From Octopus vulgaris (Eukaryota), in assembly GCA_951406725.2 (NCBI GenBank), contig OX597814.1, positions 159,836,001 through 159,900,000 of the forward strand: DNA of 64,000 nt. The letters are read 5' to 3'. The position numbers were made by a program, and so were the translations under genes. This document shows, in pieces, positions 1-64,000 of this stretch. Within the stretch, counting starts at the first letter, position 1. Every line of letters begins with the position of its first letter. The notes under the pieces were generated by a model that saw only the letters and a program-made list of their open reading frames with translations, did no database searches and was not told where the DNA came from.

Positions 1-349
1 CAAAGGTCTTGGTCACTAGTTATTGCCTTGGTGAGGCCTAATATTTGAAGGTTGTGCTTCACCACATCATCCCAGGTCTTCCTGGGTCTACCTCTTCCAC
101 AGTTTCCCTCACCCGCTTGGGTGTGACACTTTTTCACACAGCTATCCTCATCCATTCTTGCCACATGACCATACCAGTGCAGTCATCTCTCTTGCACACT
201 ACATCTGATGCTTCTTAGGTCCAACTTTTCTCTCAAGGCACTTACACTCTGTCGAGTATGCACACTGACATTACACATCCAGCATTGCATACTGGCTTCA
301 TTTCTTGCAAGCTTACGCATGTCTTCAACTGTCATGGCCCATGTGTTTT
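1..349 (-). mobile_element. RTE-clade LINE fragment (ORF C-terminus), same family as the 44.4-46.9 kb element
   Basis: TWAMTVEDMRKLARNEASM..W..LREKLDLRSIRCSVQER is near-identical to the end of ORF 44393..46678. Confidence 0.9.
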
Positions 350-761
350 CCTCTCTCCTTGTCTTGATATGTGCTAGTTGTAAACAAATGTCACTGTCAT
401 GCAAACAGTGTCATTAAATTTTGGTCTTTTGTGAAAAACATGTTTGGTCTTGAGGTAAGGGCATCTTCTTACTGCAGAGACTCTGCCTCTACAAATTCCA
501 TCCAACCCATACTAGTAATAGAAGTTAAATCTCCTTCAAATCACATCGTACCATTTTTTTAAAAAAGTGAAAGACACATTAAATAAATAAGTTATAGTTA
601 CACTGTATCTGTGAAATATTAAACAAAAATGTAGATTTGATGCCAATTGCTGGAATACCTTTGACTGTAGATTTGCTGAATTAGAGTTGGATTGGTGTTA
701 AATAGCACCTATGTTGAATTTATGGTCACATTGGAATAAAATCACTTCTTATCACATATTG

Positions 762-793
<32 letters not shown>

Positions 794-1022
794 GGTACTG
801 CTGCTGCTGCTGCAGTGAGCTGGCAGAAGTGTTAGAACATCAGGCAAAATGCTTAGTGGCATTTTGTCTGTCTTTATGTTTTAAGTTCAGATTCCACCTA
901 GACTGATTTTACTGTCATTCTGTTGAGGTCGATAAAATAAGTACCGGCTGAGCACTGTGGTCAATGTTATTGATTTATCCACTGTTCTGAATTTGCTGCC
1001 CTTACACCAAAATTTGAAACCA

Positions 1023-1160
<138 letters not shown>

Positions 1161-1362
1161 TTTTTTTTATAACATGCTTTCATTCACTACCGAATGGTGC
1201 TCTGTGTGTCTTGGGTATGTACTGTGGTTTGTTGTGATGCTCTTATTGTTACTGTATTGAAAGTGTTTTATGTAGGATGTGTGCGGTGCCTAGTAGTGCT
1301 CTTTTCTGTATGTTATATATATTTGTTAGTCCTGGTGTTTTTGTTATGTATTTGTCTGAATA

Positions 1363-1367
<5 letters not shown>
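1161..1367 (-). mobile_element. 3' end of an R4/Dong-type (restriction-like endonuclease) LINE inside the (TAA)n tract
   Basis: Minus strand 1365-1249 reads KYSDKYITKTPGLTNIYNIQKRALLGTAHILHKTLSIQ*, the QKxAxLGTAHILRK terminus of R4/Dong elements; followed by a short UTR and an A-rich/(TAA)n tail. Confidence 0.8.
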
Positions 1368-1418
<51 letters not shown>

Positions 1419-1942
1419 GAGTGAGAGAGCAGTTCATGCCATCAAAGTGACACTGGGGTAAAATATACGAAGCCCAATATACCCATCATGACTACCCGTC
1501 TGATAAGGGCACACCAGGCACATGCATCACAACCATATGTGCACGACATGGTGATCTCATATCAAGATAAACTGCACATGACCTTGCAGGTGGGGCCCAG
1601 TTAGAATTTTCTTCAGGTTGAGTAGCCCATCCCGCTCAAACGGTCCCTGAATAAGGGTTGTTTAAGGATGTTGAAAAAGCCACCCATGTCTCCAGAGGTG
1701 AATTATTCAAATCCCGAAGAATCCCTCTCAACACATGGCTATGATGCTCCCCCACTACTTCTGCTCGTGATCAGAGATGCACATATCGTCAGCCACTAAG
1801 GGACATGCTTAACTGGTTACGGTCAAACAACTGACAAGCAAATCTGTGGTATTGAGCAGAATATTTGCTGTAGCCCATCTTTTATACCAAGACAGAACAA
1901 TGTACATGATAACACTTCCAATCAGTTAAGATCAGAAGCCAT
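1419..1942. mobile_element. Unclassified ~520-bp element bounded by (ATT)n on both sides
   Basis: Sharp GC-richer block between ATT tracts; no ORF or TIR recognised. Confidence 0.5.
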
Positions 1943-2009
1943 ATTATTATTATTATTATGTTGTTGTTGTTATATTCATTAATGTTTTTTTCTTTTTTTG
2001 CTTTATCAG

Positions 2010-2125
2010 GTTCACATTAGTGAAAAAGGCAAAAATTCCACCAACAGCTCTCGCCTATACTTTAAAGAAAAAATCAGAGTTTCTTGTTGCCATGGCCAAC
2101 TATTCCTTGCACTGTTATGATACAG
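2010..2125 (+). CDS. TBC1D31: TBC1D31 exon (WD40): FTLVKKAKIPPTALAYTLKKKSEFLVAMANYSLHCYDT
   Basis: ttatcAG acceptor, GTaaag donor, 116 nt, phase 2 in and phase 1 out. Confidence 0.92.
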
Positions 2126-3972
2126 GTAAAGAAAAATGTCTTTTGGTTTTTCTTAAGTAATGCTAAGAATTATGTTTAATTAAATTACTCTCTTTTACTG
2201 TTGAAAATTACATTTTCAGGTCTTGATAACTTTCATTTTATTAATCCTACCAATATGGTCACTTCCCTATACACTTTATCCTCTAAACCACAGATGCATT
2301 GCCTCCTTATTGTGCTTTTCCTCCTGCTATTACCATGGGGTCTACTCATCAAAGCCAGCTAACTGCAGTATGCCCTTACCCAAACCCTTTTCAAACACCA
2401 ATTTCTCCTTTCCTTACTTATGCTGTGTCTTCTCCCATGCCACACTCAGTCCACACACTAATAGCTATGTCCTACCCTTCATCCATAGGACATCGATCCC
2501 ATTCTGGTACATGCTTATCCTGCAAATGGTGATTTCTAGATGTTCAAGCTGAACATAAATTGTATCAATCTTACCAGTGGCAGAAGATCTGCAGAAACCA
2601 TAGGCAGGTCCCCTTCCTTCTTACCAAACCATAAAAAAATGTTACAATCATTAATAATATTATTTCATTAGTGATCTTTTATAGAATTTGGTAGGTTCTT
2701 ATAATGATTCTTACATGAAGTATTGGGTGGGGTTTGGGGTTAGGGATAAAATATAAGATATTAGCATCATTATATTAAGCATCTAGTTCTATAAATATTT
2801 GGAAGAACTGGTGTTACTGAAGTAGGGTGTATTACACATCATTTTAAGTTGTTGATTAAAAAGATGCTGTTTAGTATATATTGTATTCACGTGTAAAGAA
2901 ATAATATAGAAAATGTGAAATAGACTGAAATAATTGAGAAGGATCACTTGAATACATCTGCTTGCTAGATAGAAGTCAATAGAGAATTACATATGTTGGA
3001 ACTATACAGAGGTGAGAGGAATTTTCAGTTTTACCAGCAGGGCAAGACAGACAACCTCTATAGTACTGCTTCAATGAAAACATGCATCCAGTTTGCTCTG
3101 TAAAGTGTTTGACATATGGAAGGTATCCAGCCATAGAAGCCATGCCAAAGCTGACACCTTGAAGCATAATCTGATCAGACCCGCTGAACCATCCAACCCA
3201 TGTCAGCCTGGAAAGCAGAAGGCAGCAGTTGTGTCTAAAGTGCTGTTGTTTTTATCTAAAATTTAAGATTTCTTTCCAAACAAATTTTCATTTGTATAAA
3301 ATATCTGAATGTTTGAGATGATTTGTTGTTAATTTCTAAGGATGAAACAGCTTTTGATATATACTTTTATCATTGTTTTCAATTGTTTATTATCTGATTA
3401 CCTTCAGGTGTCTTAATCCTGGATATGTACAGAGTAAGTAGCAAATATGAGCATTAACTTCTAGTAACAGTCCAGTATTATCTACACATCCAGGAATAAG
3501 ACTCTTGATGGTGATCAGAGATCAAACCAGTTGCAATGTAGCACAACTCGAAATATTTAAAATAATTAAAATAGACATATATGTATCATACTTAATGTAA
3601 ATACACCACTAGAAGGCAAATTAACTTCGGTAATCATCCAGAGATAACATCTCTTATGGATGTACCACTTCTTTGCATGTAATGGATTTAAAATAAGTAA
3701 AGTTAATCACCATATATTAACACCCATATTAATGTGGTAATTAGCTTTACTTGTTAGTATAGTTACTACTCTAATCTCTTGAGATTTTACAACCAGCTAT
3801 TTTGCTTGTTGCAAATCAGTAACTGATGGTCACTTTGTTTACTATTTATTGCTTGCTGGAGTAGATTTTGGTGACCAGGTGTTTGTGACTGAAGATGAAA
3901 ACTAATTTAAAACCGAATCAATCTCACAATCCTGTCATTTGCTGGAGGATGGTAGCAGTTGCTCCCCTGCTG

Positions 3973-4017
<45 letters not shown>

Positions 4018-4019
<2 letters not shown>

Positions 4020-4325
4020 GGAGCACTCCGTCGCTTACGACAATGAGGGTCCCAGCTGATACAATCAATGGAACAGCCTGCTTGTAAAATTAACATGCAA
4101 GTGACTGAGCAATCCACAGACATGCGTACCCCTAAAGTAGTTCTCAGGGATATTCAGCATAACACAGAGTATGACAAGGCCTACCCTTTGAAATACAGGT
4201 ACAACTCATTTTTGCCAGCTGAGTGGACTGGAGCAATGTGAAATAAAGTGTCTTGCTCAAGGACACAACGCGTCGTCGGAAATCGAACTCACAATCATGA
4301 ACCGAATGTTCTAACCACTAAGCCA
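4018..4325 (-). mobile_element. tRNA-derived SINE (family D); related copies at about 15440-15740(+), 22950-23285(-), 25690-25870(+)
   Basis: A box TGGCTTAGTGG, B-box-like GTTTCGATTTCC, shared body GTGTCCTTGAGCAAGACACTT..CCAGTCCACTCAGCTG, (TA)n tail. Confidence 0.75.
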
Positions 4326-4583
4326 TATATATATATCTTCTGCCAGATGGTTATAGGTGCAGTGCTGCACCTATAACCCTCTGGCAGAAGATCTGCCTAT
4401 GGTTAAACTAATGGTAACATTAAACAGCCATATTGATGTGGCGATTAACTTTACTTGTTAGTATAGTTACTACTCTGATCTCGAGATTTTACAACTAGCT
4501 ACTTTGGATTTAAAATTATTATTTTATTTCTAAAGATAATATTACTCATCCACAAAATTAATCTCATTCTAATTTCTCTTTAG

Positions 4584-4762
4584 AAACAAAAGAACTGGTT
4601 GCAGAGATGAAAGGTCATCAGACTGCTATAAATAATATCTCAGTTCATGCTAGTGGAAAGTTTGCCATCACTGTATCTGTTGATGATGCTCTTCTTTGGA
4701 ATCTTGAAAAGTTTCAGCAACTGAAGAAATTAAGCATCAATGAAAACATCTGCATAACAGAG
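4584..4762 (+). CDS. TBC1D31: TBC1D31 exon (WD40): TKELVAEMKGHQTAINNISVHASGKFAITVSVDDALLWNLEKFQQLKKLSINENICITE
   Basis: ctttAG / GTagat, 179 nt, GH...WN WD40 signature. Confidence 0.93.
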
Positions 4763-5687
4763 GTAGATATAAATTTTATGTAATTTTAATTTACTGTATT
4801 CTTAAAATATATTCATTTTCTTTTGTAAAAGTGGAGTTTTTTAAAGACTACTGTGGGAGTAGTGTGCTAACATCTTCGTCAATTTAACTAGAAATATATA
4901 TATGACTAGCACTATGACCCAGCAACACCGGAACATAGTGCTAGTGCATGCATATACAGCTGCGTGCATGCACACATACATGCGTGTACTGTCCAAATCT
5001 CCGACCAATCACATACAGCTAGCTGGCATTCAATTGGCGTATCAAGTTTCGGGCATTGTGATTGGGTTTTGGATAGAAAATTCACCAAAAATCACTTCTA
5101 TTGATTTTTTAATGGCTTTGCGGGGTGACTGGGGAAATGTAAAGATGTGCACGACCACCCTTGGACGGTAAGTGAAATTGTAGTTGTCCTTACATGCAAG
5201 CATGTCCCCTGCATCCCTCTTCAGCTGAGCTATCCTAATCTTGCAGGCTCATGGGTGCTGGTGCCACGTAAAAAACACTTGTGCCAGTGCAATGTAAAAG
5301 CACCCATGCCAGTTCTGCATAAAAGCTCCCTATGCATTCTGTAAAGTGAGTCCACAAATCCAATAGTTACAGAATACTGGGGCTACTAATTTGCATAGCA
5401 TAAGTGTTTAGCATTTTATTTAATATCAGTGTTGGTGTCACCTGAAAAACACCCAGTGTACTCTGTAAAGTGATTGGTGTTAGGAAGGGCATCCAGCTCT
5501 AGAAACCTTGCCAAAACAGATAATAGAACTTGGCATAGACCTCTGGCTTTCCAGCTCTTGAGGAATGGACATTAAATGATGAGGATGATGATGATGTTGC
5601 TTGATTTGCAAAAAATATCCTAAAACATAACACTTTCTTACACATTCTTTTAATTGTCTTTCATTTAATACTTCATTTTTCTTTCAG

Positions 5688-5836
5688 GTGTTCTTTCTCC
5701 CTTTGAGTAATATTATCATTACCTGTTTCAAAGATGATTCAATATTTGGTTGGGATCTAGAAACACTTAGTTGCAAATTTGAACTGCCAATTCCACCTGG
5801 TAAAAAGACAAAATACAAAACACTTGCTTCCACACG
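5688..5836 (+). CDS. TBC1D31: TBC1D31 exon (WD40): VFFLPLSNIIITCFKDDSIFGWDLETLSCKFELPIPPGKKTKYKTLAST
   Basis: ctttcAG / GTaaga, 149 nt, in phase. Confidence 0.93.
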
Positions 5837-7687
5837 GTAAGAAACTGTTAATTTTACAAAAAGAAGTCACTTTGAATATTATAGGTGCAGGAGTGGCTGT
5901 GTGGTTAAGAATCTTGCTTTCCAATCATGTAGTTTTGGGTTCAGTCCTATTTTGTGGCACTTTGGGCAAGTGTCTTCTACTATAGCCCTGGGCCCACCAT
6001 GTGTGTGTGTGTGTATGTGTGCACGTGTGCGCATCTGTATATCTATCTATCATATATATACACACACACATATCTATATCTATCTATCTATTTATCTATA
6101 TATATGTGTGTGTGTTTGTGTGTACCGTTGTCTAGACATCACATGTTGGTTGTAAATTACCACTCTGTGAAAAACGTATCTAACTATTGAAAATATTACC
6201 TAGAAATAGGTGAGGGTTAGTGATGAGAATGGCATCCAGCCATAAAAAAAATCCATCTCAACAAATTTCAGTTGACTCATGCAAGCATGGAAAAGAGGAT
6301 GTTAAATGATGGAGATGATGCTGAAATTGTTTTTGAACAAGTGAAGATAGCATAGGGTTGAGAGGATGTAGATGTCCATATTCTAGTTATGTACAACCAA
6401 CAAACATTCTGAATCCTTATAGCTCTTTCAAGAGCCTTCTTTTACTAAAAAAGTTATCATTTGTTCGTTGTTTTTCCCTCCAAGTCTACTTTAATCATGC
6501 ATTCTAAGTTTTATTTCAAAACTACCTATCTTTGACAACTAATTCTCTCTCAATGACAAGTACCTGACTTGGTTAAACTCTCCTCACCTGTCTAAAATGA
6601 TAGTGTGAGATATCCTCCATTTGAACACAAAAAGATGAACTCAAGCACATTACTCCTCTCTTAGTTTCCACTGTTACCAAACCATTTAACTTTTTTTACC
6701 ATCGGTGTGATATACACCAAAATAACTTTTTTAAGCATCTCCATTAGTTTGATATGACTTTGTGTAGGTTCTTTGAGTGTATAATTTTATATATAAATGT
6801 TAGTGAATACAATAATTGGTGATAAATTCTATGCAAATTGAGATTACAATCTAATTTTAATTCCCACTTAACACAATTAGTATTCTTGAAAAATTTCTTC
6901 TAATTTTTTCACAAGACTAGCAATTTTAGTGGGAAGAAGTTAGTTAATTACATTAACCCCAGTACTTCTCTGGCATTTATTTTATTGACTCCAAAAGGAT
7001 GAACAGCAAGGTTGACCATGGCAGGATTTGAACTCACAATATAAAGAGCCAGCAAAAATGCTGCCAAGCATTTTGCTCCATATGTTTACAATTCTACCAG
7101 CTTATCCCCTTGAATAATTCTTTCTAATATAGGCAGAAGGCCTGAAATTTTATGAAGCTGATTACATCAACCTCAATACTGAAGTGGTACTTCATTTTAT
7201 CAAATTGAAAAAGATGAAAGGCAAAGTTAACCTCGGTAGGATTTTAATTCAGATTGTAAAGTGGCAGAAGAAATGCTGTTAGACATTTTATCTGACATCA
7301 TCATCATCATCATTATCGTTTAATGTTCGTTTTCCATGCTAGCACGGGTTGGATGGTTCGACTGGGGTCTGGGAAGCCAGGAGGCTACACCAGGCTCCAG
7401 TCTGATCTGGCAGTGTTTCTACAGCTGAATGCCCTTCCTAATGCCAACCACTCCGTGAGTGTAGTGGGTGCTTTTTATGTGCCACCTGCACAGAAGCCAG
7501 TCAAGGCGGTGCTGGCATCGGCCTATGCTAACTATTTCACCAGCTCACCACCTTAAATAATGAATGAACATTTCAACTGCTCATTTATTCTTGTATGACA
7601 GTGAAACTTGATGCTTGTATAACAAATCAGGAAAAATGTTCATTTTCTTTAAATATGATAGCTCACTGTATCTTTACATTTCTCCAG

Positions 7688-7847
7688 GAGCGGTCGTACC
7701 CTGGCTGCTGCAGGCCACTCGAGATTTATAAGCCTGTTTGCTTTGGACACACACACCTTATTTCGGGTGATAGAGCTGCCCAGCAAAGTTACCATTGTGA
7801 AACAGCTTGTTTTTCTCTCAGACAGTTTTGATAAAGGATCAAATAAG
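7688..7847 (+). CDS. TBC1D31: TBC1D31 exon (WD40): SGRTLAAAGHSRFISLFALDTHTLFRVIELPSKVTIVKQLVFLSDSFDKGSNK
   Basis: tctccAG / GTaaga, 160 nt, in phase. Confidence 0.92.
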
Positions 7848-8563
7848 GTAAGAACAAATTCTTTCTGAAGATTAAAGTCCTGTTGTTTTTGTTGTAGTAT
7901 TGTGCAACCCTAAGTTCACTCTGATCACACAGGCCCATGGTATGCAAATACCAAAGTATGCAAATACCAAAGGCCAAATTACTAGGTGTGGCCCACAGAT
8001 CTAGTGTTCTAGATGTACAATATTTGCACTTAGTTGAGGCCCATACTGCTCAGTTCAACATTCAATGGTTAATTGTGTACAGAGACCCATTGTAGCTTAG
8101 ACATGTTGTCTTCTCTTCATTGTTAAATCTACTTCTTTATACTTAAGTTGTTTAGTCTTAAATCAACACTGATGAAACAGACCTATAATCAAAGGCATTC
8201 CAGCCATGCCTATCTTGTCTTTGTAGAGTTTTGTTTTGGACAGCATTATCCAGTGTACCCTTTATTTAAGGCGGTAAAGTGTAAGTTGCAGGATATTTTG
8301 CTATTATTTCTAACAGGTTGAGCAACTACATTGAGGTTCTCTGATCTAGATGTTAAACATCAACTATCAATTGTATCTAGATAGTTATCTGAACAGCACA
8401 TGGGTTACTGTTAATTACTCTATTGCATCATCTATCATATATACACCTGACTTCTCATTCCCTTTCTCTTCTTACAAGAGCATCAAAAACAAAATCAAAA
8501 CTGAACTGATAATAATCATTCACCAACTATAATTTATAATTTTCTTTTTTTTTTTTCTTTCAG

Positions 8564-8764
8564 ATACTTGGTGCCTTGTGTCAAGATGGTATTGCAAGAT
8601 TCATGGATATCCACTCGTGTAAACTGCTCTTTGATATTGGTACCATCGAAGACCGAATACACAGTATTGCAAGTAGTCTTATGGGGAAACATTTAATTGG
8701 TTTAATGGATTCTGGTAATATGAACATTTACAGTCTCCCAGCTCTCACTTCAGAACTGAATAAG
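8564..8764 (+). CDS. TBC1D31: TBC1D31 exon (WD40): ILGALCQDGIARFMDIHSCKLLFDIG...MNIYSLPALTSELNK
   Basis: Poly-T tract then cAG / GTatgc, 201 nt; overlaps ORF 8576..8791. Confidence 0.93.
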
Positions 8765-8860
8765 GTATGCTATTTGGATTCCAGTTTTTAAGATATTTAC
8801 ATTTGTATTTATTTGCTTATTTGGGATGGTTGTTGCTTAATTCCATGTCAGCCTTAATTA

Positions 8861-9310
8861 TCATCATCATCTTTTAAGGTCTATATTTTCCGTGCTTGCA
8901 TTGGTTGGTCAGTTTGACCGGAGCTGGCAAGCCACAGAACTGCACCACATTCCAGTTTGATTTGACTTGGTTTCTTTGACTGGACGCCCTTCCTAACACC
9001 AGCCATTTCTCAGTGTGTGCCAAGTGCTTTTAATATACCACCAGCACAAGTGCTTTTATGTGATACCAGCATGAGTCTTGTTACCTGGCACCAGCACAAA
9101 TGCTTTTTTTACCTGGCACCAGTAAGAATGCTTGTTACCTGACACCAGCACGAGTGCTTTTTACCTGGCACCAGCATGAGTTTTTTTTTACCTGGCACTA
9201 ACACATGTCCTTTTTATCTGGCACCAGCATTTGTGCTTTTGTATATCACCAGAATAAGTGCTTTTTGCATGGCATCAGCACAAGTGCTTTTTATCTGGCA
9301 CTAGCACAGG
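8861..9310 (-). repeat. (GAT)n-tailed LINE-3'-end-type repeat with an internal array of about 11 x 25-26 bp units (9021-9310)
   Basis: Unit close to GTGCTTTTTACCTGGCACCAGCACAA, next to the family core GCCCTTCCTAACxCCAxCCA. Confidence 0.8.
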
Positions 9311-10505
9311 ACACTTGCAGGCCAATCCTCTTTAACAGAGGATATGATAATCACAAGTGGTAATTTTGATCTCCAATTTAATGCAGAGGTTATGTTAGAA
9401 CACAGAATATTGCATTGTTCTCATAAGGACTCAGGATGCATAAAAGCACTCTTATATCATTGACAGACAAGAATCGTTTGCTACTGCTGCTGTGTTTTAT
9501 AATCTTTTAATATGAAGGATTGCATTGTTCAATATATCCTCTATTTAAGATGGTTGGGTGTGATTTAAGGGTAATTTTCCTGCTGTTTCTAGTAAGTTAA
9601 GTGACTACTTTGAAGTTCTTCCATTGTCACATGCATGTTATAGTGAGTCTAACTCACACAGCTATGCACTTACACTTCAGTCAACATGACCACTAATTAA
9701 TTGAATTATAATTTAGGTGGCTGAGTATTTCACAGGCACTTATTCTCTAAACATTTATTCTCTGCTCAGGCAGAATCAGCATGACACTGTGTATAGTCTA
9801 GCTAAGCCTATGAATGAATTAAAGATACACCCTGTCCAACAGGCTTCTACACAATTTCCATATATTTCCATATAATTTCGGGTAGGTTTGTAAGGCTTGT
9901 TTTAACTTGAATGTATGGTAGAGATACTTGTTCAATATTCTGTTCAGTTAGATCCATTCTGGAATCAAGTGATTTTGAAGCAAACTTTTTTAATTACATG
10001 GACATGTGCTCATATGTGTGAAATAATTGTTTCTAACTCAGACACAAGGCCAGTAGTTTTGCGGCCAGGGTAGAAGGATTTTGATCAACCACATTGACTC
10101 CAGTGCTTGACGAAGGACAAAGTTGACCTCAGCAAGATTTTATTTCACAATGTAAAGAGCCACAGCAAATACAGCAAGGCATTTTGTCTGATGATTTAAC
10201 TATTCTGTCAACCCACTGCTCTGTATGTGAGAAATAATAATAATAATAATTCTTTCTAATTTTGGCACAAGGCTAGCAATTTTAAGGTGATGGGGCTAGT
10301 TGATTACATCAGTCCTAGTATTTCTCTGGTGCCTTATTTTATTGACCCTGTAAGGATGAAAGGCAAAGTTGATTTCAGTAGGATTTGATCTCAAAATATA
10401 AAGAGCCAGAAGAAAAGCTGCTAAGCATTTTGTATAATGTACTAACAATTCTTCCAACTCACTACCTAAATGATAATGATGATAATGGTTTGTTATAGCA
10501 CTTCA

Positions 10506-10878
10506 TAGGTGCAGGAGTGGCTGTGTTGTCAGGAGTTTACTTTCTGACCACATGGTTCCAGATTCAGTCCCACGGCATGGCACCTTGGACAAGTGTCTTC
10601 TTTTATAGGCTTGGGCTGACCAAAGCCTTGTGAGTGGATTTGGTTGACGTAAACTGAAAAAAGCCCATTGTGTTTGTGTGTGTGTCTGTGTTTTTCCCCC
10701 TCCACCACTTGACAAGCAGTGTGTTTATGTCCTTGAGCAGTTTGGCAATAGAAACTGATAGAATAAGTACCAAGCTCAAAAAAGTAAATGTATTGCGGTC
10801 ATTTGATTCAACAAAAATTCTTCGAGGTGGTGCCCCAGCATGGCCACAGGGTAATGACTGAAATAAGTAAAAGATAAA
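10506..10878 (+). mobile_element. tRNA-derived SINE (family B, CORE-like body); other copies about 5881-5995, 26305-26808, 35082-35462, 57625-58013 (+) and 20280-20680, 24040-24190, 32775-32935, 48285-48530 (-)
   Basis: GGAGTGGCTGTGT head, GGTTCAGTCCC-type B box, GCACCTTGG(G/A)CAAGTGTCTT body, (TG)n middle, GACTGAAAxAAGTAAAAGA tail. Confidence 0.85.
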
Positions 10879-11027
10879 ATACTCCTGTAGGACTGCTTTA
10901 TTTTGTCAATTTCTATCTTCCAGAATTTTTTTTTCCATTTCATAGTACTGAAGTTTGCTTTGATTAATATAATTGGTGGACTTTATATTTTACTGCCAAT
11001 CCTAACTATTCTTTAATCATTTTCTAG

Positions 11028-11132
11028 CCTCCTCCACCTGTTGTAAAAGCAGTCAGAAAAACAAAATCTTTTGAGGAATCCATCAAAAGCTGCTATAAAA
11101 GTAGTGATAAGCCATCTTCTGACTCTTCAGAG
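11028..11132 (+). CDS. TBC1D31: TBC1D31 linker exon: PPPPVVKAVRKTKSFEESIKSCYKSSDKPSSDSSE
   Basis: tttctAG / GTgagt, 105 nt, PPPPxVK motif as in recalled orthologue. Confidence 0.88.
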
Positions 11133-11518
11133 GTGAGTTCTGTAAAGGCTTCTAAAGAATATTTCACTTTCAATTACACAGCAAGTTGAATGTTTCATTG
11201 TTTAAAAATATAATGAGTGATTTTTGGGTACAGGTTCACAGAAGCAAAAATTAATGAAAGGGTTCTTATTACACATGTCTTCAAATCTATTATACTGTGA
11301 ACAATTTGTTGACTGGAGAAATGACAACAGCATCATGGCTTGTAGCTTATTGTACATTCCACAGAACATATATGTTTCCTTTCTTTCCAGTCTTCTCAAG
11401 TTCTCTGCATCCAAAGCCCATGTCTCACCACCATGAGCATTGCAGTTCTAAAACAAGCATCATACAATCTGCTCTTCAGAGGAAATTATCTTTGTTGCTA
11501 GCAGCAGCAGCAGCAAGT

Positions 11519-11897
11519 GGAGGTGCAATGGCCCAATGGTTAGGGCAGCGGACTCGCGGTCAGAGGATCGCAGTTTCTATTCCCAGACCGGGTGTTGTGT
11601 GTATTTATTGAGCGAAAATACCTAAAGCTTCATGAGGCTCCGGCAGGGGGGGGGGGTGGCGACCCTAGTTGTACTCTTTCGCTTCAACTTTCTCTCACTC
11701 TTTCTTCCTGTTTCTTGTCCCTGACTTCCTATGCAACCGCTGAGCCTGGATGTGCATTCATCCATCCATCGATGCTCTTGGTGTCAGGGGTTGACCTGCT
11801 TTCTCTTCTGCAGGTCTTATGAATAGCAAAGGACCACATTTCGGACTTCTCCAACTCTGGGGCGAAGGCCGCTTCGCTCAACAAACAAACAAACAAA
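11519..11897 (+). mobile_element. tRNA-derived SINE (family C) with (CAAA)n tail, inserted in a (GCA)n tract
   Basis: A box TGGCCCAATGG, B-box-like GTTTCTATTCC; AGCAGCAGCAG on both flanks. Confidence 0.85.
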
Positions 11898-12247
11898 AGC
11901 AGCAGCAGTAGTGGCCTTCTGAAATTTTGCTGTGTTCTTACCCTAGTTAATATATTTTTGGAGCAACTACTTTCCCTGCTAATTCCATCTTCTGGGTAAC
12001 AAAAGCTCTCTCTCTGTGACCTTCATAACTTGATCCAGTTGTTTGATTCCTTTATAATTTCCTCTCTCTAAGACATTATCTTCTTTGCCTTTGTAGCAGT
12101 TTACAATGGTGCCACTGCATTAGTAATTGGGTATGACATCTTCCTGTACAGTTTGACTAATTATCCAGATGCTAATCATGTATCCTACCTCATAAAATAT
12201 TTTGAGCATCTTTATGACTAGCTAAACCCACAGCTTCCCCTCTCTTC

Positions 12248-12512
12248 ATCATCATCATCATCATCGTTTAGCGTCCGTTTTCCATGCTAGCATGGGTTGG
12301 ACGGTTCTACTGGGGTCTGTGAAGCCAGAAGGCTTCATCAGGCCCAATCAAAATCTGGCAGTGTTTCTACGGCTGGATGCCCTTCCTAACGCCAACCACT
12401 CCGTGAGTGTAGTGGGTGCTTTTTACGTGCCACCCGCACTGGTGCCAGACAAAGCTGGCAAACGGCCACGAACGGATGGTGCTTTTTATGTGCCACCGGC
12501 ACGAGGGCCAGG
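12248..12512 (-). mobile_element. (GAT)n-tailed RTE-3'-end-type repeat; other copies about 7297-7525, 22121-22360, 24531-25050, 34490-34700, 62325-62397 (-) and 32130-32355, 33690-33950, 36075-36372, 39657-39708, 42320-42700, 58865-59120 (+)
   Basis: Terminal AACGGACGCTAAACGATGATGAT is identical to the tail of the RTE at 46833-46865. Confidence 0.85.
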
Positions 12513-12926
12513 CGAGCACGTTCTTAATTGCTTTATCTAACATGCTACTGTCAACTTAAATTGCTTGTCTCACCATAGGGTGAACATGAGGTAGCCCTTG
12601 TATATTGTATACATTCTCCACATTTTGTGATAACATCAGCCTTTTATGATAACACTTCTGTACAACTTTCTTGTCTTCTATACTGATGGTGAGTATGTCT
12701 CCATCGTCCAAATACATTTCTCACTTTTGATATCTCAGTTTTTTCTCACACATCGTCTTGCAATCTTGAACTCTTTATACCTTTGTTCTTCACATTGCAG
12801 GACCTGCACAAATCTCTTCCTTTATACTTCACTCTAAGCCAAGCCTACCTATCTTCTAGCTGTCCCTCAAGCTATTTGATAATGCTTCCTACTGATGGAT
12901 GTAAAAATAAACATATAAAAAATATA

Positions 12927-13320
12927 TCTTTATATATAAAAGAGAGGTTGTGTGCTGTCTGTCTCCTACGATTTAGATTCCTAACTACTCCCACATTTTG
13001 CGGTGCAGTTTAACCAAAACCTGGTATCTTATAGTCATGATTCATATCGAGCCCTTCTGGGTACTAGCGTGCATCTATGATGAGTCTACGATTTAAAAAA
13101 AATTTACCATCAATTTTTCACATTTTTAATGCATTTTTAGCATATATAAGGGAAGTAACTCTCTAAAAATTTATTATTAAATCTCAGAACATAAAAAGCT
13201 ACAGTAACACCCATCCTTTGTGGTTAGCCATATTGAGATGGCTATTATACTTTACATCTCTAAAAATGCTTATATAGTTATTTCCCTTACAAACCCGAGC
13301 AATGCCGGGTGATACTGCTA

Positions 13321-13321
<1 letters not shown>
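12927..13321 (+). mobile_element. Non-autonomous Helitron (395 bp)
   Basis: A|TC 5' end (TCTTTATATATAAAA), subterminal hairpin CCCGAGCAATGCCGGG (13294-13309), CTAG|T 3' end, no TSD. Confidence 0.8.
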
Positions 13322-13366
<45 letters not shown>

Positions 13367-13509
13367 TGACCAGCTACTGACATAAACAATAAAAAACAGA
13401 AACCATGAAACGGGTAGAAGCGAAGCTCGAAAAGACTTGGGAAATGATTTTCTTAGACTGGCCAGACTTTATTGTGTTCTCATCAGTTGTATTTTCCTTT
13501 CTTCTACAG

Positions 13510-13592
13510 GACAAGGATTTGGATGAAAGCATTGATAAAGATCGGCTGTACCGTATACTAAAAGGCCATGGAGAGTATCCTGAGAAATACAG
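13510..13592 (+). CDS. TBC1D31: TBC1D31 exon (TBC start): DKDLDESIDKDRLYRILKGHGEYPEKY
   Basis: ctacAG / GTtaga, 83 nt. Confidence 0.92.
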
Positions 13593-14148
13593 GTTAGAGA
13601 TTTGGAATATTTGATTGAAGAGTAATTAAACTTTAGATAAACATTATGTGTTAATGCTATTTCCTGCTAAATCCAACAGTATATATTAGTTTTTGTTTTT
13701 GATTTAGTCGGAAGTGCAGTGCTCATAACCTTTGTTGGGGTATCTGAGTCAAGAAGGATGAAGTGAAAAAGTTGTCTTCACACCAGAGACTTGGCCTAAC
13801 TGCATGTAACAGTGATCTCTATTAAAGGCATCCAAAAGCAAGGTGGTGACTCCAAATTCAATGATGGATTAAGTCTGCTACTCAGTAACAAGAATGTCTC
13901 CTCCAACTGACTTCCACATAGTTTCCGTCTATCACATTTCACTTATAAAGCTTTGGTTGACTCAAGGCTATGACAAGAGACACCCAAGGTGTCACGATGA
14001 TAGGATTGGACCTAAAACTTCATAGTTTCAAAATGAACTTCTTAATCTTACAGTCTTAACAGAAATCTAAATCTAAATTAAACATTTTAATTTCTACTTT
14101 TGATAATATTTATTAGGTTACAAACTTTTGTCATGTTGTTTTATACAG

Positions 14149-14295
14149 ATTTTTCATCTGGAGACAATTGCTGAAATTGCCTGAGAACCACACAGCTTAT
14201 GCTGCTCTTGTTGACAAAGGGAACCACTCATCATTTATCACTTTGCAAGAGTATTATCCAGTCAAGAGTCAAAGACTGTTTAGATTATTGCAGAG
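14149..14295 (+). CDS. TBC1D31: TBC1D31 exon (TBC): FFIWRQLLKLPENHTAYAALVDKGNHSSFITLQEYYPVKSQRLFRLLQ
   Basis: atacAG / GTaata, 147 nt. Confidence 0.94.
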
Positions 14296-14704
14296 GTAAT
14301 ATTCTTGTACATTTAAACATTTTTCTATTTGAAAAAACAGGGACTATTTCAGTCATCTCAGCAAGAGAAAATCTGCCTTAATACAACTCTAGGTGACCCA
14401 TGCCAGCATGAAAAAATGGACATTAAAATGATAATGATGGTGATGATGATGATATGTGTGTATGTGTGTGTAGGGAGGCTATATTCAACTAGTTTAATAA
14501 ATGGTATTATATCAAAAACTGTAACTTAGCCGTTCAGTGTATGTATTAGTGTGTATTTATATATGTGTGCATATATCTCTTCTCTTTTTAATCATTCAAA
14601 TTAAGTTCTATGTATGTGTGGGTTTTGAGTGAGTGAGAGAAAGAGAGAGAGAGAGATAAGGAACTGACTAAAATACGTACTGGTGTTGATATAATTGACT
14701 AAAA

Positions 14705-14930
14705 GGCAGTGAGCTGGCAGAAGCATTAGCACGCCGGGCGAAATGCTTAGCGGTATTTCGTCTGCCATTACGTTCTGAGTTCAAATTCTGCTGGGCCCAC
14801 TTTGCCTTTCATCCTTTCGGGGTCAATTAAATAAGTACCACTTATGCACTGGGTCGATATAATCGACTTAATCCGTTTGTCTGTCCTTGTTTGTCCCCTC
14901 TATGTTTAGCCCCTTGTGGGCAGTAAAGAA
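14705..14930 (+). mobile_element. SINE family A (Deu/Nin-like GCCTTTCATCCTTTCGGGGTC domain) with 16-bp TSD
   Basis: ATAT(A/G)ATTGACTAAAA at 14689-14704 and 14931-14946; B-box-like GAGTTCAAATTC. Other copies about 812-1022, 18131-18345, 34777-34977 (+) and 6895-7295, 10030-10470, 39808-40026, 42700-42865 (-). Confidence 0.85.
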
Positions 14931-15895
14931 ATATGATTGACTAAAACCCTTCAAAACCGTAACCCATCATGGTTGCTATTTCTGTATCTGAAACCATTAA
15001 AACAAGTGTCAGTAGTGTTATGGACTTAGTTTTAATTTTAATATCCAATTCCATGACTCTGTTATGGTTTTCTACACGACTTCTAAATTTTTCATTCTTC
15101 CTATGTTTATCAATTTTCTTTTTGTAATGTATATTTTAAAACAGAAGAAAAGCTTACAAAACAAACCTTGTCATAAAGCAAGGAGTTTTTATTCTACAGT
15201 TATATACATTGAACCTCCAAGCTGACCTTCTGTTCATGTGGATTGTAAATAATACCACTACAACCCAATTTGTGTCAATGTGAAGACAAACATATACACA
15301 AATGCACACGCAAGCACACACATGCACACACACACACACACACATGCATGCAACAGGTTCCATTATAGTTTCCATCTACTAAGTTTCGCTCACAAAACAT
15401 TGGTCAATCCAGGGTTATAGTCAAAGTGAAAGCAAATAACCTAGGGGTTTGGGTATTCATCTTGTGATCCTAAAGTCATGAGTTTGATTTCAGGTGGTAC
15501 ATTTTGTTCTTCAGCAAGACACTTTATTTTATATTGCTCCAGTTCACTCAGTTGGAAAAAATGAGTAGTACCTGTATTTCAAAGGGCCAGCCTTGTCACA
15601 CTCTGTGTCATGCCGAATTCCCCTGAGAACTACTTAAAGGGTACACGTGTTTGTAGAGTGCTCAGCCAGTTGCACGTTAATTGGCTGTTCCATTGATCAG
15701 ATCAGCTGGAACCCTTGTCACCATAACCAACAGACTGCCAGTTATAGTTAAAAACATTTGCATAAGTGCCACATTGTGGTTAAGTAGTGAATGTCTTATC
15801 CACACATCCATGCCTATGTCTACATTTGAGCTTTAAAATCTAATTTATGCCAATGCTAATGAATTGGTTAGAGTGTAACTTTTGTTTCTTTGTAG

Positions 15896-16029
15896 GGTTC
15901 TGTCAGCTTTAGCCCATTGGTCTCCAATTTTAGCTGAAACCAAATATTTACCTGCTCTGGTGTTTCCATTCCTAAAAGTGTTTTACCAAAATCATTTATG
16001 TTGTTTTGAGATAGTTGCCACCTTCATCA
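15896..16029 (+). CDS. TBC1D31: TBC1D31 exon (TBC): VLSALAHWSPILAETKYLPALVFPFLKVFYQNHLCCFEIVATFI
   Basis: ttgtAG / GTaagt, 134 nt. Confidence 0.94.
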
Positions 16030-16123
16030 GTAAGTTAATACTTTTCTCTGATAATCTTTGTTAAATAATTATTTCTTTATTTCCAAAAACTGTTTATAAT
16101 GAAACCATCATATGATTGTATTA

Positions 16124-17410
16124 AATAATAATAATGAAATTATTGTATACAGTGCTCAGGTGCACCACAACTTGTCAGAAAGTGCATATAAAGTACATGC
16201 AGTAATGTAAAAATGTCTGGAAAGCGAACAATGTATGAGTCAGATACATGCTTGTGTATGTAAGGAGGGGAGAAAATCAGGTGTAGTGTTGGCGAATCTC
16301 AGAAAGCATGGAAGTTTTGAAGGATGCAGTGCTCCGACAACTAACAACTGATGCCGGCAGTTTGTTCCATGCTTCAGCAACTCTTAGCATGAAAAAATGT
16401 TTCCTGAAGTCATGGGAGCTGTGCTGTTTTCTGACTTTGTAAATATGTCTACGGGTGTTAGATGGGTGGAGTTTGAAAAGGTGCTCAGAGTTATTGTTTG
16501 TACGATGGTTGATAATTTTATGGGTGTCTGCCAAGTCAGCTGCCAGATGTTGGAGTTTCAATGTGTCCATGCCCAGGGAAGTAAGGCGTTCAGGATATGG
16601 CAAATGCCTGATGGAGGGTATTCTTTTGGTTGCACGTTGCTGAACAGCTTCCAGACGATTGATATCCTGGGCAAGATAGGGGTTCCAGACCGGTGATGCA
16701 AACTCCAAGTGAGGTCTTACCATAGCTATATAAAGCTGCAGATAGATAGCCGGAGAGCGGCTCACAAAGGATTTAGTGAGTGATGCCAAGACACCCTCAG
16801 CCTTCTTGACAATTTTAGCGATGTGCTTTGTCCAACGCAAATCACTGTCGACAATAACACCCAGGTCACGTTCACATGAAGACTTTTTGAGACTAGTGTT
16901 GTGGAGGGAGTAGGTGGATGCTGGGTTTCTCCTCCCAAAATGCATGGTGGTACATTTGTCCACAGCCAGCTTGAGTTGCCAGTCCATGATCCACTGCTGC
17001 ATTGTGTCCAGATCTGCTTGCAATAGAGATCTATAGTGTACAGGATTTGACCTCTTTATTTCGAGGTACAGCTTGATGTCATCTGCATATTTCAGCACTG
17101 TGGCATTCTTTAAGTTGGCATCTATGTCATTAAATATGCAACAAATAAAAGGAGGCCAAGAATAGATCCCTGTGGTACACCAGATGTCATCTCATAGGGC
17201 GAAGAGTGCTGACCTAGAACTGTGACAACCTCTTTTCGGCCGAAAATAAAAGACTTCAACCAGTTATAGAGTTCGTCTCTTACACCCAACGCAGAAAGCT
17301 TCACCATAAGTCTTTTGTGTGGCACAGAGTTAAAAGCCTTAGCAAAGTCCAGGTAAACAACATCCACCCAGGATCCGTGATCAGTGATTTGGGTAACGTC
17401 CTCAAGAAAG
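16124..17410 (-). mobile_element. CR1-clade LINE, 5'-truncated, RT frameshifted near 17133
   Basis: YLDFAKAFNSVPH, GVPQGSILG, YADD, RPHLEFASPVWNP, RKHFF..RV...WNKLP across ORFs 17122..17367 and 16277..17098; (ATT)n tail. Confidence 0.93.
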
Positions 17411-19071
17411 ATTGTAATAACTAATTTCTATACTTTGAGGTTTTACACCTTGACAGTAGACTTAACCAGACATCCTGTAAATAGGTGAGGGTTCTCTCTG
17501 TAGCAAAAGACTTCATAAATTATTGAAGCCAAGGTTAAGATTTTTATAATATTGATTTATTTCATTAATATATCTATTATTTTTCTGCCACTTTGCCAGG
17601 AGCCTTTTATGGAATCCACAATATTTGAAACAGTCTAACCTTCTCTCTGCTCTGAAGTTAACTTCTTCCTGTTGGTCTTGGAGGCCCTAAAAAGGGTCAT
17701 GGACATGACCTTTTATCCTCTGATTAAGACATAAAAAAGAAAAATACAAAAACAAGTCACTTACAGAGGGACTTATTAAGCTAAGCGCTAGACAAAATGT
17801 TTTACAGCAATTATTTTAAACTTTTCAAGTTTGTATTCAAGTTCCCTGGGACTAACTTTGACTTTCATCTGTCTGGCTTTCATAAAATAAATACCAATAA
17901 TGCATTATTGACATCCATTCATTTGCTATTATAATATTATATAAAAAATTATTTTAAAAAACTGCAAATAATTGTACAAAATAAATCAATAATTATAGAG
18001 TTATCAACTTTAAAATTACTACAGTTCAACTGAAGTCTGTCATTTATTACAGTATATCATATGATGTTACATCCCTAGCCTGTCTAGTTATATATTGTTG
18101 AACAAACTATTAATATTATAACAATAACAAAGGCAGCAAGCTGGCAGAATCATTAGTATAGCAGGCGAAATACTTAGAAGCATTTCATCTGTCTTCACAT
18201 TCTGAGTTCAAATTCTGCCATGGCCAACTTTGCCTTTCATCATTTAGGTATCGATAAAATAAGTACCTGTTGAACAGTGAGGGTCGATGTAATCGACTTA
18301 ACCCTTTCCCTGAAATTGCTGGCCTTGTGCCAAAATTTGAAACCAAAATTATGACATTTACATATTCTATGATCATAGGAATATTAGGCATATTTATGCA
18401 CCATTTGTTTGTAAGCTTATCTTGTAAAGTAATTCATTCATTACTAGTGAAAAATAATTCTAAAAATGTCTATTTCTATAGCAAGAGCCATAGAATACTG
18501 TTAAATTTCCAGAAAGCCATATCTGTTACTTAACCTTGATTCTTTGTTATGACTGTTTAATTTACATAATTAATCCCATCGATACGGGACTACACTTGCC
18601 TCCATGATATCCTACTGTTTGGTTGTTTATTTAAGAAGCAGTGTATCTCTCTGGTATATAATACATCTGTTTTTGCTATTCAGTTTGATCATAAATTATC
18701 AAAAGCTCCAATAAAGATGAGTAAGGTGAACTCAGCCACTGCATAATAATCTCACTGATAAAAATGGACTATAGTATTTTGTTATTGTTGTTGTTTTGCT
18801 GTAAGTACATCCTAAGACCAGCGGCTTCTCAACTGTGGCCAACCTATGTTATCAAAACACTTAGAACTATATTATGCTATATTTCCTTCCTATTTTAAGA
18901 TATTCAAGTGTGATTTGAAGAAGCATTTCTAGCAGATCAAAGAACCACAGAGCCCCACCTCCACCACGACGTTCTCTTTTCTGTGTATTTTGCGTTTGCC
19001 GAACAAAGTTTAAAATTAATGTAATTTCATTAAGAAAAATATTTATTGTTATTAATTTCTTTATTTTCAAG

Positions 19072-19205
19072 TTAACTGGTGTGGTCATTGGTTTGAATAT
19101 TTCCCTAATCCTCCAATTAATATTCTTGGAATGATTGAGAACGTCCTTTCACGACATGATCCCACTCTCTTGAGGCATCTGATTAAATACAAAGTCACAT
19201 CTCAG
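19072..19205 (+). CDS. TBC1D31: TBC1D31 exon (TBC): NWCGHWFEYFPNPPINILGMIENVLSRHDPTLLRHLIKYKVTSQ
   Basis: ttttcaAG / GTatat, 134 nt. Confidence 0.94.
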
Positions 19206-19664
19206 GTATATATATATCATCATTATCATCTACATCTGTGTGTGTGTGCACGCATATGTATGTATATCAGTTGTCAGTTTTCCCTTGTATTGCATTTAAT
19301 AATTAATTTCTGTATACACACTGTCAGTTTTCCAAACTATACATATGATGTTGGGCTGCCTACATGCACACCACCAACTGACCTTTCTCTCACTGCCCAC
19401 AAACAATCAAATCTGGGTCTGAGAATAGTTCAGGATTTTGCTATATTACTTCCTACTGCAGCAAACCATGAACTACATCTTCCTCTGACCAGTCTTGAAA
19501 GTTCTTTGGAAAGGTCATGATCTCTGCTCCTACCTCTCTGACTTAACCCATTGAAAAAAGAATTAATAAATTACAGTACCCTACTTTTATGCTTTTATTT
19601 GCAAAAAGCCTTCTAGAATGTAGCATATGTAACTGAGGTAGTATCCAATTAAAATAGCCCTCTA

Positions 19665-19923
19665 CAACCGTGGCTAAAAGTTTTGAACATTTAAAAAAAA
19701 ATTTAAATTGTTATGCCCAAATACAATTCAATTCAAATATGTACAATGTAGAGATATACTTACCTAATAATTGATCCAATGGTTCAATATCTAGAAGAAA
19801 ATATTTTCAGACCTTTGTTCCAAACTTTTGGCCAAGTAATGATACAAATTCAATACAGCTTTGAGCATTTAGTACAAAAATTCTAATTTTCACACCTATG
19901 TTCCAAACTTTTGGCCACAAGTG
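19665..19923. mobile_element. Tc1-type MITE (259 bp) with TA TSD
   Basis: TIRs CAACCGTGGCTAAAAGTTTTGAACAT / ATGTTCCAAACTTTTGGCCACAAGTG; an internal copy of the TIR core at 19816-19834. Confidence 0.8.
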
Positions 19924-20857
19924 TATGTTTCCTACTTAATGTATATACATCATTGCTAGGCCAGTTACATATCTTATGGACATGCTGTGTTAAACGGTAA
20001 TACATATTGAATAGAGGAGAAAAATTGCCCTAACATCAGCCCAGTGAGAACACCAGATGCGTTTCAAACTTTTTGAAACTTTGCAATGATGCATACACAC
20101 AACCAATGATGTGCCCAGTGGAGAATTCATTACCTCTGATATATGAAACAATGAATAAAATATATACTTATGTTGCCTGGTTGAGAATTCATTGCCCACA
20201 TTAATATGAAGTGTTATCTCAGGACAAATTTTGAAATAACAGGCTTATCAATAATGTACATATATTATGATACATATCTTTTATTTTTTATGTTTTACTT
20301 CTTTCATTCATTGGACTGTAACCATGCTGGGGCACTGCAGTACATATCAACCCCAACATTAATTTTTTTAAAAAGTCTGGTGCTTATTTTATTGGTCTTT
20401 TTTGCTGAACCACTAAGTTATGGAGGCATAAACAAACCAATACTGGCTGTTAAGCAGTGGTGGGACACAAACACAATGACACATACATGCATATGTACAC
20501 ACACACAAACAACAGGCTATGGGCTTCTTTCAGTTTCCATCTACCAAATCCACTCACAAGGCTTTGGTCAGCTTAGGGCTATAACAGAAGACATTTGCCC
20601 AAGGTGCCACATAGTGGAACTGAACCTAGAACTATGCTACTGGGAAGCAAACTTCTAATCCCATGGCCACTCTTGCACCTATTGATGGCCATTCTTGAAA
20701 AAAATCTTTGCAACAAATCAGGGATACAAAAAATGTACAGAAGACTATAATAATAGGAGGAGGTGTGTAGTTAAGAAGTTAACTTTACAACCATATGGTT
20801 TCAGGGGGTTCAATCCCTTTGTATGGCATCATGAATGTGTTTTTCTAAAGCCTTGGG

Positions 20858-21340
20858 ATCATCATCATCATCATTGTTCGACCGTGGTCGAGACAATGGA
20901 ATTTACTATGCTGCGCCAGACTTCACGGTCCATCATGGCATTGCGGAGGTCCTGTCGCTGGATGCCTGTATCCCTGGAGATTACATCAGTGTTGCGAGTA
21001 GATGGCTTCCAGAGGAGAAGAGTAGAAATTGCCTCGTTTTCAGCTCTACAACAATGTCCAGCAAACTGGACTCTCCTACCTTTCACAAGAGATGACACAG
21101 GTGGTAGTTTCCCAAATATTTGCATTTTGGTTGGATGATGCTTCCACGAGAGATTTTGAGCTCTCATAAGGAGGCGAGTGTAGGTTCCATCCAACCGCCT
21201 CTCAAGCTTCTTTGATAACGTCCAGGTTTCTGAGCCATATAGTAGAATTGGTTTGACTGTGGCTTTGAAGATTTCAAGTTTGAAGTCTCTACTTAGATTT
21301 GATGACCAGATCTTATGCATGTCATGGGATGACCAGTACC
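20858..21340 (-). mobile_element. Second RTE-type LINE 3' fragment nested in a family-B SINE (about 20755-21590)
   Basis: KLEIFKATVKPILLYGSETWTLSKKLERRLDGTYTRLLM...QFAGHCCR; the stop codon runs into the (TGA)n tail; possible TSD CCTTG(G/C)GA. Confidence 0.85.
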
Positions 21341-22374
21341 TTGCGAGCGAAACTAGTGGACTGGAACTGTGCAGAAGGCCATCACATGTGTTTGTGTGTG
21401 TGCATGTGTTCATATGTATTTGTGTTTCTGTCACTGCTTGACAAACACTGTTTTTATTCTATGACCTAGCAGTTCAACAAATAGTGGATGATAAGTGATA
21501 GATTTATAAATAAGAGCTGGTTGAATAAAATCCTTCTTAGCATTGCTCCAGTATGACCACTGTCCAATGACTGAAATAAGTAAAGGAATAAAATGAAGAA
21601 CATTTTATTTTTATTTTATTCATTTCCTCTGTGTTTATGTTGTTATTTCTTTTTTTTATATTTATTGAAATTTAAATCTTATTAGATGTTTTCAAATTAG
21701 CTTCCAGAACTAAAACTGTGTGGCCAAATTGAAATATTGTAAGTTTCTATGGCAACAAAATATGTAAACCAAACAGTATTATAACATTTGTAACTAATGC
21801 TATGAATCCCAACATATTGAGTGATCAGTTGTAAGAAGGCCTTTTGTTTTGTTTTGTTTTTTTTTTGCTTTTGCATGAGTTATCTATCCTATTAAAAATG
21901 GGACATTTTTGCTGTCTCAACATCATGTGATCCAAGCAGTTAATATATTCATTATTTGTTAAGTCAAGAGAAGAGTGCTCAGATAAATTTTTAGGCTTCA
22001 TCAACGAGGAGGGGAGATAACTGACTGAAGTTAGTTTTTTTTTTTGTTACCATATTATAGCTATAAGGAAAACATGGACTAAAAAGTTCTAAAAGAGAGC
22101 AGTTATTGGGAGAAAATGGGATCATCATCATTATCATCATCATCATTTATCGTCTGTTTTCCACACAGGCATTGGTTGGACGATTTGAGAGGAGCTGTCC
22201 AGTTGGAGAGCTGCATCAGGCTCCAATTGTTTGTTTTAACATGGTTTCTATGGCTGGATGTCCTTCCTAATGCCAGCCACTTTACAGAATGGACTGGGTG
22301 CTCCTTATGTAGAACCAGCATAAGTGTTTTATACATGGCACCAGCACTGGTGCTTTATATATAGAACTGGTGTT

Positions 22375-22776
22375 GAGCTGGCAGAATCGTTAGCACACCG
22401 GGCGAAATGCTTAGCGGTATTTCGTCTTCCGCTACGTTCTGAGTACAAATTCCGCTGAAGTCGACTTTGCCTTTCATCCTTTTGGGGTCAATTAAATAAG
22501 TACCAGTTACACACTGGGGTCGATATAATCGACTTAATCCGTTTGTTTGTCCTCTCTGTGTTTAGCCCCTTGTGGGTAGTAAAGAAATAGGTATTTCATC
22601 TTCCGCTACGTTCTGAGTTCAAATTCCGCTGAGGTCAACTTTTCCTTTCATCCTTTCGGGGTCGATTAAATAAGTACCAGTTATGCACTGGGGATCGATA
22701 TAATTGATTTAATCCGTTTGTCTCTCCTTGTTTGTCCCCTCTGTGTGTAGTCCCTTGTGGGCAATAAAGAAATAAG
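22375..22776 (+). mobile_element. SINE family A with one head and two tandem bodies, nested in a (GAT)n-tailed repeat
   Basis: The body restarts at GGTATTTC (about 22590); GAACTGG on both flanks. Confidence 0.85.
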
Positions 22777-23354
22777 GAACTGGCACAGGTTCTTTTTACT
22801 TGGCACCAGCACAGGTGCTTTTTGTGTGGCACTGGCATAAAAGTTTAATTTAAGATTAAAAATATAAGAGTAGATGAGGTTCATAAATGTACTAACAAAT
22901 ATACAGAAATGAAGTGTGTGTGTGTGTATGTGTTAAGTCTTGAATAAGGGTAAGGGGTATAGACCCTCTTCAGTCATGAATGACCATGAGATTGCAGCTA
23001 GAAAGTTCCCCTCTGTAACACAAGTCCAGGCAAGGTTGTTTATGGAAGACCAGCAATTGCCCATGCATACCAGCCTCCCTCTTCACACCAATGATCTTAT
23101 TCAAGAGAAAGACAAAGGCAGATACAACTTGGCACCAGTGACATTGCAATTCATTTCTACAGCTGAGTGAACTGGAGCAACATGAAATAAAGCATCTTGC
23201 TTAAGACACAACACAGCCTGGTCCAGGAATTGAACTCACTGCCTCATAATTGAGCCCAACACTTTAACCACTGAGTCATGTGCCTTGGATACTTTTGGTA
23301 TTTTTAAAAGTTTAAAAAAACTAGATTTTCTTTAATAGAATAGACAGAAGATGA

Positions 23355-23565
23355 AGGCATCGAGCTGGCAGAAACGTTAGCACGCTGGGGAGATGCTTAT
23401 CGGTAGTTTGTCTGTCTTTACGTTCTGAGTTCAAATTCCACCGAGGTCAACTTTGCCTTTCATCCTTTTGAAGTCGGTAAATTAAGTACCAGTTGCGTAC
23501 TGAGGTCGATCTAATAGACTGGCCCCCTCCCCCAAAATTTCTGGTCTTATGCCTAAAGTAGAAAA
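23355..23565 (+). mobile_element. SINE family A with 17-bp TSD
   Basis: GAATAGACAGAAGATGA at 23338-23354 and 23566-23582. Confidence 0.9.
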
Positions 23566-24191
23566 GAATAGACAGAAGATGACAGCTGATAAATATCTGT
23601 CAGATGTTATTGACAATTGGCTTTCTTATTAAGTTCAGTTAATAATATTCTACTAGCTTAAGATTCCTTAACTGCTTACAAAAGACATAAGATGGCAAAT
23701 CTTTACCGATATCCTTTCTACAATTTAAATATCGAAGATATAGTGATAATAAAGAAAATGTATAAATTTGTACAGATTTTGTGTGTATGTATGTGTGAAT
23801 GTATGTGTGTATTTGTGCATATCATTACTACTGTTTTAACATCCACTTTTCCATGCCTGCATGGATTGGGCAGAATTTGTTGATGCAGATTTTCTATGGT
23901 CAGATGCCTGTCCTGTTGCCAGCCCTCACCTATTTTCAAGGGAGATTGGAAATGAAGCATACCACTCGTATGACAATGACAGTCCTTTATAATTATCACA
24001 CAATATCAAGACAAGGAGACCCTAACACACACAAACACACATAACCGACTTCTTTTCAGTTTTCTTCTACCAGATCAACTCACAAGGCTCAGGGTCATAG
24101 CAGAAAACACATGCCCAAGGTGCCATGCTGTAGAACTGAACCTTAAACCATGGATTGGGAAGTGAACTTCTTAACCACACAGCCACAGCTG

Positions 24192-24525
24192 TATATATAT
24201 ATAATCACATCACAGTATTGACCATACCTCAGATGCTGTTATACACTGCTGATCACAATGTGCTTCCAATTCTATCTTGATTGCATCATTCTTTTCCATC
24301 TTGACCTAAATTTTTGAACTAAACCATCTTCCCATTGTCATGGAGGTCTTCCAAGTGGCCTTTTCCAATTTCTTAAATACCACTTGGAAACTGCATGAGT
24401 CCACATGTCTGTGAACCTTGCAACATGTCCAGCCCAGCAGAATTTGTGCTTTCATCGCTCTGTGATCACATCATTCATCCCGCTCCGTTCTCAAATTATC
24501 TCATTTCAAATGTGCTCTCTTAATG
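24192..24525 (-). mobile_element. Third RTE-type LINE 3' fragment with (TA)n tail
   Basis: Minus strand KFCWAGHVARFTDMWTHAVSKWYLRNWKRPLGRPP*QWED, a short 3' UTR, then (TA)n. Confidence 0.75.
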
Positions 24526-25191
24526 ATATTATCATCATCATCATTTAACGTCCTTTTTCCATGCCAGCATAGGTTGGACGGTTTTGACTGAGGGCTGGCA
24601 ACCAGATGGCTGCACCAGGCTCCAGTCTTGATCTGGCAGAGTTTCTACAGCTGGATGCCCTTCCTAACGCCAACCACTTCGAGAGTGTAGTGGGTGCTTT
24701 TTACGTGCCATCTGCACGAGGGCCAGTCAGGCGGTACTGGCAATGACCTCGCTCGAATCTTTTTACATGTGCCACCGACACAGGTGCCAGTGAAGCGACG
24801 TTGGTAACGATCATGCTCGAATAGTTTTACGTGCCATGGGTACGGAAGCCAGTTGGCTGCTCTGGCAACAATCACAACGATCACGCTCAGATGGTGTTCT
24901 TGGCACCCTACTAGCACAGGCATAAGTGCCAGTAAGGCGATGCTGGTAACGATCATACTCGAATAGCCACTCTGTCAACGATCACACTCGTATGGTGCTC
25001 TTTGCACCCCGCTAGCACGGATGCCAGTCATCGAAATGATTTTGATTTTGATTATATATGATATATATTTATATGTATCTACCAATGTATATTCTTTCTT
25101 TATTTTTTTAGTTTGTTTTGGCCATCACAGCTGAGGCTATGCTCAAGCATCATCTTTTTCTAATATAAATCTTCTTTTCTTATATCTTTAG

Positions 25192-25371
25192 ATTTATGCT
25201 TGGCCGCTTTTAGAAAGTTTGTTCACTGAAGTTTTAACCAAGAATGAATGGTTACGTCTTTGGGATCATGTTTTCAGCAACCATCCTGCATTTTTGTTAA
25301 TAGTTGTCGTAGCTTATGTCATCGGTGCTAGAGCTGCTTTGCTGAAGTGTGTCGAACTTGATGACTTCAAG
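25192..25371 (+). CDS. TBC1D31: TBC1D31 exon (TBC): IYAWPLLESLFTEVLTKNEWLRLWDHVFSNHPAFLLIVVVAYVIGARAALLKCVELDDFK
   Basis: ctttAG / GTaaat, 180 nt, RLWD TBC motif. Confidence 0.95.
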
Positions 25372-25442
25372 GTAAATATTCAATTTATATTTTCACCATG
25401 CCACAATTGGAATAATAAACTAATGGTATTTTATATGTTTGC

Positions 25443-25670
25443 GGCGAGCTGGCAGAAACGTTAGCACGCCAGGCGAAATGCTTTGCAATATTTCATCTGC
25501 CGCTACGTTCTGAGTTCAAATTCCACTGAGGTCGACTTTGCCTTTTATCCTTTCGGGGTCGATTAAATAAGTGCCAGTCATGCACTGGGGTCGATATAAT
25601 CGACTTAATCCATTTGTCTGTCCTTGTTTGTCCTCTCTGTGTTTAGCCTTTTGTGGGTAGTAAAGAAATA
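25443..25670 (+). mobile_element. SINE family A with 18-bp TSD
   Basis: GGTATTTTATATGTTTGC at 25425-25442 and 25671-25688. Confidence 0.9.
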
Positions 25671-25991
25671 GGTATTTTATATGTTTGCATGGAAGCACAT
25701 GGCTTAGCTGTTAGGGTGTTGGGCTCCTGATCATAAGATAATGGTTTCAATTCTTGGACCAGATGATACATTATGTTCTTGAGCATAACACTTCATTTCA
25801 CATTGCTCCAGTTTACTCAGCTGGTAAAAATTGAATTATCCTGCAATGGACTGGTATCCTATCCAGGGAGGAATATATACATCAGAGAAGCAAAGAAACC
25901 TTACAGATTGATGTGGACTAGCCATTTTGTATGTTTGTGTTTATGATGAACTGATATCCTGTTGATACCTTCATATGAAGTTCTATTTTAG

Positions 25992-26171
25992 TTTTTCTTC
26001 AGCCAACAAAATGCTGTCAACATTGGAAATGTGATTAAAGAAACTTATCGTTTAATATCGTCAACACCTGATGAAATCAACCCATTGAAGTTAATGAATG
26101 AGTTTGTTCCTTTGACAAAAGGTCAATATCCTGTGTTTAATAAGTATCCCAAGTTTATTGTTGATTATCAG
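25992..26171 (+). CDS. TBC1D31: TBC1D31 exon: FFFSQQNAVNIGNVIKETYRLISSTPDEINPLKLMNEFVPLTKGQYPVFNKYPKFIVDYQ
   Basis: ttttAG / GTgagt, 180 nt, phase 0-0. Confidence 0.93.
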
Positions 26172-26832
26172 GTGAGTGATAATACTTGTATCTTGTGAAA
26201 TTTTCCTTTTAATTTAAGCACATAATAAAAATTAATGCAAATTTGCAATATAAATTGAGCCTTTGATTATTAAACTTGAATTCACTTGTCAAAAACTCCA
26301 GTGTATAGGTGTAGGCTTGGCTGTGTGGTAAGAAACTCGCTTCTCAACCACATGGTTCCATGTTCAGTCCCACCACAAGGGTCCTTGGACAAGTGTCTTC
26401 TATTGTACCCTCAGGCCAACCGAAGCTTTGTGAGTGGATTTGGTAAGCAAAAACTGAAGAAGCCCATTATATATATATATATTATATGTATATGGGAGTG
26501 GGGTGGGCTTTGTGTCTGTCTTTGTCCCCTACTGCTGCTTGATAGGCAGAAACTAAAAGAAGCCTATCATATATATATGGTGGGAAGGGGCTTTTGTGTC
26601 TGCCTTTGTCCCTTACCGCTGCTTAATAACTGGTGTTGGTGTATTCACATCCCCATAACTTAACTGTTTGACTAAAGAGACCAATAGAATAAGTACCAGG
26701 TTTAAAAAAAAACACATGGTACTGGGATCAATTCATTCAACTAAAAATTCTTCCAGACAGTGCCCTTGCATAGTCACAGTCTGATGATTGAAAGAAGTTA
26801 AGGATAAATTTCAATCTTCAGCTGATCTAATA

Positions 26833-27027
26833 TATTCTTTTCTACTCTAGGCACAAGGCCCAAAGTTTTAGGGAATGGGGGCCAGTCAATTAGATCGACC
26901 CCAGTACATACCTGCTACTTAATTTATCGACCCCGAGAGGATGAAAGGCAAAGTTGACCTCAGCGTAATTTGAACTCAGAACATAAAGACAGACGGTGTG
27001 CTAATGTTTCTGCCAGCTTGTCGCCTT
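26833..27027 (-). mobile_element. SINE family A, antisense copy
   Basis: Reverse complement of the family body (GATGAAAGGCAAAGTTGACCTC...TGAACTCAGAAC...CTGCCAGCT). Confidence 0.85.
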
Positions 27028-27611
27028 GCTGATCTAATATGTTGAGTGATAATATGGCAACCTTTTTCATGGCTATAACTCTGATGAAATACATTTCCTG
27101 CTTCAAGTAATTTCTGAAAATTATTAAGAATTTGGAGATGTTTAGTAAAATAACTAACTTTTTTGTTTATTAATGTATTAAGCTGGCGTTTGAAATATAA
27201 CATTGAATTACTTGTATAAAATGATGGTGTAGAGTTTAATTTAAATATTGAACAGTTTAAAACAGGGATGTTTGTATCAAAGAATAAGCAATATTCATGA
27301 GTTAGCTGGTAGTAAAAATTTTAATAAAACTTTTACTTTAGATGAAGAACGTGTTAAAGGATTAAACAAAGTTTATATCATTATTAAAGCTATCAAAATT
27401 TTTCTTAAGTCAAACATTAAATCTTTCTGTGACCATATTTCTTATGAAATACAATTATTACATAATTTGTTACATTCATTTGATAAATAAGAACTTGGAG
27501 TAGGTCAATAAAAAAGACTTTTTTAAGCTGGTTTTTGTAACAAAACTCAAGAAATGATTTATGTATAAAATTATGATAGAAGGATTGTGACGCCATAAGT
27601 ATTGTCTAGCC

Positions 27612-27889
27612 TAGTAATTCCCAAAGTGGCTGGTATTGTTCCCCTGGGGGCATTGGAGAAAAGTTGGGTGATAATGGGGAAGTGATTTGTGTAAAAATTG
27701 GGGTGGCAATCCATGTAAAAACAACAAAATAAAGGGTTCATTTAATTAAATTTTATTTGTGAAATACAGTTGCTTTGAATTTGCTTCAGAAAGTGGTCTA
27801 TGCTTGTGATGGTTAGTTGTGGTGTAGGTGTTAGAAATGTGGCCTGGGTGTCAAGGGGGCAGCATTCCTAAAAAGTTTGAGAACCACTG
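27612..27889. mobile_element. hAT (Charlie-type) non-autonomous element
   Basis: Ends TAGTAATTCCCAAA / TTTGAGAACCACTG; 8-bp TSD GTCTAGCC / GTCTAACC. Confidence 0.7.
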
Positions 27890-28030
27890 GTCTAACCCAT
27901 ACCAGCAAGGAAAAAGGGAACATGAAATTGTGATGATTCATATTTTTTCCCTCATTTAGCTGCAAATACTTTCATAGAGAAATTCATTTTCAAATGTATT
28001 TTAGTTAAGAGTTTTGTCAAAATAATATAC

Positions 28031-28413
28031 AGAGTAGCTGTATGTTAAGTAGCTTGCTTATGAACCACGTGGTTCCGGGTTCAGTCCCACTGCATGGCAC
28101 CTTGGGCAAGTGTCTTCTACTACAGCCTCAGGCCGACTAAAGCCTTGTGAGTGGATTTGGTAGAAGGAAACTGAAAGAAGCCCGTCGTATATATGTATAT
28201 ATGTTTGGGTATCTGTGTTTGTCCCCCCAACATCGCTTGACAACCGATGCTGGTGTGTTTATGTCCCCATAACTTAGCGGTTCGGCAAAAGAGACCGATA
28301 GAATAAGTACTAGGCTTCTAAAGAATAAGTCCTGGGGTCGATTTGCTCGACTAAAAGGCAGTGCTCCAGCATAGCCACAGTCAAATGACTGAAACGAGTA
28401 AAAGAGTAAAGAG
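28031..28413 (+). mobile_element. SINE family B, least decayed copy
   Basis: Retains many CpGs; full head, body and tail. Confidence 0.88.
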
Positions 28414-28896
28414 CACAATAGTTGAATGTTTCGTGTGCTGGGCCCAAAGATCATGAATTTAACCCTTTAGCATTCAGATTACTCTGTCAAATGTAATGTT
28501 TATTTATTCACATTATTTTGAACTAATCATGCATTTTCTTGAAGCTTCAAGATTTCAATGGCATGTTTGTATATTTTTAGAATAGCATTGTAGGGTAAGT
28601 GTGAGAGGCTGGATCTAGTTAGTTTTAACATAAAACAGGTAGAATATTTAGACCAGATATGACCAGATTAAATGCTAAATGGTTGAACTGTTGCCTAATA
28701 GAGTTTCTCTTATTTCTTCAGTCATATATGAGTTGTCTGTGATACAGAAATTACCCTGCTGTAAAATCCTCGTTTATACTGGAATAGAAAAAAATATCAT
28801 TGTAGAATGATCAAATTTTAAAATATCTTTACATTAATTTTCCATTTGGATAAATATATTGACCTTTTTTTCATGAATTTATTTATTGCCTTCCAG

Positions 28897-28949
28897 AAAA
28901 AAGAACGTGAAAAAATACAGCAACAAGAATTAGAATATTTACGACAAAG
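28897..28949 (+). CDS. TBC1D31: TBC1D31 exon (coiled coil): KKEREKIQQQELEYLRQ
   Basis: cttccAG / GTtaga, 53 nt. Confidence 0.9.
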
Positions 28950-30101
28950 GTTAGATGTTTTACTAAATTCCTTACATTCAGGACCAAACTCTTTTTGTAT
29001 GTGTATTGTTAGTATTAGTTGATTATTGTCGAATCTTCCACATCTTTTTGATTTGCATTTGTTATGATGATTGACATATCTTATTAACTGTGGGATTTAA
29101 TGTAGCATTGTTTCATCATTATGTCTCTCAAAGTTAATAATCTCTGGGATCCCTGCTGCTCACAAGAATACTGTAACCATTAGGGTTTTACACCCTCATC
29201 CACTCCTTAAATACAAGCAACACTAAGAAGATTCATTCAGGATTCTCAGCCAACAGTCTCTTGTTTGAATAAGACTAGGAGATAGCCATCACCAGTATTT
29301 GACTGGAGCTTCATTTAGAATTGTAAAAATAGAGAAAGAAAAGTTATGTCCAACCTATTCCAGCATGGAGCACGGACATTAAATAACAATAATGATGATT
29401 TCTAGTTGAATTTTCTCAAACATGACAGAAATGTTAACATTTATATGTTGTAATTCACTGAACATCCAAAATTTCTGAGATTTGTGAATTTATCTGTTAG
29501 TTGATCAAATCACTTAGAGCAAGCATGATTGATCAGAACCATTTTTTGCTTCTTAAAAGACTTGCAATTAAAGTTTTTCTCTCTGATGAAACGTTGAAAT
29601 TTTCACTCTTCATAAATGAGCCATCAAAAGCACAACTATGCAAATTAAGCTATCCTCTATGGTGCTAACCTAATTTGCAATTACTTTATATTAGTTGAAT
29701 AATCTGTACTGTTGACTGGAGAGGGAAACTGTGTGCATCTCTGGGGAGCAGTCAACGAATCATGAAATGGTCCATCAGGAGACTCACATCCCTTTTTTTT
29801 CTGCTTATCAAAAGCTTAGAAAGAATGTGTTTACATACTTATTTTATGTACAGCTGGCTTTATAATACTTAAATTTAACTCATTTTAATTGTCTTTTTTA
29901 TTTACAAACTTTTAATATATTATTATTGTATGTCATGAGAAAGAAGCTATTTAGTATATTACTAGTTCTATTAAAATTGTAGTTACATCTGTTCTTTTGC
30001 TTTATATTTGTCGATATCAGTCTAACTATGCCAGAATAGTTGCTTTATCTATGTCTTTTGTTTATATGTTCATAGATAATCAAATGCAAGTTTCAAATAT
30101 A

Positions 30102-30579
30102 ATAATATAATAATGAAATTATTGTATACAGTGCTCAGGTGCACCACAACTTGTCAAAAGTGTGTATAAAGCATATGCAGTAATGTACAAATGTCTGGGA
30201 AGTGAACAGTGTATGAGTCAGATACATGCTTGTGTGTGTATGGAGGGGAGAAAATCTGATGCCGGCAGTTTGTTCTATGCTTTAGCAACTCTTAGCGTGA
30301 GAAAATGTTTCCGAAAGACATGAGAGCTGTGCTGTTTTCTGACTTTGTAAACATGTCCACGGGTGTTAGACAGGTGGAGTTTGAAAAGGTGCTCAGAGTT
30401 ATTGTTAGTAAGATGGTTAATAATTTTATGGGAGTCTGCCAAGTCAGCTGCCAGACGTCGGAGTTTCAATGTATCCATGCCCAGAGAAGTAAGGCATTCA
30501 GAATATGGCAAATGCCTGATTGAAGGTATTATCTTGGTTGCACGTCGCTGAATGGTTTCCAGACGATTAATATCTCAAG
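30102..30579 (-). mobile_element. CR1 LINE 3' fragment, same family as 16124-17410, with an internal deletion of about 70 bp
   Basis: SLGMDTLKLRRLAADLAD...RGHVYKVRKQHSSH and a near-identical 3' UTR. Confidence 0.9.
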
Positions 30580-30763
30580 CATGCTTGAAACAATTGGTAA
30601 AATTCTTTTTAAATATGTTCTAGACTAAGATTGTTTAAGTTTTTGTCTAATCACCAAGCATATAGTCATATAATCTTTTTCTTAGTGCAAATCATACATA
30701 ACTAAATATGGAACAATTTTTTTCTTTTGAATTGAATATGATATTTACTAACTTCTTATTCAG

Positions 30764-30916
30764 ACAACTGTCTCTGGAACTCCATAAAGCAACACTGCAT
30801 AGACAACAAGAAGAAGAAGCTTGGTTCCGACAACAAAAACTGTTATTGGAGGCTGAAGATAAACGGCGGAAAATGATGAAAGAGGAGGAGGAAAAACTTA
30901 CAGAACGACGAAGGCA
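30764..30916 (+). CDS. TBC1D31: TBC1D31 exon (coiled coil): QLSLELHKATLHRQQEEEAWFRQQKLLLEAEDKRRKMMKEEEEKLTERRR
   Basis: attcAG / GTaagt, 153 nt. Confidence 0.92.
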
Positions 30917-31723
30917 GTAAGTTTTATGTTCAGTTATTGTAAATTCATAATGTCAGAAGTTGTTGTTTAACCCCAAGTAAACCATGTCTGAGGAGAGGAG
31001 ATCTATGATCAAAGGTATTCCAGTTGTAACTACTCCATCTGTTGATTATGTCTAGAATTACACTATCCAATGTGTCCTTTGCATTTTTAAGATGTTATGG
31101 TGCTGTTTCTTGTTGGAGGAGAGACTACTTAGAGTCTCTGCCATTAGCTTAGGCAACTGTGTGTTTGGTGAAAACAGTAAAATATCTGACAAGAAAGTTT
31201 TTAATTTGCTGTCATATTTCTACAGTTAAACTCTATTTAGGTAACTTTATCTTTTATTCTTCCTCCATAAATAAAATACACTTTAGTTTAGTATTAAGAT
31301 TAGTTCCATTATTGGACCTTAGGAAAAGAATTCATTATTTTACTGCAAGGGAAATAGCATTTCTGTCCATCGATGTGGGTTCAACCTGTTTTCGTATTCA
31401 TGCATATTGATGTGATCAAGATGTTTTCCTTACTTGCAATTCATTCTTCTAAACACTTGTTGTACTTGGTTTGTCTGACACATCTCTTCTTGAGTGTTCA
31501 TAAACATTTTAGCAAAAATGTTGGTAATTATGAAGTTTTACTTAGCTAATTTATATATTACTGTGTTGATTATTTTAAAAAATTCATTTAGTTATTTAAA
31601 GAACATTCTTGCTTCTTTAATGTTTCCATTTTAATCATATGAAGTGATAATATTTATATTATATTTTGATTACTTATATAATGGATATAAAACTTAGAGA
31701 AAAATCTCATTGCAATTTATAAG

Positions 31724-31859
31724 GTTACAGACAATGAATAAAGAAGCAAAAGTTAAACAACTGAACCTTCTGGATGATGTCCGACACAAATTCCTCAGTT
31801 TACTTCGGAAACAGCATGAAATTGAACTCCATCGCTTGAACGATCAGGTTTCTAGTCAG
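31724..31859 (+). CDS. TBC1D31: TBC1D31 exon (coiled coil): LQTMNKEAKVKQLNLLDDVRHKFLSLLRKQHEIELHRLNDQVSSQ
   Basis: Weak ataAG acceptor / GTtggt donor, 136 nt; phases fit both neighbours. Confidence 0.85.
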
Positions 31860-33257
31860 GTTGGTATCTGCTAAATGCCTTCACTTATCCTCATTACTAC
31901 CATTTTCATGGCCAGATTCTGCAATGCAGTAACTCTCTATGTAATTTAATTTTATGCCATCTCATCCCACTGTTCTGAAATTTAACATACCTTTATTCTT
32001 TTCTGAATTTTCACAACAACAAAATCTGGTACTGTCTACTATGTACTTATGATACGTCTTCACCCAGCATAATCACTTTGGGGGTGCTTGTCCATGATGA
32101 TGCCATTGGTGATGGATCCACATAGAAAGTACTGATGATGGTGCCTTGTAAAAAGCAATGGTGCTGGTGCCACATAAAAAGCACCCAGTATCACTCTGTA
32201 TAGTGGTTAGCATTAGGAAGGGCATCCAGTGGTAGAAACTAAGGTAAAACAAATTATGGAACCTGATGCAGGTTTCTAGCCTTGTCAGCTACTGTCAAAC
32301 TATCCAACCCATGCCAGCATGGAAAATGGATGTTAAATCATGATGATGATGATGATTATATCTTTACCAACATGCTCATTTAGTCTTCTCGACTCACTTC
32401 TGTTGAGATTTTCTCACCTGTTATGATTATATCTCTAACAAACTATGTTCAGCTTATAACTTTTAAATAACTGCATATAATCCCCAGTCAACCATTTTCA
32501 GGCAGCAGGCTGCAAGAGACAGGACTCATCATCAAGCAGGCTGCACTACTAAAAGAATTTGTGGTAATTTTTCATTGGCATGCTATTCAGAAAATCTCAT
32601 GGGTTGCAGTTTGCCCATGACTGACTTCTATTCACTGTCTCTGTTCCTTTGACATACAATATGACTTTGCTTGTATAATGCTGATACTTTTTCAGCTATG
32701 ACATGTTGTCAAGGCAAGGGTATACATGCACACACGCATATGTGCACACATACACACACACACAAAAACACACACCAGACTTTTTTCAGTTTCTATCTAT
32801 CAGCTCCATTCACAAGGCTTTGGTCAACCTAGGGCTATAGTTGGAGGCATTTGCCCAATGTGCCACACATTGTGGGACTGAACTTAAGACCACATGGTTG
32901 GGAAGCAAGCTTCTTGGTCACACAGCCATGCCTGTATTTATGCTAAATTTAAATTTGGTCACCAATCATGCTGCTGTTGGATCATGAGGTTTAAAATGTG
33001 CAATATAAACTTACATGCTTCTCCGCTGTTGAATCAACTTTAGGTTTCTTTAATGTATTGAAGCCATATATCAAATACGAGTAACCTGCAGTATAACAGA
33101 AGTGATGTAGGGAGTGCCAGTCTCGGGGAATAATCATTATTCCCAACTCATAGATCATGGACATTTTTCTTTTTTTATCCTTACTTCATAAACTTGTCAT
33201 CTTACTTAGTGTCATTTCATTGATATTAATCACTTTGTGGTTTTTGTCTATTTTCAG

Positions 33258-33350
33258 GAGTCACAGCGTGTAAGAGAATTGGAAGATGTTATATCAGAAT
33301 CTGAGATGAAAAAATTTGAAAGAGAGCTAGAGAAACGCTTGTATGAACAA
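33258..33350 (+). CDS. TBC1D31: TBC1D31 exon: ESQRVRELEDVISESEMKKFERELEKRLYEQ
   Basis: ttttcAG / GTaagt, 93 nt, KRLYE motif. Confidence 0.9.
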
Positions 33351-35710
33351 GTAAGTATATTCCATACAACTAATTTAATGAGATCAAATATAGTGAAGCA
33401 GTGATCGTTTCATGGGAATCTGATTCAATTATTACTATTGCTCATATGTGACGTTAAAAAGATCTGAAACAAAAATGAGAAACTGTCTTACTGACAGGAT
33501 CTGAACCACATATCACTTGCCAAATGACTGTGTACCAGCCAACCCTCTTCTGTCTTAAATTAATTCCTTAAATTCATTTTTCTCTGCTGTTTTATTTAAT
33601 AGTTTGCTGCATTTTTTCCAACTGTGATATTTTTATCCCTACTAGAGAATTTAGTCAGATAATTAGCATAACAGGACAGGTTAAATTTTATAGTGCCACT
33701 GGACTGACTCCTGTGCAGATGGCACGTAAAAAGCACCATTTGAGCATGGCCGTTGCCAGTACCGCCAGACTGGCTCTCGTGCCAGTGGCATGTAAAAGCA
33801 CCCACTACAGTCTCGGAGTGGTTGGCGTTAGGAAGGGCATCCAGCTGTAGAAACTCTGCCAAATCAGATTGGTACCATCTGGTTCGCCAGTCCTAAGTCA
33901 AATCGTCCAACTCATGCTAGCATGGAAAGCAGACGTTAAATGATGATGATTATATTTTATATATATACTAATACATAAGGTGCACCCAACTCATCAATTG
34001 AATATATATACAAGAAATAATCTCATAGCATATTATACTAACTGTCAATACGTTTTTCTTCAAAAGGTCACCATGGCCATCAACAGCATTTTATTTTGAT
34101 TTCCATGGTGTTAGACAAATCTAAAATGTTTAAAACTATCTTAATTTTATTAAAAATCTCAGTTTGTTCACCACCACCCTCATTTCAACCCTTACAACAC
34201 CACCATCCCATCTTATTATCTTTGAATATGTTTCCCCTACTTATCAATCTCAATTTAATCATCCACTGAAACAGCAACATCTACATTACCATCATCATCA
34301 TCATCATCATCATCCCATCCACCTAAGTAATATCATATATTTATAAACACTTGTGTACATTATAAGAATTTTTTACTTTTTGCAAACTTAATGAAATCTG
34401 AAACAAATAAGTTTAATAGTGGAACTCAAAAGTAAATAATTCTATAAGCAACATCATTTGAATACTGGATTAAAGAACCCCTTGATGATGATAATGATCA
34501 TCATCATCATCATTGTTTTATATGCTCTCCATGCTGGCATGGGTTGGATGATTTGACAGAAGCTGACCATGCAGGAGACCACACAAGACTTCTTTGTTTG
34601 TTTTGACACTGTTTTTACAGCTGGATGCCCTTCCTAACACTAACCACCCAGCAGCAGGACTGAGTGCTTTTTACATGGCACCAGCACAGGCAAGGTCAAC
34701 CTTCACCTTTTTCTTTTTATCAAAGGGTCCTTTTTACCCACAATTCTACATGCTATTATTTATAGCCTTGTCTTAAAGGCAGTATACCTGCAGAATCATT
34801 AGCATGTTGGGAAATGCTTAGCAGCATTTTGCAGTCTTCACATCCTGAGTTCAAAATCCACTGAGTTCGAATCTGCCTTTTGTCCTTTCAGGGTCAATAG
34901 AATAAGTACCAGTCAAGTACTGGGGTCAATGTAATCAATTCCCCCCAAACTGCTGGCCCCTCTGACAAATTTCAAACTATTATTTATAAGCTTTATCTGC
35001 TTTCACCATTAAAAATATTTTATTTCATATTTTGCAAATTTCTAAAAAGATAATAAAAACTTCTTAGAATGTAAACAACATATAGGCGCAGGTGTGACTG
35101 TGGTAAGAAGCTTGATTCCCAACCACATGGTTCTGGGTTCAGTCCTACTGCATGGTAATTTAGGCAGGTGTTTTCTACTATAGCCCCAGGCTGATCAAAG
35201 CCTTGTGAGTGAATTTGGTAGACAGAAACTGAAAGAAGCCTGTCATAAATATATATATTTATGTGTGTCTGTGTTTGTCCCCCTGCCATTACTTGACAAC
35301 TAATGCTTGTGTGTTTATGTCCCCATAACTTAGCGGTTCACCAAAAGAGACTTTTAGAATAAGTACTGGGCTTACAAGGAATTTCTTCAACTAAAACCCT
35401 TTAAGGCAGTGCCCCAGCATGGCCGCAGTCAAACAAATGAAACAAGTAAAAGAATAAAAAAAGAAAAAGAATGTGAATAATATAGAAGTTTCACTGGTAA
35501 GAATAAAGCTTCTAAACATGGATGGAGATGGTAGCTCATTTGTAATGACCTCAGATATGGGTTCATGTCCCACAAGTAGCCTTTGACATTTTTTTCCTAT
35601 CTGAGGGAGTTTTTCAACCCAATATTCTACATGCCGTTATTTATTGCTTTATCTACTCTGAGATCTACCATTAAAATGTTTGTACAATATTTTTCTGATA
35701 ATATTTTTAG

Positions 35711-35842
35711 GAGACACTGCGAGAATATATTCAGACTTCAAATGCACTCAAGTCTGACGGAGAAATCTCTAATAGACATGCTGAACTTGAGTCAAGAATT
35801 ATGGAGTGTATGGTTGAGTTATTAGGAGATAAAAGACACCAG
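35711..35842 (+). CDS. TBC1D31: TBC1D31 exon: ETLREYIQTSNALKSDGEISNRHAELESRIMECMVELLGDKRHQ
   Basis: tttttAG / GTaata, 132 nt, open frame, phase 0-0. Confidence 0.8.
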
Positions 35843-37061
35843 GTAATAAGGATTTCTAATATAGGCATTAAGCCACATGTTTGGGTGGGAGAAGCATAAA
35901 GTTGATTAAAAATTGCCCCCAGTGGGTAGTGTTATATACATACATACATATATACACACATACACACACATATATGTATAACTTAGTTAAACAGCTAATG
36001 CAGTTATTGTCACAATTAATGTGGTCACAGTATGACTGAGTAGTTAATAAATACATTTTTTTTTTTGTCTTGCAAGTACATGGTGACCCGTCAGTGCCAG
36101 TGCCACTTAAAAGCACCCAGTCCACACTGTAAAGTGGTTGGTGTTCGAAAGGGCATCCAGCTGTAAAAACCTTGCCAAAACTGACCTCACCTGTGCTTGT
36201 GCCACATAAAAAGCACTAAGTCCACTCTGCTGAGTGGTTGGTATTAGGAAGGACTACCAGCTGTAAAAATCCTGCCAAAACAGTCACAGAAGTCTGGTGC
36301 AGACTTCTTCTTGGACATCGCTTGTGAAACTGTCCCACCCATGCTAGCATGGGTGTTAAATGATGATGATGATTTTTGAGCAGTATTTCATGATATTCTT
36401 AAAAGTACATGTGTTGAACAGTTTGACAGGTCTGGTGAACCAGAGGATTGATCCACCTCCAATGTCTGTTTTGGCATGGTTTCTATGTCTAAATGCTCTT
36501 CCTAGCATGAAACACTCTAGAGAGGTGTACTGGTTGCTTTTTTTTATCGTATAAGCAGCAGTGAGGTCACCAAGTAACTTGCAAAAGATCCCTGAAGTAG
36601 TATTGAGAAAAGTGACTTTGTGCCAAGCGATGAGAGGTTAAAATTTGATACAGGTACAGAAACAGGTATTTTATTGTAGAGGGGATAGATGGTTAACCCA
36701 GTTGGAAAAAAGAGAGAGAAGATATTGAAAATGATGTGTCATGGTATACCCTCAAGTTAAAGGTAGGTGAATATAAGTGAAATGGTACTGAGGATTGGAT
36801 TGGATGAATGGATAGGTAAGTTTGTGAGAGTGGAAAATGGAAGGGAGGAGGACAGTGCAGTGAGTAAACACAGGTGGAGGACAGGGTGTAGTTATAATTA
36901 AAATTATGACTTTAATACATGGTCTCTACACATTGGCTTTTGGGTGTAATTTTTATTTTTGCCCATGAAATAATGTAGTGTCAAATTAAGTTGCAATAAT
37001 ATGTTCAAAAAACATTTATTTATAAACCAAATATTGTTATTATTTTTTCCTTGTATTTTAG

Positions 37062-37170
37062 GAGATTGTATCTGAGAAAGTACGTAAGGATATTCTTCGT
37101 AATTCTTCTAAACTTGTCCCAGCAGATGTTGAGAAATGTGATCTTGAAACAGAAAAAGAAAATCAGCCAG
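37062..37170 (+). CDS. TBC1D31: TBC1D31 exon: EIVSEKVRKDILRNSSKLVPADVEKCDLETEKENQP
   Basis: ttttAG / GTaatt, 109 nt, open frame; poorly conserved peptide. Confidence 0.75.
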
Positions 37171-37927
37171 GTAATTTTGTTCAAAATGACCTACTAGCTT
37201 GTTATGAATGTTTGATTGTCCTTTGGAAATTTTTAAAGTTAAAGAATTAAAATATTAAACGATTGATTAAATGTTCCAATCACAAGACTAACTAAATATT
37301 TTTAATCAAGACATCAAGGCTTCTGCATGGTCACCTGATTTGCTAGAAACAGTAGCCAAATATCTCATATTACATCTTAAAAGAAGGGAAGGATGCATTG
37401 GATAATGTAATTTTAGATAACTATATTTCATTAAAAAAAATTAATTAATAAAAGGTAAAAAAACACAGGCAGGTGACATATTTTTGCTCAATTAGGATTG
37501 ACTTTTGTGCACAGCCAATTTCTATAAATTTCTGAAGCTCACTACATTTAGCTGGCATTAATTAAAAATCTGTAATGACCCAGAACAAATACCACAAGGC
37601 ATCTTGTCTAACACTCTGATGTTTCTCTTATCCATGTGATTGCCTTAATCTATCACCTAGTTAAACACAGACACCTGGTCAGGTGCCATTAGCAGAGTTC
37701 ACTCTGTTGCAATTATACCAGCCATGCTGATAACTTCACTTCCATCCTCCCACTCATCTCAAAGGCCCTAAAAAGTGGATGTGGTGGCTGCTCTTGTCCC
37801 TCCAATTTAACCAACAAAGAAAAAAGTTTGTTTGATCTGTGATCCTTAAACATTTTCCATATGACTTATCCATCTAACTTCACAATTTGAACAATTGAAT
37901 TGTTGCTTGCTATTATTTTCTCTGCAG

Positions 37928-37990
37928 ATAATACCTATGACATAGACAGGGACAAAGGTCTTGATGAATCATTGGATATAACTCCAAACT
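37928..37990 (+). CDS. TBC1D31: TBC1D31 exon: DNTYDIDRDKGLDESLDITPN
   Basis: tctctgcAG / GTaagc, 63 nt, phase 1-1. Confidence 0.72.
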
Positions 37991-40566
37991 GTAAGCATAA
38001 TAATCATTCCTTATTAACTTATAAATCCCAGTCAGTGTTCAGAAAAATTTTAATAGTCTTGGCCCCAGGCCCATGCTGGATTGTCAATTTTGCCAGATTA
38101 AAAATGGTCATGCAATTGTAATTCAGAGTAAATTCTCAGAAGACGGCTAGTAATTTTCTCCCAACTACCACATCATGAGTAATTTTATCTCAACTAAACT
38201 TTTATGACATACCTTTTTTATTCACTAGAAACTTGTTATAAAGTTAGAAGCATCCTTCTAATCCTTAAACTAAATAATATGTAAATACAAATATTTAAAA
38301 TAAAGTCTGATGACACACACTAACTGCCTAAGCACTTGACCCCTACCAGATCCTGTCTTGAAATGTAATTTCTCTTTCATATAAGAGCACTGTTTTCTCA
38401 ACACTGAATGTAAGTTAATTTCCTTTTCACAGAAAGGGGGTCTTTAAAGAGTCAACACATGGTGTTAGATCTAGTTTTAAACATTTGCATCTTCATATTA
38501 ATATAGTTTGGTGTGGAGACAGTGTTTATGCATATATTGTATATTACCATAAATGAATGTGTCCTGAAAGCTTGGTAGTGACAATGTTATTGATAATGGT
38601 TTCAAATTCTGCCACAAGGGCAACCAATGTTATTAATAATGGTTGCAAGAAATTTAAGTATCCTCCCATAAAAAATTATGTCCAGATTTCGAGATATGTT
38701 ATATTGTCAATTGGTGGAAAATCACTAGAGTTTCTGCATTTGGCATGTATAGTTTCTCCATTCTGGTTAAAGAATTTAAATATTAAATGATTGTTTAAAT
38801 GTTCCAATCACAAGATCATTCTGGTTAAGAGATTAACCTGTGGAGTAAAGAAAATTATCTTTTTGCGTATACTATGTGACAATAACCTTATGGTTAAGAA
38901 GTTTTTCTTCAATCCCACTGCTGACATATTTTATGGGTAGTCTCTTTCGTAGCCTCAGGTTGACCAAAGCATTGCAAATGGAATAGGATTGTAGTTAAAA
39001 ACTGGAAGCTCGGCAAGTGTGTGTGCGTGCGTACGTGTGTTTGTGTTTGTTTATAGAAATGGATGTGACGAGTTGCTTCCCTTTATCTAGCAACCGTAAC
39101 TTAGTGCTTTGTTAAAGTAACAGACTGTTAACAACGTAAATATCACTAAAGCCTCTGAAGACTATACCTCGGCTTAGCCACAGCCCAGTGACTGAAATCA
39201 GCAAAAGAATAAAAGAATGTATTGAGTTTTCTTTCTAATTACACTATAAAGAGAAAGTAAAAGTAACTAATCATCCCAATATTGGTATGCTCACTGCTAT
39301 TAAATATCTGTTGTTTTGAAACTAAACAAAAGGATGCTTTTATGTCAAATAATTAAATAAAAAAAAAAAAACTCAGCGAAGTCATTTGCTGTTGGTTGAT
39401 GGTACCTATAGAAGAAGTGGTTAGGTTACCTCTTTGGATAATGCCTTGTCAGTGATATACTGCAAGCTATTGACTCTACAACTCTATTGCTTCTTCCAGT
39501 CCACTACCTTTCCGTATTTCTTTTCAGTATGCTTTTGGCATTTAATTCACCCCATTCTCTTCTGTATAATAAGGAATGGATAAAAGCACAGTGTTTCACT
39601 ATTAATCCAAACTCATCATGATGGTAGTGAAACCTCTCAGATTATAAAATATATATCCGTCCAACCCATACTAGCATGGAAAACGGACGTTAAACGATGA
39701 TGATGATGATATTAGCGACAGGAGTAGTGTTAATACTGAGAGGTAAAGTTTATCCCCACTTATTAATATTTATTCTAGCTGAACATCCACATTTAAGTGA
39801 GGTTGAATATTCTTTTCTACTCTAAGCGCAAGGCTCGAAATTTTGGGGAAGGTGGCCAGTTGATTAGATCAACCCAAGTACGCAACTGGTACTTAATTTA
39901 TTAACCCTGAAAGAATGAAAGGCAGAGTCGACCCCAGCAGAATTTGAACTCAGAACGTAAAGACAAACGTAATATGCTAAGCATTTCGCTCAGTGTGCTA
40001 ACGTTTTTTTCCCAGCTCACCACCTTAGTGAAGATAACTATTAGCTCTCAGGTTATAATGGTTATACTTGCTCTGAATTCAATAAATGTTAACATGTTAC
40101 AGGCAGAAATGTGACTATGTGGTTAAGAAGGTTGCTTCTTTACTGCATGGTTCAGGGTTCAGTCCCACTGCATGGCACCTTGGCAAATATCTTCTATGTA
40201 TAGCCTTAGATTTCGTAAATGAGAACTGAATGAAGCCCATCACGTGTGTGTGTCCTTGTGTGACAATAATAAAATGATTGTCATTGTCATACAAGCAGTG
40301 TCATTCATTTCCATTATTCTGCAAGAACATGTCTAGCCATAGGGAAATATCACCTGGAAACGAGTGAGGGCTGGTGACAGGAAGGACATCCAGCCTAGGA
40401 ATTCTGCTTCAATAAACTCTGACTCATGCAAGCATGGAAAAATGGATGTTAAAATGATAATGATAACAATGATGATGACAGTGATGATATATTTTGATAT
40501 GAAATTTTATAAATTATTTGATTTGTATATCGTGGTAATTCTGGTTTATGTTGAATGTACTTTCAG

Positions 40567-40682
40567 TTTGCTTCAGCAAAGAGAGACACCGAATACAGAC
40601 TGAAACAAAGTTTATGAACGAAATTCGTCAGCTGCGACAACGTTTGGCGAGAGAGAGTTACCAACAGAAACCACCATCATAA
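40567..40682 (+). CDS. TBC1D31: TBC1D31 terminal coding exon: FCFSKERHRIQTETKFMNEIRQLRQRLARESYQQKPPS*
   Basis: ttttcAG acceptor in the required phase; LRQRL matches the recalled orthologue C-terminus; TAA at 40680-40682. Confidence 0.87.
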
Positions 40683-40988
40683 CATCAACACGTTACTATG
40701 ATATTCTGACAAAGCTTTTCTCTCAGATACTTCTTGAGGAATTATGAGTTTACAAATGCAAGTTTGAGTTTGAAAATCATTGTATATGACAGAACTAACT
40801 GCTCATTTGTGTGGTTTAGGTTGCTGCCTTTATCATTAAGTAGCTTCAAACAAGTCTTCTTGAACAGTGTGGATACTTAGATGTAAATAATAGACATTGT
40901 TTGCTAGAGGTCATACTTCCATCTGTTCAGCTCTGCATCGTACATGCTGTCATTAGTGTTACTGAGTTTATATACATATATATATATA

Positions 40989-41559
40989 TTGGGTTGTCCG
41001 GAAAGTTTGTGCCGATTTTGAAAGGAAAGAAAAAGGTCAATAAATACTTGCCATTACATTTTTAATCAACCAAATATGAACCATTTTGTTGCACAATGCA
41101 TCTCCATCTTTCCTTTAACTTAAAAATACCCTCTTCCCAGAATTGAGGTGGTTTCATGGCAAGGAATTCATCGAGGTATCTTTTTATGTCATCCAAGGAA
41201 TTGAAATTTTTACCATTAAGACTATTCTGCAGAGACCTGAATAAGTGCTGAATATTGCTCCGAAGAAACAATATCTGGTGAATATGGAGGGTGGGGTAAC
41301 ATCCCAGCTGAACCGCAGCAGTTTTTGTCTGGTTCCTAAAGCATCAAGTGCCGAAAATGAACTTTCTTATCTTCCATTTTAAAGGGTTACAGAATTAACA
41401 CAGGTTATAGGAACATGAACCTTCTTCCACGAAAAGATAGCTTAAACTGTGCTCTAAATGGAGTTGTAGTCAAATCCTATTTTATGGACTTAACCATGTT
41501 CTAAAATAAGTCGAAAGGTAAGCTACTATAAATCGGCACAAACTTTCCGGACAACCCAA
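40989..41559 (-). mobile_element. Internally deleted mariner (571 bp) with perfect 30-bp TIRs in a (TA)n site
   Basis: TIR TTGGGTTGTCCGGAAAGTTTGTGCCGATTT; transposase start MEDKKVHFRHLML (ATG at 41377) joined to PHPPYSPD...HLFRSLQNSLNGKNF...WRCIVQQNGSY. Confidence 0.95.
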
Positions 41560-43229
41560 TATATATATATATGTTAACATTCACACTCACTGGTGGAACA
41601 TTATTATTTGCGAAAAGTTTTTTACATACATAAGTTAAAAGCTGGAATCTAATGAGAGTAGTGGTGGTTTGCAGCAGTAAAAATTGCTTTTACTGGCAAT
41701 GATTAAAGTTTCTGAGGTTTGTACAGCATTGGCAAAGGAGCTCTAGATGTTTGGGACAAAGTCCTTTTTTAAGAAGAGAGAAAAAGATTATATTTTTATC
41801 TCTTTGTCTGTAGTCCATGCAAGTTTGAACATTGTGTGCACTAAGGACAAAACAGGCTTTTCTCTCTTTCCCCAAAGAACTTTGTAGGAAACACTGGATA
41901 TTCTCCCCGCCAGTGGCATTTGAACTTAAATTATTGCATCCCATCAAAAAGGGCACCAAAGAATAATAAATCAAAGAGGAGGAGGAGGAGGAGGACAATG
42001 ACATAAATATATTATAATTTTAACTATATATTTTATCTGTTTTACTTATGAATTCGCTTTGTATATGCTTATATTTATTTATATTGAGTATTACATAATA
42101 TACACATGAAATAATAATACCTACCTGATTTTTAATTATAAGTTAGGGTTGTAACATATAACTAAATATTTTTTATTTTAACTCATCAAAATTGAATTAA
42201 ATTTACATCTAATATAATTTCTTTTTCTAATAAATTTCTTTAAATGATTTTATGATATGTTCTTTTCTGTTAAAACTTTTCTTTAAATTTGCAAGTGTTG
42301 ACTTGTTTGTATCCAGTGTCCCCTGATTGGCTCGCATGCCGGTGACACATAAAAAGCACTATCCGAATGTGGCCAATGCCAGTACCCACTGACTGGCTCG
42401 CATGCCGGTGGCACGTAAAAAACACTATCCGATGGCTGATGCTAGTACCCACTGACAGCACGTAAAAAGCACTATCCGAAAGTGATTGATGACAGGCCCG
42501 CCTGACTGGTTCCTGTGCCAGTGGCACATAAAAAGCACCCACTACACTCTCGGAGTGGTTGACGTTAGGAAGGGCATACAGCTGTAGAAACATTGCCAGA
42601 TCAGATTGGAGCCTGGTGCAGCCACTGACTCTCCAGACCTCAGTCAAACTGTCCAACCCATGCCAGCATGGAAAAAAGACGTTAAACAATGATGATGATG
42701 GGGCCAGTCGATTAGATCGACCCCAGTATGCAGCTGGTACTTAAACCTGAAAGGATGGAAAGTAAAGTCAACCTCAGTGGAATTTGAACTCAGAATGTAA
42801 AGACAGACGAAATACCACTAAGCATTTTGCCCAGTGTGCTAACGTTTCTGCCAGCTCGCCACCTTGTACCTGTCTTACATTATTCAATGACCATGTTACC
42901 TTTAAGAAACTTTTTTCCTAATTACCAAAATGAAAGTTTCTCCTAGCTTGTCAGCTATTTGCGATGAGTGGATGACAACAAAATCAGTAATGGTGCACCC
43001 CACTAGTGACCGTTTATGGTTTTGTAAACCATTAATGCCAGAAATATAAGTTTTACATCCTGTACGGCAGTTCTCTTGACTCAAATATAACCAACTATGC
43101 AGTTGATTTGAAAGCAGATAAAACTGAAAAATAGTCATGACATAGACTCTCATATACTGTCACAAAGTTGTATTTACATGCACAGAATCATACATTTTCC
43201 CCTACAAAAATCACCTTAAAATATCTTTC

Positions 43230-43510
43230 AACAAGAGCACTCAGAGAGTGCAAATCTCTGCCAAGGCAATACCAACATCCTCTCAACGATTAACCTGAGA
43301 TGATTTTTAAAATGAGAATGTATGAAATAAAGTTGACTTCTCTCACAAACGAGAATACTAAAAATGAACCTGACTGCTCTCAAAAATTAAGTAAAAAAAC
43401 AGGAAAAAAATCCAGAATGCTTGCCCGGTACTGAATCAATCCCAAAATCTAATCAGTTCATGCCAGTAACACGGCCAAACATCCCTGAAATTTCATACGT
43501 TCTGAGTAAT
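43230..43510 (+). mobile_element. Partial DINE-1/Helentron-like non-autonomous repeat
   Basis: AACAAGAGCACTCAGAGAGTGCAAATCTCTGCCAAGG start and CCAAAATCTAATCAGTTC..AAATTTCAT core; classification from recalled motifs only. Confidence 0.45.
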
Positions 43511-43595
43511 ATAAAGCTTTACTTTCGTAAATCTCATGTTACTCTTCTGGTTGAAAACATTGGGAATGTGTATCATATATGGACACTAAGGAAAT

Positions 43596-43760
43596 CAGGG
43601 GTGGACTGGGGTGGGAGCAGGACTGAGGGGCATGTGCTCCCCACTCCTCAAGAAAAAAGATGCACCCTTCTAAGTAATGTTGTTTCACCCTTTTCTCATG
43701 GAATTGTATTCCCTTTTGACCTTGTGCCCTTCCTTCAAAAAATTCCTGGGACTGCACCTG
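43596..43760 (+). mobile_element. ~160-bp MITE with degenerate CAGGGGTGGAC-type TIRs; second copy at 62141-62296 (opposite orientation)
   Basis: The two copies align along their length (GGGCATGTGC, CCCTTCTAA, GTATTCCCTT, CTTCAAAAA); GAAAT flanks copy 1 on both sides. Confidence 0.65.
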
Positions 43761-44402
43761 GAAATATGCCCTGTGCATTACATGTGACATGCAGAACAGG
43801 CAAAGGGTCAAACAACTAATGGACCCCACTGCCCTCTTGTTATTTGCTGCTCCTTTGTGAGCTAACAACTGCCTGAAGTTGATACTGCTACAAATAAACA
43901 GAACAAATGAATGAGCATGCCTTTCTATGTGGAGCCTCATCATACAGAACAGGTCTTAAATTGTGGGCATTGATTTTTAGTAAAGAATGAAAAGTTGGAT
44001 TAGGGTGTAAATATTTAACCTTTGACAGATCTCACAATTTTCTTTCATCTTCCTTTGAGATCTCACAATCATAACAACAAAAACTTGCTACCAAAGACTG
44101 GCCTTCCTCATCAACATTAGAATGTACTTCAGCTCTAATTAGATGTTGACTCTCTACAAAGCTCAAGTATAAACAACAATGGAGTACTGTTGTCAGGTTG
44201 CTACTCTACACATTTCCTAGATCACTTCAAAAGGAAACAGATTATTTGGCTGCATCTCACTCACCATCACTCTACAACCACTAATCCACAGATATTCTCT
44301 GTGTGTGTTCATTTCCATTTCACTTCAAGTATATCAGTCATACCTTAATAAAAGTATTAATGTCGCACACTAATTTATTTTAGTATATACGTATGTATTA
44401 TC

Positions 44403-46865
44403 GACGACAAATATGGAGAAGAAGGATCTGGAAGCTTAAAGATCCTGCAAATGGACAGAGATTTAGGGACATATTACTTGAAACCTCTGACGAAGTAGAA
44501 GGGGATAGAGCATCACAGGGGGTAGAAGACAGCTGGACGTTTCTAAGGGACAACCTGCTGAGAGCCACTGACCAGATCTGTGGCTGGTGCAAAGTCCCCT
44601 CTCGACCTAGAATAACGTGGTGGTGGAACAATATTGTAGACAGGGCTATTAGAGAAAAGAGACAGGCTTGGAAGGTCTGGAAAAATGGGGGTAGCAGGGA
44701 ATTGTATCAGACTGCCAAAAGAGAAGCTAGGAGACAGGTTTATTTAGCCAGAGGGGAAGCAGATAAGAAAAAATTTGCCAATGTTCTGCGCTGTGAGGAC
44801 CAAAGACTGGAGGTGTTTCGTGTTGCAAGACAGTGTGTGAGAGAGAATCGTGATGTGGTAGGAGAGAAGTGTGTTCGCATGGAAGATGGTTCACTTGCGC
44901 TAAATGAGGATGCAAAGAGAGAGGTTTGGAGATGCCACTATGAAAGGTTGCTGAATGAAGAAAATGAATGGGATAAAGAGAGTCTGCCGAATGTTGACCC
45001 AACAGAGGGACCAGCTATCCGAGTTGATAGTTCCGTGGTAGCTAAGGCAATTAGAAGCATGAAGACAGGGAAAGCCCCAGGCCCATCAGGAATCACTGCA
45101 GAGATGCTCAAAATGTCTGGTAGTGTCGGCTATAGCCTAGTCACCCGTATAGTTAATCAGGTGATACACAAAGGGGTCATACCCAATGACTGGTGTAGCA
45201 GTATAATAGTCAACTGCTACAAAGGTAAAGGTGATGCCCTAGATACAAATAACTACAGAGGTATCAAGCTGTTGGACCAGGTGATGAAGGTTACGGAGAG
45301 GGTCATAGCCCAACTAATTAGAGAGAGAGTTAGTTTAGATGAGATGCAGTTTGGGTTTGTGCCAGGGAAAAGTACTACTGATGCTATATTCCTGGTAAGG
45401 CAGCTGCAGGAGAAATACCTAGCCAAAGATAAGCCCCTGTACCTGGCTTTTGTTGACATGGAGAAAGCCTTCGACAGGGTCCCCCGATCCCTTATCTGGT
45501 GGGCAATGAGGAAACTAGGGATAGATGAATGGTTAGTGAGAGCTGTGCGGGCCATGTATAGGGACGCCGCTAGTAGGGTGAGGGTTGGAAATGAGTACAG
45601 TGAAGAATTCCGGGTAGAGGTAGGAGTCCACCAAGACTCAGTACTCAGCCCCCTCCTATTTATCATAGTCCTCCAGGCAATAACGGAGGAATTCAAGACA
45701 GGATACCCTTGGGAGCTCCTCTATGCTGATGACCTTGCTCTAATTGCTGAGTCGCTATCAGAACTGGAGGAGAAGTTTCAGGTGTGGAAACAAGGATTAG
45801 TATCGAAGGGCCTCAGAGTCAATCTAGCTAAAACCAAAGTCGTAATCAGTAGGAAGGTAGACAAATCACAAACACCTTCAGGTAGATGGCCCTGCTCGAT
45901 CTGTAGAAAAGGTGTAGGTAGAAACTCTATAAGATGCACCAAGTGTAAGCTATGGACACATAAGAGATGCAGCAATGTCAAAGGAAGGCTAACTAGGAAG
46001 ATGGTTTTTGTATGTGGCAGATGCTCAGGAACAATAAACACTGAAAATGCTCTGAGACCAACTTCCGTCACTTTCCAGGGAGAAAAACTAGAAATAGTTG
46101 ATAGTTTCCGTTACCTAGGTGACCAAGTCAGCAGCGGGGGCGGGTGTGCTGAAAGTGTAACTGCTAGAGTAAGAATAGCTTGGGCAAAGTTCAGAGAGCT
46201 CTTACCTCTGCTGGTGACAAAAGGCCTCTCGCACAGAGTGAAAGGCAGACTGTATGATGCGTGTGTACGAACAGCCATGCTACATGGCAGTGAAACATGG
46301 GCCGTGACTGCTGAGGATATGCGTAAGCTCGCTAGAAATGAAGCCAGTATGCTCCGATGGATGTGTAATGCCGGTACTCACACTCGGCAGAGTGTAAGTA
46401 CCTTGAGAGAAAAGCTGGACCTAAGAAGCATCAGTTGTGGTGTGCAAGAGAGACGTTTGCGCTGGTATGGTCATGTGGCGAGAATGGATGAAGATAGTTG
46501 TGTGAAAAAGTGCCACACCCTAGCGGTTGAGGGAACCTGTGGAAGAGGCAGACCCAGGAAAACCTGGGACGAGGTGGTGAAGCACGACCTTCGAACTTTA
46601 GGTCTCACTGAGGAAATGACTAGAGACCGAGACCTCTGGAAGTGTGCTGTGCGCGAGAAGACCCGGCAGGACAAGTGAGTCCATAACCCGTGGCCTTCTA
46701 CATAGGATGGAGCCAGCCTACGTATGCATACCTTCCTTCTTGGGACACAAAACTCTACTTGTGAAGACGTGTTGAGGCAAGTGAGGATCAGAATCGAAAT
46801 CGATCAATGGAAATTGCGGATGTGCTACCAGTAACGGACGCTAAACGATGATGATGATGATGATG
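44403..46865 (+). mobile_element. 5'-truncated RTE-clade LINE (2.46 kb), uninterrupted RT frame to TGA at 46676-46678, (GAT)n tail
   Basis: KAPGPSGI, NYRGIKLL, QFGF, FVDMEKAFDRV, YADD (45722-45733), FRYLG, RLRWYGHV, GRGRPRKTW; no APE domain; possible TSD ATTATC (44397-44402, 46866-46871). Confidence 0.95.
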
Positions 46866-46929
46866 ATTATCAGTAGTTCATATATCTGTAAAAGAAGCAC
46901 ACTCTAAAACAGAACAATAATATATTTAG

Positions 46930-48250
46930 AAGGTTGTTTGTTATGGCCAGTTAGAGAGTGACTATTAGTTTCACACCTTTAAAATACTTAACTGTATAGG
47001 AAGCTTGTCAGACTCAAATGGTCAGAGGCACATAACCTTTCTACAGCTGGAGGGAGAAAAATGTAATGGTCAGTTAGTTTTGTAAACAAAAGATATCAAG
47101 AACAATACCCTTCCAGTAAACTTTCAAGTAGGGTGGGGTAATCGCCTTTACATTGGTTCCAGTCATGTCTAAGGATTTTTAAAGCTAGTGGTGTGTTCCT
47201 ATTCAGCAAATTCCAAGTTTGCAACAGGAAACACCTCAGATTAGGGCATTGATTAAACACTTCTTTTCTGGAGCTTAAAGAAGTCTCCAGATCAAGTGAG
47301 TTTTTCAGGATCCTTGCTCTCTTGGCCAAGCAAAGCTCACATCATTTGCTCCTGTTGAGGTATGGCCCCGATGTTCTAAGAGCTTCCATTTAATTATGTA
47401 TGGCATGTCCTCCTATTTAAAACACCACACATAGTTGGCCAGGGATGTGATGTTGTGCATCTCCAGTATCCTAAATGAGGACCTGTAGTTACTCAGGTGC
47501 TGCTTAAAAGGGCCACTTATGGAACTGCCATGTTTCTATGTCTGTGCACTTGCACTGGCAGTGTTATAGTTGCTGTTGTTGTTGTTAAGCAACAAGACGG
47601 GTAAGGGTGATTTAGTGATGGTCTAGGGCTTAGGGGCGGGAGACCCCAAACCTTGGAAAAAAAACTTTGGTCGTCTTGTAGTCGAGGGCTCTTTGTTGAC
47701 GCCCAACACCACTGGGAGGTGGCCCTCGAAGTCGCAGGAAATGGAGATCTCCAGGTGCAAATTCTTGAACGGCTGCTGCTGCTGTTGCTCCAGTCACAAG
47801 TGTTGTTGCTGCTACATCTGGATGTCATCCTGATGCTGCAGTTGCAACTGGCGTAGCTGCCAGAGCCGGTCACCACCTCATTCTCATACACTACCCCTTC
47901 AATAGGCACTGTATGCTGACACTGCTGGCTGCATTGCCGTTGATGTTGTAGCCATTGGTGTTGCAACCATAGCTGACTCTGCTGCTCGATGCATTACTGG
48001 TGTGGCTGCTGCCACCGCCACTGACATTGCTGTTGTTATTGGCTGATGTGTCACTGATGCTGTTGCTGTCACTGTGGTTGCCAGAGCTGGTCACCACCTC
48101 ATTCTCATACACTACCCCCTCAACAGGCAGTGTGTGAGGTTGACGTGGTGACCACTTATCAACACACTCCAACACTCCTATACTGCCTTCTCATCCTGTC
48201 TTTTCTACCACACCTGCTGTGGCCTCAATTCTTCAGACCTGGCTGATGTT
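46930..48250 (-). mobile_element. Decayed Penelope-like element (GIY-YIG endonuclease region plus 3' end)
   Basis: Frameshifted CLLRGxCMRM/EVV, GPFKQHLSNYRSSFR..HNITSLANYVWCFK*EDMPYIIKWKLL, PYLNRSK*CELCLA...RKEVFNQCPNLRCFLL follow the PLE GIY-YIG motif order. Confidence 0.8.
46956..47015 (-). ncRNA. Type I hammerhead ribozyme motif (one core substitution) at the 3' end of a Penelope-like element
   Basis: Minus strand GAGU-CUGACAA-[stem II]-GAAA-CU-AAU-AG-UC-ACUC: stem I GAGU/ACUC, stem III ACU/AGU, GUC triplet; G8 replaced by A. Confidence 0.72.
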
Positions 48251-51200
48251 GAGTCACTTCCAACAAAACCTATTTGATTCACTTATTCTTTTATTCTTTT
48301 ACTAGCTTCAGTCATTTGGTTTCTGCCATGCTGGAGCACCACCTTGAAGAGTTTTAGTTGAACAACTCGACCCAGGACTTATTTTTTAAGCCTAGCAATT
48401 ATTCTATTCATCTCTTTTGCCAAACCACTAACTTATGGGGACATAAACACACCAACACTGGTTGTCAAGTGGTAATGGGGAGACAAATACAAACACACAC
48501 ACACATATATATATATATGATGGGCTTCTTTTCATAACCCATATTGTGTTTCCCTTCATGCAGGTGTCACAATAAAAAATTAACAGGTATCACAATAACC
48601 TCGAGAACCAATCTTTTTCCCTTAGAGAATCACTTATCTGAAATTTCCCTGCTTCCCATATTTTTCCTGCAATTGTTCAAAGGAGACTAACAACACCAGT
48701 TATATTAGTCTTAAAGTGCTTTGTATAGACCCTTATTCTAGACAAACTATATATTTAAAAATGAAATTGTAAACAAAAAAAGATGATGATACTTAAAGTC
48801 ATTAGACAGAACCCCACACGAAATGCCTTGTGGTATTTATGCTGATTTCTTGCATTCTGAGTTCAAACCCCTTTCAAGTGAGCTTTGCCTTCTAGTCTTC
48901 TAGAGTCAATAAATAAAGTATTTGTCTAGAGCAGTGAACTGACAAGATCATTCAAGTATCAAATGGGATGACTTCCACCTTACCTTATTTGGGTGATTGT
49001 CTAAATTCATTGCCCAATTTAATACTACCAGCTGGTCCTTGGATGCCCCAGAGTTCACTCAGTCGCAAACAAGTAAGCCAAGCTGCAGGTTTGAAGTTAC
49101 CTTTCTCCCTCTCATAGGACTAGTAAAGGGCTATGGTCACTATCTTTCCTGCTCGACTAAACATTAAATATAAAAGGTCAATAGTGATTGAGCAGACTTA
49201 TGACTAAAGGTCATCTATTTGTTGCTGTCCCACGTTTTTAGTGGCATCTAAATCTACATTATATGATATATCTTACTCTTATTAAGATGCTAGAGGTTTG
49301 ATTTAAGGAAAATTAGGCTGCTGTTTCTTGCAGGTTAAGTGACCATATTGAGTCACTACCATTGGCTTGTAAATAAGTCCATGATGATACAGCTGCTGTC
49401 AAAGTATGAGAAGAAATGGTGAAACCAAGCAGAGGCTTTTGCTTTGTTCATTTTCTTTCTTTGCTGTTTTTTTTTAAATTTTTTTTTTTTAAGATCGTAA
49501 TCTATCTGATATCATTTTTGTACTTGTCACAAATTAACACTGAGGAAATCAGTGTTAACACGATGTGAAAAAAAAATTTGACATTTATATCTAGGGCCAG
49601 TTAATGTAATGACTCACCAGATTCCCTCAGCAATTGCAACATTAATGTCACACACACACCTACCACAATACAACACACAACAGAACTGTCTCTCATTACA
49701 TTATTGGCAAATGTATCATTCTATCCTTAGTTGGAAATGCTGTACTTTTTACTCTTTTTTTTTCCACTAAAGCTCTGAAATAAAGTCTATCACATATTTT
49801 TTTTAATATTTCAATAGCTGTAAGTTTAACTCTAAAAAAAATATATGAAATAATTATGTTGAAAATAATCTAAGTATAGTTTATAAAAAAATTTCAAAAC
49901 AATACAAGGTTGTATCAATAATAATTTCTTTCTGGCCTTGGGAAACAGGTGAGGGTTGGTGTCAAGAAGAGCATCCAGCTGTAGAAATCAGCCTCAGCAA
50001 ATTCTGCCTGAACCTTGCAAAGATGTTGAAATGAATGTTAAGTGGTAGTGGTTGTGGTGGTGGTAGTGATGGTGGTAGAGTGGTGGTGGTGGTGGTGGTA
50101 GTGGCAGTTGCAATGATGGACACAAAGCCACAAATTTGGAGATGGAATTAGTTGATTAAGTTGACTGTTACGTTATTTATCAGCCTCATGAGGACGAAAG
50201 ATGAAGTTGACATGTCAAGATTTGGACTCAGACTGTTACTGAATAGTGTGGATTTAACATTCTCTGTCACTTCCATCTTATACTTCTTCTACATATTGAT
50301 TCTAACTTAGAGAATGGGATGTGCTTGGTTGCAGAAATGATATTATTATAACATTGTTTAACCCCAGGTCAAACCCGAACAGACTTATTATGAAAAGCAT
50401 TCTACCTGCAACCTTTGCATTTTTTTCAGATACAGTTTATTTTCTTTATTATTCAATATGTCCCCTTTTAAAAAATATAGTAGGGTATGATTTGAGAGAG
50501 AGAGAGATGAAAAGGCACTCTCATTGGCTTACAGGAATGGATGATCTCTGAACCAAATTTTTAGTGGTGTAGTGTGGCTTCTGCTAGTTTCAAATCATCT
50601 TGCTCAGATCCCCAATGTGGAACCACAGTCTAACTAGTTTACCATAAAAGGCAAAGCCAGCTATGAGAAACTAACTATGTCACCATAAAAGGCATTAATG
50701 CCTGTGAATGTGGTTTGGTCAATCAGATCAGCTGGTGTGCAGTCAAATAAGTGATAGGCTTGAAATTAAGTTTTGTGGATTCCTTCACTATAGTTTTGCT
50801 GAAGATTCTAGAAGCTTGACTCAATGTTATAATAAGCTGGGATACTGAACTCCCAAATAGAACGGCCTCTGGTGCTACACAGAACTATATCAATCGGTTT
50901 TGTGATACGGTGTTCTCACTCCTACTTATTTGGTCTTTAATAACCAAAGATGATTTTCATATAATTAAAATATTTTATGCAATGAAGTCTTTTAACTATA
51001 ACATTTATCATCTCATGTATGCCATTTTAGTCAAATAACTGTTGTACATATGTAAATACAAATGTTCTGAGTAATAAAGAATATGGAAATGTTTTTATAT
51101 GATTAATGGTCATTTTCATCTTTACTGCAGCCTACTTAATATTGTGAACTATCAACAATGACTAAATGACCAGCTCCACTAAATGATGACCAACGTAAAT

Positions 51201-52974
51201 GATATTTAACTACACCCCTTCACATCACGAACTAAAATTCCACTGTTGGTGAATGGAAAACATCTTTTAGCCTTTCAATGTCAATATAGTAACAGTCAAA
51301 ATAATAACTAAGATCAATTTGACTGTTTGCTCAAATTGTAAGACCTAATGTTGTGGTTCTCAAACAGACAAATACTAGTCTCACCACCTATTGGCCAACC
51401 AAAATATCAATGATATTTTTTTTACCTCTTCCTTTTTTAAAGAAGACAAAATGGTGCTTGCAGCCATATAATTCTCCTTTCAGGCCTGTATTGTTTCTAC
51501 AAGTTATAAAAGTTTTAAACCATTTCAATTATATTAAACATGGCAAGTTGTTCACCCACTTTTAAATCCTCAGGGCACTCCTCACCACAAAGAGTATTAG
51601 GCCTTCTCCTATAATAAATACTTGCTTAATGTCAATGCAAGAAATATTTTTTCTTATTATGAGGACTACATGATTGGCAGAAAGGGCATAGAATTGGTAA
51701 ATTAGTGAGAGCATCTGGTGCTTGCCAGCTCTTACCATTCTGACTTCAAACTCTGCTGCTGTCAGTTTTGTCTTTCATCCCTCTTGGATTGATAAATAAA
51801 GTACAAATCAAGTAGTAAGGTGAATGGTATTATGTAACCCCACCCAACATCAAAAGTTCTATCAAAAGTCTTGCCCAAAATCCTATCAAAAACTGACATG
51901 ATGATTGGCTGGAAAAACTGCTAGTAGACATTATAAGAGAGTTCAAAGATATACCCAAAGGTCAACCTTACCAAACAGAGTATTATTAATGCCTAGTGAC
52001 AATTATTTCTGGCCAACAATACCAAATATAGTAATTTTATTTGCCTATAGTTTTGACTTTAAGCTTAAACATTCCAGGTCTGAATTTGTGGAATGGTATC
52101 TGCTTCAACTTTATTGTGGGCATCATCTGAGTTTCATGGAATATCAGTAATTGTTATAGATTGGGATGAAGTATTTGCTGGTCCTGAATAGACGGACTAA
52201 TCATTGGGATGCTGTCCTAGCAATTTTAACCTTTTGCAAGCTGCTGACGCATCATGTTGCTGCATGAGTTATCTCCCCTCTCAGTGCAACACAATGCAGC
52301 TACAGGGAAGAAAATTTGTACAATGCCATGATGTGCATCAATGTGCTGAAAGTTAGATATGCTTTCAAGAGAAATCTTCAGTGATCGAGGAACCTAACAT
52401 TTTCTCCTAAACATTTAAATGATGGCTGACTTGAACTATTAAATAAATACTACCAAAAGTAAAATTCTAGCATGTTTCATTAAACAATTTTTAATACAGG
52501 GCTGAGGGAAAACACCTCAGGGTAGCATTTTGTATTCTAAATACATATAAGAGTGAGTCTCACATATATAGTATAGTGAGTTGAAAAACTCCATTTAAAT
52601 TATTTTTGCAATATCAGATAATCAAAAATTCTGTTTTGGATTTTAAACACCCCAAGAGGGACTTTTGTTTTCTATTTGTAAAATAAATCTCAGTTAATTG
52701 ACGTTTTTCAACTCACAATATGTATATTACATACAAGATGTATGTAATGGTAGTGGTTGTGGTGGTGGTAGTGGTTGTGGTGGTGGTAGTGGTTGTGGTG
52801 GTGGTAGTGGTGGTGGTAGAATGGTGGTGGTAGTGGTGGTGGCAGTTGCAATGATGGACACAAAGCCACAAATTTGGAGATGGAATTAGTTGATTAAGTT
52901 GATTCTAGTACTTGACTGTTACGTTATTTATCAGCCTCACGAGGACGAAAGATGAAGTTGAACATGTCAAGATT

Positions 52975-53210
52975 TGTTGATGTTAATATCTCCTTGAGAA
53001 TCAAAGGACAAGAAGATGACAATTGCTTTGAAACCTCCAGCTTTTTTTTACCCAAATTTACATTTATATCAATAACAATTGGTGCACTTGGTTTTGTGAG
53101 TAAATGCCATAGTGACAATCTGGAGAAGTGGGGGTTTTCAGAAACATGCTCATCACAAATACAATTGTAAGTGGAACAGTAAAAATATGCAAGTCTTTTC
53201 TCATATTCAA
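52975..53210 (+). mobile_element. Decayed C-terminus of an RLE-type (R4/NeSL/CRE-like) LINE
   Basis: DVNISLRIK...FTFISITIGALGFVSKC...LEKWGF and GTVKICKSFL in a shifted frame. Confidence 0.6.
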
Positions 53211-53506
53211 AATGTGAATTTGCTTTTGTTATCTACAATCCAACAATGGGGTTATGTATCCTTGGTTAGAAACCAGCTCCTTCCGTACAAGAAAACTTCA
53301 AATGATTGAAAATATAAGAGTACCTACAAACATACATACACGCGGGCACACACACATGTACGCACATGCGTATATAAGTATGCACACACACACACACATA
53401 CATACATACATACATACATACATACATACATACATACATACATACATACCCATATGAGTTATGTTTTTATTATTATTAATATTATTATTATTATTATTAT
53501 TATTAC

Positions 53507-53540
<34 letters not shown>

Positions 53541-53559
53541 TTGAGAATTTGAACACCGT

Positions 53560-54261
53560 AGCAGTTTCTTTTTCTCTTAATAATTGTGAGGATAATCGAA
53601 GTTTTTCAACTCTATATTACGTATGCGAGCCTCTACTGCATCAGTTTTTATGTATCCTTCTGAGGGAAAAGTTTAGGTACACTTATCTTTATAGTTCGTA
53701 AGTTTAAAAAACAAACCGGGATGTCAATAAACTTGACTGATTCATATTAGCAGGAAATCATTTCTCTTCACAAATATATAAAAGTACTTCTCACACGCGC
53801 ACACACACATACACAAACACACACACACACACACACATATACATATACACACACACACACACACACACGTATTATTGACAGATAAAGTGTAAATATAATC
53901 ACGAGTATCTTCTCTCACTATCACTCTTTTTTCTTTTTAAGACTTTTTCAATTAGTCGTCCACTGGTGCCTTTACTCAACAACATAGCGATATTTCAGAG
54001 GATTAACAGAAACAAATATTATCGGGAATGATCTCGTGAGTTGAAGCGGCTGCTTATCGAATGCTAGTTTTTTCTTACGTATTTATTTCAAAGCAATTTA
54101 GTGATCCAGAATCGAATATTTTCATGTGAAAGAATTTCATACTAAAATATGGTGCCTCTTTCTTTCCTTCAAAAGTATTTGATATAGTTTTAGTACCAAA
54201 CAAGTGTCTTGCATATACGAATCTGTACTGATTGATAAATTCAGCTTTACATTATCTAAAA
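53560..54261 (+). promoter_or_regulatory. Probable promoter/5' UTR region of the TBC1D13-like gene
   Basis: Directly upstream of the ATG exon, TE-free, visibly richer in CpG than the introns; TSS not determinable. Confidence 0.4.
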
Positions 54262-54281
54262 ATGGCAGCTTACAGAACAAG
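54262..54281 (+). CDS. TBC1D13: First coding exon of TBC1D13-like gene: MAAYRT(R)
   Basis: aaaaATGg start context, AG/GTaaga donor, phase 2 matches next exon. Confidence 0.75.
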
Positions 54282-55506
54282 GTAAGAACACCTAACAAAA
54301 ACAAGCTATCAGAATATTTATTGACATTTATTAGAAAGTTAATTTACCGTATATATTCTTCTGTGAAAATATTGTTTTAATTTAATTTTAAATTTCCATG
54401 TTGACAGTTTCTATATTACTTACTGCCGGACAAAGTTTGCCAGGTGTATTAACGACACGCCTCCTTTACTCTTTCTACAACACTTCTCTAAATCTACAAA
54501 TGCGATCTATGTTTTTATTATATTTTAACCTGTTTATTATAATTTGATGCTACAAAATCCTTATATTTAACTTGTACGAAACTTTCATTTTCCTTGATAT
54601 CGACTTATAACTATCAATTCTCACTATGATTTCCATTGTTTATATTTCTCGACACTTATCAATCAATCAGTTAGGTGTTTTGATTATAGATCACAATTTA
54701 TTTATAATTCTGTTTATGTATTATAACAGAAACTATTTATTATTATTATTATTATTAAAGTTGCATTTAAAAATATAAAATTATCGTTAGTGTTATTAGT
54801 ACAGATTATCGTTATAAACTGAGTGACAAAGGTGGAGTTGGGACGGCAGAACTACAAACAACATGCTTTATTAGTTTCGGTTTATTATTTGTCTGTTCAA
54901 ATCTCGCCCAAATCGACTTTGTTTTTCATCCCATGGGTGTTCACATAATCAGTATTTGACATGTTCCGTTCAACCCCTGTGCCTTCTGTCGATATAAGAA
55001 AATTACTATCATTTGAGAATAACATGAATGCCACACACTGTCATACTCTGTTCTGCAAATCTTGCGTATCTATGGAAGAAATAATTATTACTGGCTGTTA
55101 ATGTTTAGCTCCTGGTCAATCTGATTGAGCAGATCTATGATCAAAGGCATTTCATTCACCCCATCCGTTTCTTTGCCATTGTGTATCTTGGATTAATGTA
55201 GTTCAAGGTTCACAGTATAATGCTTCCTCTCGTTTTCAGTACTTTTACGGTATGATTTGGGAGAGTTTGGCCTGCTTTTTCTAAAGGTTTCAACGACACT
55301 GTTGGCTCTGTTTTAGAATTGTTCTAAGGTCCAACCAGTGTGCTTATACTGTTGGAAAAGGCATGAACACCAAGGGGTCCTTTTCCCTAAAACCCTGGGG
55401 CTTTATGTAATTAAACATTATCATTAATTAATTTGCTAATAAACACTAAACATTCACGTCATATGCAACTAAGTCAAACCTATTTGTTGTTTATTTACTT
55501 ATTTAG

Positions 55507-55580
55507 ATTAAAACAGTTCGCCAAGGTATTGGACACTGAAGAAATTGATATGGAAAGCTTACGCAAATTATGTTTCAGTG
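55507..55580 (+). CDS. TBC1D13: Second coding exon of TBC1D13-like gene: (R)LKQFAKVLDTEEIDMESLRKLCFS(G)
   Basis: atttAG / GTaaat, 74 nt; resembles recalled TBC1D13 N-terminus (RIADFQDVL...LEKLRELSFSG). Only 31 codons in total; a TBC1D22-type identity is not fully excluded. No third exon found in the window. Confidence 0.75.
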
Positions 55581-58500
55581 GTAAATATAAATTTTTCCGA
55601 AATTTCTCTCATTTTTTATAATTGGTTTCATATCTATCGCATATTGTTTTGCATTGCTTGTGAAAACGTGCATTGTTTTTATATTTGAAACTTGTAAAAT
55701 ACGGACTTCTCTAGTAACTTCATTAATTACATGTGGCGGAGATTTACAATATCCTTCAGCGGCTGCTTTCAGAATTGAAATTAAAAAAAATTCCATTTCA
55801 GATTATTATAAATGTCGAAATATATTTAGGTTGTGTATTTTGTGTTTTTTGTTATCTCACAATGGTTGCTGCTATCGTCTTGTTTTCTGATATCGGTTTG
55901 TTATCATCATTTCGAACGATTGTGGTCATCTACATATAAACGTAAATGAACCGCTGAAAGTGTGTTTCGTTTTGTATCTCTCAACGTAAATGACATTATT
56001 TATTATGTTTTGTTTTGTTTCCTTTTTGACCTCTGCTAATCTAGAATTTAAAAATTAATGGAAAGGATCCTAGACATAGATTTAGTCTCAAAAACAAATC
56101 AAAACAAAAATCTGCGTTATGTTTAATTATCGATTACAAACATGGTGTTTGGAGATAAAAAAAAAAAAAACTTCGTTTTTACGTTCATTTCTAGGAATGT
56201 AATTTTTTAATTAAATATCATCTCTTAGTTGAATAACGGATTTTTACTTTAAACTTGTTGGTGAAAGTTTGAGATGCTAATTACTGTTGTCAGTTAATCA
56301 AAGTAAACATTAATGTCTTATGTAATTCAGCTATTAGATGGGCTTCAGTTATTAATTTATTAGATGACCGGTTGAACAATCGTAAATTGAGAAAAAAATG
56401 GACTTTGTTATAAACCTGAAGATTAATTTATTTAAAATCTGTGAAGACTGCCAACTGGAAGGCAAATCTTAATAGGCAATTTCATCATAGGAAACTTGAT
56501 GCTTTTCTTTGGTCGGGTATAAAAACTTTGTTTTAGAATTCTTTTGGTGTATAAATCTCGACTTTTTTTTTGTGGTTGGTGTATGAGATGCAGTTCACAT
56601 ATTTCGTTATTATTTTTTTATTTTTTGTAATAAATCAGAATTAACCTAATGAGGACGTTTTTCAGCACTCTTTCACTGAAGTAACCATCTTCCCTGCGCA
56701 CCTCACTACCTCGACATACACACTTGCAAAAGACAAAAAAAAAAAAAAAGACAAAAAATCAGCTATTCATAATCTGTTGGTGTGCTGATTAAATACACGT
56801 TTTTAAGGTTTCCAGTTACATTGTAATTCTTGTGGCAGACTTTCTTTGTAAATTCTCTGATTATCATCCCACTCTGCTTCGCTTAAATTACCACGGCATT
56901 TTGTTTGACAGATGTTCTAAACCATTACTTTTAAAGCTTCATTCGAAATTTAATTTACATGTACAAACAAGTGCTTTATACAGTTTATTTTCCACCTGAG
57001 ACTGTGTCATTTACACATTATATCAATCAAGCTGTTTCTTTATTCGTAAGATAGTCTTATATTTTCTTTCTCTAATACCTTGTTTAGAAGGGTGCAAAGT
57101 ATAATGTTTCTGTCTAATATGGACATATGACATATCTCATTGATAAAGAAATTATGAATTGTCTTACAGAAGTATACTTATATCATCTTCAATGATGTCA
57201 TGTCAAGAATCATCATCGTTGATTTCATGCCTTTACCATGCTAGTATGTGTTGGACGAGACTTACTGGAATAATATTATCCTATGTCTTGATGCTCTCTC
57301 TATTGTTAACCCTTATTTGTTTTTCAATTATTTGGGGCACAAATGTTTTGTGCTACAAAGAAGTTGCCCGTTTAAAATCTTTTTTTTTTTACACTTTTTC
57401 CCTCATTTTGGATATTTGTTTATACCCGTAACTTGAACACTCATTTTCTGGTTCAAAGTTAGCAGAATCAAAAAGCTACCAGGAATTCAGTACTCAAGTT
57501 CAGCTTTGGCTTAACTTGATTCCACAATGAAATCACATTTATTAGTGTAATGATGATGATGTTGATGGATTGCTCAAAGGCATCTGCCATTTTGTTGAAA
57601 ACTATTGATATTATAGTTAATGATGCAAGTGTAGCTGTGTGGTAAGCACTTTGCTTCCCACCCACATTGTTCCAGGTTCAGTCTTCCTGTGTGGTACTTT
57701 GAGCAAGTATCTTCTACTGTAGCTTCAGGCTGAGCAAAGCTTTGTGGGTGAATTTGGTAGACAGTCAAAAACTGAAAGAAGCCCATCATATATGTATACA
57801 TGTATAGATATATGTGTGGTGTGTCTTCGTGTCTGTCCCCCACCACTGCTTGACAACTGGTGTTGGTGTGTTTATGTCCCCATAACATAGCAGTTCAGCA
57901 AAAGAGACCAATAGAATAAGTACTGGGGGGTCGATTCATTTGACTAAAATTCTTCAAGGCAGTGCCCCAGCATGACCACAGTCTAAAGACTGAAACAAGT
58001 AGAAGATAAAAAGATATGTGTGTGTATGTCGGCGCTTGTCTAGACATCACATGAGAGTTGTAAACGAGCATCCTTGTTATACAAGCAAGATTGTTTGTTT
58101 CCAGTTTCTGTGGGGAACATTTAACCTTGCTTGGAAATAAGTCAAAGATAGCTACTAAGAAGGGCAGCTCTAGGAAACCTGTCCCAGCAAATTCCCATCT
58201 GATCCATGCAAGCTTGGAAACTAGACAATTAGTGATGATGACAGTGAATGTTAAAATATTTTCAGCTTAGTTTATAAAATTATAAAATTGTTGTTCTACA
58301 TAATTTGCAAACGATAAATCATAGGTTTGTCGGTTCTTGATGATTGCAACTCAATATAATGATGTCATGTTGTCAGTTATAATTTTCTTTACCATGGTGT
58401 CACATAATAGATATTTGTTTTCATGGTAAGCAGCAAGTATGGTAGGCAATAATCTCTTTTACTAACAAAGATTAAGTTATGGAGTAAAAAATATTTTTGC

Positions 58501-59311
58501 ATGAAGTTAAATTAGATGACTAACTTGGCTGTCAGTTATATTGTTAAATAAATGTTTGCTCACGTCTTATCACATGTTACAGTTGTAAACTATACATGTG
58601 GAGAGACCATTAGATAATGAAATCCATGCTTCATATTTGATGTATAATGACATTATGAATTGATAAACAGTAACTATATACAAAAAGTGTCACTTTAGTT
58701 TAACATTTTCCTAATGAGCTTCTAATTTGTACTCTTCCAAAGAACAGTGAAAAATGAACAAGAACCTGCAATATGCTAGGTAAGAGAAACAAACCAAACA
58801 ATTGAGTAGCAATGAACAAAGAAATTGATAAGAGAATGAAAGACATACATACATGCATTCGTATATGTGCTGGTGCTACATCCCATGCCAGTGCCATGTC
58901 CCATGACAATGTCACATCCCATGCCAGTGTCACATCCTGTGCCAGTGCCACATAAAAGCACCCAGTACATTCTGTAAAGTGGTTGGCGTTAGGAAGGGCA
59001 TCCAGCCATTGAAGCCATGCCAAAACAGGCAAAAGCATGGGGAGCTCTCCAGCTGGTCAGCTCCTGTGAAACCATTCAACCCATACCAGCGTGGAGAATA
59101 GATATTAAATGATGATGAGGATTATATATATATTTATTTGAATTTTTATTTGAAGCAGTTTAATTAAATCTAAACATTAATCAATATGACATGCTCAATG
59201 AAAATATGTTGTTATGTGGCTTCACACTGTTTGGCAACACACATTCATTAAGTATGCTATATCGATAATGTTTATATACACACAGGTTTTATTTAACAGA
59301 TTGTGCATATA

Positions 59312-59544
59312 TATTTCTTTACTGCCCACAAGGGGCTAAACATAGAGGTGACAAACAAGGACAAACGAAGGGATTAAGTCGATTATATCGCTCCCAGTGC
59401 GAAACTGGTACTTTATTTATCGACCCCGAAAGGATGAAAGGCAAAGTTGACCTCGACGGAATTTGAACTCAGAACGTAACGACAGACGAAATACCGCTAA
59501 GCATTTCGCCCAACGTGCTAACGTGTCTGCCAGCTCGCCGCCTC
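59312..59544 (-). mobile_element. Young SINE family A copy with 15-bp TSD
   Basis: CAGATTGTGCATATA at 59297-59311 and 59545-59559; CpGs retained. Confidence 0.92.
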
Positions 59545-60581
59545 CAGATTGTGCATATAAAACTACTCAGTATGTGTAGTAAAATTTATTCAAAACAATT
59601 TTGCACTTTTTACTTTTGGTTTTGTGTTCCAATTTTTCACAGTGTCAGTGAACATGTAAATCATCATCATTATCATTTTACACCTATTTTTCCATGCTTG
59701 CGTGAAGTTGATGGATCTTCTCCAGCCCAGCATCTTGTTATAGTCTTCTTTGTGAGCCTTAGCCATGCCTACCTTACACAGGTTCCTTCCATTCAAACGC
59801 ACATAACATGCACACACATGTTTCTGCATTTTGTTGATAATCACTCTGATTAATCATCATCACTATCTTAAAATCCATTTTTCCATGCTTGCATGGGTTG
59901 GACAGTTTGAAGCAGATTTTCTTCAGCTAGGTACCCAATCTGTCATCAACCCTCACTTGTTTCCAAACAAGGTAATATTTCTACTTGGTTACAACATGTT
60001 TTCACAGACTATTGAAAATGAATGACACAACTTATATGGTAGTGACACTCTTTACAACTATCACATGATGACTCACACACACACATACAAGGTTCTTTCA
60101 GTTTCTGTTGCTCAGATCCACTCACATGTTTTTGGTCAGTCTGGACAACAGCAAAAGACTCTAGTGTCACACAATGAGACTGAATTGGACACCATGTGGT
60201 TAGGAAACAAACTTCTAATCATGTATTAATTATTAGTCATGTTTTGATGCTTCTTTCTGTATATTGACTTTGTCATATCAAGTTGACCTGGAATCCTGAA
60301 TGACTTGGTAGATTTTTGCCTTTCACCTTCTGAATTCAACAAAATAAGTACTTGTCTCAAAGTACTGGTTTTGATATAACTGACTATAATCTTTGAGGGC
60401 AGTGACCTAGCATGAGGATACCTTGCTAGGTCACTGAAACCAGTAAAAGAATTAAAGAATAAACAACTTGCTTAATTTGAAATGTAAGAGAATAATTATA
60501 AATATAGATAATGATATGATATTGACCTTTTTCTTTTGCTTTGACTACACATAAATATAAAAGTAGACACATACATTTTAT

Positions 60582-60834
60582 ACAGTTCTATATTTAAGAG
60601 ATGAGGAATTATGTACATTATTGACATTTGACGGAGATTTGTCCTCATCTTGTTTGTTGTTATAATGTTTCGGCTGATATACCCTCAGCCTTCTTCAGGT
60701 GTCTTGGGGAAATTTCGAACATGGTTCGAAATTTCCCCCAAAACACCTGAAGAAGGCTGGAGGGTATATCAGCCGAAACATTATGATAACAACAAACAAG
60801 CTGAGAACAAATATCCGCCAAATGTAAATAATGT
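60582..60834. mobile_element. Foldback element with two inverted hammerhead-like cores (PLE terminal-repeat-derived), 13-bp TSD
   Basis: Palindrome 60611-60838 centred on 60721-60723; ACAC-CTGAAGA-A-GGCTG..CAGCC-GAAAC on both strands; ACATACATTTTAT at 60569-60581 and 60835-60847. Confidence 0.85.
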
Positions 60835-60844
60835 ACATACATTT

Positions 60845-60883
<39 letters not shown>

Positions 60884-60884
<1 letters not shown>

Positions 60885-61170
60885 GAGGCACAATGGCCTA
60901 GTGGTTAGGGCAGCGAACTCGCGGTCGTAGGATCGCGGTTTCGATTCCCAGACCGGGCATTGTGTGTGTTTATTGAGCAAAAACACCTTAAAAGCTCCGG
61001 CAGGGGGTGGTGATCCCTGCTGTACTCTTTCACCACTCTTTCTCTCACTCTTTCTTCTGTTGGCCTGCTTGCTTAGCCAGCGGGGTGGCGTCATTCGAAG
61101 GCTAAAACAATGCGAATGCATTGTGACCAGCGATGTGTAGCAACATCTGATGGTCTGGTCGGTCATGTGA
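60884..61170 (+). mobile_element. SINE family C with alternative 3' tail, in a (TA)n tract
   Basis: Same head as 11519-11897 (TGGCCTAGTGG, GGTTTCGATTCC), different last ~110 bp. Confidence 0.85.
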
Positions 61171-61384
61171 TATATATATATACATACATATATGTACAAA
61201 GTGCCAACACATGGGACTCATGGTCATTGAGTCACTCTGTACATCCTGACAATTATTTGGAAAAAAATTTTTATGTTTATGTACATCCACACACACACTT
61301 CTTATAGAAGTGTATATACTGGATGTTTAGGCTAAATTTAACAGTTTGCATAAAAGAAAAAGAGAACTCAATATCCCATCCAGT

Positions 61385-62129
61385 TTTCTCAAAGTTATCA
61401 CCCTCAGCTTTCACTATGGCCTCAAGATGGCTCTAGAACTTGGCTTAAGCATTTCTTACAATGTCCTTGGATCTTCAAAAACATTTTTGATCTTGGTCAC
61501 TAGCTTGGCATTGGTATTGCAGGCTGGTGTCTTTCACAACCGTGTCCTCACTTAGTAATCTGTAGGATTACAATGAAGGGAATTAGGACGCCAGAAATAG
61601 GGGCTGGAGAAGTCATAGAAACTCTTTGACAACTACTTTTGACTCTTTCTGGAGTTATGGTAAGAAGGTGAATCGTGTGGTCACACATACAGCCTTCCAG
61701 CAGCAACCCTCTCTATCCGGAATTTGACCAGTCTCCAACAACTTCACATAGCTAGCTGAATTGAGCTTAAGGCCCCATTGAAAATGGGGGGAAAGAATTC
61801 CAGCATGTGAACTCATTCAGAATACCTACTGTATCCCTTCCTGCTGGCCACAGCTTCATAGTCTCTGTTGCAACAGTCCATGTCTTGTCACCTTTACAAT
61901 GTTCACAAAGCATTAAACAGCAGTCATGATGTCAACATTTTGATGCCTAATATGAATCATTAGGATACAGGTAATTCTTTTCCTATATTCAGATCGCTTC
62001 CAGTCCTCCCCGTCAGCTAATTTTTTCTCATCTATTAATCATTTTGCTGTTCAATGCCATTGACACTTCAAGCTGTACCTGAAAGAAAAGCAGCATAAGA
62101 AATCATCAAATTTTGACTGAACTCCCTGT
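61385..62129 (-). mobile_element. Decayed Tc1/mariner (maT/DD37D-like) transposon remnant
   Basis: Minus strand FWRPNSLHCNPTDY (compare WPPNSPDxNPxDY), ACNTNAKLVTKIKNVF, SHLEAIVKAEGDNFE; one end reads TA|CAGGG. Confidence 0.6.
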
Positions 62130-64000
62130 ATATGTACATGCTGGCTCAGTGCCAGGAAGTTTTTGAAGGGCAGGTACATGGTCAGAAGGGAATACAGTTC
62201 CAGGGGAAAAGGGCATAATAACATTATTTAGAAGGGCATGCGTCTTTTCTTCAGGTGGGGCACATGCCCTTCAGGCCCCCCTTGGGTCCACCCCTGATGT
62301 GTGTGTGTATATGTATATATATATCATCATCATCATTTAGCGTCCGTTTTCCATGCTAGCATGGGTTGGACGGTTTAACTGGGGTCTGTGAAGCCGGAAA
62401 TATATATATATATATATATATATTCTTAAACACAGGCACAAAGACGCACACACACAGACACAATATGCCCATTTGGTTGGTTTCAACCATTTTTTTTTTT
62501 GTCAGTGTTTCTATGGTAAACAATAATTTCAACTTGCACCCCACTATCTTTGATGTCTGCAACCCTGTTGACTAAAATGTATTGAATGAAGTATAATTGA
62601 TTTATTTTATTTGTGACTAATTAATTATCAAATATTGTAATGACTTTATTTCAGAGTGATATTGTAGGAACTGTTAGCTGCTAGAGTAAGGGAACTGCAA
62701 TAATTGGTTGCATCTAATTTAAATTCTGGGTTCAAATTCCATTGAGATTAATTTGGCTTTTCATCTTTTGTTGTGGTTGTTGTTTCTAGGTTAGTCCTGA
62801 AAAAGGCGACCTATGATATCAAAGACATTCCAGCTGTGATTATCATGGTTTTTTGTATATAAGTAACTTCATTGTCTTGCTTCTTTTTTTTTTTCTTTCA
62901 TTTTTACTTGTAAGATGGATGCATGTGATTTGAAGGAGATTTGATTGTTGTTTCTAGAAATTGAACAGTCAGATGGTGGTTCTCTTGTCCTTCAAAGGAT
63001 TTATAAATGACGTGATGATGATGCCAGATATATTTTGCGAGGATAGGTTCTCTTAATACTTGTACCAAAGTTAAATATAAAAATTACAGAAGCTATCCTT
63101 TTTTGTTTTTGTTTGTTTGGTTTAAGGATGTAGAAGGTTATTATTTAATATATTTCTGTGTGATTAAATATGACATGTTGACATAGAAAACTATTATATT
63201 TGTTTTATATTTTTCTATGCTTTTTTTAATATGTTTAATGTGTTTTTGTTGTTTTGGTTATGAATAGTGCCACTCCTATCCTTCATAATACTTGAATGTG
63301 TTTGGACATGAGATGTAGTTGTGACTTGTTATCACTGATAACAATCCTTGTGTGTATATTGGTGACAATATAGGACTGGCTTTTGAATGAAATGCAGCAG
63401 CTTGGGTTGTACAGTGTTGTTGTAATTTAGCCATAGTTTAGCCCTGGATAAGCAGACCTATGATGAAAGACATCCCAGCCATGGCTATCCTTTTTTTTTT
63501 TTTTTTTTTTTTTTCAAGACATACTATGTACCCCAGATTACATTCTACAATGTCTTTGTTTTAAAGATGTGGTCTGATATGAAGGAGATTTGGTTGCTAT
63601 TTCTTATCAGTTGAGTAAACATATGAAGGCTCTTTCATTGGATTGATGTTATATGATTAAATTATATAGAAGCTAAAGATAAGTAAATGAAATGAAATTA
63701 ATAAAAAAAATAACATTTGAAAAGTTTCAACTTCAGTGGATACTAATTACTCTAATTATGTAATGAACAGATATTCTCATGTGAAGCATCCTGTTGTATA
63801 TTTTACATTTATTTAGATTTTCTGTTGTAAAGCCAGAGTTAATTTGATAACTAAAATCACTCTTGTTGGAATTCTGTTGCAAATTATTTGCGTTAATTAA
63901 TGACCTGTGTGAATAAAACGTCTAAGTGGTTCTTTCAAAAATCTTGGTGAGATGATACAACACTTTCCCACCTTAAAATTTCAGTAGAATATTAATATTT

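Follow-up and report, generated by a model that had tools for sequence, protein, structure and literature searches.

The window, as we call the whole 64-kb stretch of octopus DNA that was analysed, carries on its minus strand a retroelement remnant that extends beyond the interval of 46930..47520 flagged when only the letters had been read (Table 1). This remnant is very likely the 3' part of a 5'-truncated and decayed Penelope-like element (PLE) with a Hydra-type endonuclease (EN). Its type I hammerhead is likely dead here, and the ancestral family likely possessed a full core that would cut after GUC (46960/46959) once two copies paired through a palindromic stem III. The protein homology, the limits of the element, its TA target, the subsequent insertions of a SINE-like repeat and an RTE, the letter variants seen in sister copies and the depletion of CpG are directly established. 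No further PLE copy was found within the window.

Table 1. Features of the PLE remnant and of the adjoining insertion (positions in the window)
Feature	Position	Strand	Remarks
Degenerate (TA)n run	44384..44398	none	Inferred original PLE target, displaced by the RTE
Young 5'-truncated RTE-type LINE at the PLE 3' end	44403..46865	plus	Unbroken frame; RT and PHD matches; (GAT)n tail
PLE remnant	~46866-48190	minus	Larger than the interval originally flagged
Optional 3' tail	46866..46926	minus	Sister-copy end points; (TA)n in the clipped ends at either site
Type I hammerhead, decayed	46944..47024	minus	4-bp stem I and distal helix, G8A core, long stem II, near-palindromic stem III; predicted cut 46960/46959
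Near-palindromic stem III	46961..46969	minus	4 pairs with a 1-nt loop; U-A at 15.3-16.3 in this copy
Stem II and loop II	46973..47004	minus	Broken here at 47003, 47002, 47001, 46979 and 46973
Core CUGA-N-G-A strand	47005..47011	minus	Position 8 is A here
C-terminal half of a Hydra-type GIY-YIG endonuclease (YIG remnant, FKxR, CxxC, E, N, CxH)	47222..47535	minus	2 stops, 1 frameshift; changes here at R, E, N and H
SINE-like insert of very high copy number, with (AAC)n tail, in the GIY-YIG spacer	47571..47772	minus	Contig depth; loose ends 47569-47574; 5' limit from the GIY matrix scan
GIY strand (EGVVYENEVVT at 47900) and Asn/Ser-rich spacer, proximal copy	47773..47915	minus	Joint top matrix score
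Tandem duplicate of GIY strand (48121) and spacer	47916..48136	minus	221-nt period; identity 71% across 143 nt
Uncertain 5' truncation point, with what may be a degenerate CxCX5C linker	48137..48190	minus	Comparison by eye

The sequence-only reading had proposed that hopping between minus-strand frames yields the C-terminus of a PLE GIY-YIG endonuclease, and all five of its motifs are present at 47508-47222, in two frames. One frame holds FKQHLSNYRSSF (47508-47473), TSLANYVW (47448-47425) and YIIKWKLL (47400-47377), and the other CELCL (47341-47327) and RKEVFNQCPNLRCFLL (47269-47222); the coding sequence is interrupted by two stops (47415, 47344) and by a single frameshift near 47370. A phmmer search of 1.84 billion proteins recovered 32 relatives at E<=1e-3, and a profile built from them scored 75 and 31 bits on the two EN frames, with the next site in the window at 9 bits. 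Among the 15 of the 32 relatives that were examined we found the Hydra pattern, that is, CxxC and CxH around a conserved E and N, without CCHH. The CCHH zinc finger is likewise absent from the remnant, in which the EN region is gap-free against Hydra ENs. One of six relatives looked up is named, XP_014771448.1 of Octopus bimaculoides, and shows 40% and 52% identity over two segments. Pfam gave no family for either EN fragment or for the frame of the GIY strand and spacer, and a word-based homologue search with the decayed EN fragment found none among longer proteins. Long octopus-type proteins, sought with residues 228-327 of the relative P0007, yielded 12 candidates of which none was significant, a result of little evidential weight, and the ESM Atlas matches for the same relative gave a GIY-YIG lead only (15% of one cluster). 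No reverse transcriptase (RT) match was detected in the 64-kb window in a search with the relative P0037, nor upstream of the remnant; placement in the Hydra clade thus rests on the EN, the hammerhead and the target together. The EN lies at the C-terminal end of the ORF and is followed by the 3' UTR, the hammerhead and the end of the element.

Sister copies were collected as contigs of public octopus-like runs aligned at 80% likeness; the stretch 46850-47750 gave 2403-5218 contigs per run in four runs. The locus itself recurs in runs that bear four organism labels, in contigs with 0, 7, 7 and 19 differences from it. The summed contig depth in run X3, 9786 as against 49.9 for the own-locus contig, hints at one to a few hundred loci, though it does not amount to a copy number. 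CELC is found at 47341, and in place of the K, S and CPN of this copy the family majority reads E, N and CPH. In run X1 the majority letters convert K47323 to E (59%), S47275 to N (81%), N47242 to H (78%) and the TAG at 47415 to E (93%), and an extra A behind 47369, the frameshift site, occurs in 5, 4, 1 and 4 contigs of the four runs; these restorations come from the 40 variant rows listed, out of 327, for the 46850-47750 alignment. Because sister copies restore E, N, CxH, the stop codon and, in some, the frameshift base, the EN lesions are mostly private to this copy.

The N-terminal part of the nuclease domain was located with a GIY-strand matrix built from 19 of 35 homologues. EGVVYENEVVT, at both 48121 and 47900, ranked joint first of 127,930 positions, with a score of 18.0 versus 13.2 for the next. 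Further upstream, a degenerate CxCX5C candidate (~48172-48140) agrees in register with Hydra-1_Obim and retains one Cys only. Cysteines in the proximal spacer copy are missing from its duplicate and resemble Ser-codon drift. At least 51 low-complexity codons, together with the SINE-like insert, separate the proximal GIY strand from the YIG remnant. The SINE-like repeat is about 200 nt long and reaches a contig depth of 3e5-1.2e6 in two runs (~3e5-6e5 in X1); its copies adjoin CAG/CAA repeats, and 47571-47772 has no Rfam match and no other copy in the window. In three runs, 48 additional letters flanked by 11-nt direct repeats are present at 47571-47581, and it follows that the window allele carries a deletion of in-frame length. 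Of 14 homologues in which both motifs were located, 13 have a spacer of 12-18 residues and the remaining one a spacer of 51. Low-complexity sequence also precedes the FKxR segment in P0003, P0005, P0007 and P0036, and P0003 matches 47866-47753 weakly (E=0.024). A long GIY-YIG spacer is the sole feature of the remnant that may be new. With a confidence just short of even, we propose that octopus Hydra-type elements evolved a GIY-YIG nuclease split by a long, microsatellite-like Asn/Ser spacer (at least 51 codons here, ~67 in other alleles and possibly >200 in XP_014771448.1, versus 12-18 in most relatives), that they were still mobile with it, and that their hammerhead, with an enlarged stem II and loop II, is missed by Rfam. 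If active copies had the long spacer, a GIY-YIG fold would show unusual tolerance.

At the 3' end, loose ends at 46870 read (TA)n in four of four runs (21-62 contigs). Four of the 31 pieces listed end at 46922-46927 and another four at 46866-46873, and these stops suggest two 3'-end classes that differ by an optional tail. Single-contig joints between opposite strands fit the inverted insertions of PLEs. The RTE is bounded by a 6-bp target duplication, ATTATC (44397-44402 and 46866-46871); an 86% identical RTE fragment lies at 1-344 of the window. Within the tail, the minus strand at 46895-46920 reads as a decayed, hairpin-like GCUCU...AGAG motif that may be an RT recognition signal; similar words were seen by eye at the 3' or 5' ends of the entries for Hydra-2_Amil, Hydra-1_Ajap and Hydra-2_Ajap. 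Other repeats share 46870-46908 but diverge upstream (loose end 46908).

The words of a type I hammerhead reported on the minus strand were found at 47015-46956, and the hammerhead begins 207 nt after the last protein motif, close to the 200 nt or so that had been claimed. Stem I pairs 47015-47012 with 46959-46956, the core runs from C3 (47011) to A9 (47005), position 8 (47006) being A, G12 is 46972, stem III occupies 46969-46961 and C17 is 46960. The distal CCA/UGG extension of stem I, suggested as possible, falls at 47021-47019/46949-46947, and with the family letters this distal helix reaches 5-6 pairs. In its strict form, a type I descriptor (no more than 1 mismatch in the core, stem I with 4 Watson-Crick pairs, stem III with 3 extra pairs) matched this one site in 64 kb and in none of 30 dinucleotide shuffles. 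With 2 extra stem III pairs it was still the sole site in the window, with matches in 4 of the 30 shuffles, and at the loosest setting 8 sites were found in the window versus a shuffle mean of 3.6. The comparison with Rfam hammerhead models gave no match up to E=10 in 44000-52000 and none at gathering scores in the whole window. The folding z-score of the hammerhead RNA is 0.5-0.8, that is, it folds no better than shuffles. A CUGAAGA word near 48237 was dropped, as stems I and III are absent by eye.

Two defects had been named in this hammerhead, but we count at least seven departures (47006, 46973, 47003, 47002, 47001, 46979 and 47022), and the stem II drawn earlier differs from that of the family. 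A functional type I core reads C3 U G A N G8 A, G12 A A A and U H with a 3-8 pair, whereas this copy combines C3 with A8. G8 is the proposed general acid of the hammerhead (PMC6155905) and pairs with C3, U3-A8 being a natural alternative (PMC3088659); the C3/A8 core is therefore likely inactive. We found no direct cleavage assay of G8A in the sections of the literature covered, in which G8C is among the mutants (PMC11167929). Modeled as a monomer, the hammerhead fold has -2.1 kcal/mol versus a minimum free energy of -12.7 kcal/mol, 10.6 above the optimum, and helices I-III have a pairing probability of at most 0.01. With at least seven lesions and helices at most 1% paired, restoring G at position 8 alone would probably fail to rescue cleavage. 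The hammerhead is likely without function in this copy. The stem III 9-mer, as a hairpin, has a folding energy of +2.1 kcal/mol and, as a self-duplex, of -4.2 kcal/mol. The suggestion that the near-palindromic stem III suits dimers is thus supported, since the self-duplex is favored over the hairpin, as in the dimer-dependent hammerheads described in PMC4209133.

The state of the hammerhead in the family was read from the DNA runs X3 and X16 (242 and 228 contigs on a 141-nt stretch; variants at >=12% of depth; values below are X3/X16). Stem I has 4 pairs, without variant rows, and 47022 is G in 75%/68%, which restores a pair of the distal helix. The family stem II consists of G10.1-C11.1, a bulged U (47003, 84%/91%), C-G, R-U, six Watson-Crick pairs and a 3-bp inner helix; majority letters restore pairs at 46979 (U, 93%/86%) and 46984 (80%/79%). 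In stem III, the pair 15.3-16.3 is C-G in 73-79% of family depth. Two pairs, 46967/46963 and 46991/46985, differ on both sides from the majority, C-G to U-A, which is suggestive of covariation only. Position 8 is G in 29%/34% of the aligned depth, and about two thirds of the depth aligned through 47006 has A8, with an 80% filter that favors copies resembling this one. Contigs unlike this copy are clipped exactly at the core, and the four clipped loose-end consensuses (10, 12, 9 and 9 contigs) all have G at position 8; the overall share of G8 can be roughly estimated at 40-55%. At position 7, 22%/17% of the depth has U; the share of C at 11.1 is 44%/35% and that of A at 12 is 16%/17%. In two runs presumed to be RNA, 4 and 19 contigs of uncertain locus were seen, some with an intact core strand; these were kept out of the evidence. 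One sister copy (runs X13 and X14; loose end 46958) has a (TC)n microsatellite arisen from the letters of the cleavage site.

Sister copies divide into TG and CA at every CpG of the hammerhead. The CpG at 47002/47001 is evenly split in X3 (C 45%, G 46%, A 47%), a pattern that points to near-complete TG/CA decay, and this copy matches neither product. The observed/expected ratio of CpG is 0.07 in the remnant, 0.46 in the adjacent young RTE and 0.33 in the window. CpG deamination had been invoked for G8A and C11.1U, and both the low ratio relative to the RTE and the alternation in sister copies of C/U at 7, G/A at 8, C/U at 11.1 and G/A at 12 bear this out. The accompanying inference that the family consensus should be an active ribozyme is supported in part, as regards the core: many sister copies have an intact core, but a naive majority may read A8, because G8 makes up only 29-34% of the aligned depth, and a CpG-aware consensus is needed. 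A putative ancestor intact at all positions agrees with the per-site majorities and with the clipped-end consensuses of unphased contigs.

Could the A8 form be a working variant ribozyme, comparable to the U3-A8 form of Schistosoma PLEs, or have been retained by a subfamily that spread nonetheless? The predominance of A8 in the aligned depth and the two both-sided C-G to U-A changes, which hint at a subfamily, would fit, as would the finding that insertion in vitro does not depend on an active hammerhead (PMC11167929). We nonetheless consider it very unlikely. The form known from these sources requires U3 with A8 (PMC3088659, PMC4209133), and here position 3 is C, with no C3U variant at the 12% cut-off in X3 or X16, so that U3-A8 compensation is rejected; G8A is the expected product of CpG decay, and U7, the other product, is also common. 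Moreover, 46967 and 46963 do not co-vary in run X14 (100% vs 32%).

Another rival reading is that the hammerhead came from a short, non-autonomous, retrozyme-like repeat that lies beside the PLE fragment by chance, an origin to which we give slightly less credence still than to the working A8 variant. In X1 the depth over the hammerhead region is ~1200-3400 as compared with <=1340 over the EN, but 5' truncation by itself predicts a greater depth toward the 3' end. Although hardly any contig but that of the locus itself matches 47098-47190, one sister contig joins the hammerhead and EN parts at the same spacing (223 versus 200 letters, joint 47091-47292), and there is no tandem unit in the window. 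That AT-rich DNA matched the words of a hammerhead by chance, as the blank Rfam result, the lack of a folding signal and the matches of loose descriptors in shuffles might be taken to mean, is in our judgment next to impossible: the strict descriptor matched no shuffle, the position and stem III agree with Hydra hammerheads, and the sister copies, which restore pairs and core, refute it.

C-terminal EN+ PLEs with a hammerhead and TA targeting form the Hydra clade (Craig et al., 2021; PMC8557442), for which that paper also lists a CxCX5C linker before GIY, an RT with RWK and DKT but no IFD, and a single ORF under 3 kb. The arrangement of EN and hammerhead is therefore already known for this clade, one Octopus family included: Hydra-1_Obim is the sole octopus family among the 27 Hydra families of File S1 (PMC8557442). 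In our literature search on octopus Penelope hammerheads Craig et al. was the only relevant paper, and the family itself was not found described, the Repbase and Dfam libraries lying outside that search. As given there, Hydra-1_Obim shares with the remnant the gap-free EN C-terminus, the CxxC-E-N-CxH pattern, a (TA)n target, a sense type I hammerhead near the 3' end, a stem III identical to the majority of the remnant family, and extra low-complexity residues between GIY and YIG. However, only 50 of 98 residues are identical (~51%, by eye), stems I and II are unrelated in sequence, N7 is A and H17 is U where the remnant family has C/U and C, and the spacer has 27 residues versus at least 51 here. 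Because of the low identity, we place the remnant in the same clade but in a different family. Relative to the clade as documented by Craig et al., the EN motifs, the lack of CCHH, the TA targeting and the 4-bp palindromic stem III with a 1-nt loop (most rows of File S2) are alike, whereas the RT is missing from the remnant, loop II, which contains an inner helix, is longer at 13 nt and a bulged U follows G10.1.

The metazoan PLE hammerheads published so far cleave poorly (Cervera and de la Pena, 2014; PMC4209133). Like the one described here, they have a 4-bp helix I, a long helix II, G10.1-C11.1 and a palindromic helix III, and occur mostly as solitary decayed copies; in our pairing the unpaired base lies after G10.1 here and not before it, and the distal helix I of 5-6 bp is a further difference from those examples. 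In the Poseidon element PAc of Anolis, G8C abolished cleavage but left in vitro insertion unaffected, and two RT start sites explain an optional tail (Frangieh et al., 2024; PMC11167929). PAc resembles the octopus family in its hammerhead within the terminal repeat, its two 3'-end classes and copies that extend past the cut site, but it belongs to another clade, and its hammerhead overlaps the ORF start and was assayed, while the octopus one is known from sequence. A 2026 preprint, which concerns vertebrates, links retrozymes to PLEs. In a metagenome scan, 3 loci among 109 pattern matches all proved to belong to another Hydra family, with no DNA match to the remnant; only one of them (L001) reaches a hammerhead, and its order of EN, hammerhead and (TA)n is that of the remnant. 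On this 1.4-kb contig, two different Hydra-type endonuclease ends stand in tandem (1-385 and 680-1100), the second being followed by the hammerhead and (TA)n.

From known PLE biology, the family protein would have made a nick at TA repeats and copied its RNA into DNA on the spot, from a start ~30 or ~90 nt downstream of the hammerhead cut site. As copies extend 30-90 nt past that site, the template was presumably uncut or re-joined RNA. A premature stop of reverse transcription would account for the absence of RT from the remnant, and the copy would then have been methylated and have decayed neutrally. As a slow, dimeric ribozyme, the hammerhead may have trimmed multimeric transcripts; insertion probably did not require it.

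The locus is an ordinary fossil and, as a single locus, of little weight; the family is a new addition to a clade already known, its ribozyme is of a known kind, and it is the second octopus Hydra-type element with a hammerhead, here one missed by standard models. It also offers a natural test of selection, in that one and the same CpG can decay without harm to UG or, with loss of the core, to CA; the ratio of the two across phased copies would show whether genomic hammerheads experience any selection once inserted.

Elsewhere in the window, probable exons of a host gene lie on the plus strand at 19056-19517, 28861, 30762, 33246 and 40581, with coiled-coil-like segments and a weak RabGAP-TBC match (E=0.016, below the cut-off); we take them to resemble TBC1D31. 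The PLE sits ~6 kb past the last of these candidate exons, on the opposite strand. Two more decayed LINE fragments, with RVT_1 and DUF6451 matches, are present on the minus strand at 16277-17427 and 20871-21458, and several dispersed families of short repeats occur across the window.

Follow-up and report, generated by a model that had tools for sequence, protein, structure and literature searches.

The palindromic insert at 60569-60847 of the window (the whole stretch of Octopus vulgaris DNA that was analysed, 64 kb) is, with a probability of roughly 0.85, one old and heavily 5'-truncated insertion of an abundant Penelope-like element (PLE) family, in which the 3' end of the family is present as two short copies placed head to head. 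Its Penelope-like membership rests on terminal anatomy, as no reverse transcriptase or GIY-YIG gene is tied to the family. The insert has a 30-40-bp type of tail on one side only and comes from a family with two ends; it contains an inverted 5'-truncated copy joined head to head, both arms being the 3' end of the family; and a hammerhead motif lies near this 3' end (pLTR). Below we describe the insert, the repeat family behind its arms, the state of its hammerhead motifs and the ways in which its inverted structure may have arisen.

The palindrome lies within an exact 13-bp direct repeat

An earlier note on this DNA had reported a palindrome inside a perfect 13-bp repeat, and we recovered both as described (Table 1). 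The two arms are 90.5% identical over 116 columns, with nine places of difference (six substitutions and three indels), and enclose the loop ATG (60721-60723). The hairpin is predicted to fold at -161.6 kcal/mol on the plus strand (z -22) and at -174.7 kcal/mol on the minus strand (z -28); on each strand, none of 100 shuffles folded as well. The insert is asymmetric, as ~30 nt at its left end have no counterpart at the right. When the RNA of a single arm was folded, this tail was predicted to pair with the arm in a short stem, and the whole-arm fold that includes this pairing was not significant (z -1.38). Within the 64-kb window, a search for further copies of the arms gave nothing beyond weak matches of ≤25 nt.

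The 13-bp direct repeat encloses an interior of 253 bp and has no third copy within the 64-kb window. Among 4000 random pairs of 30-nt stretches with equal spacing, three had 13 or more letters in common. The repeat is likely to be a target-site duplication, judging from its presence in the filled site; contigs aligned to the left flank and the insert showed no empty allele. It overlaps the ends of the repeat family by 2 nt on the left and by 5 nt on the right, so that only 6 of its 13 letters belong to the flank in both copies.

Table 1. The insertion, its hammerhead motifs and the adjoining microsatellite (positions in the window)
Feature	Position	Strand	Remark
Left copy of the 13-bp direct repeat	60569-60581	+	Last 2 nt are the outer end of the family; loose ends of the family at 60580/60581/60583
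~30-nt 'tail', left arm only	60580-60609	-	Predicted 9-bp stem with the arm in single-arm RNA
Left arm, 5'-truncated copy of the family 3' end	60610-60720	-	Sense on the minus strand
Decayed minimal hammerhead	60660-60703	-	Core 60698-60668; helix III ACAU; stem I pairs at 1 of the first 4 positions
Inversion junction GAAC-ATG-GTTC	60717-60727	.	The family has a native 5-bp inverted repeat here and normally runs into the element body
Right arm, second 5'-truncated copy of the family 3' end, without tail	60724-60839	+	Ends at the second terminus of the family, 60839
Decayed minimal hammerhead	60742-60787	+	Core 60747-60778; helix III ACAU; stem I pairs at 2 of the first 4 positions
Right copy of the 13-bp direct repeat	60835-60847	+	First 5 nt are the end of the right arm
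(TA)18 microsatellite	60845-60881	.	Directly adjoins the insertion

The arms belong to an abundant repeat family with two ends

To study the family, we aligned contigs of public runs to the locus, using 6 of the 24 listed runs (X1, X3, X6, X10, X11 and X12). Between 11,779 and 22,146 contigs per run matched the arms at 80% likeness. In X1 the summed depth, which is not a copy number, was 1.6-2.1 million on several arm bins compared to ~21 on a unique flank bin. The arms thus belong to a very abundant repeat family. On the left, contigs of the family come loose before 60580, 60581 and 60583 (328, 199 and 176 contigs in X1, respectively), with heterogeneous, AT-rich flanks, and this outer end at 60580-60583 was listed for all four of four runs. 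The inner end is marked by 66 X10 contigs that leave the family behind 60839, and it appeared in one of four runs among the best-supported rows listed. In element coordinates the two ends of the family are 30 nt apart, which is the signature of a Penelope 'tail': the left arm stops at the outer end and includes the tail, and the right arm stops at the inner end without it.

At the centre of the palindrome, the family continues past the turn into body sequence, in four of four runs in each of two contig alignments. Its letters at the turn form the native inverted repeat, GAACC and GGTTC with two letters between them, and, compared with a clean join there, the junction of this insert has one base substituted and another missing.

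We then compared the letters of the arms with the majority letters of the family, which were taken per position and not phased on single molecules. In four of four runs the majority was T at 60751 (72-80% of depth), G at 60780 (65-78%), G at 60783 (95-99%), T at 60786 (94-98%) and G at 60742 (>92%). The majority motif consists of CUGAUGA, one extra A, a stem II closed by G-C, GAAA, a palindromic ACGU, a GUU triplet and a stem I of 5 bp. It therefore has the core of a minimal type I hammerhead, the extra nucleotide after position 9, G10.1-C11.1, the palindromic 15.2-16.2, an NUH triplet and a stem I in the range of 4-5 bp. The earlier note had guessed that the ancestral end carried a palindromic stem III and a paired stem I that have since eroded, and this end reappears when the majority letters at 60780, 60783, 60786 and 60742 are put in place (ACGU, GUU and five base pairs in stem I). 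The consensus of the family also bears out the guess in the two elements whose absence would have spoken against it, the triplet and the pairing of stem I. Minority letters at 60751 and at 60780 have similar shares (20-35% of depth, unphased), which may point to a subfamily whose helix III is not palindromic.

Searches for the parent gene started from the two arm reading frames. Compared with proteins, these frames gave no usable candidate for a PLE reverse transcriptase or GIY-YIG gene; the search covered 1.84 billion representatives and returned two matches, one to a repeat protein over 11 residues and the other to a protein with surface-protein domains, the queries being weak (at most 35-40 residues of decayed frames). 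The exact motif scan found no locus in viral contigs and, with two motifs, none in metagenome contigs. In prokaryote genomes it found one locus, which we rejected as a 20-nt chance match with unrelated flanks. No RNA run was listed as containing the locus. Run X11, which we guess to be RNA, contained contigs of the family, none of them across the junction among the matches listed; neither result is evidence on expression.

Contigs bearing three different organism labels contain the left junction between flank and element and show 0, 5 and 5 differences over 304 nt; together with the nine differences between the arms, this indicates that the insertion is old. Run X10 hardly covered the near left flank, if at all, which says nothing about presence or absence there.

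Both hammerhead motifs of this copy are decayed

We scanned both strands of the 64-kb window for CTGANGA followed by a stem of at least 4 bp and GAAA. The scan gave two cores only, at 60747 on the plus strand and at 60698 on the minus strand, and these are the same two loci that had been singled out before as minimal hammerheads. Their 5' ends are ~50 nt apart. Neither arm of this copy has the palindromic helix III together with a paired stem I: helix III reads ACAU on both. From the core outward, the first four positions of stem I are unpaired, paired, paired and unpaired on the plus arm and unpaired, paired, unpaired and unpaired on the minus arm, so that the first pair is broken on both. 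At the gathering score, Rfam gave no hammerhead match in the whole window, and none of the 30 weak matches in 60400-61200 was a hammerhead (they were generic hairpins below the gathering score).

Minimal hammerheads are reported to show no activity as monomers and weak activity as dimers (Cervera and de la Pena 2014, PMC4209133). Each strand of the insert carries one copy of the motif and no partner on the same strand for a dimer. Compared with the full hairpin, an isolated core is predicted to fold weakly (-8 to -10 kcal/mol). Cleavage is predicted to be absent because the pairing of helix III and stem I is lost, there is one motif per strand and the long hairpin would mask it; both motifs are most likely inactive and passengers in the insert. 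Read-through RNA from either direction would make the complementary (antisense) arm first and would then fold as the long hairpin. Masking of the ribozyme by such a hairpin, which the earlier note had raised as one outcome, is predicted from the folds of both strands for the case that the locus is transcribed. The note's other outcome, a ribozyme released from either strand, is not supported, as both cores lack the pairing of helix III and stem I and the single motif on each strand is of a type reported to need a dimer; the erosion that it assumed is seen in this copy.

Formation of the inverted ends

The enzymatic steps that we propose are all drawn from the anatomy of the insert and from the cited papers. 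The endonuclease of the element would make two cuts in an AT-rich target, one per strand and 13 nt from each other, and the 3' ends freed in this way would serve as primers for cDNA synthesis on the element RNA, one at each of the two start sites, by means of a 2-nt and a 5-nt microhomology, respectively. Both cDNAs would stop after ~115-140 nt and would join at the native inverted repeat, the sole place where cDNA ends of the same sequence can pair. We read the overlaps of 2 and 5 nt between the 13-mer and the family ends as microhomology at the two priming points. We favour two-ended target priming since each outer end of the insert falls on an end of the family, with microhomology there. 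Such events have a counterpart in vitro, where two reverse-transcription start sites bound the tail and both target strands are cut and extended; ribozyme mutants still insert in that system, in which the ribozyme is unneeded (Frangieh et al. 2024, PMC11167929). A point against our main reading is the length of the duplication: its 13 bp exceed the 8-10 bp reported for A. vaga (PMC3846280).

The alternative with an appreciable, if lesser, chance of being right is that one cDNA (or antisense RNA) snapped back at the native 5-bp inverted repeat, copied itself and joined the other target end by microhomology. It shares the Penelope-like origin and competes with the steps of the mechanism only, not with the identification. 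The turn does sit on the native inverted repeat, and self-priming has been proposed in print for palindromes of this kind (Arkhipova et al. 2013, PMC3846280); in the literature outside subscription journals, this 2013 proposal was the only one that we found for head-to-head PLE palindromes. In addition, the arms share letters that are in the minority in the family, namely A at core position 7 and A at 16.2. At least one of two rare stem I changes (1-6% of depth) is also common to both arms, as the left arm matches the right arm at this place except for 3 missing nt. Snap-back explains the junction and the shared variants as well as two-ended priming does. However, the right arm ends at the second terminus of the family (seen in X10), an outcome that follows from two-ended priming but is not required by snap-back. 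Shared letters would also result if two transcripts of a single source copy had been used, or through later arm-to-arm conversion. The simplest reading of the shared minority letters is one source copy with an already damaged hammerhead, the alternative being later conversion between the arms. The present data do not separate two-ended priming from snap-back self-priming.

It is a tentative and rather doubtful suggestion that the stub records how PLEs form their inverted ends, that is, by two-ended priming at microhomologies and a join at a self-complementary site, on a template whose hammerhead was already broken, so that ribozyme cleavage was dispensable in vivo. The turn points, the usage of the two ends and the variants shared by arms, collected across the abundant ends of the family, could decide between two-ended priming and self-priming. 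The family would be of moderate interest for testing how PLE inversions arise, and the locus adds a single clean observation on the origin of inverted ends and tails in these elements.

The palindrome does not appear to move as a unit

The insert had been proposed to be a 253-bp foldback that moves as a unit. The contigs do not support this, as the family runs into body sequence and few contigs turn, at single-copy depth. A stretch of 86 nt across the junction was matched by 1,819-2,525 contigs per DNA run. Among the 32 matches listed (6,404 more exist), six pieces reach well across the turn (records 3 and 4 of X1, 30 and 31 of X3, 18 and 19 of X12), with a depth of 13-55, which is single-copy, and with 2-7 differences; none of the matches listed spans the whole 86 nt. 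Other turn points among the matches listed have a depth of 17-34. At 60725 the depth was 283 (X1), 908 (X3) and 703 (X12) compared to 1.1-2.7 million on the left arm, and the value at 60725 would be an upper bound on contigs that cross the junction away from their ends. Short-read contigs may break at perfect hairpins, and such junctions are then under-reported; the depths thus speak against an amplified unit without proving its absence.

That a non-autonomous 253-bp foldback is spread as a unit by Penelope enzymes, with a ribozyme made from either strand, is, on these numbers, improbable. One insert framed by a direct repeat and the few other contigs that turn at about the same place in X1, X3 and X12 are what it would lead one to expect, but the depth and the differences of the turning contigs, a junction depth far below that of the left arm and the broken state of both hammerhead cores speak against it. 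One of the turning sequences is an observation in its own right: record 4 of X1 and record 31 of X3 (60697-60765) represent another, longer contig, found in two organisms, with the same turn, 7 differences and ~25 nt of left arm. This contig probably represents a separate palindrome with its turn at the same native inverted repeat.

We consider it very unlikely that the stub is kept as an intronic host regulatory hairpin, an editing substrate or a source of small RNAs. The strong fold predicted on both strands and the left junction common to three organism labels would fit such a role, but the arms have drifted at nine places, three of them indels, as expected without selection for pairing, and the intron was not confirmed by Pfam, by protein search or by the search for a later exon (see below). 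Least probable of all is a MITE or foldback DNA transposon with hammerhead-like sequence in its inverted repeats by chance, which would account for the long inverted repeat and the flanking direct repeat but not for ends that are asymmetric by 30 nt, a non-palindromic family that continues into a body, or a family majority that is a complete minimal hammerhead down to the extra nucleotide after position 9, G10.1-C11.1 and the palindromic 15.2-16.2. Terminal inverted repeats and an amplified unit of fixed length, which define that class, were not found, given the 30-nt asymmetry and the single-copy depth of the junction.

Comparison with known systems

PLE insertions have an optional tail of 30-40 bp at one end and often an inverted 5'-truncated copy (Craig et al. 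2021, PMC8557442), and inverted pLTRs, a 31-bp tail, target-site duplications of 8-10 bp and head-to-head palindromes are described by Arkhipova et al. (2013, PMC3846280). The locus resembles these endonuclease-positive insertions in its 5' truncation, the head-to-head inverted copy, the tail of ~30 nt, the likely target duplication and the AT-rich or microsatellite target (PMC3846280, PMC8557442). It differs from them in that it is extremely truncated and has no coding body and no direct partial tandem.

With Poseidon of Anolis (PAc; PMC11167929), the family shares two ends that bound a tail downstream of the hammerhead, and an AT-rich target. The distances are similar: measured from the beginning of stem II, the ends lie at ~85 and 115 nt in the family, compared to 111-118 nt into the ORF in PAc. 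PAc can prime in vitro without homology and its ORF starts at stem II, whereas the locus has no confirmed ORF and shows microhomology at both junctions.

The hammerheads correspond to the minimal type I hammerheads of metazoan PLEs (PMC4209133) in the core boxes, the extra nucleotide before stem II, G10.1-C11.1, the long stem II and the short stem I, and the family majority also in the palindromic 15.2-16.2. Unlike those, this copy has helix III and stem I broken on both arms, and no dimer partner on the same strand. Dual minimal hammerheads on opposite strands, 100-700 bp apart, were noted in Schistosoma (PMC4209133). Metazoan non-LTR retrozymes are likewise non-coding, carry a type I hammerhead and are probably moved by PLE enzymes (bioRxiv 10.64898/2026.07.22.740005). 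They are head-to-tail tandems with a hammerhead in each unit, whereas the locus is a single head-to-head pair with no other copy in the window, and we rejected its assignment to that class. PLEs are reported to be expanded and recently active in Octopus vulgaris (PMC13282606), and the supplement of PMC8557442 lists two Octopus Naiads with a (TA)n preference; two 14-nt motifs had no occurrence in the text of that supplement, as available.

Pairs of minimal hammerheads on opposite strands and head-to-head PLE palindromes with a one-sided tail have thus already been published (PMC4209133, PMC8557442 and PMC3846280). The single locus matters little, being the shortest form of a published pattern of Penelope-like insertion, with ribozymes predicted to be dead. 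Such stubs resemble MITEs or designed RNA switches, and the locus has some value as a warning.

Genomic surroundings

A 74-nt segment bounded by AG..GT lies at 55507-55580 on the plus strand. We take it to resemble an exon of TBC1D13. Pfam found no family in the frame of this segment, a protein search with the frame at 55478-55600 gave two candidates, neither of which was scored, and no later exon of the TBC1D13-like candidate was found within the 64-kb window. An intronic position of the insertion is plausible. Further upstream, exon-like frames at 8540-25461 (+) had weak Pfam matches to RabGAP-TBC (E 0.016 and 0.04) and to a WD40-type propeller (E 0.041), all below the cut-off; we assume that the plus-strand gene at ~8.5-25.5 kb is TBC1D31/WDR67-like.

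The near left flank has features of its own. A perfect 13-bp inverted repeat with an 11-nt loop lies at 60400-60436, 130 bp left of the insertion, and related contigs differ by small insertions at 60387-60390. The stretch at 60433-60470 reached a summed depth of 5,600-10,000 in X1, far above its neighbours, and is probably a fragment of another repeat. On the other side, the insertion is adjoined at 60882-61160 by a repeat between TA runs that we presume to be tRNA-SINE-like, and a similar copy lies near 11520-11800.

Other retroelement remains are present elsewhere in the window. Broken fragments of LINE-like reverse transcriptases lie on the minus strand at 16277-17427, 20871-21458 and 30275-30574. 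A stop-free frame of 764 amino acids at 44384-46678 (+) presumably encodes an RTE-type LINE reverse transcriptase, and a partial inverted copy of it, 86% alike, is located at 1-344.
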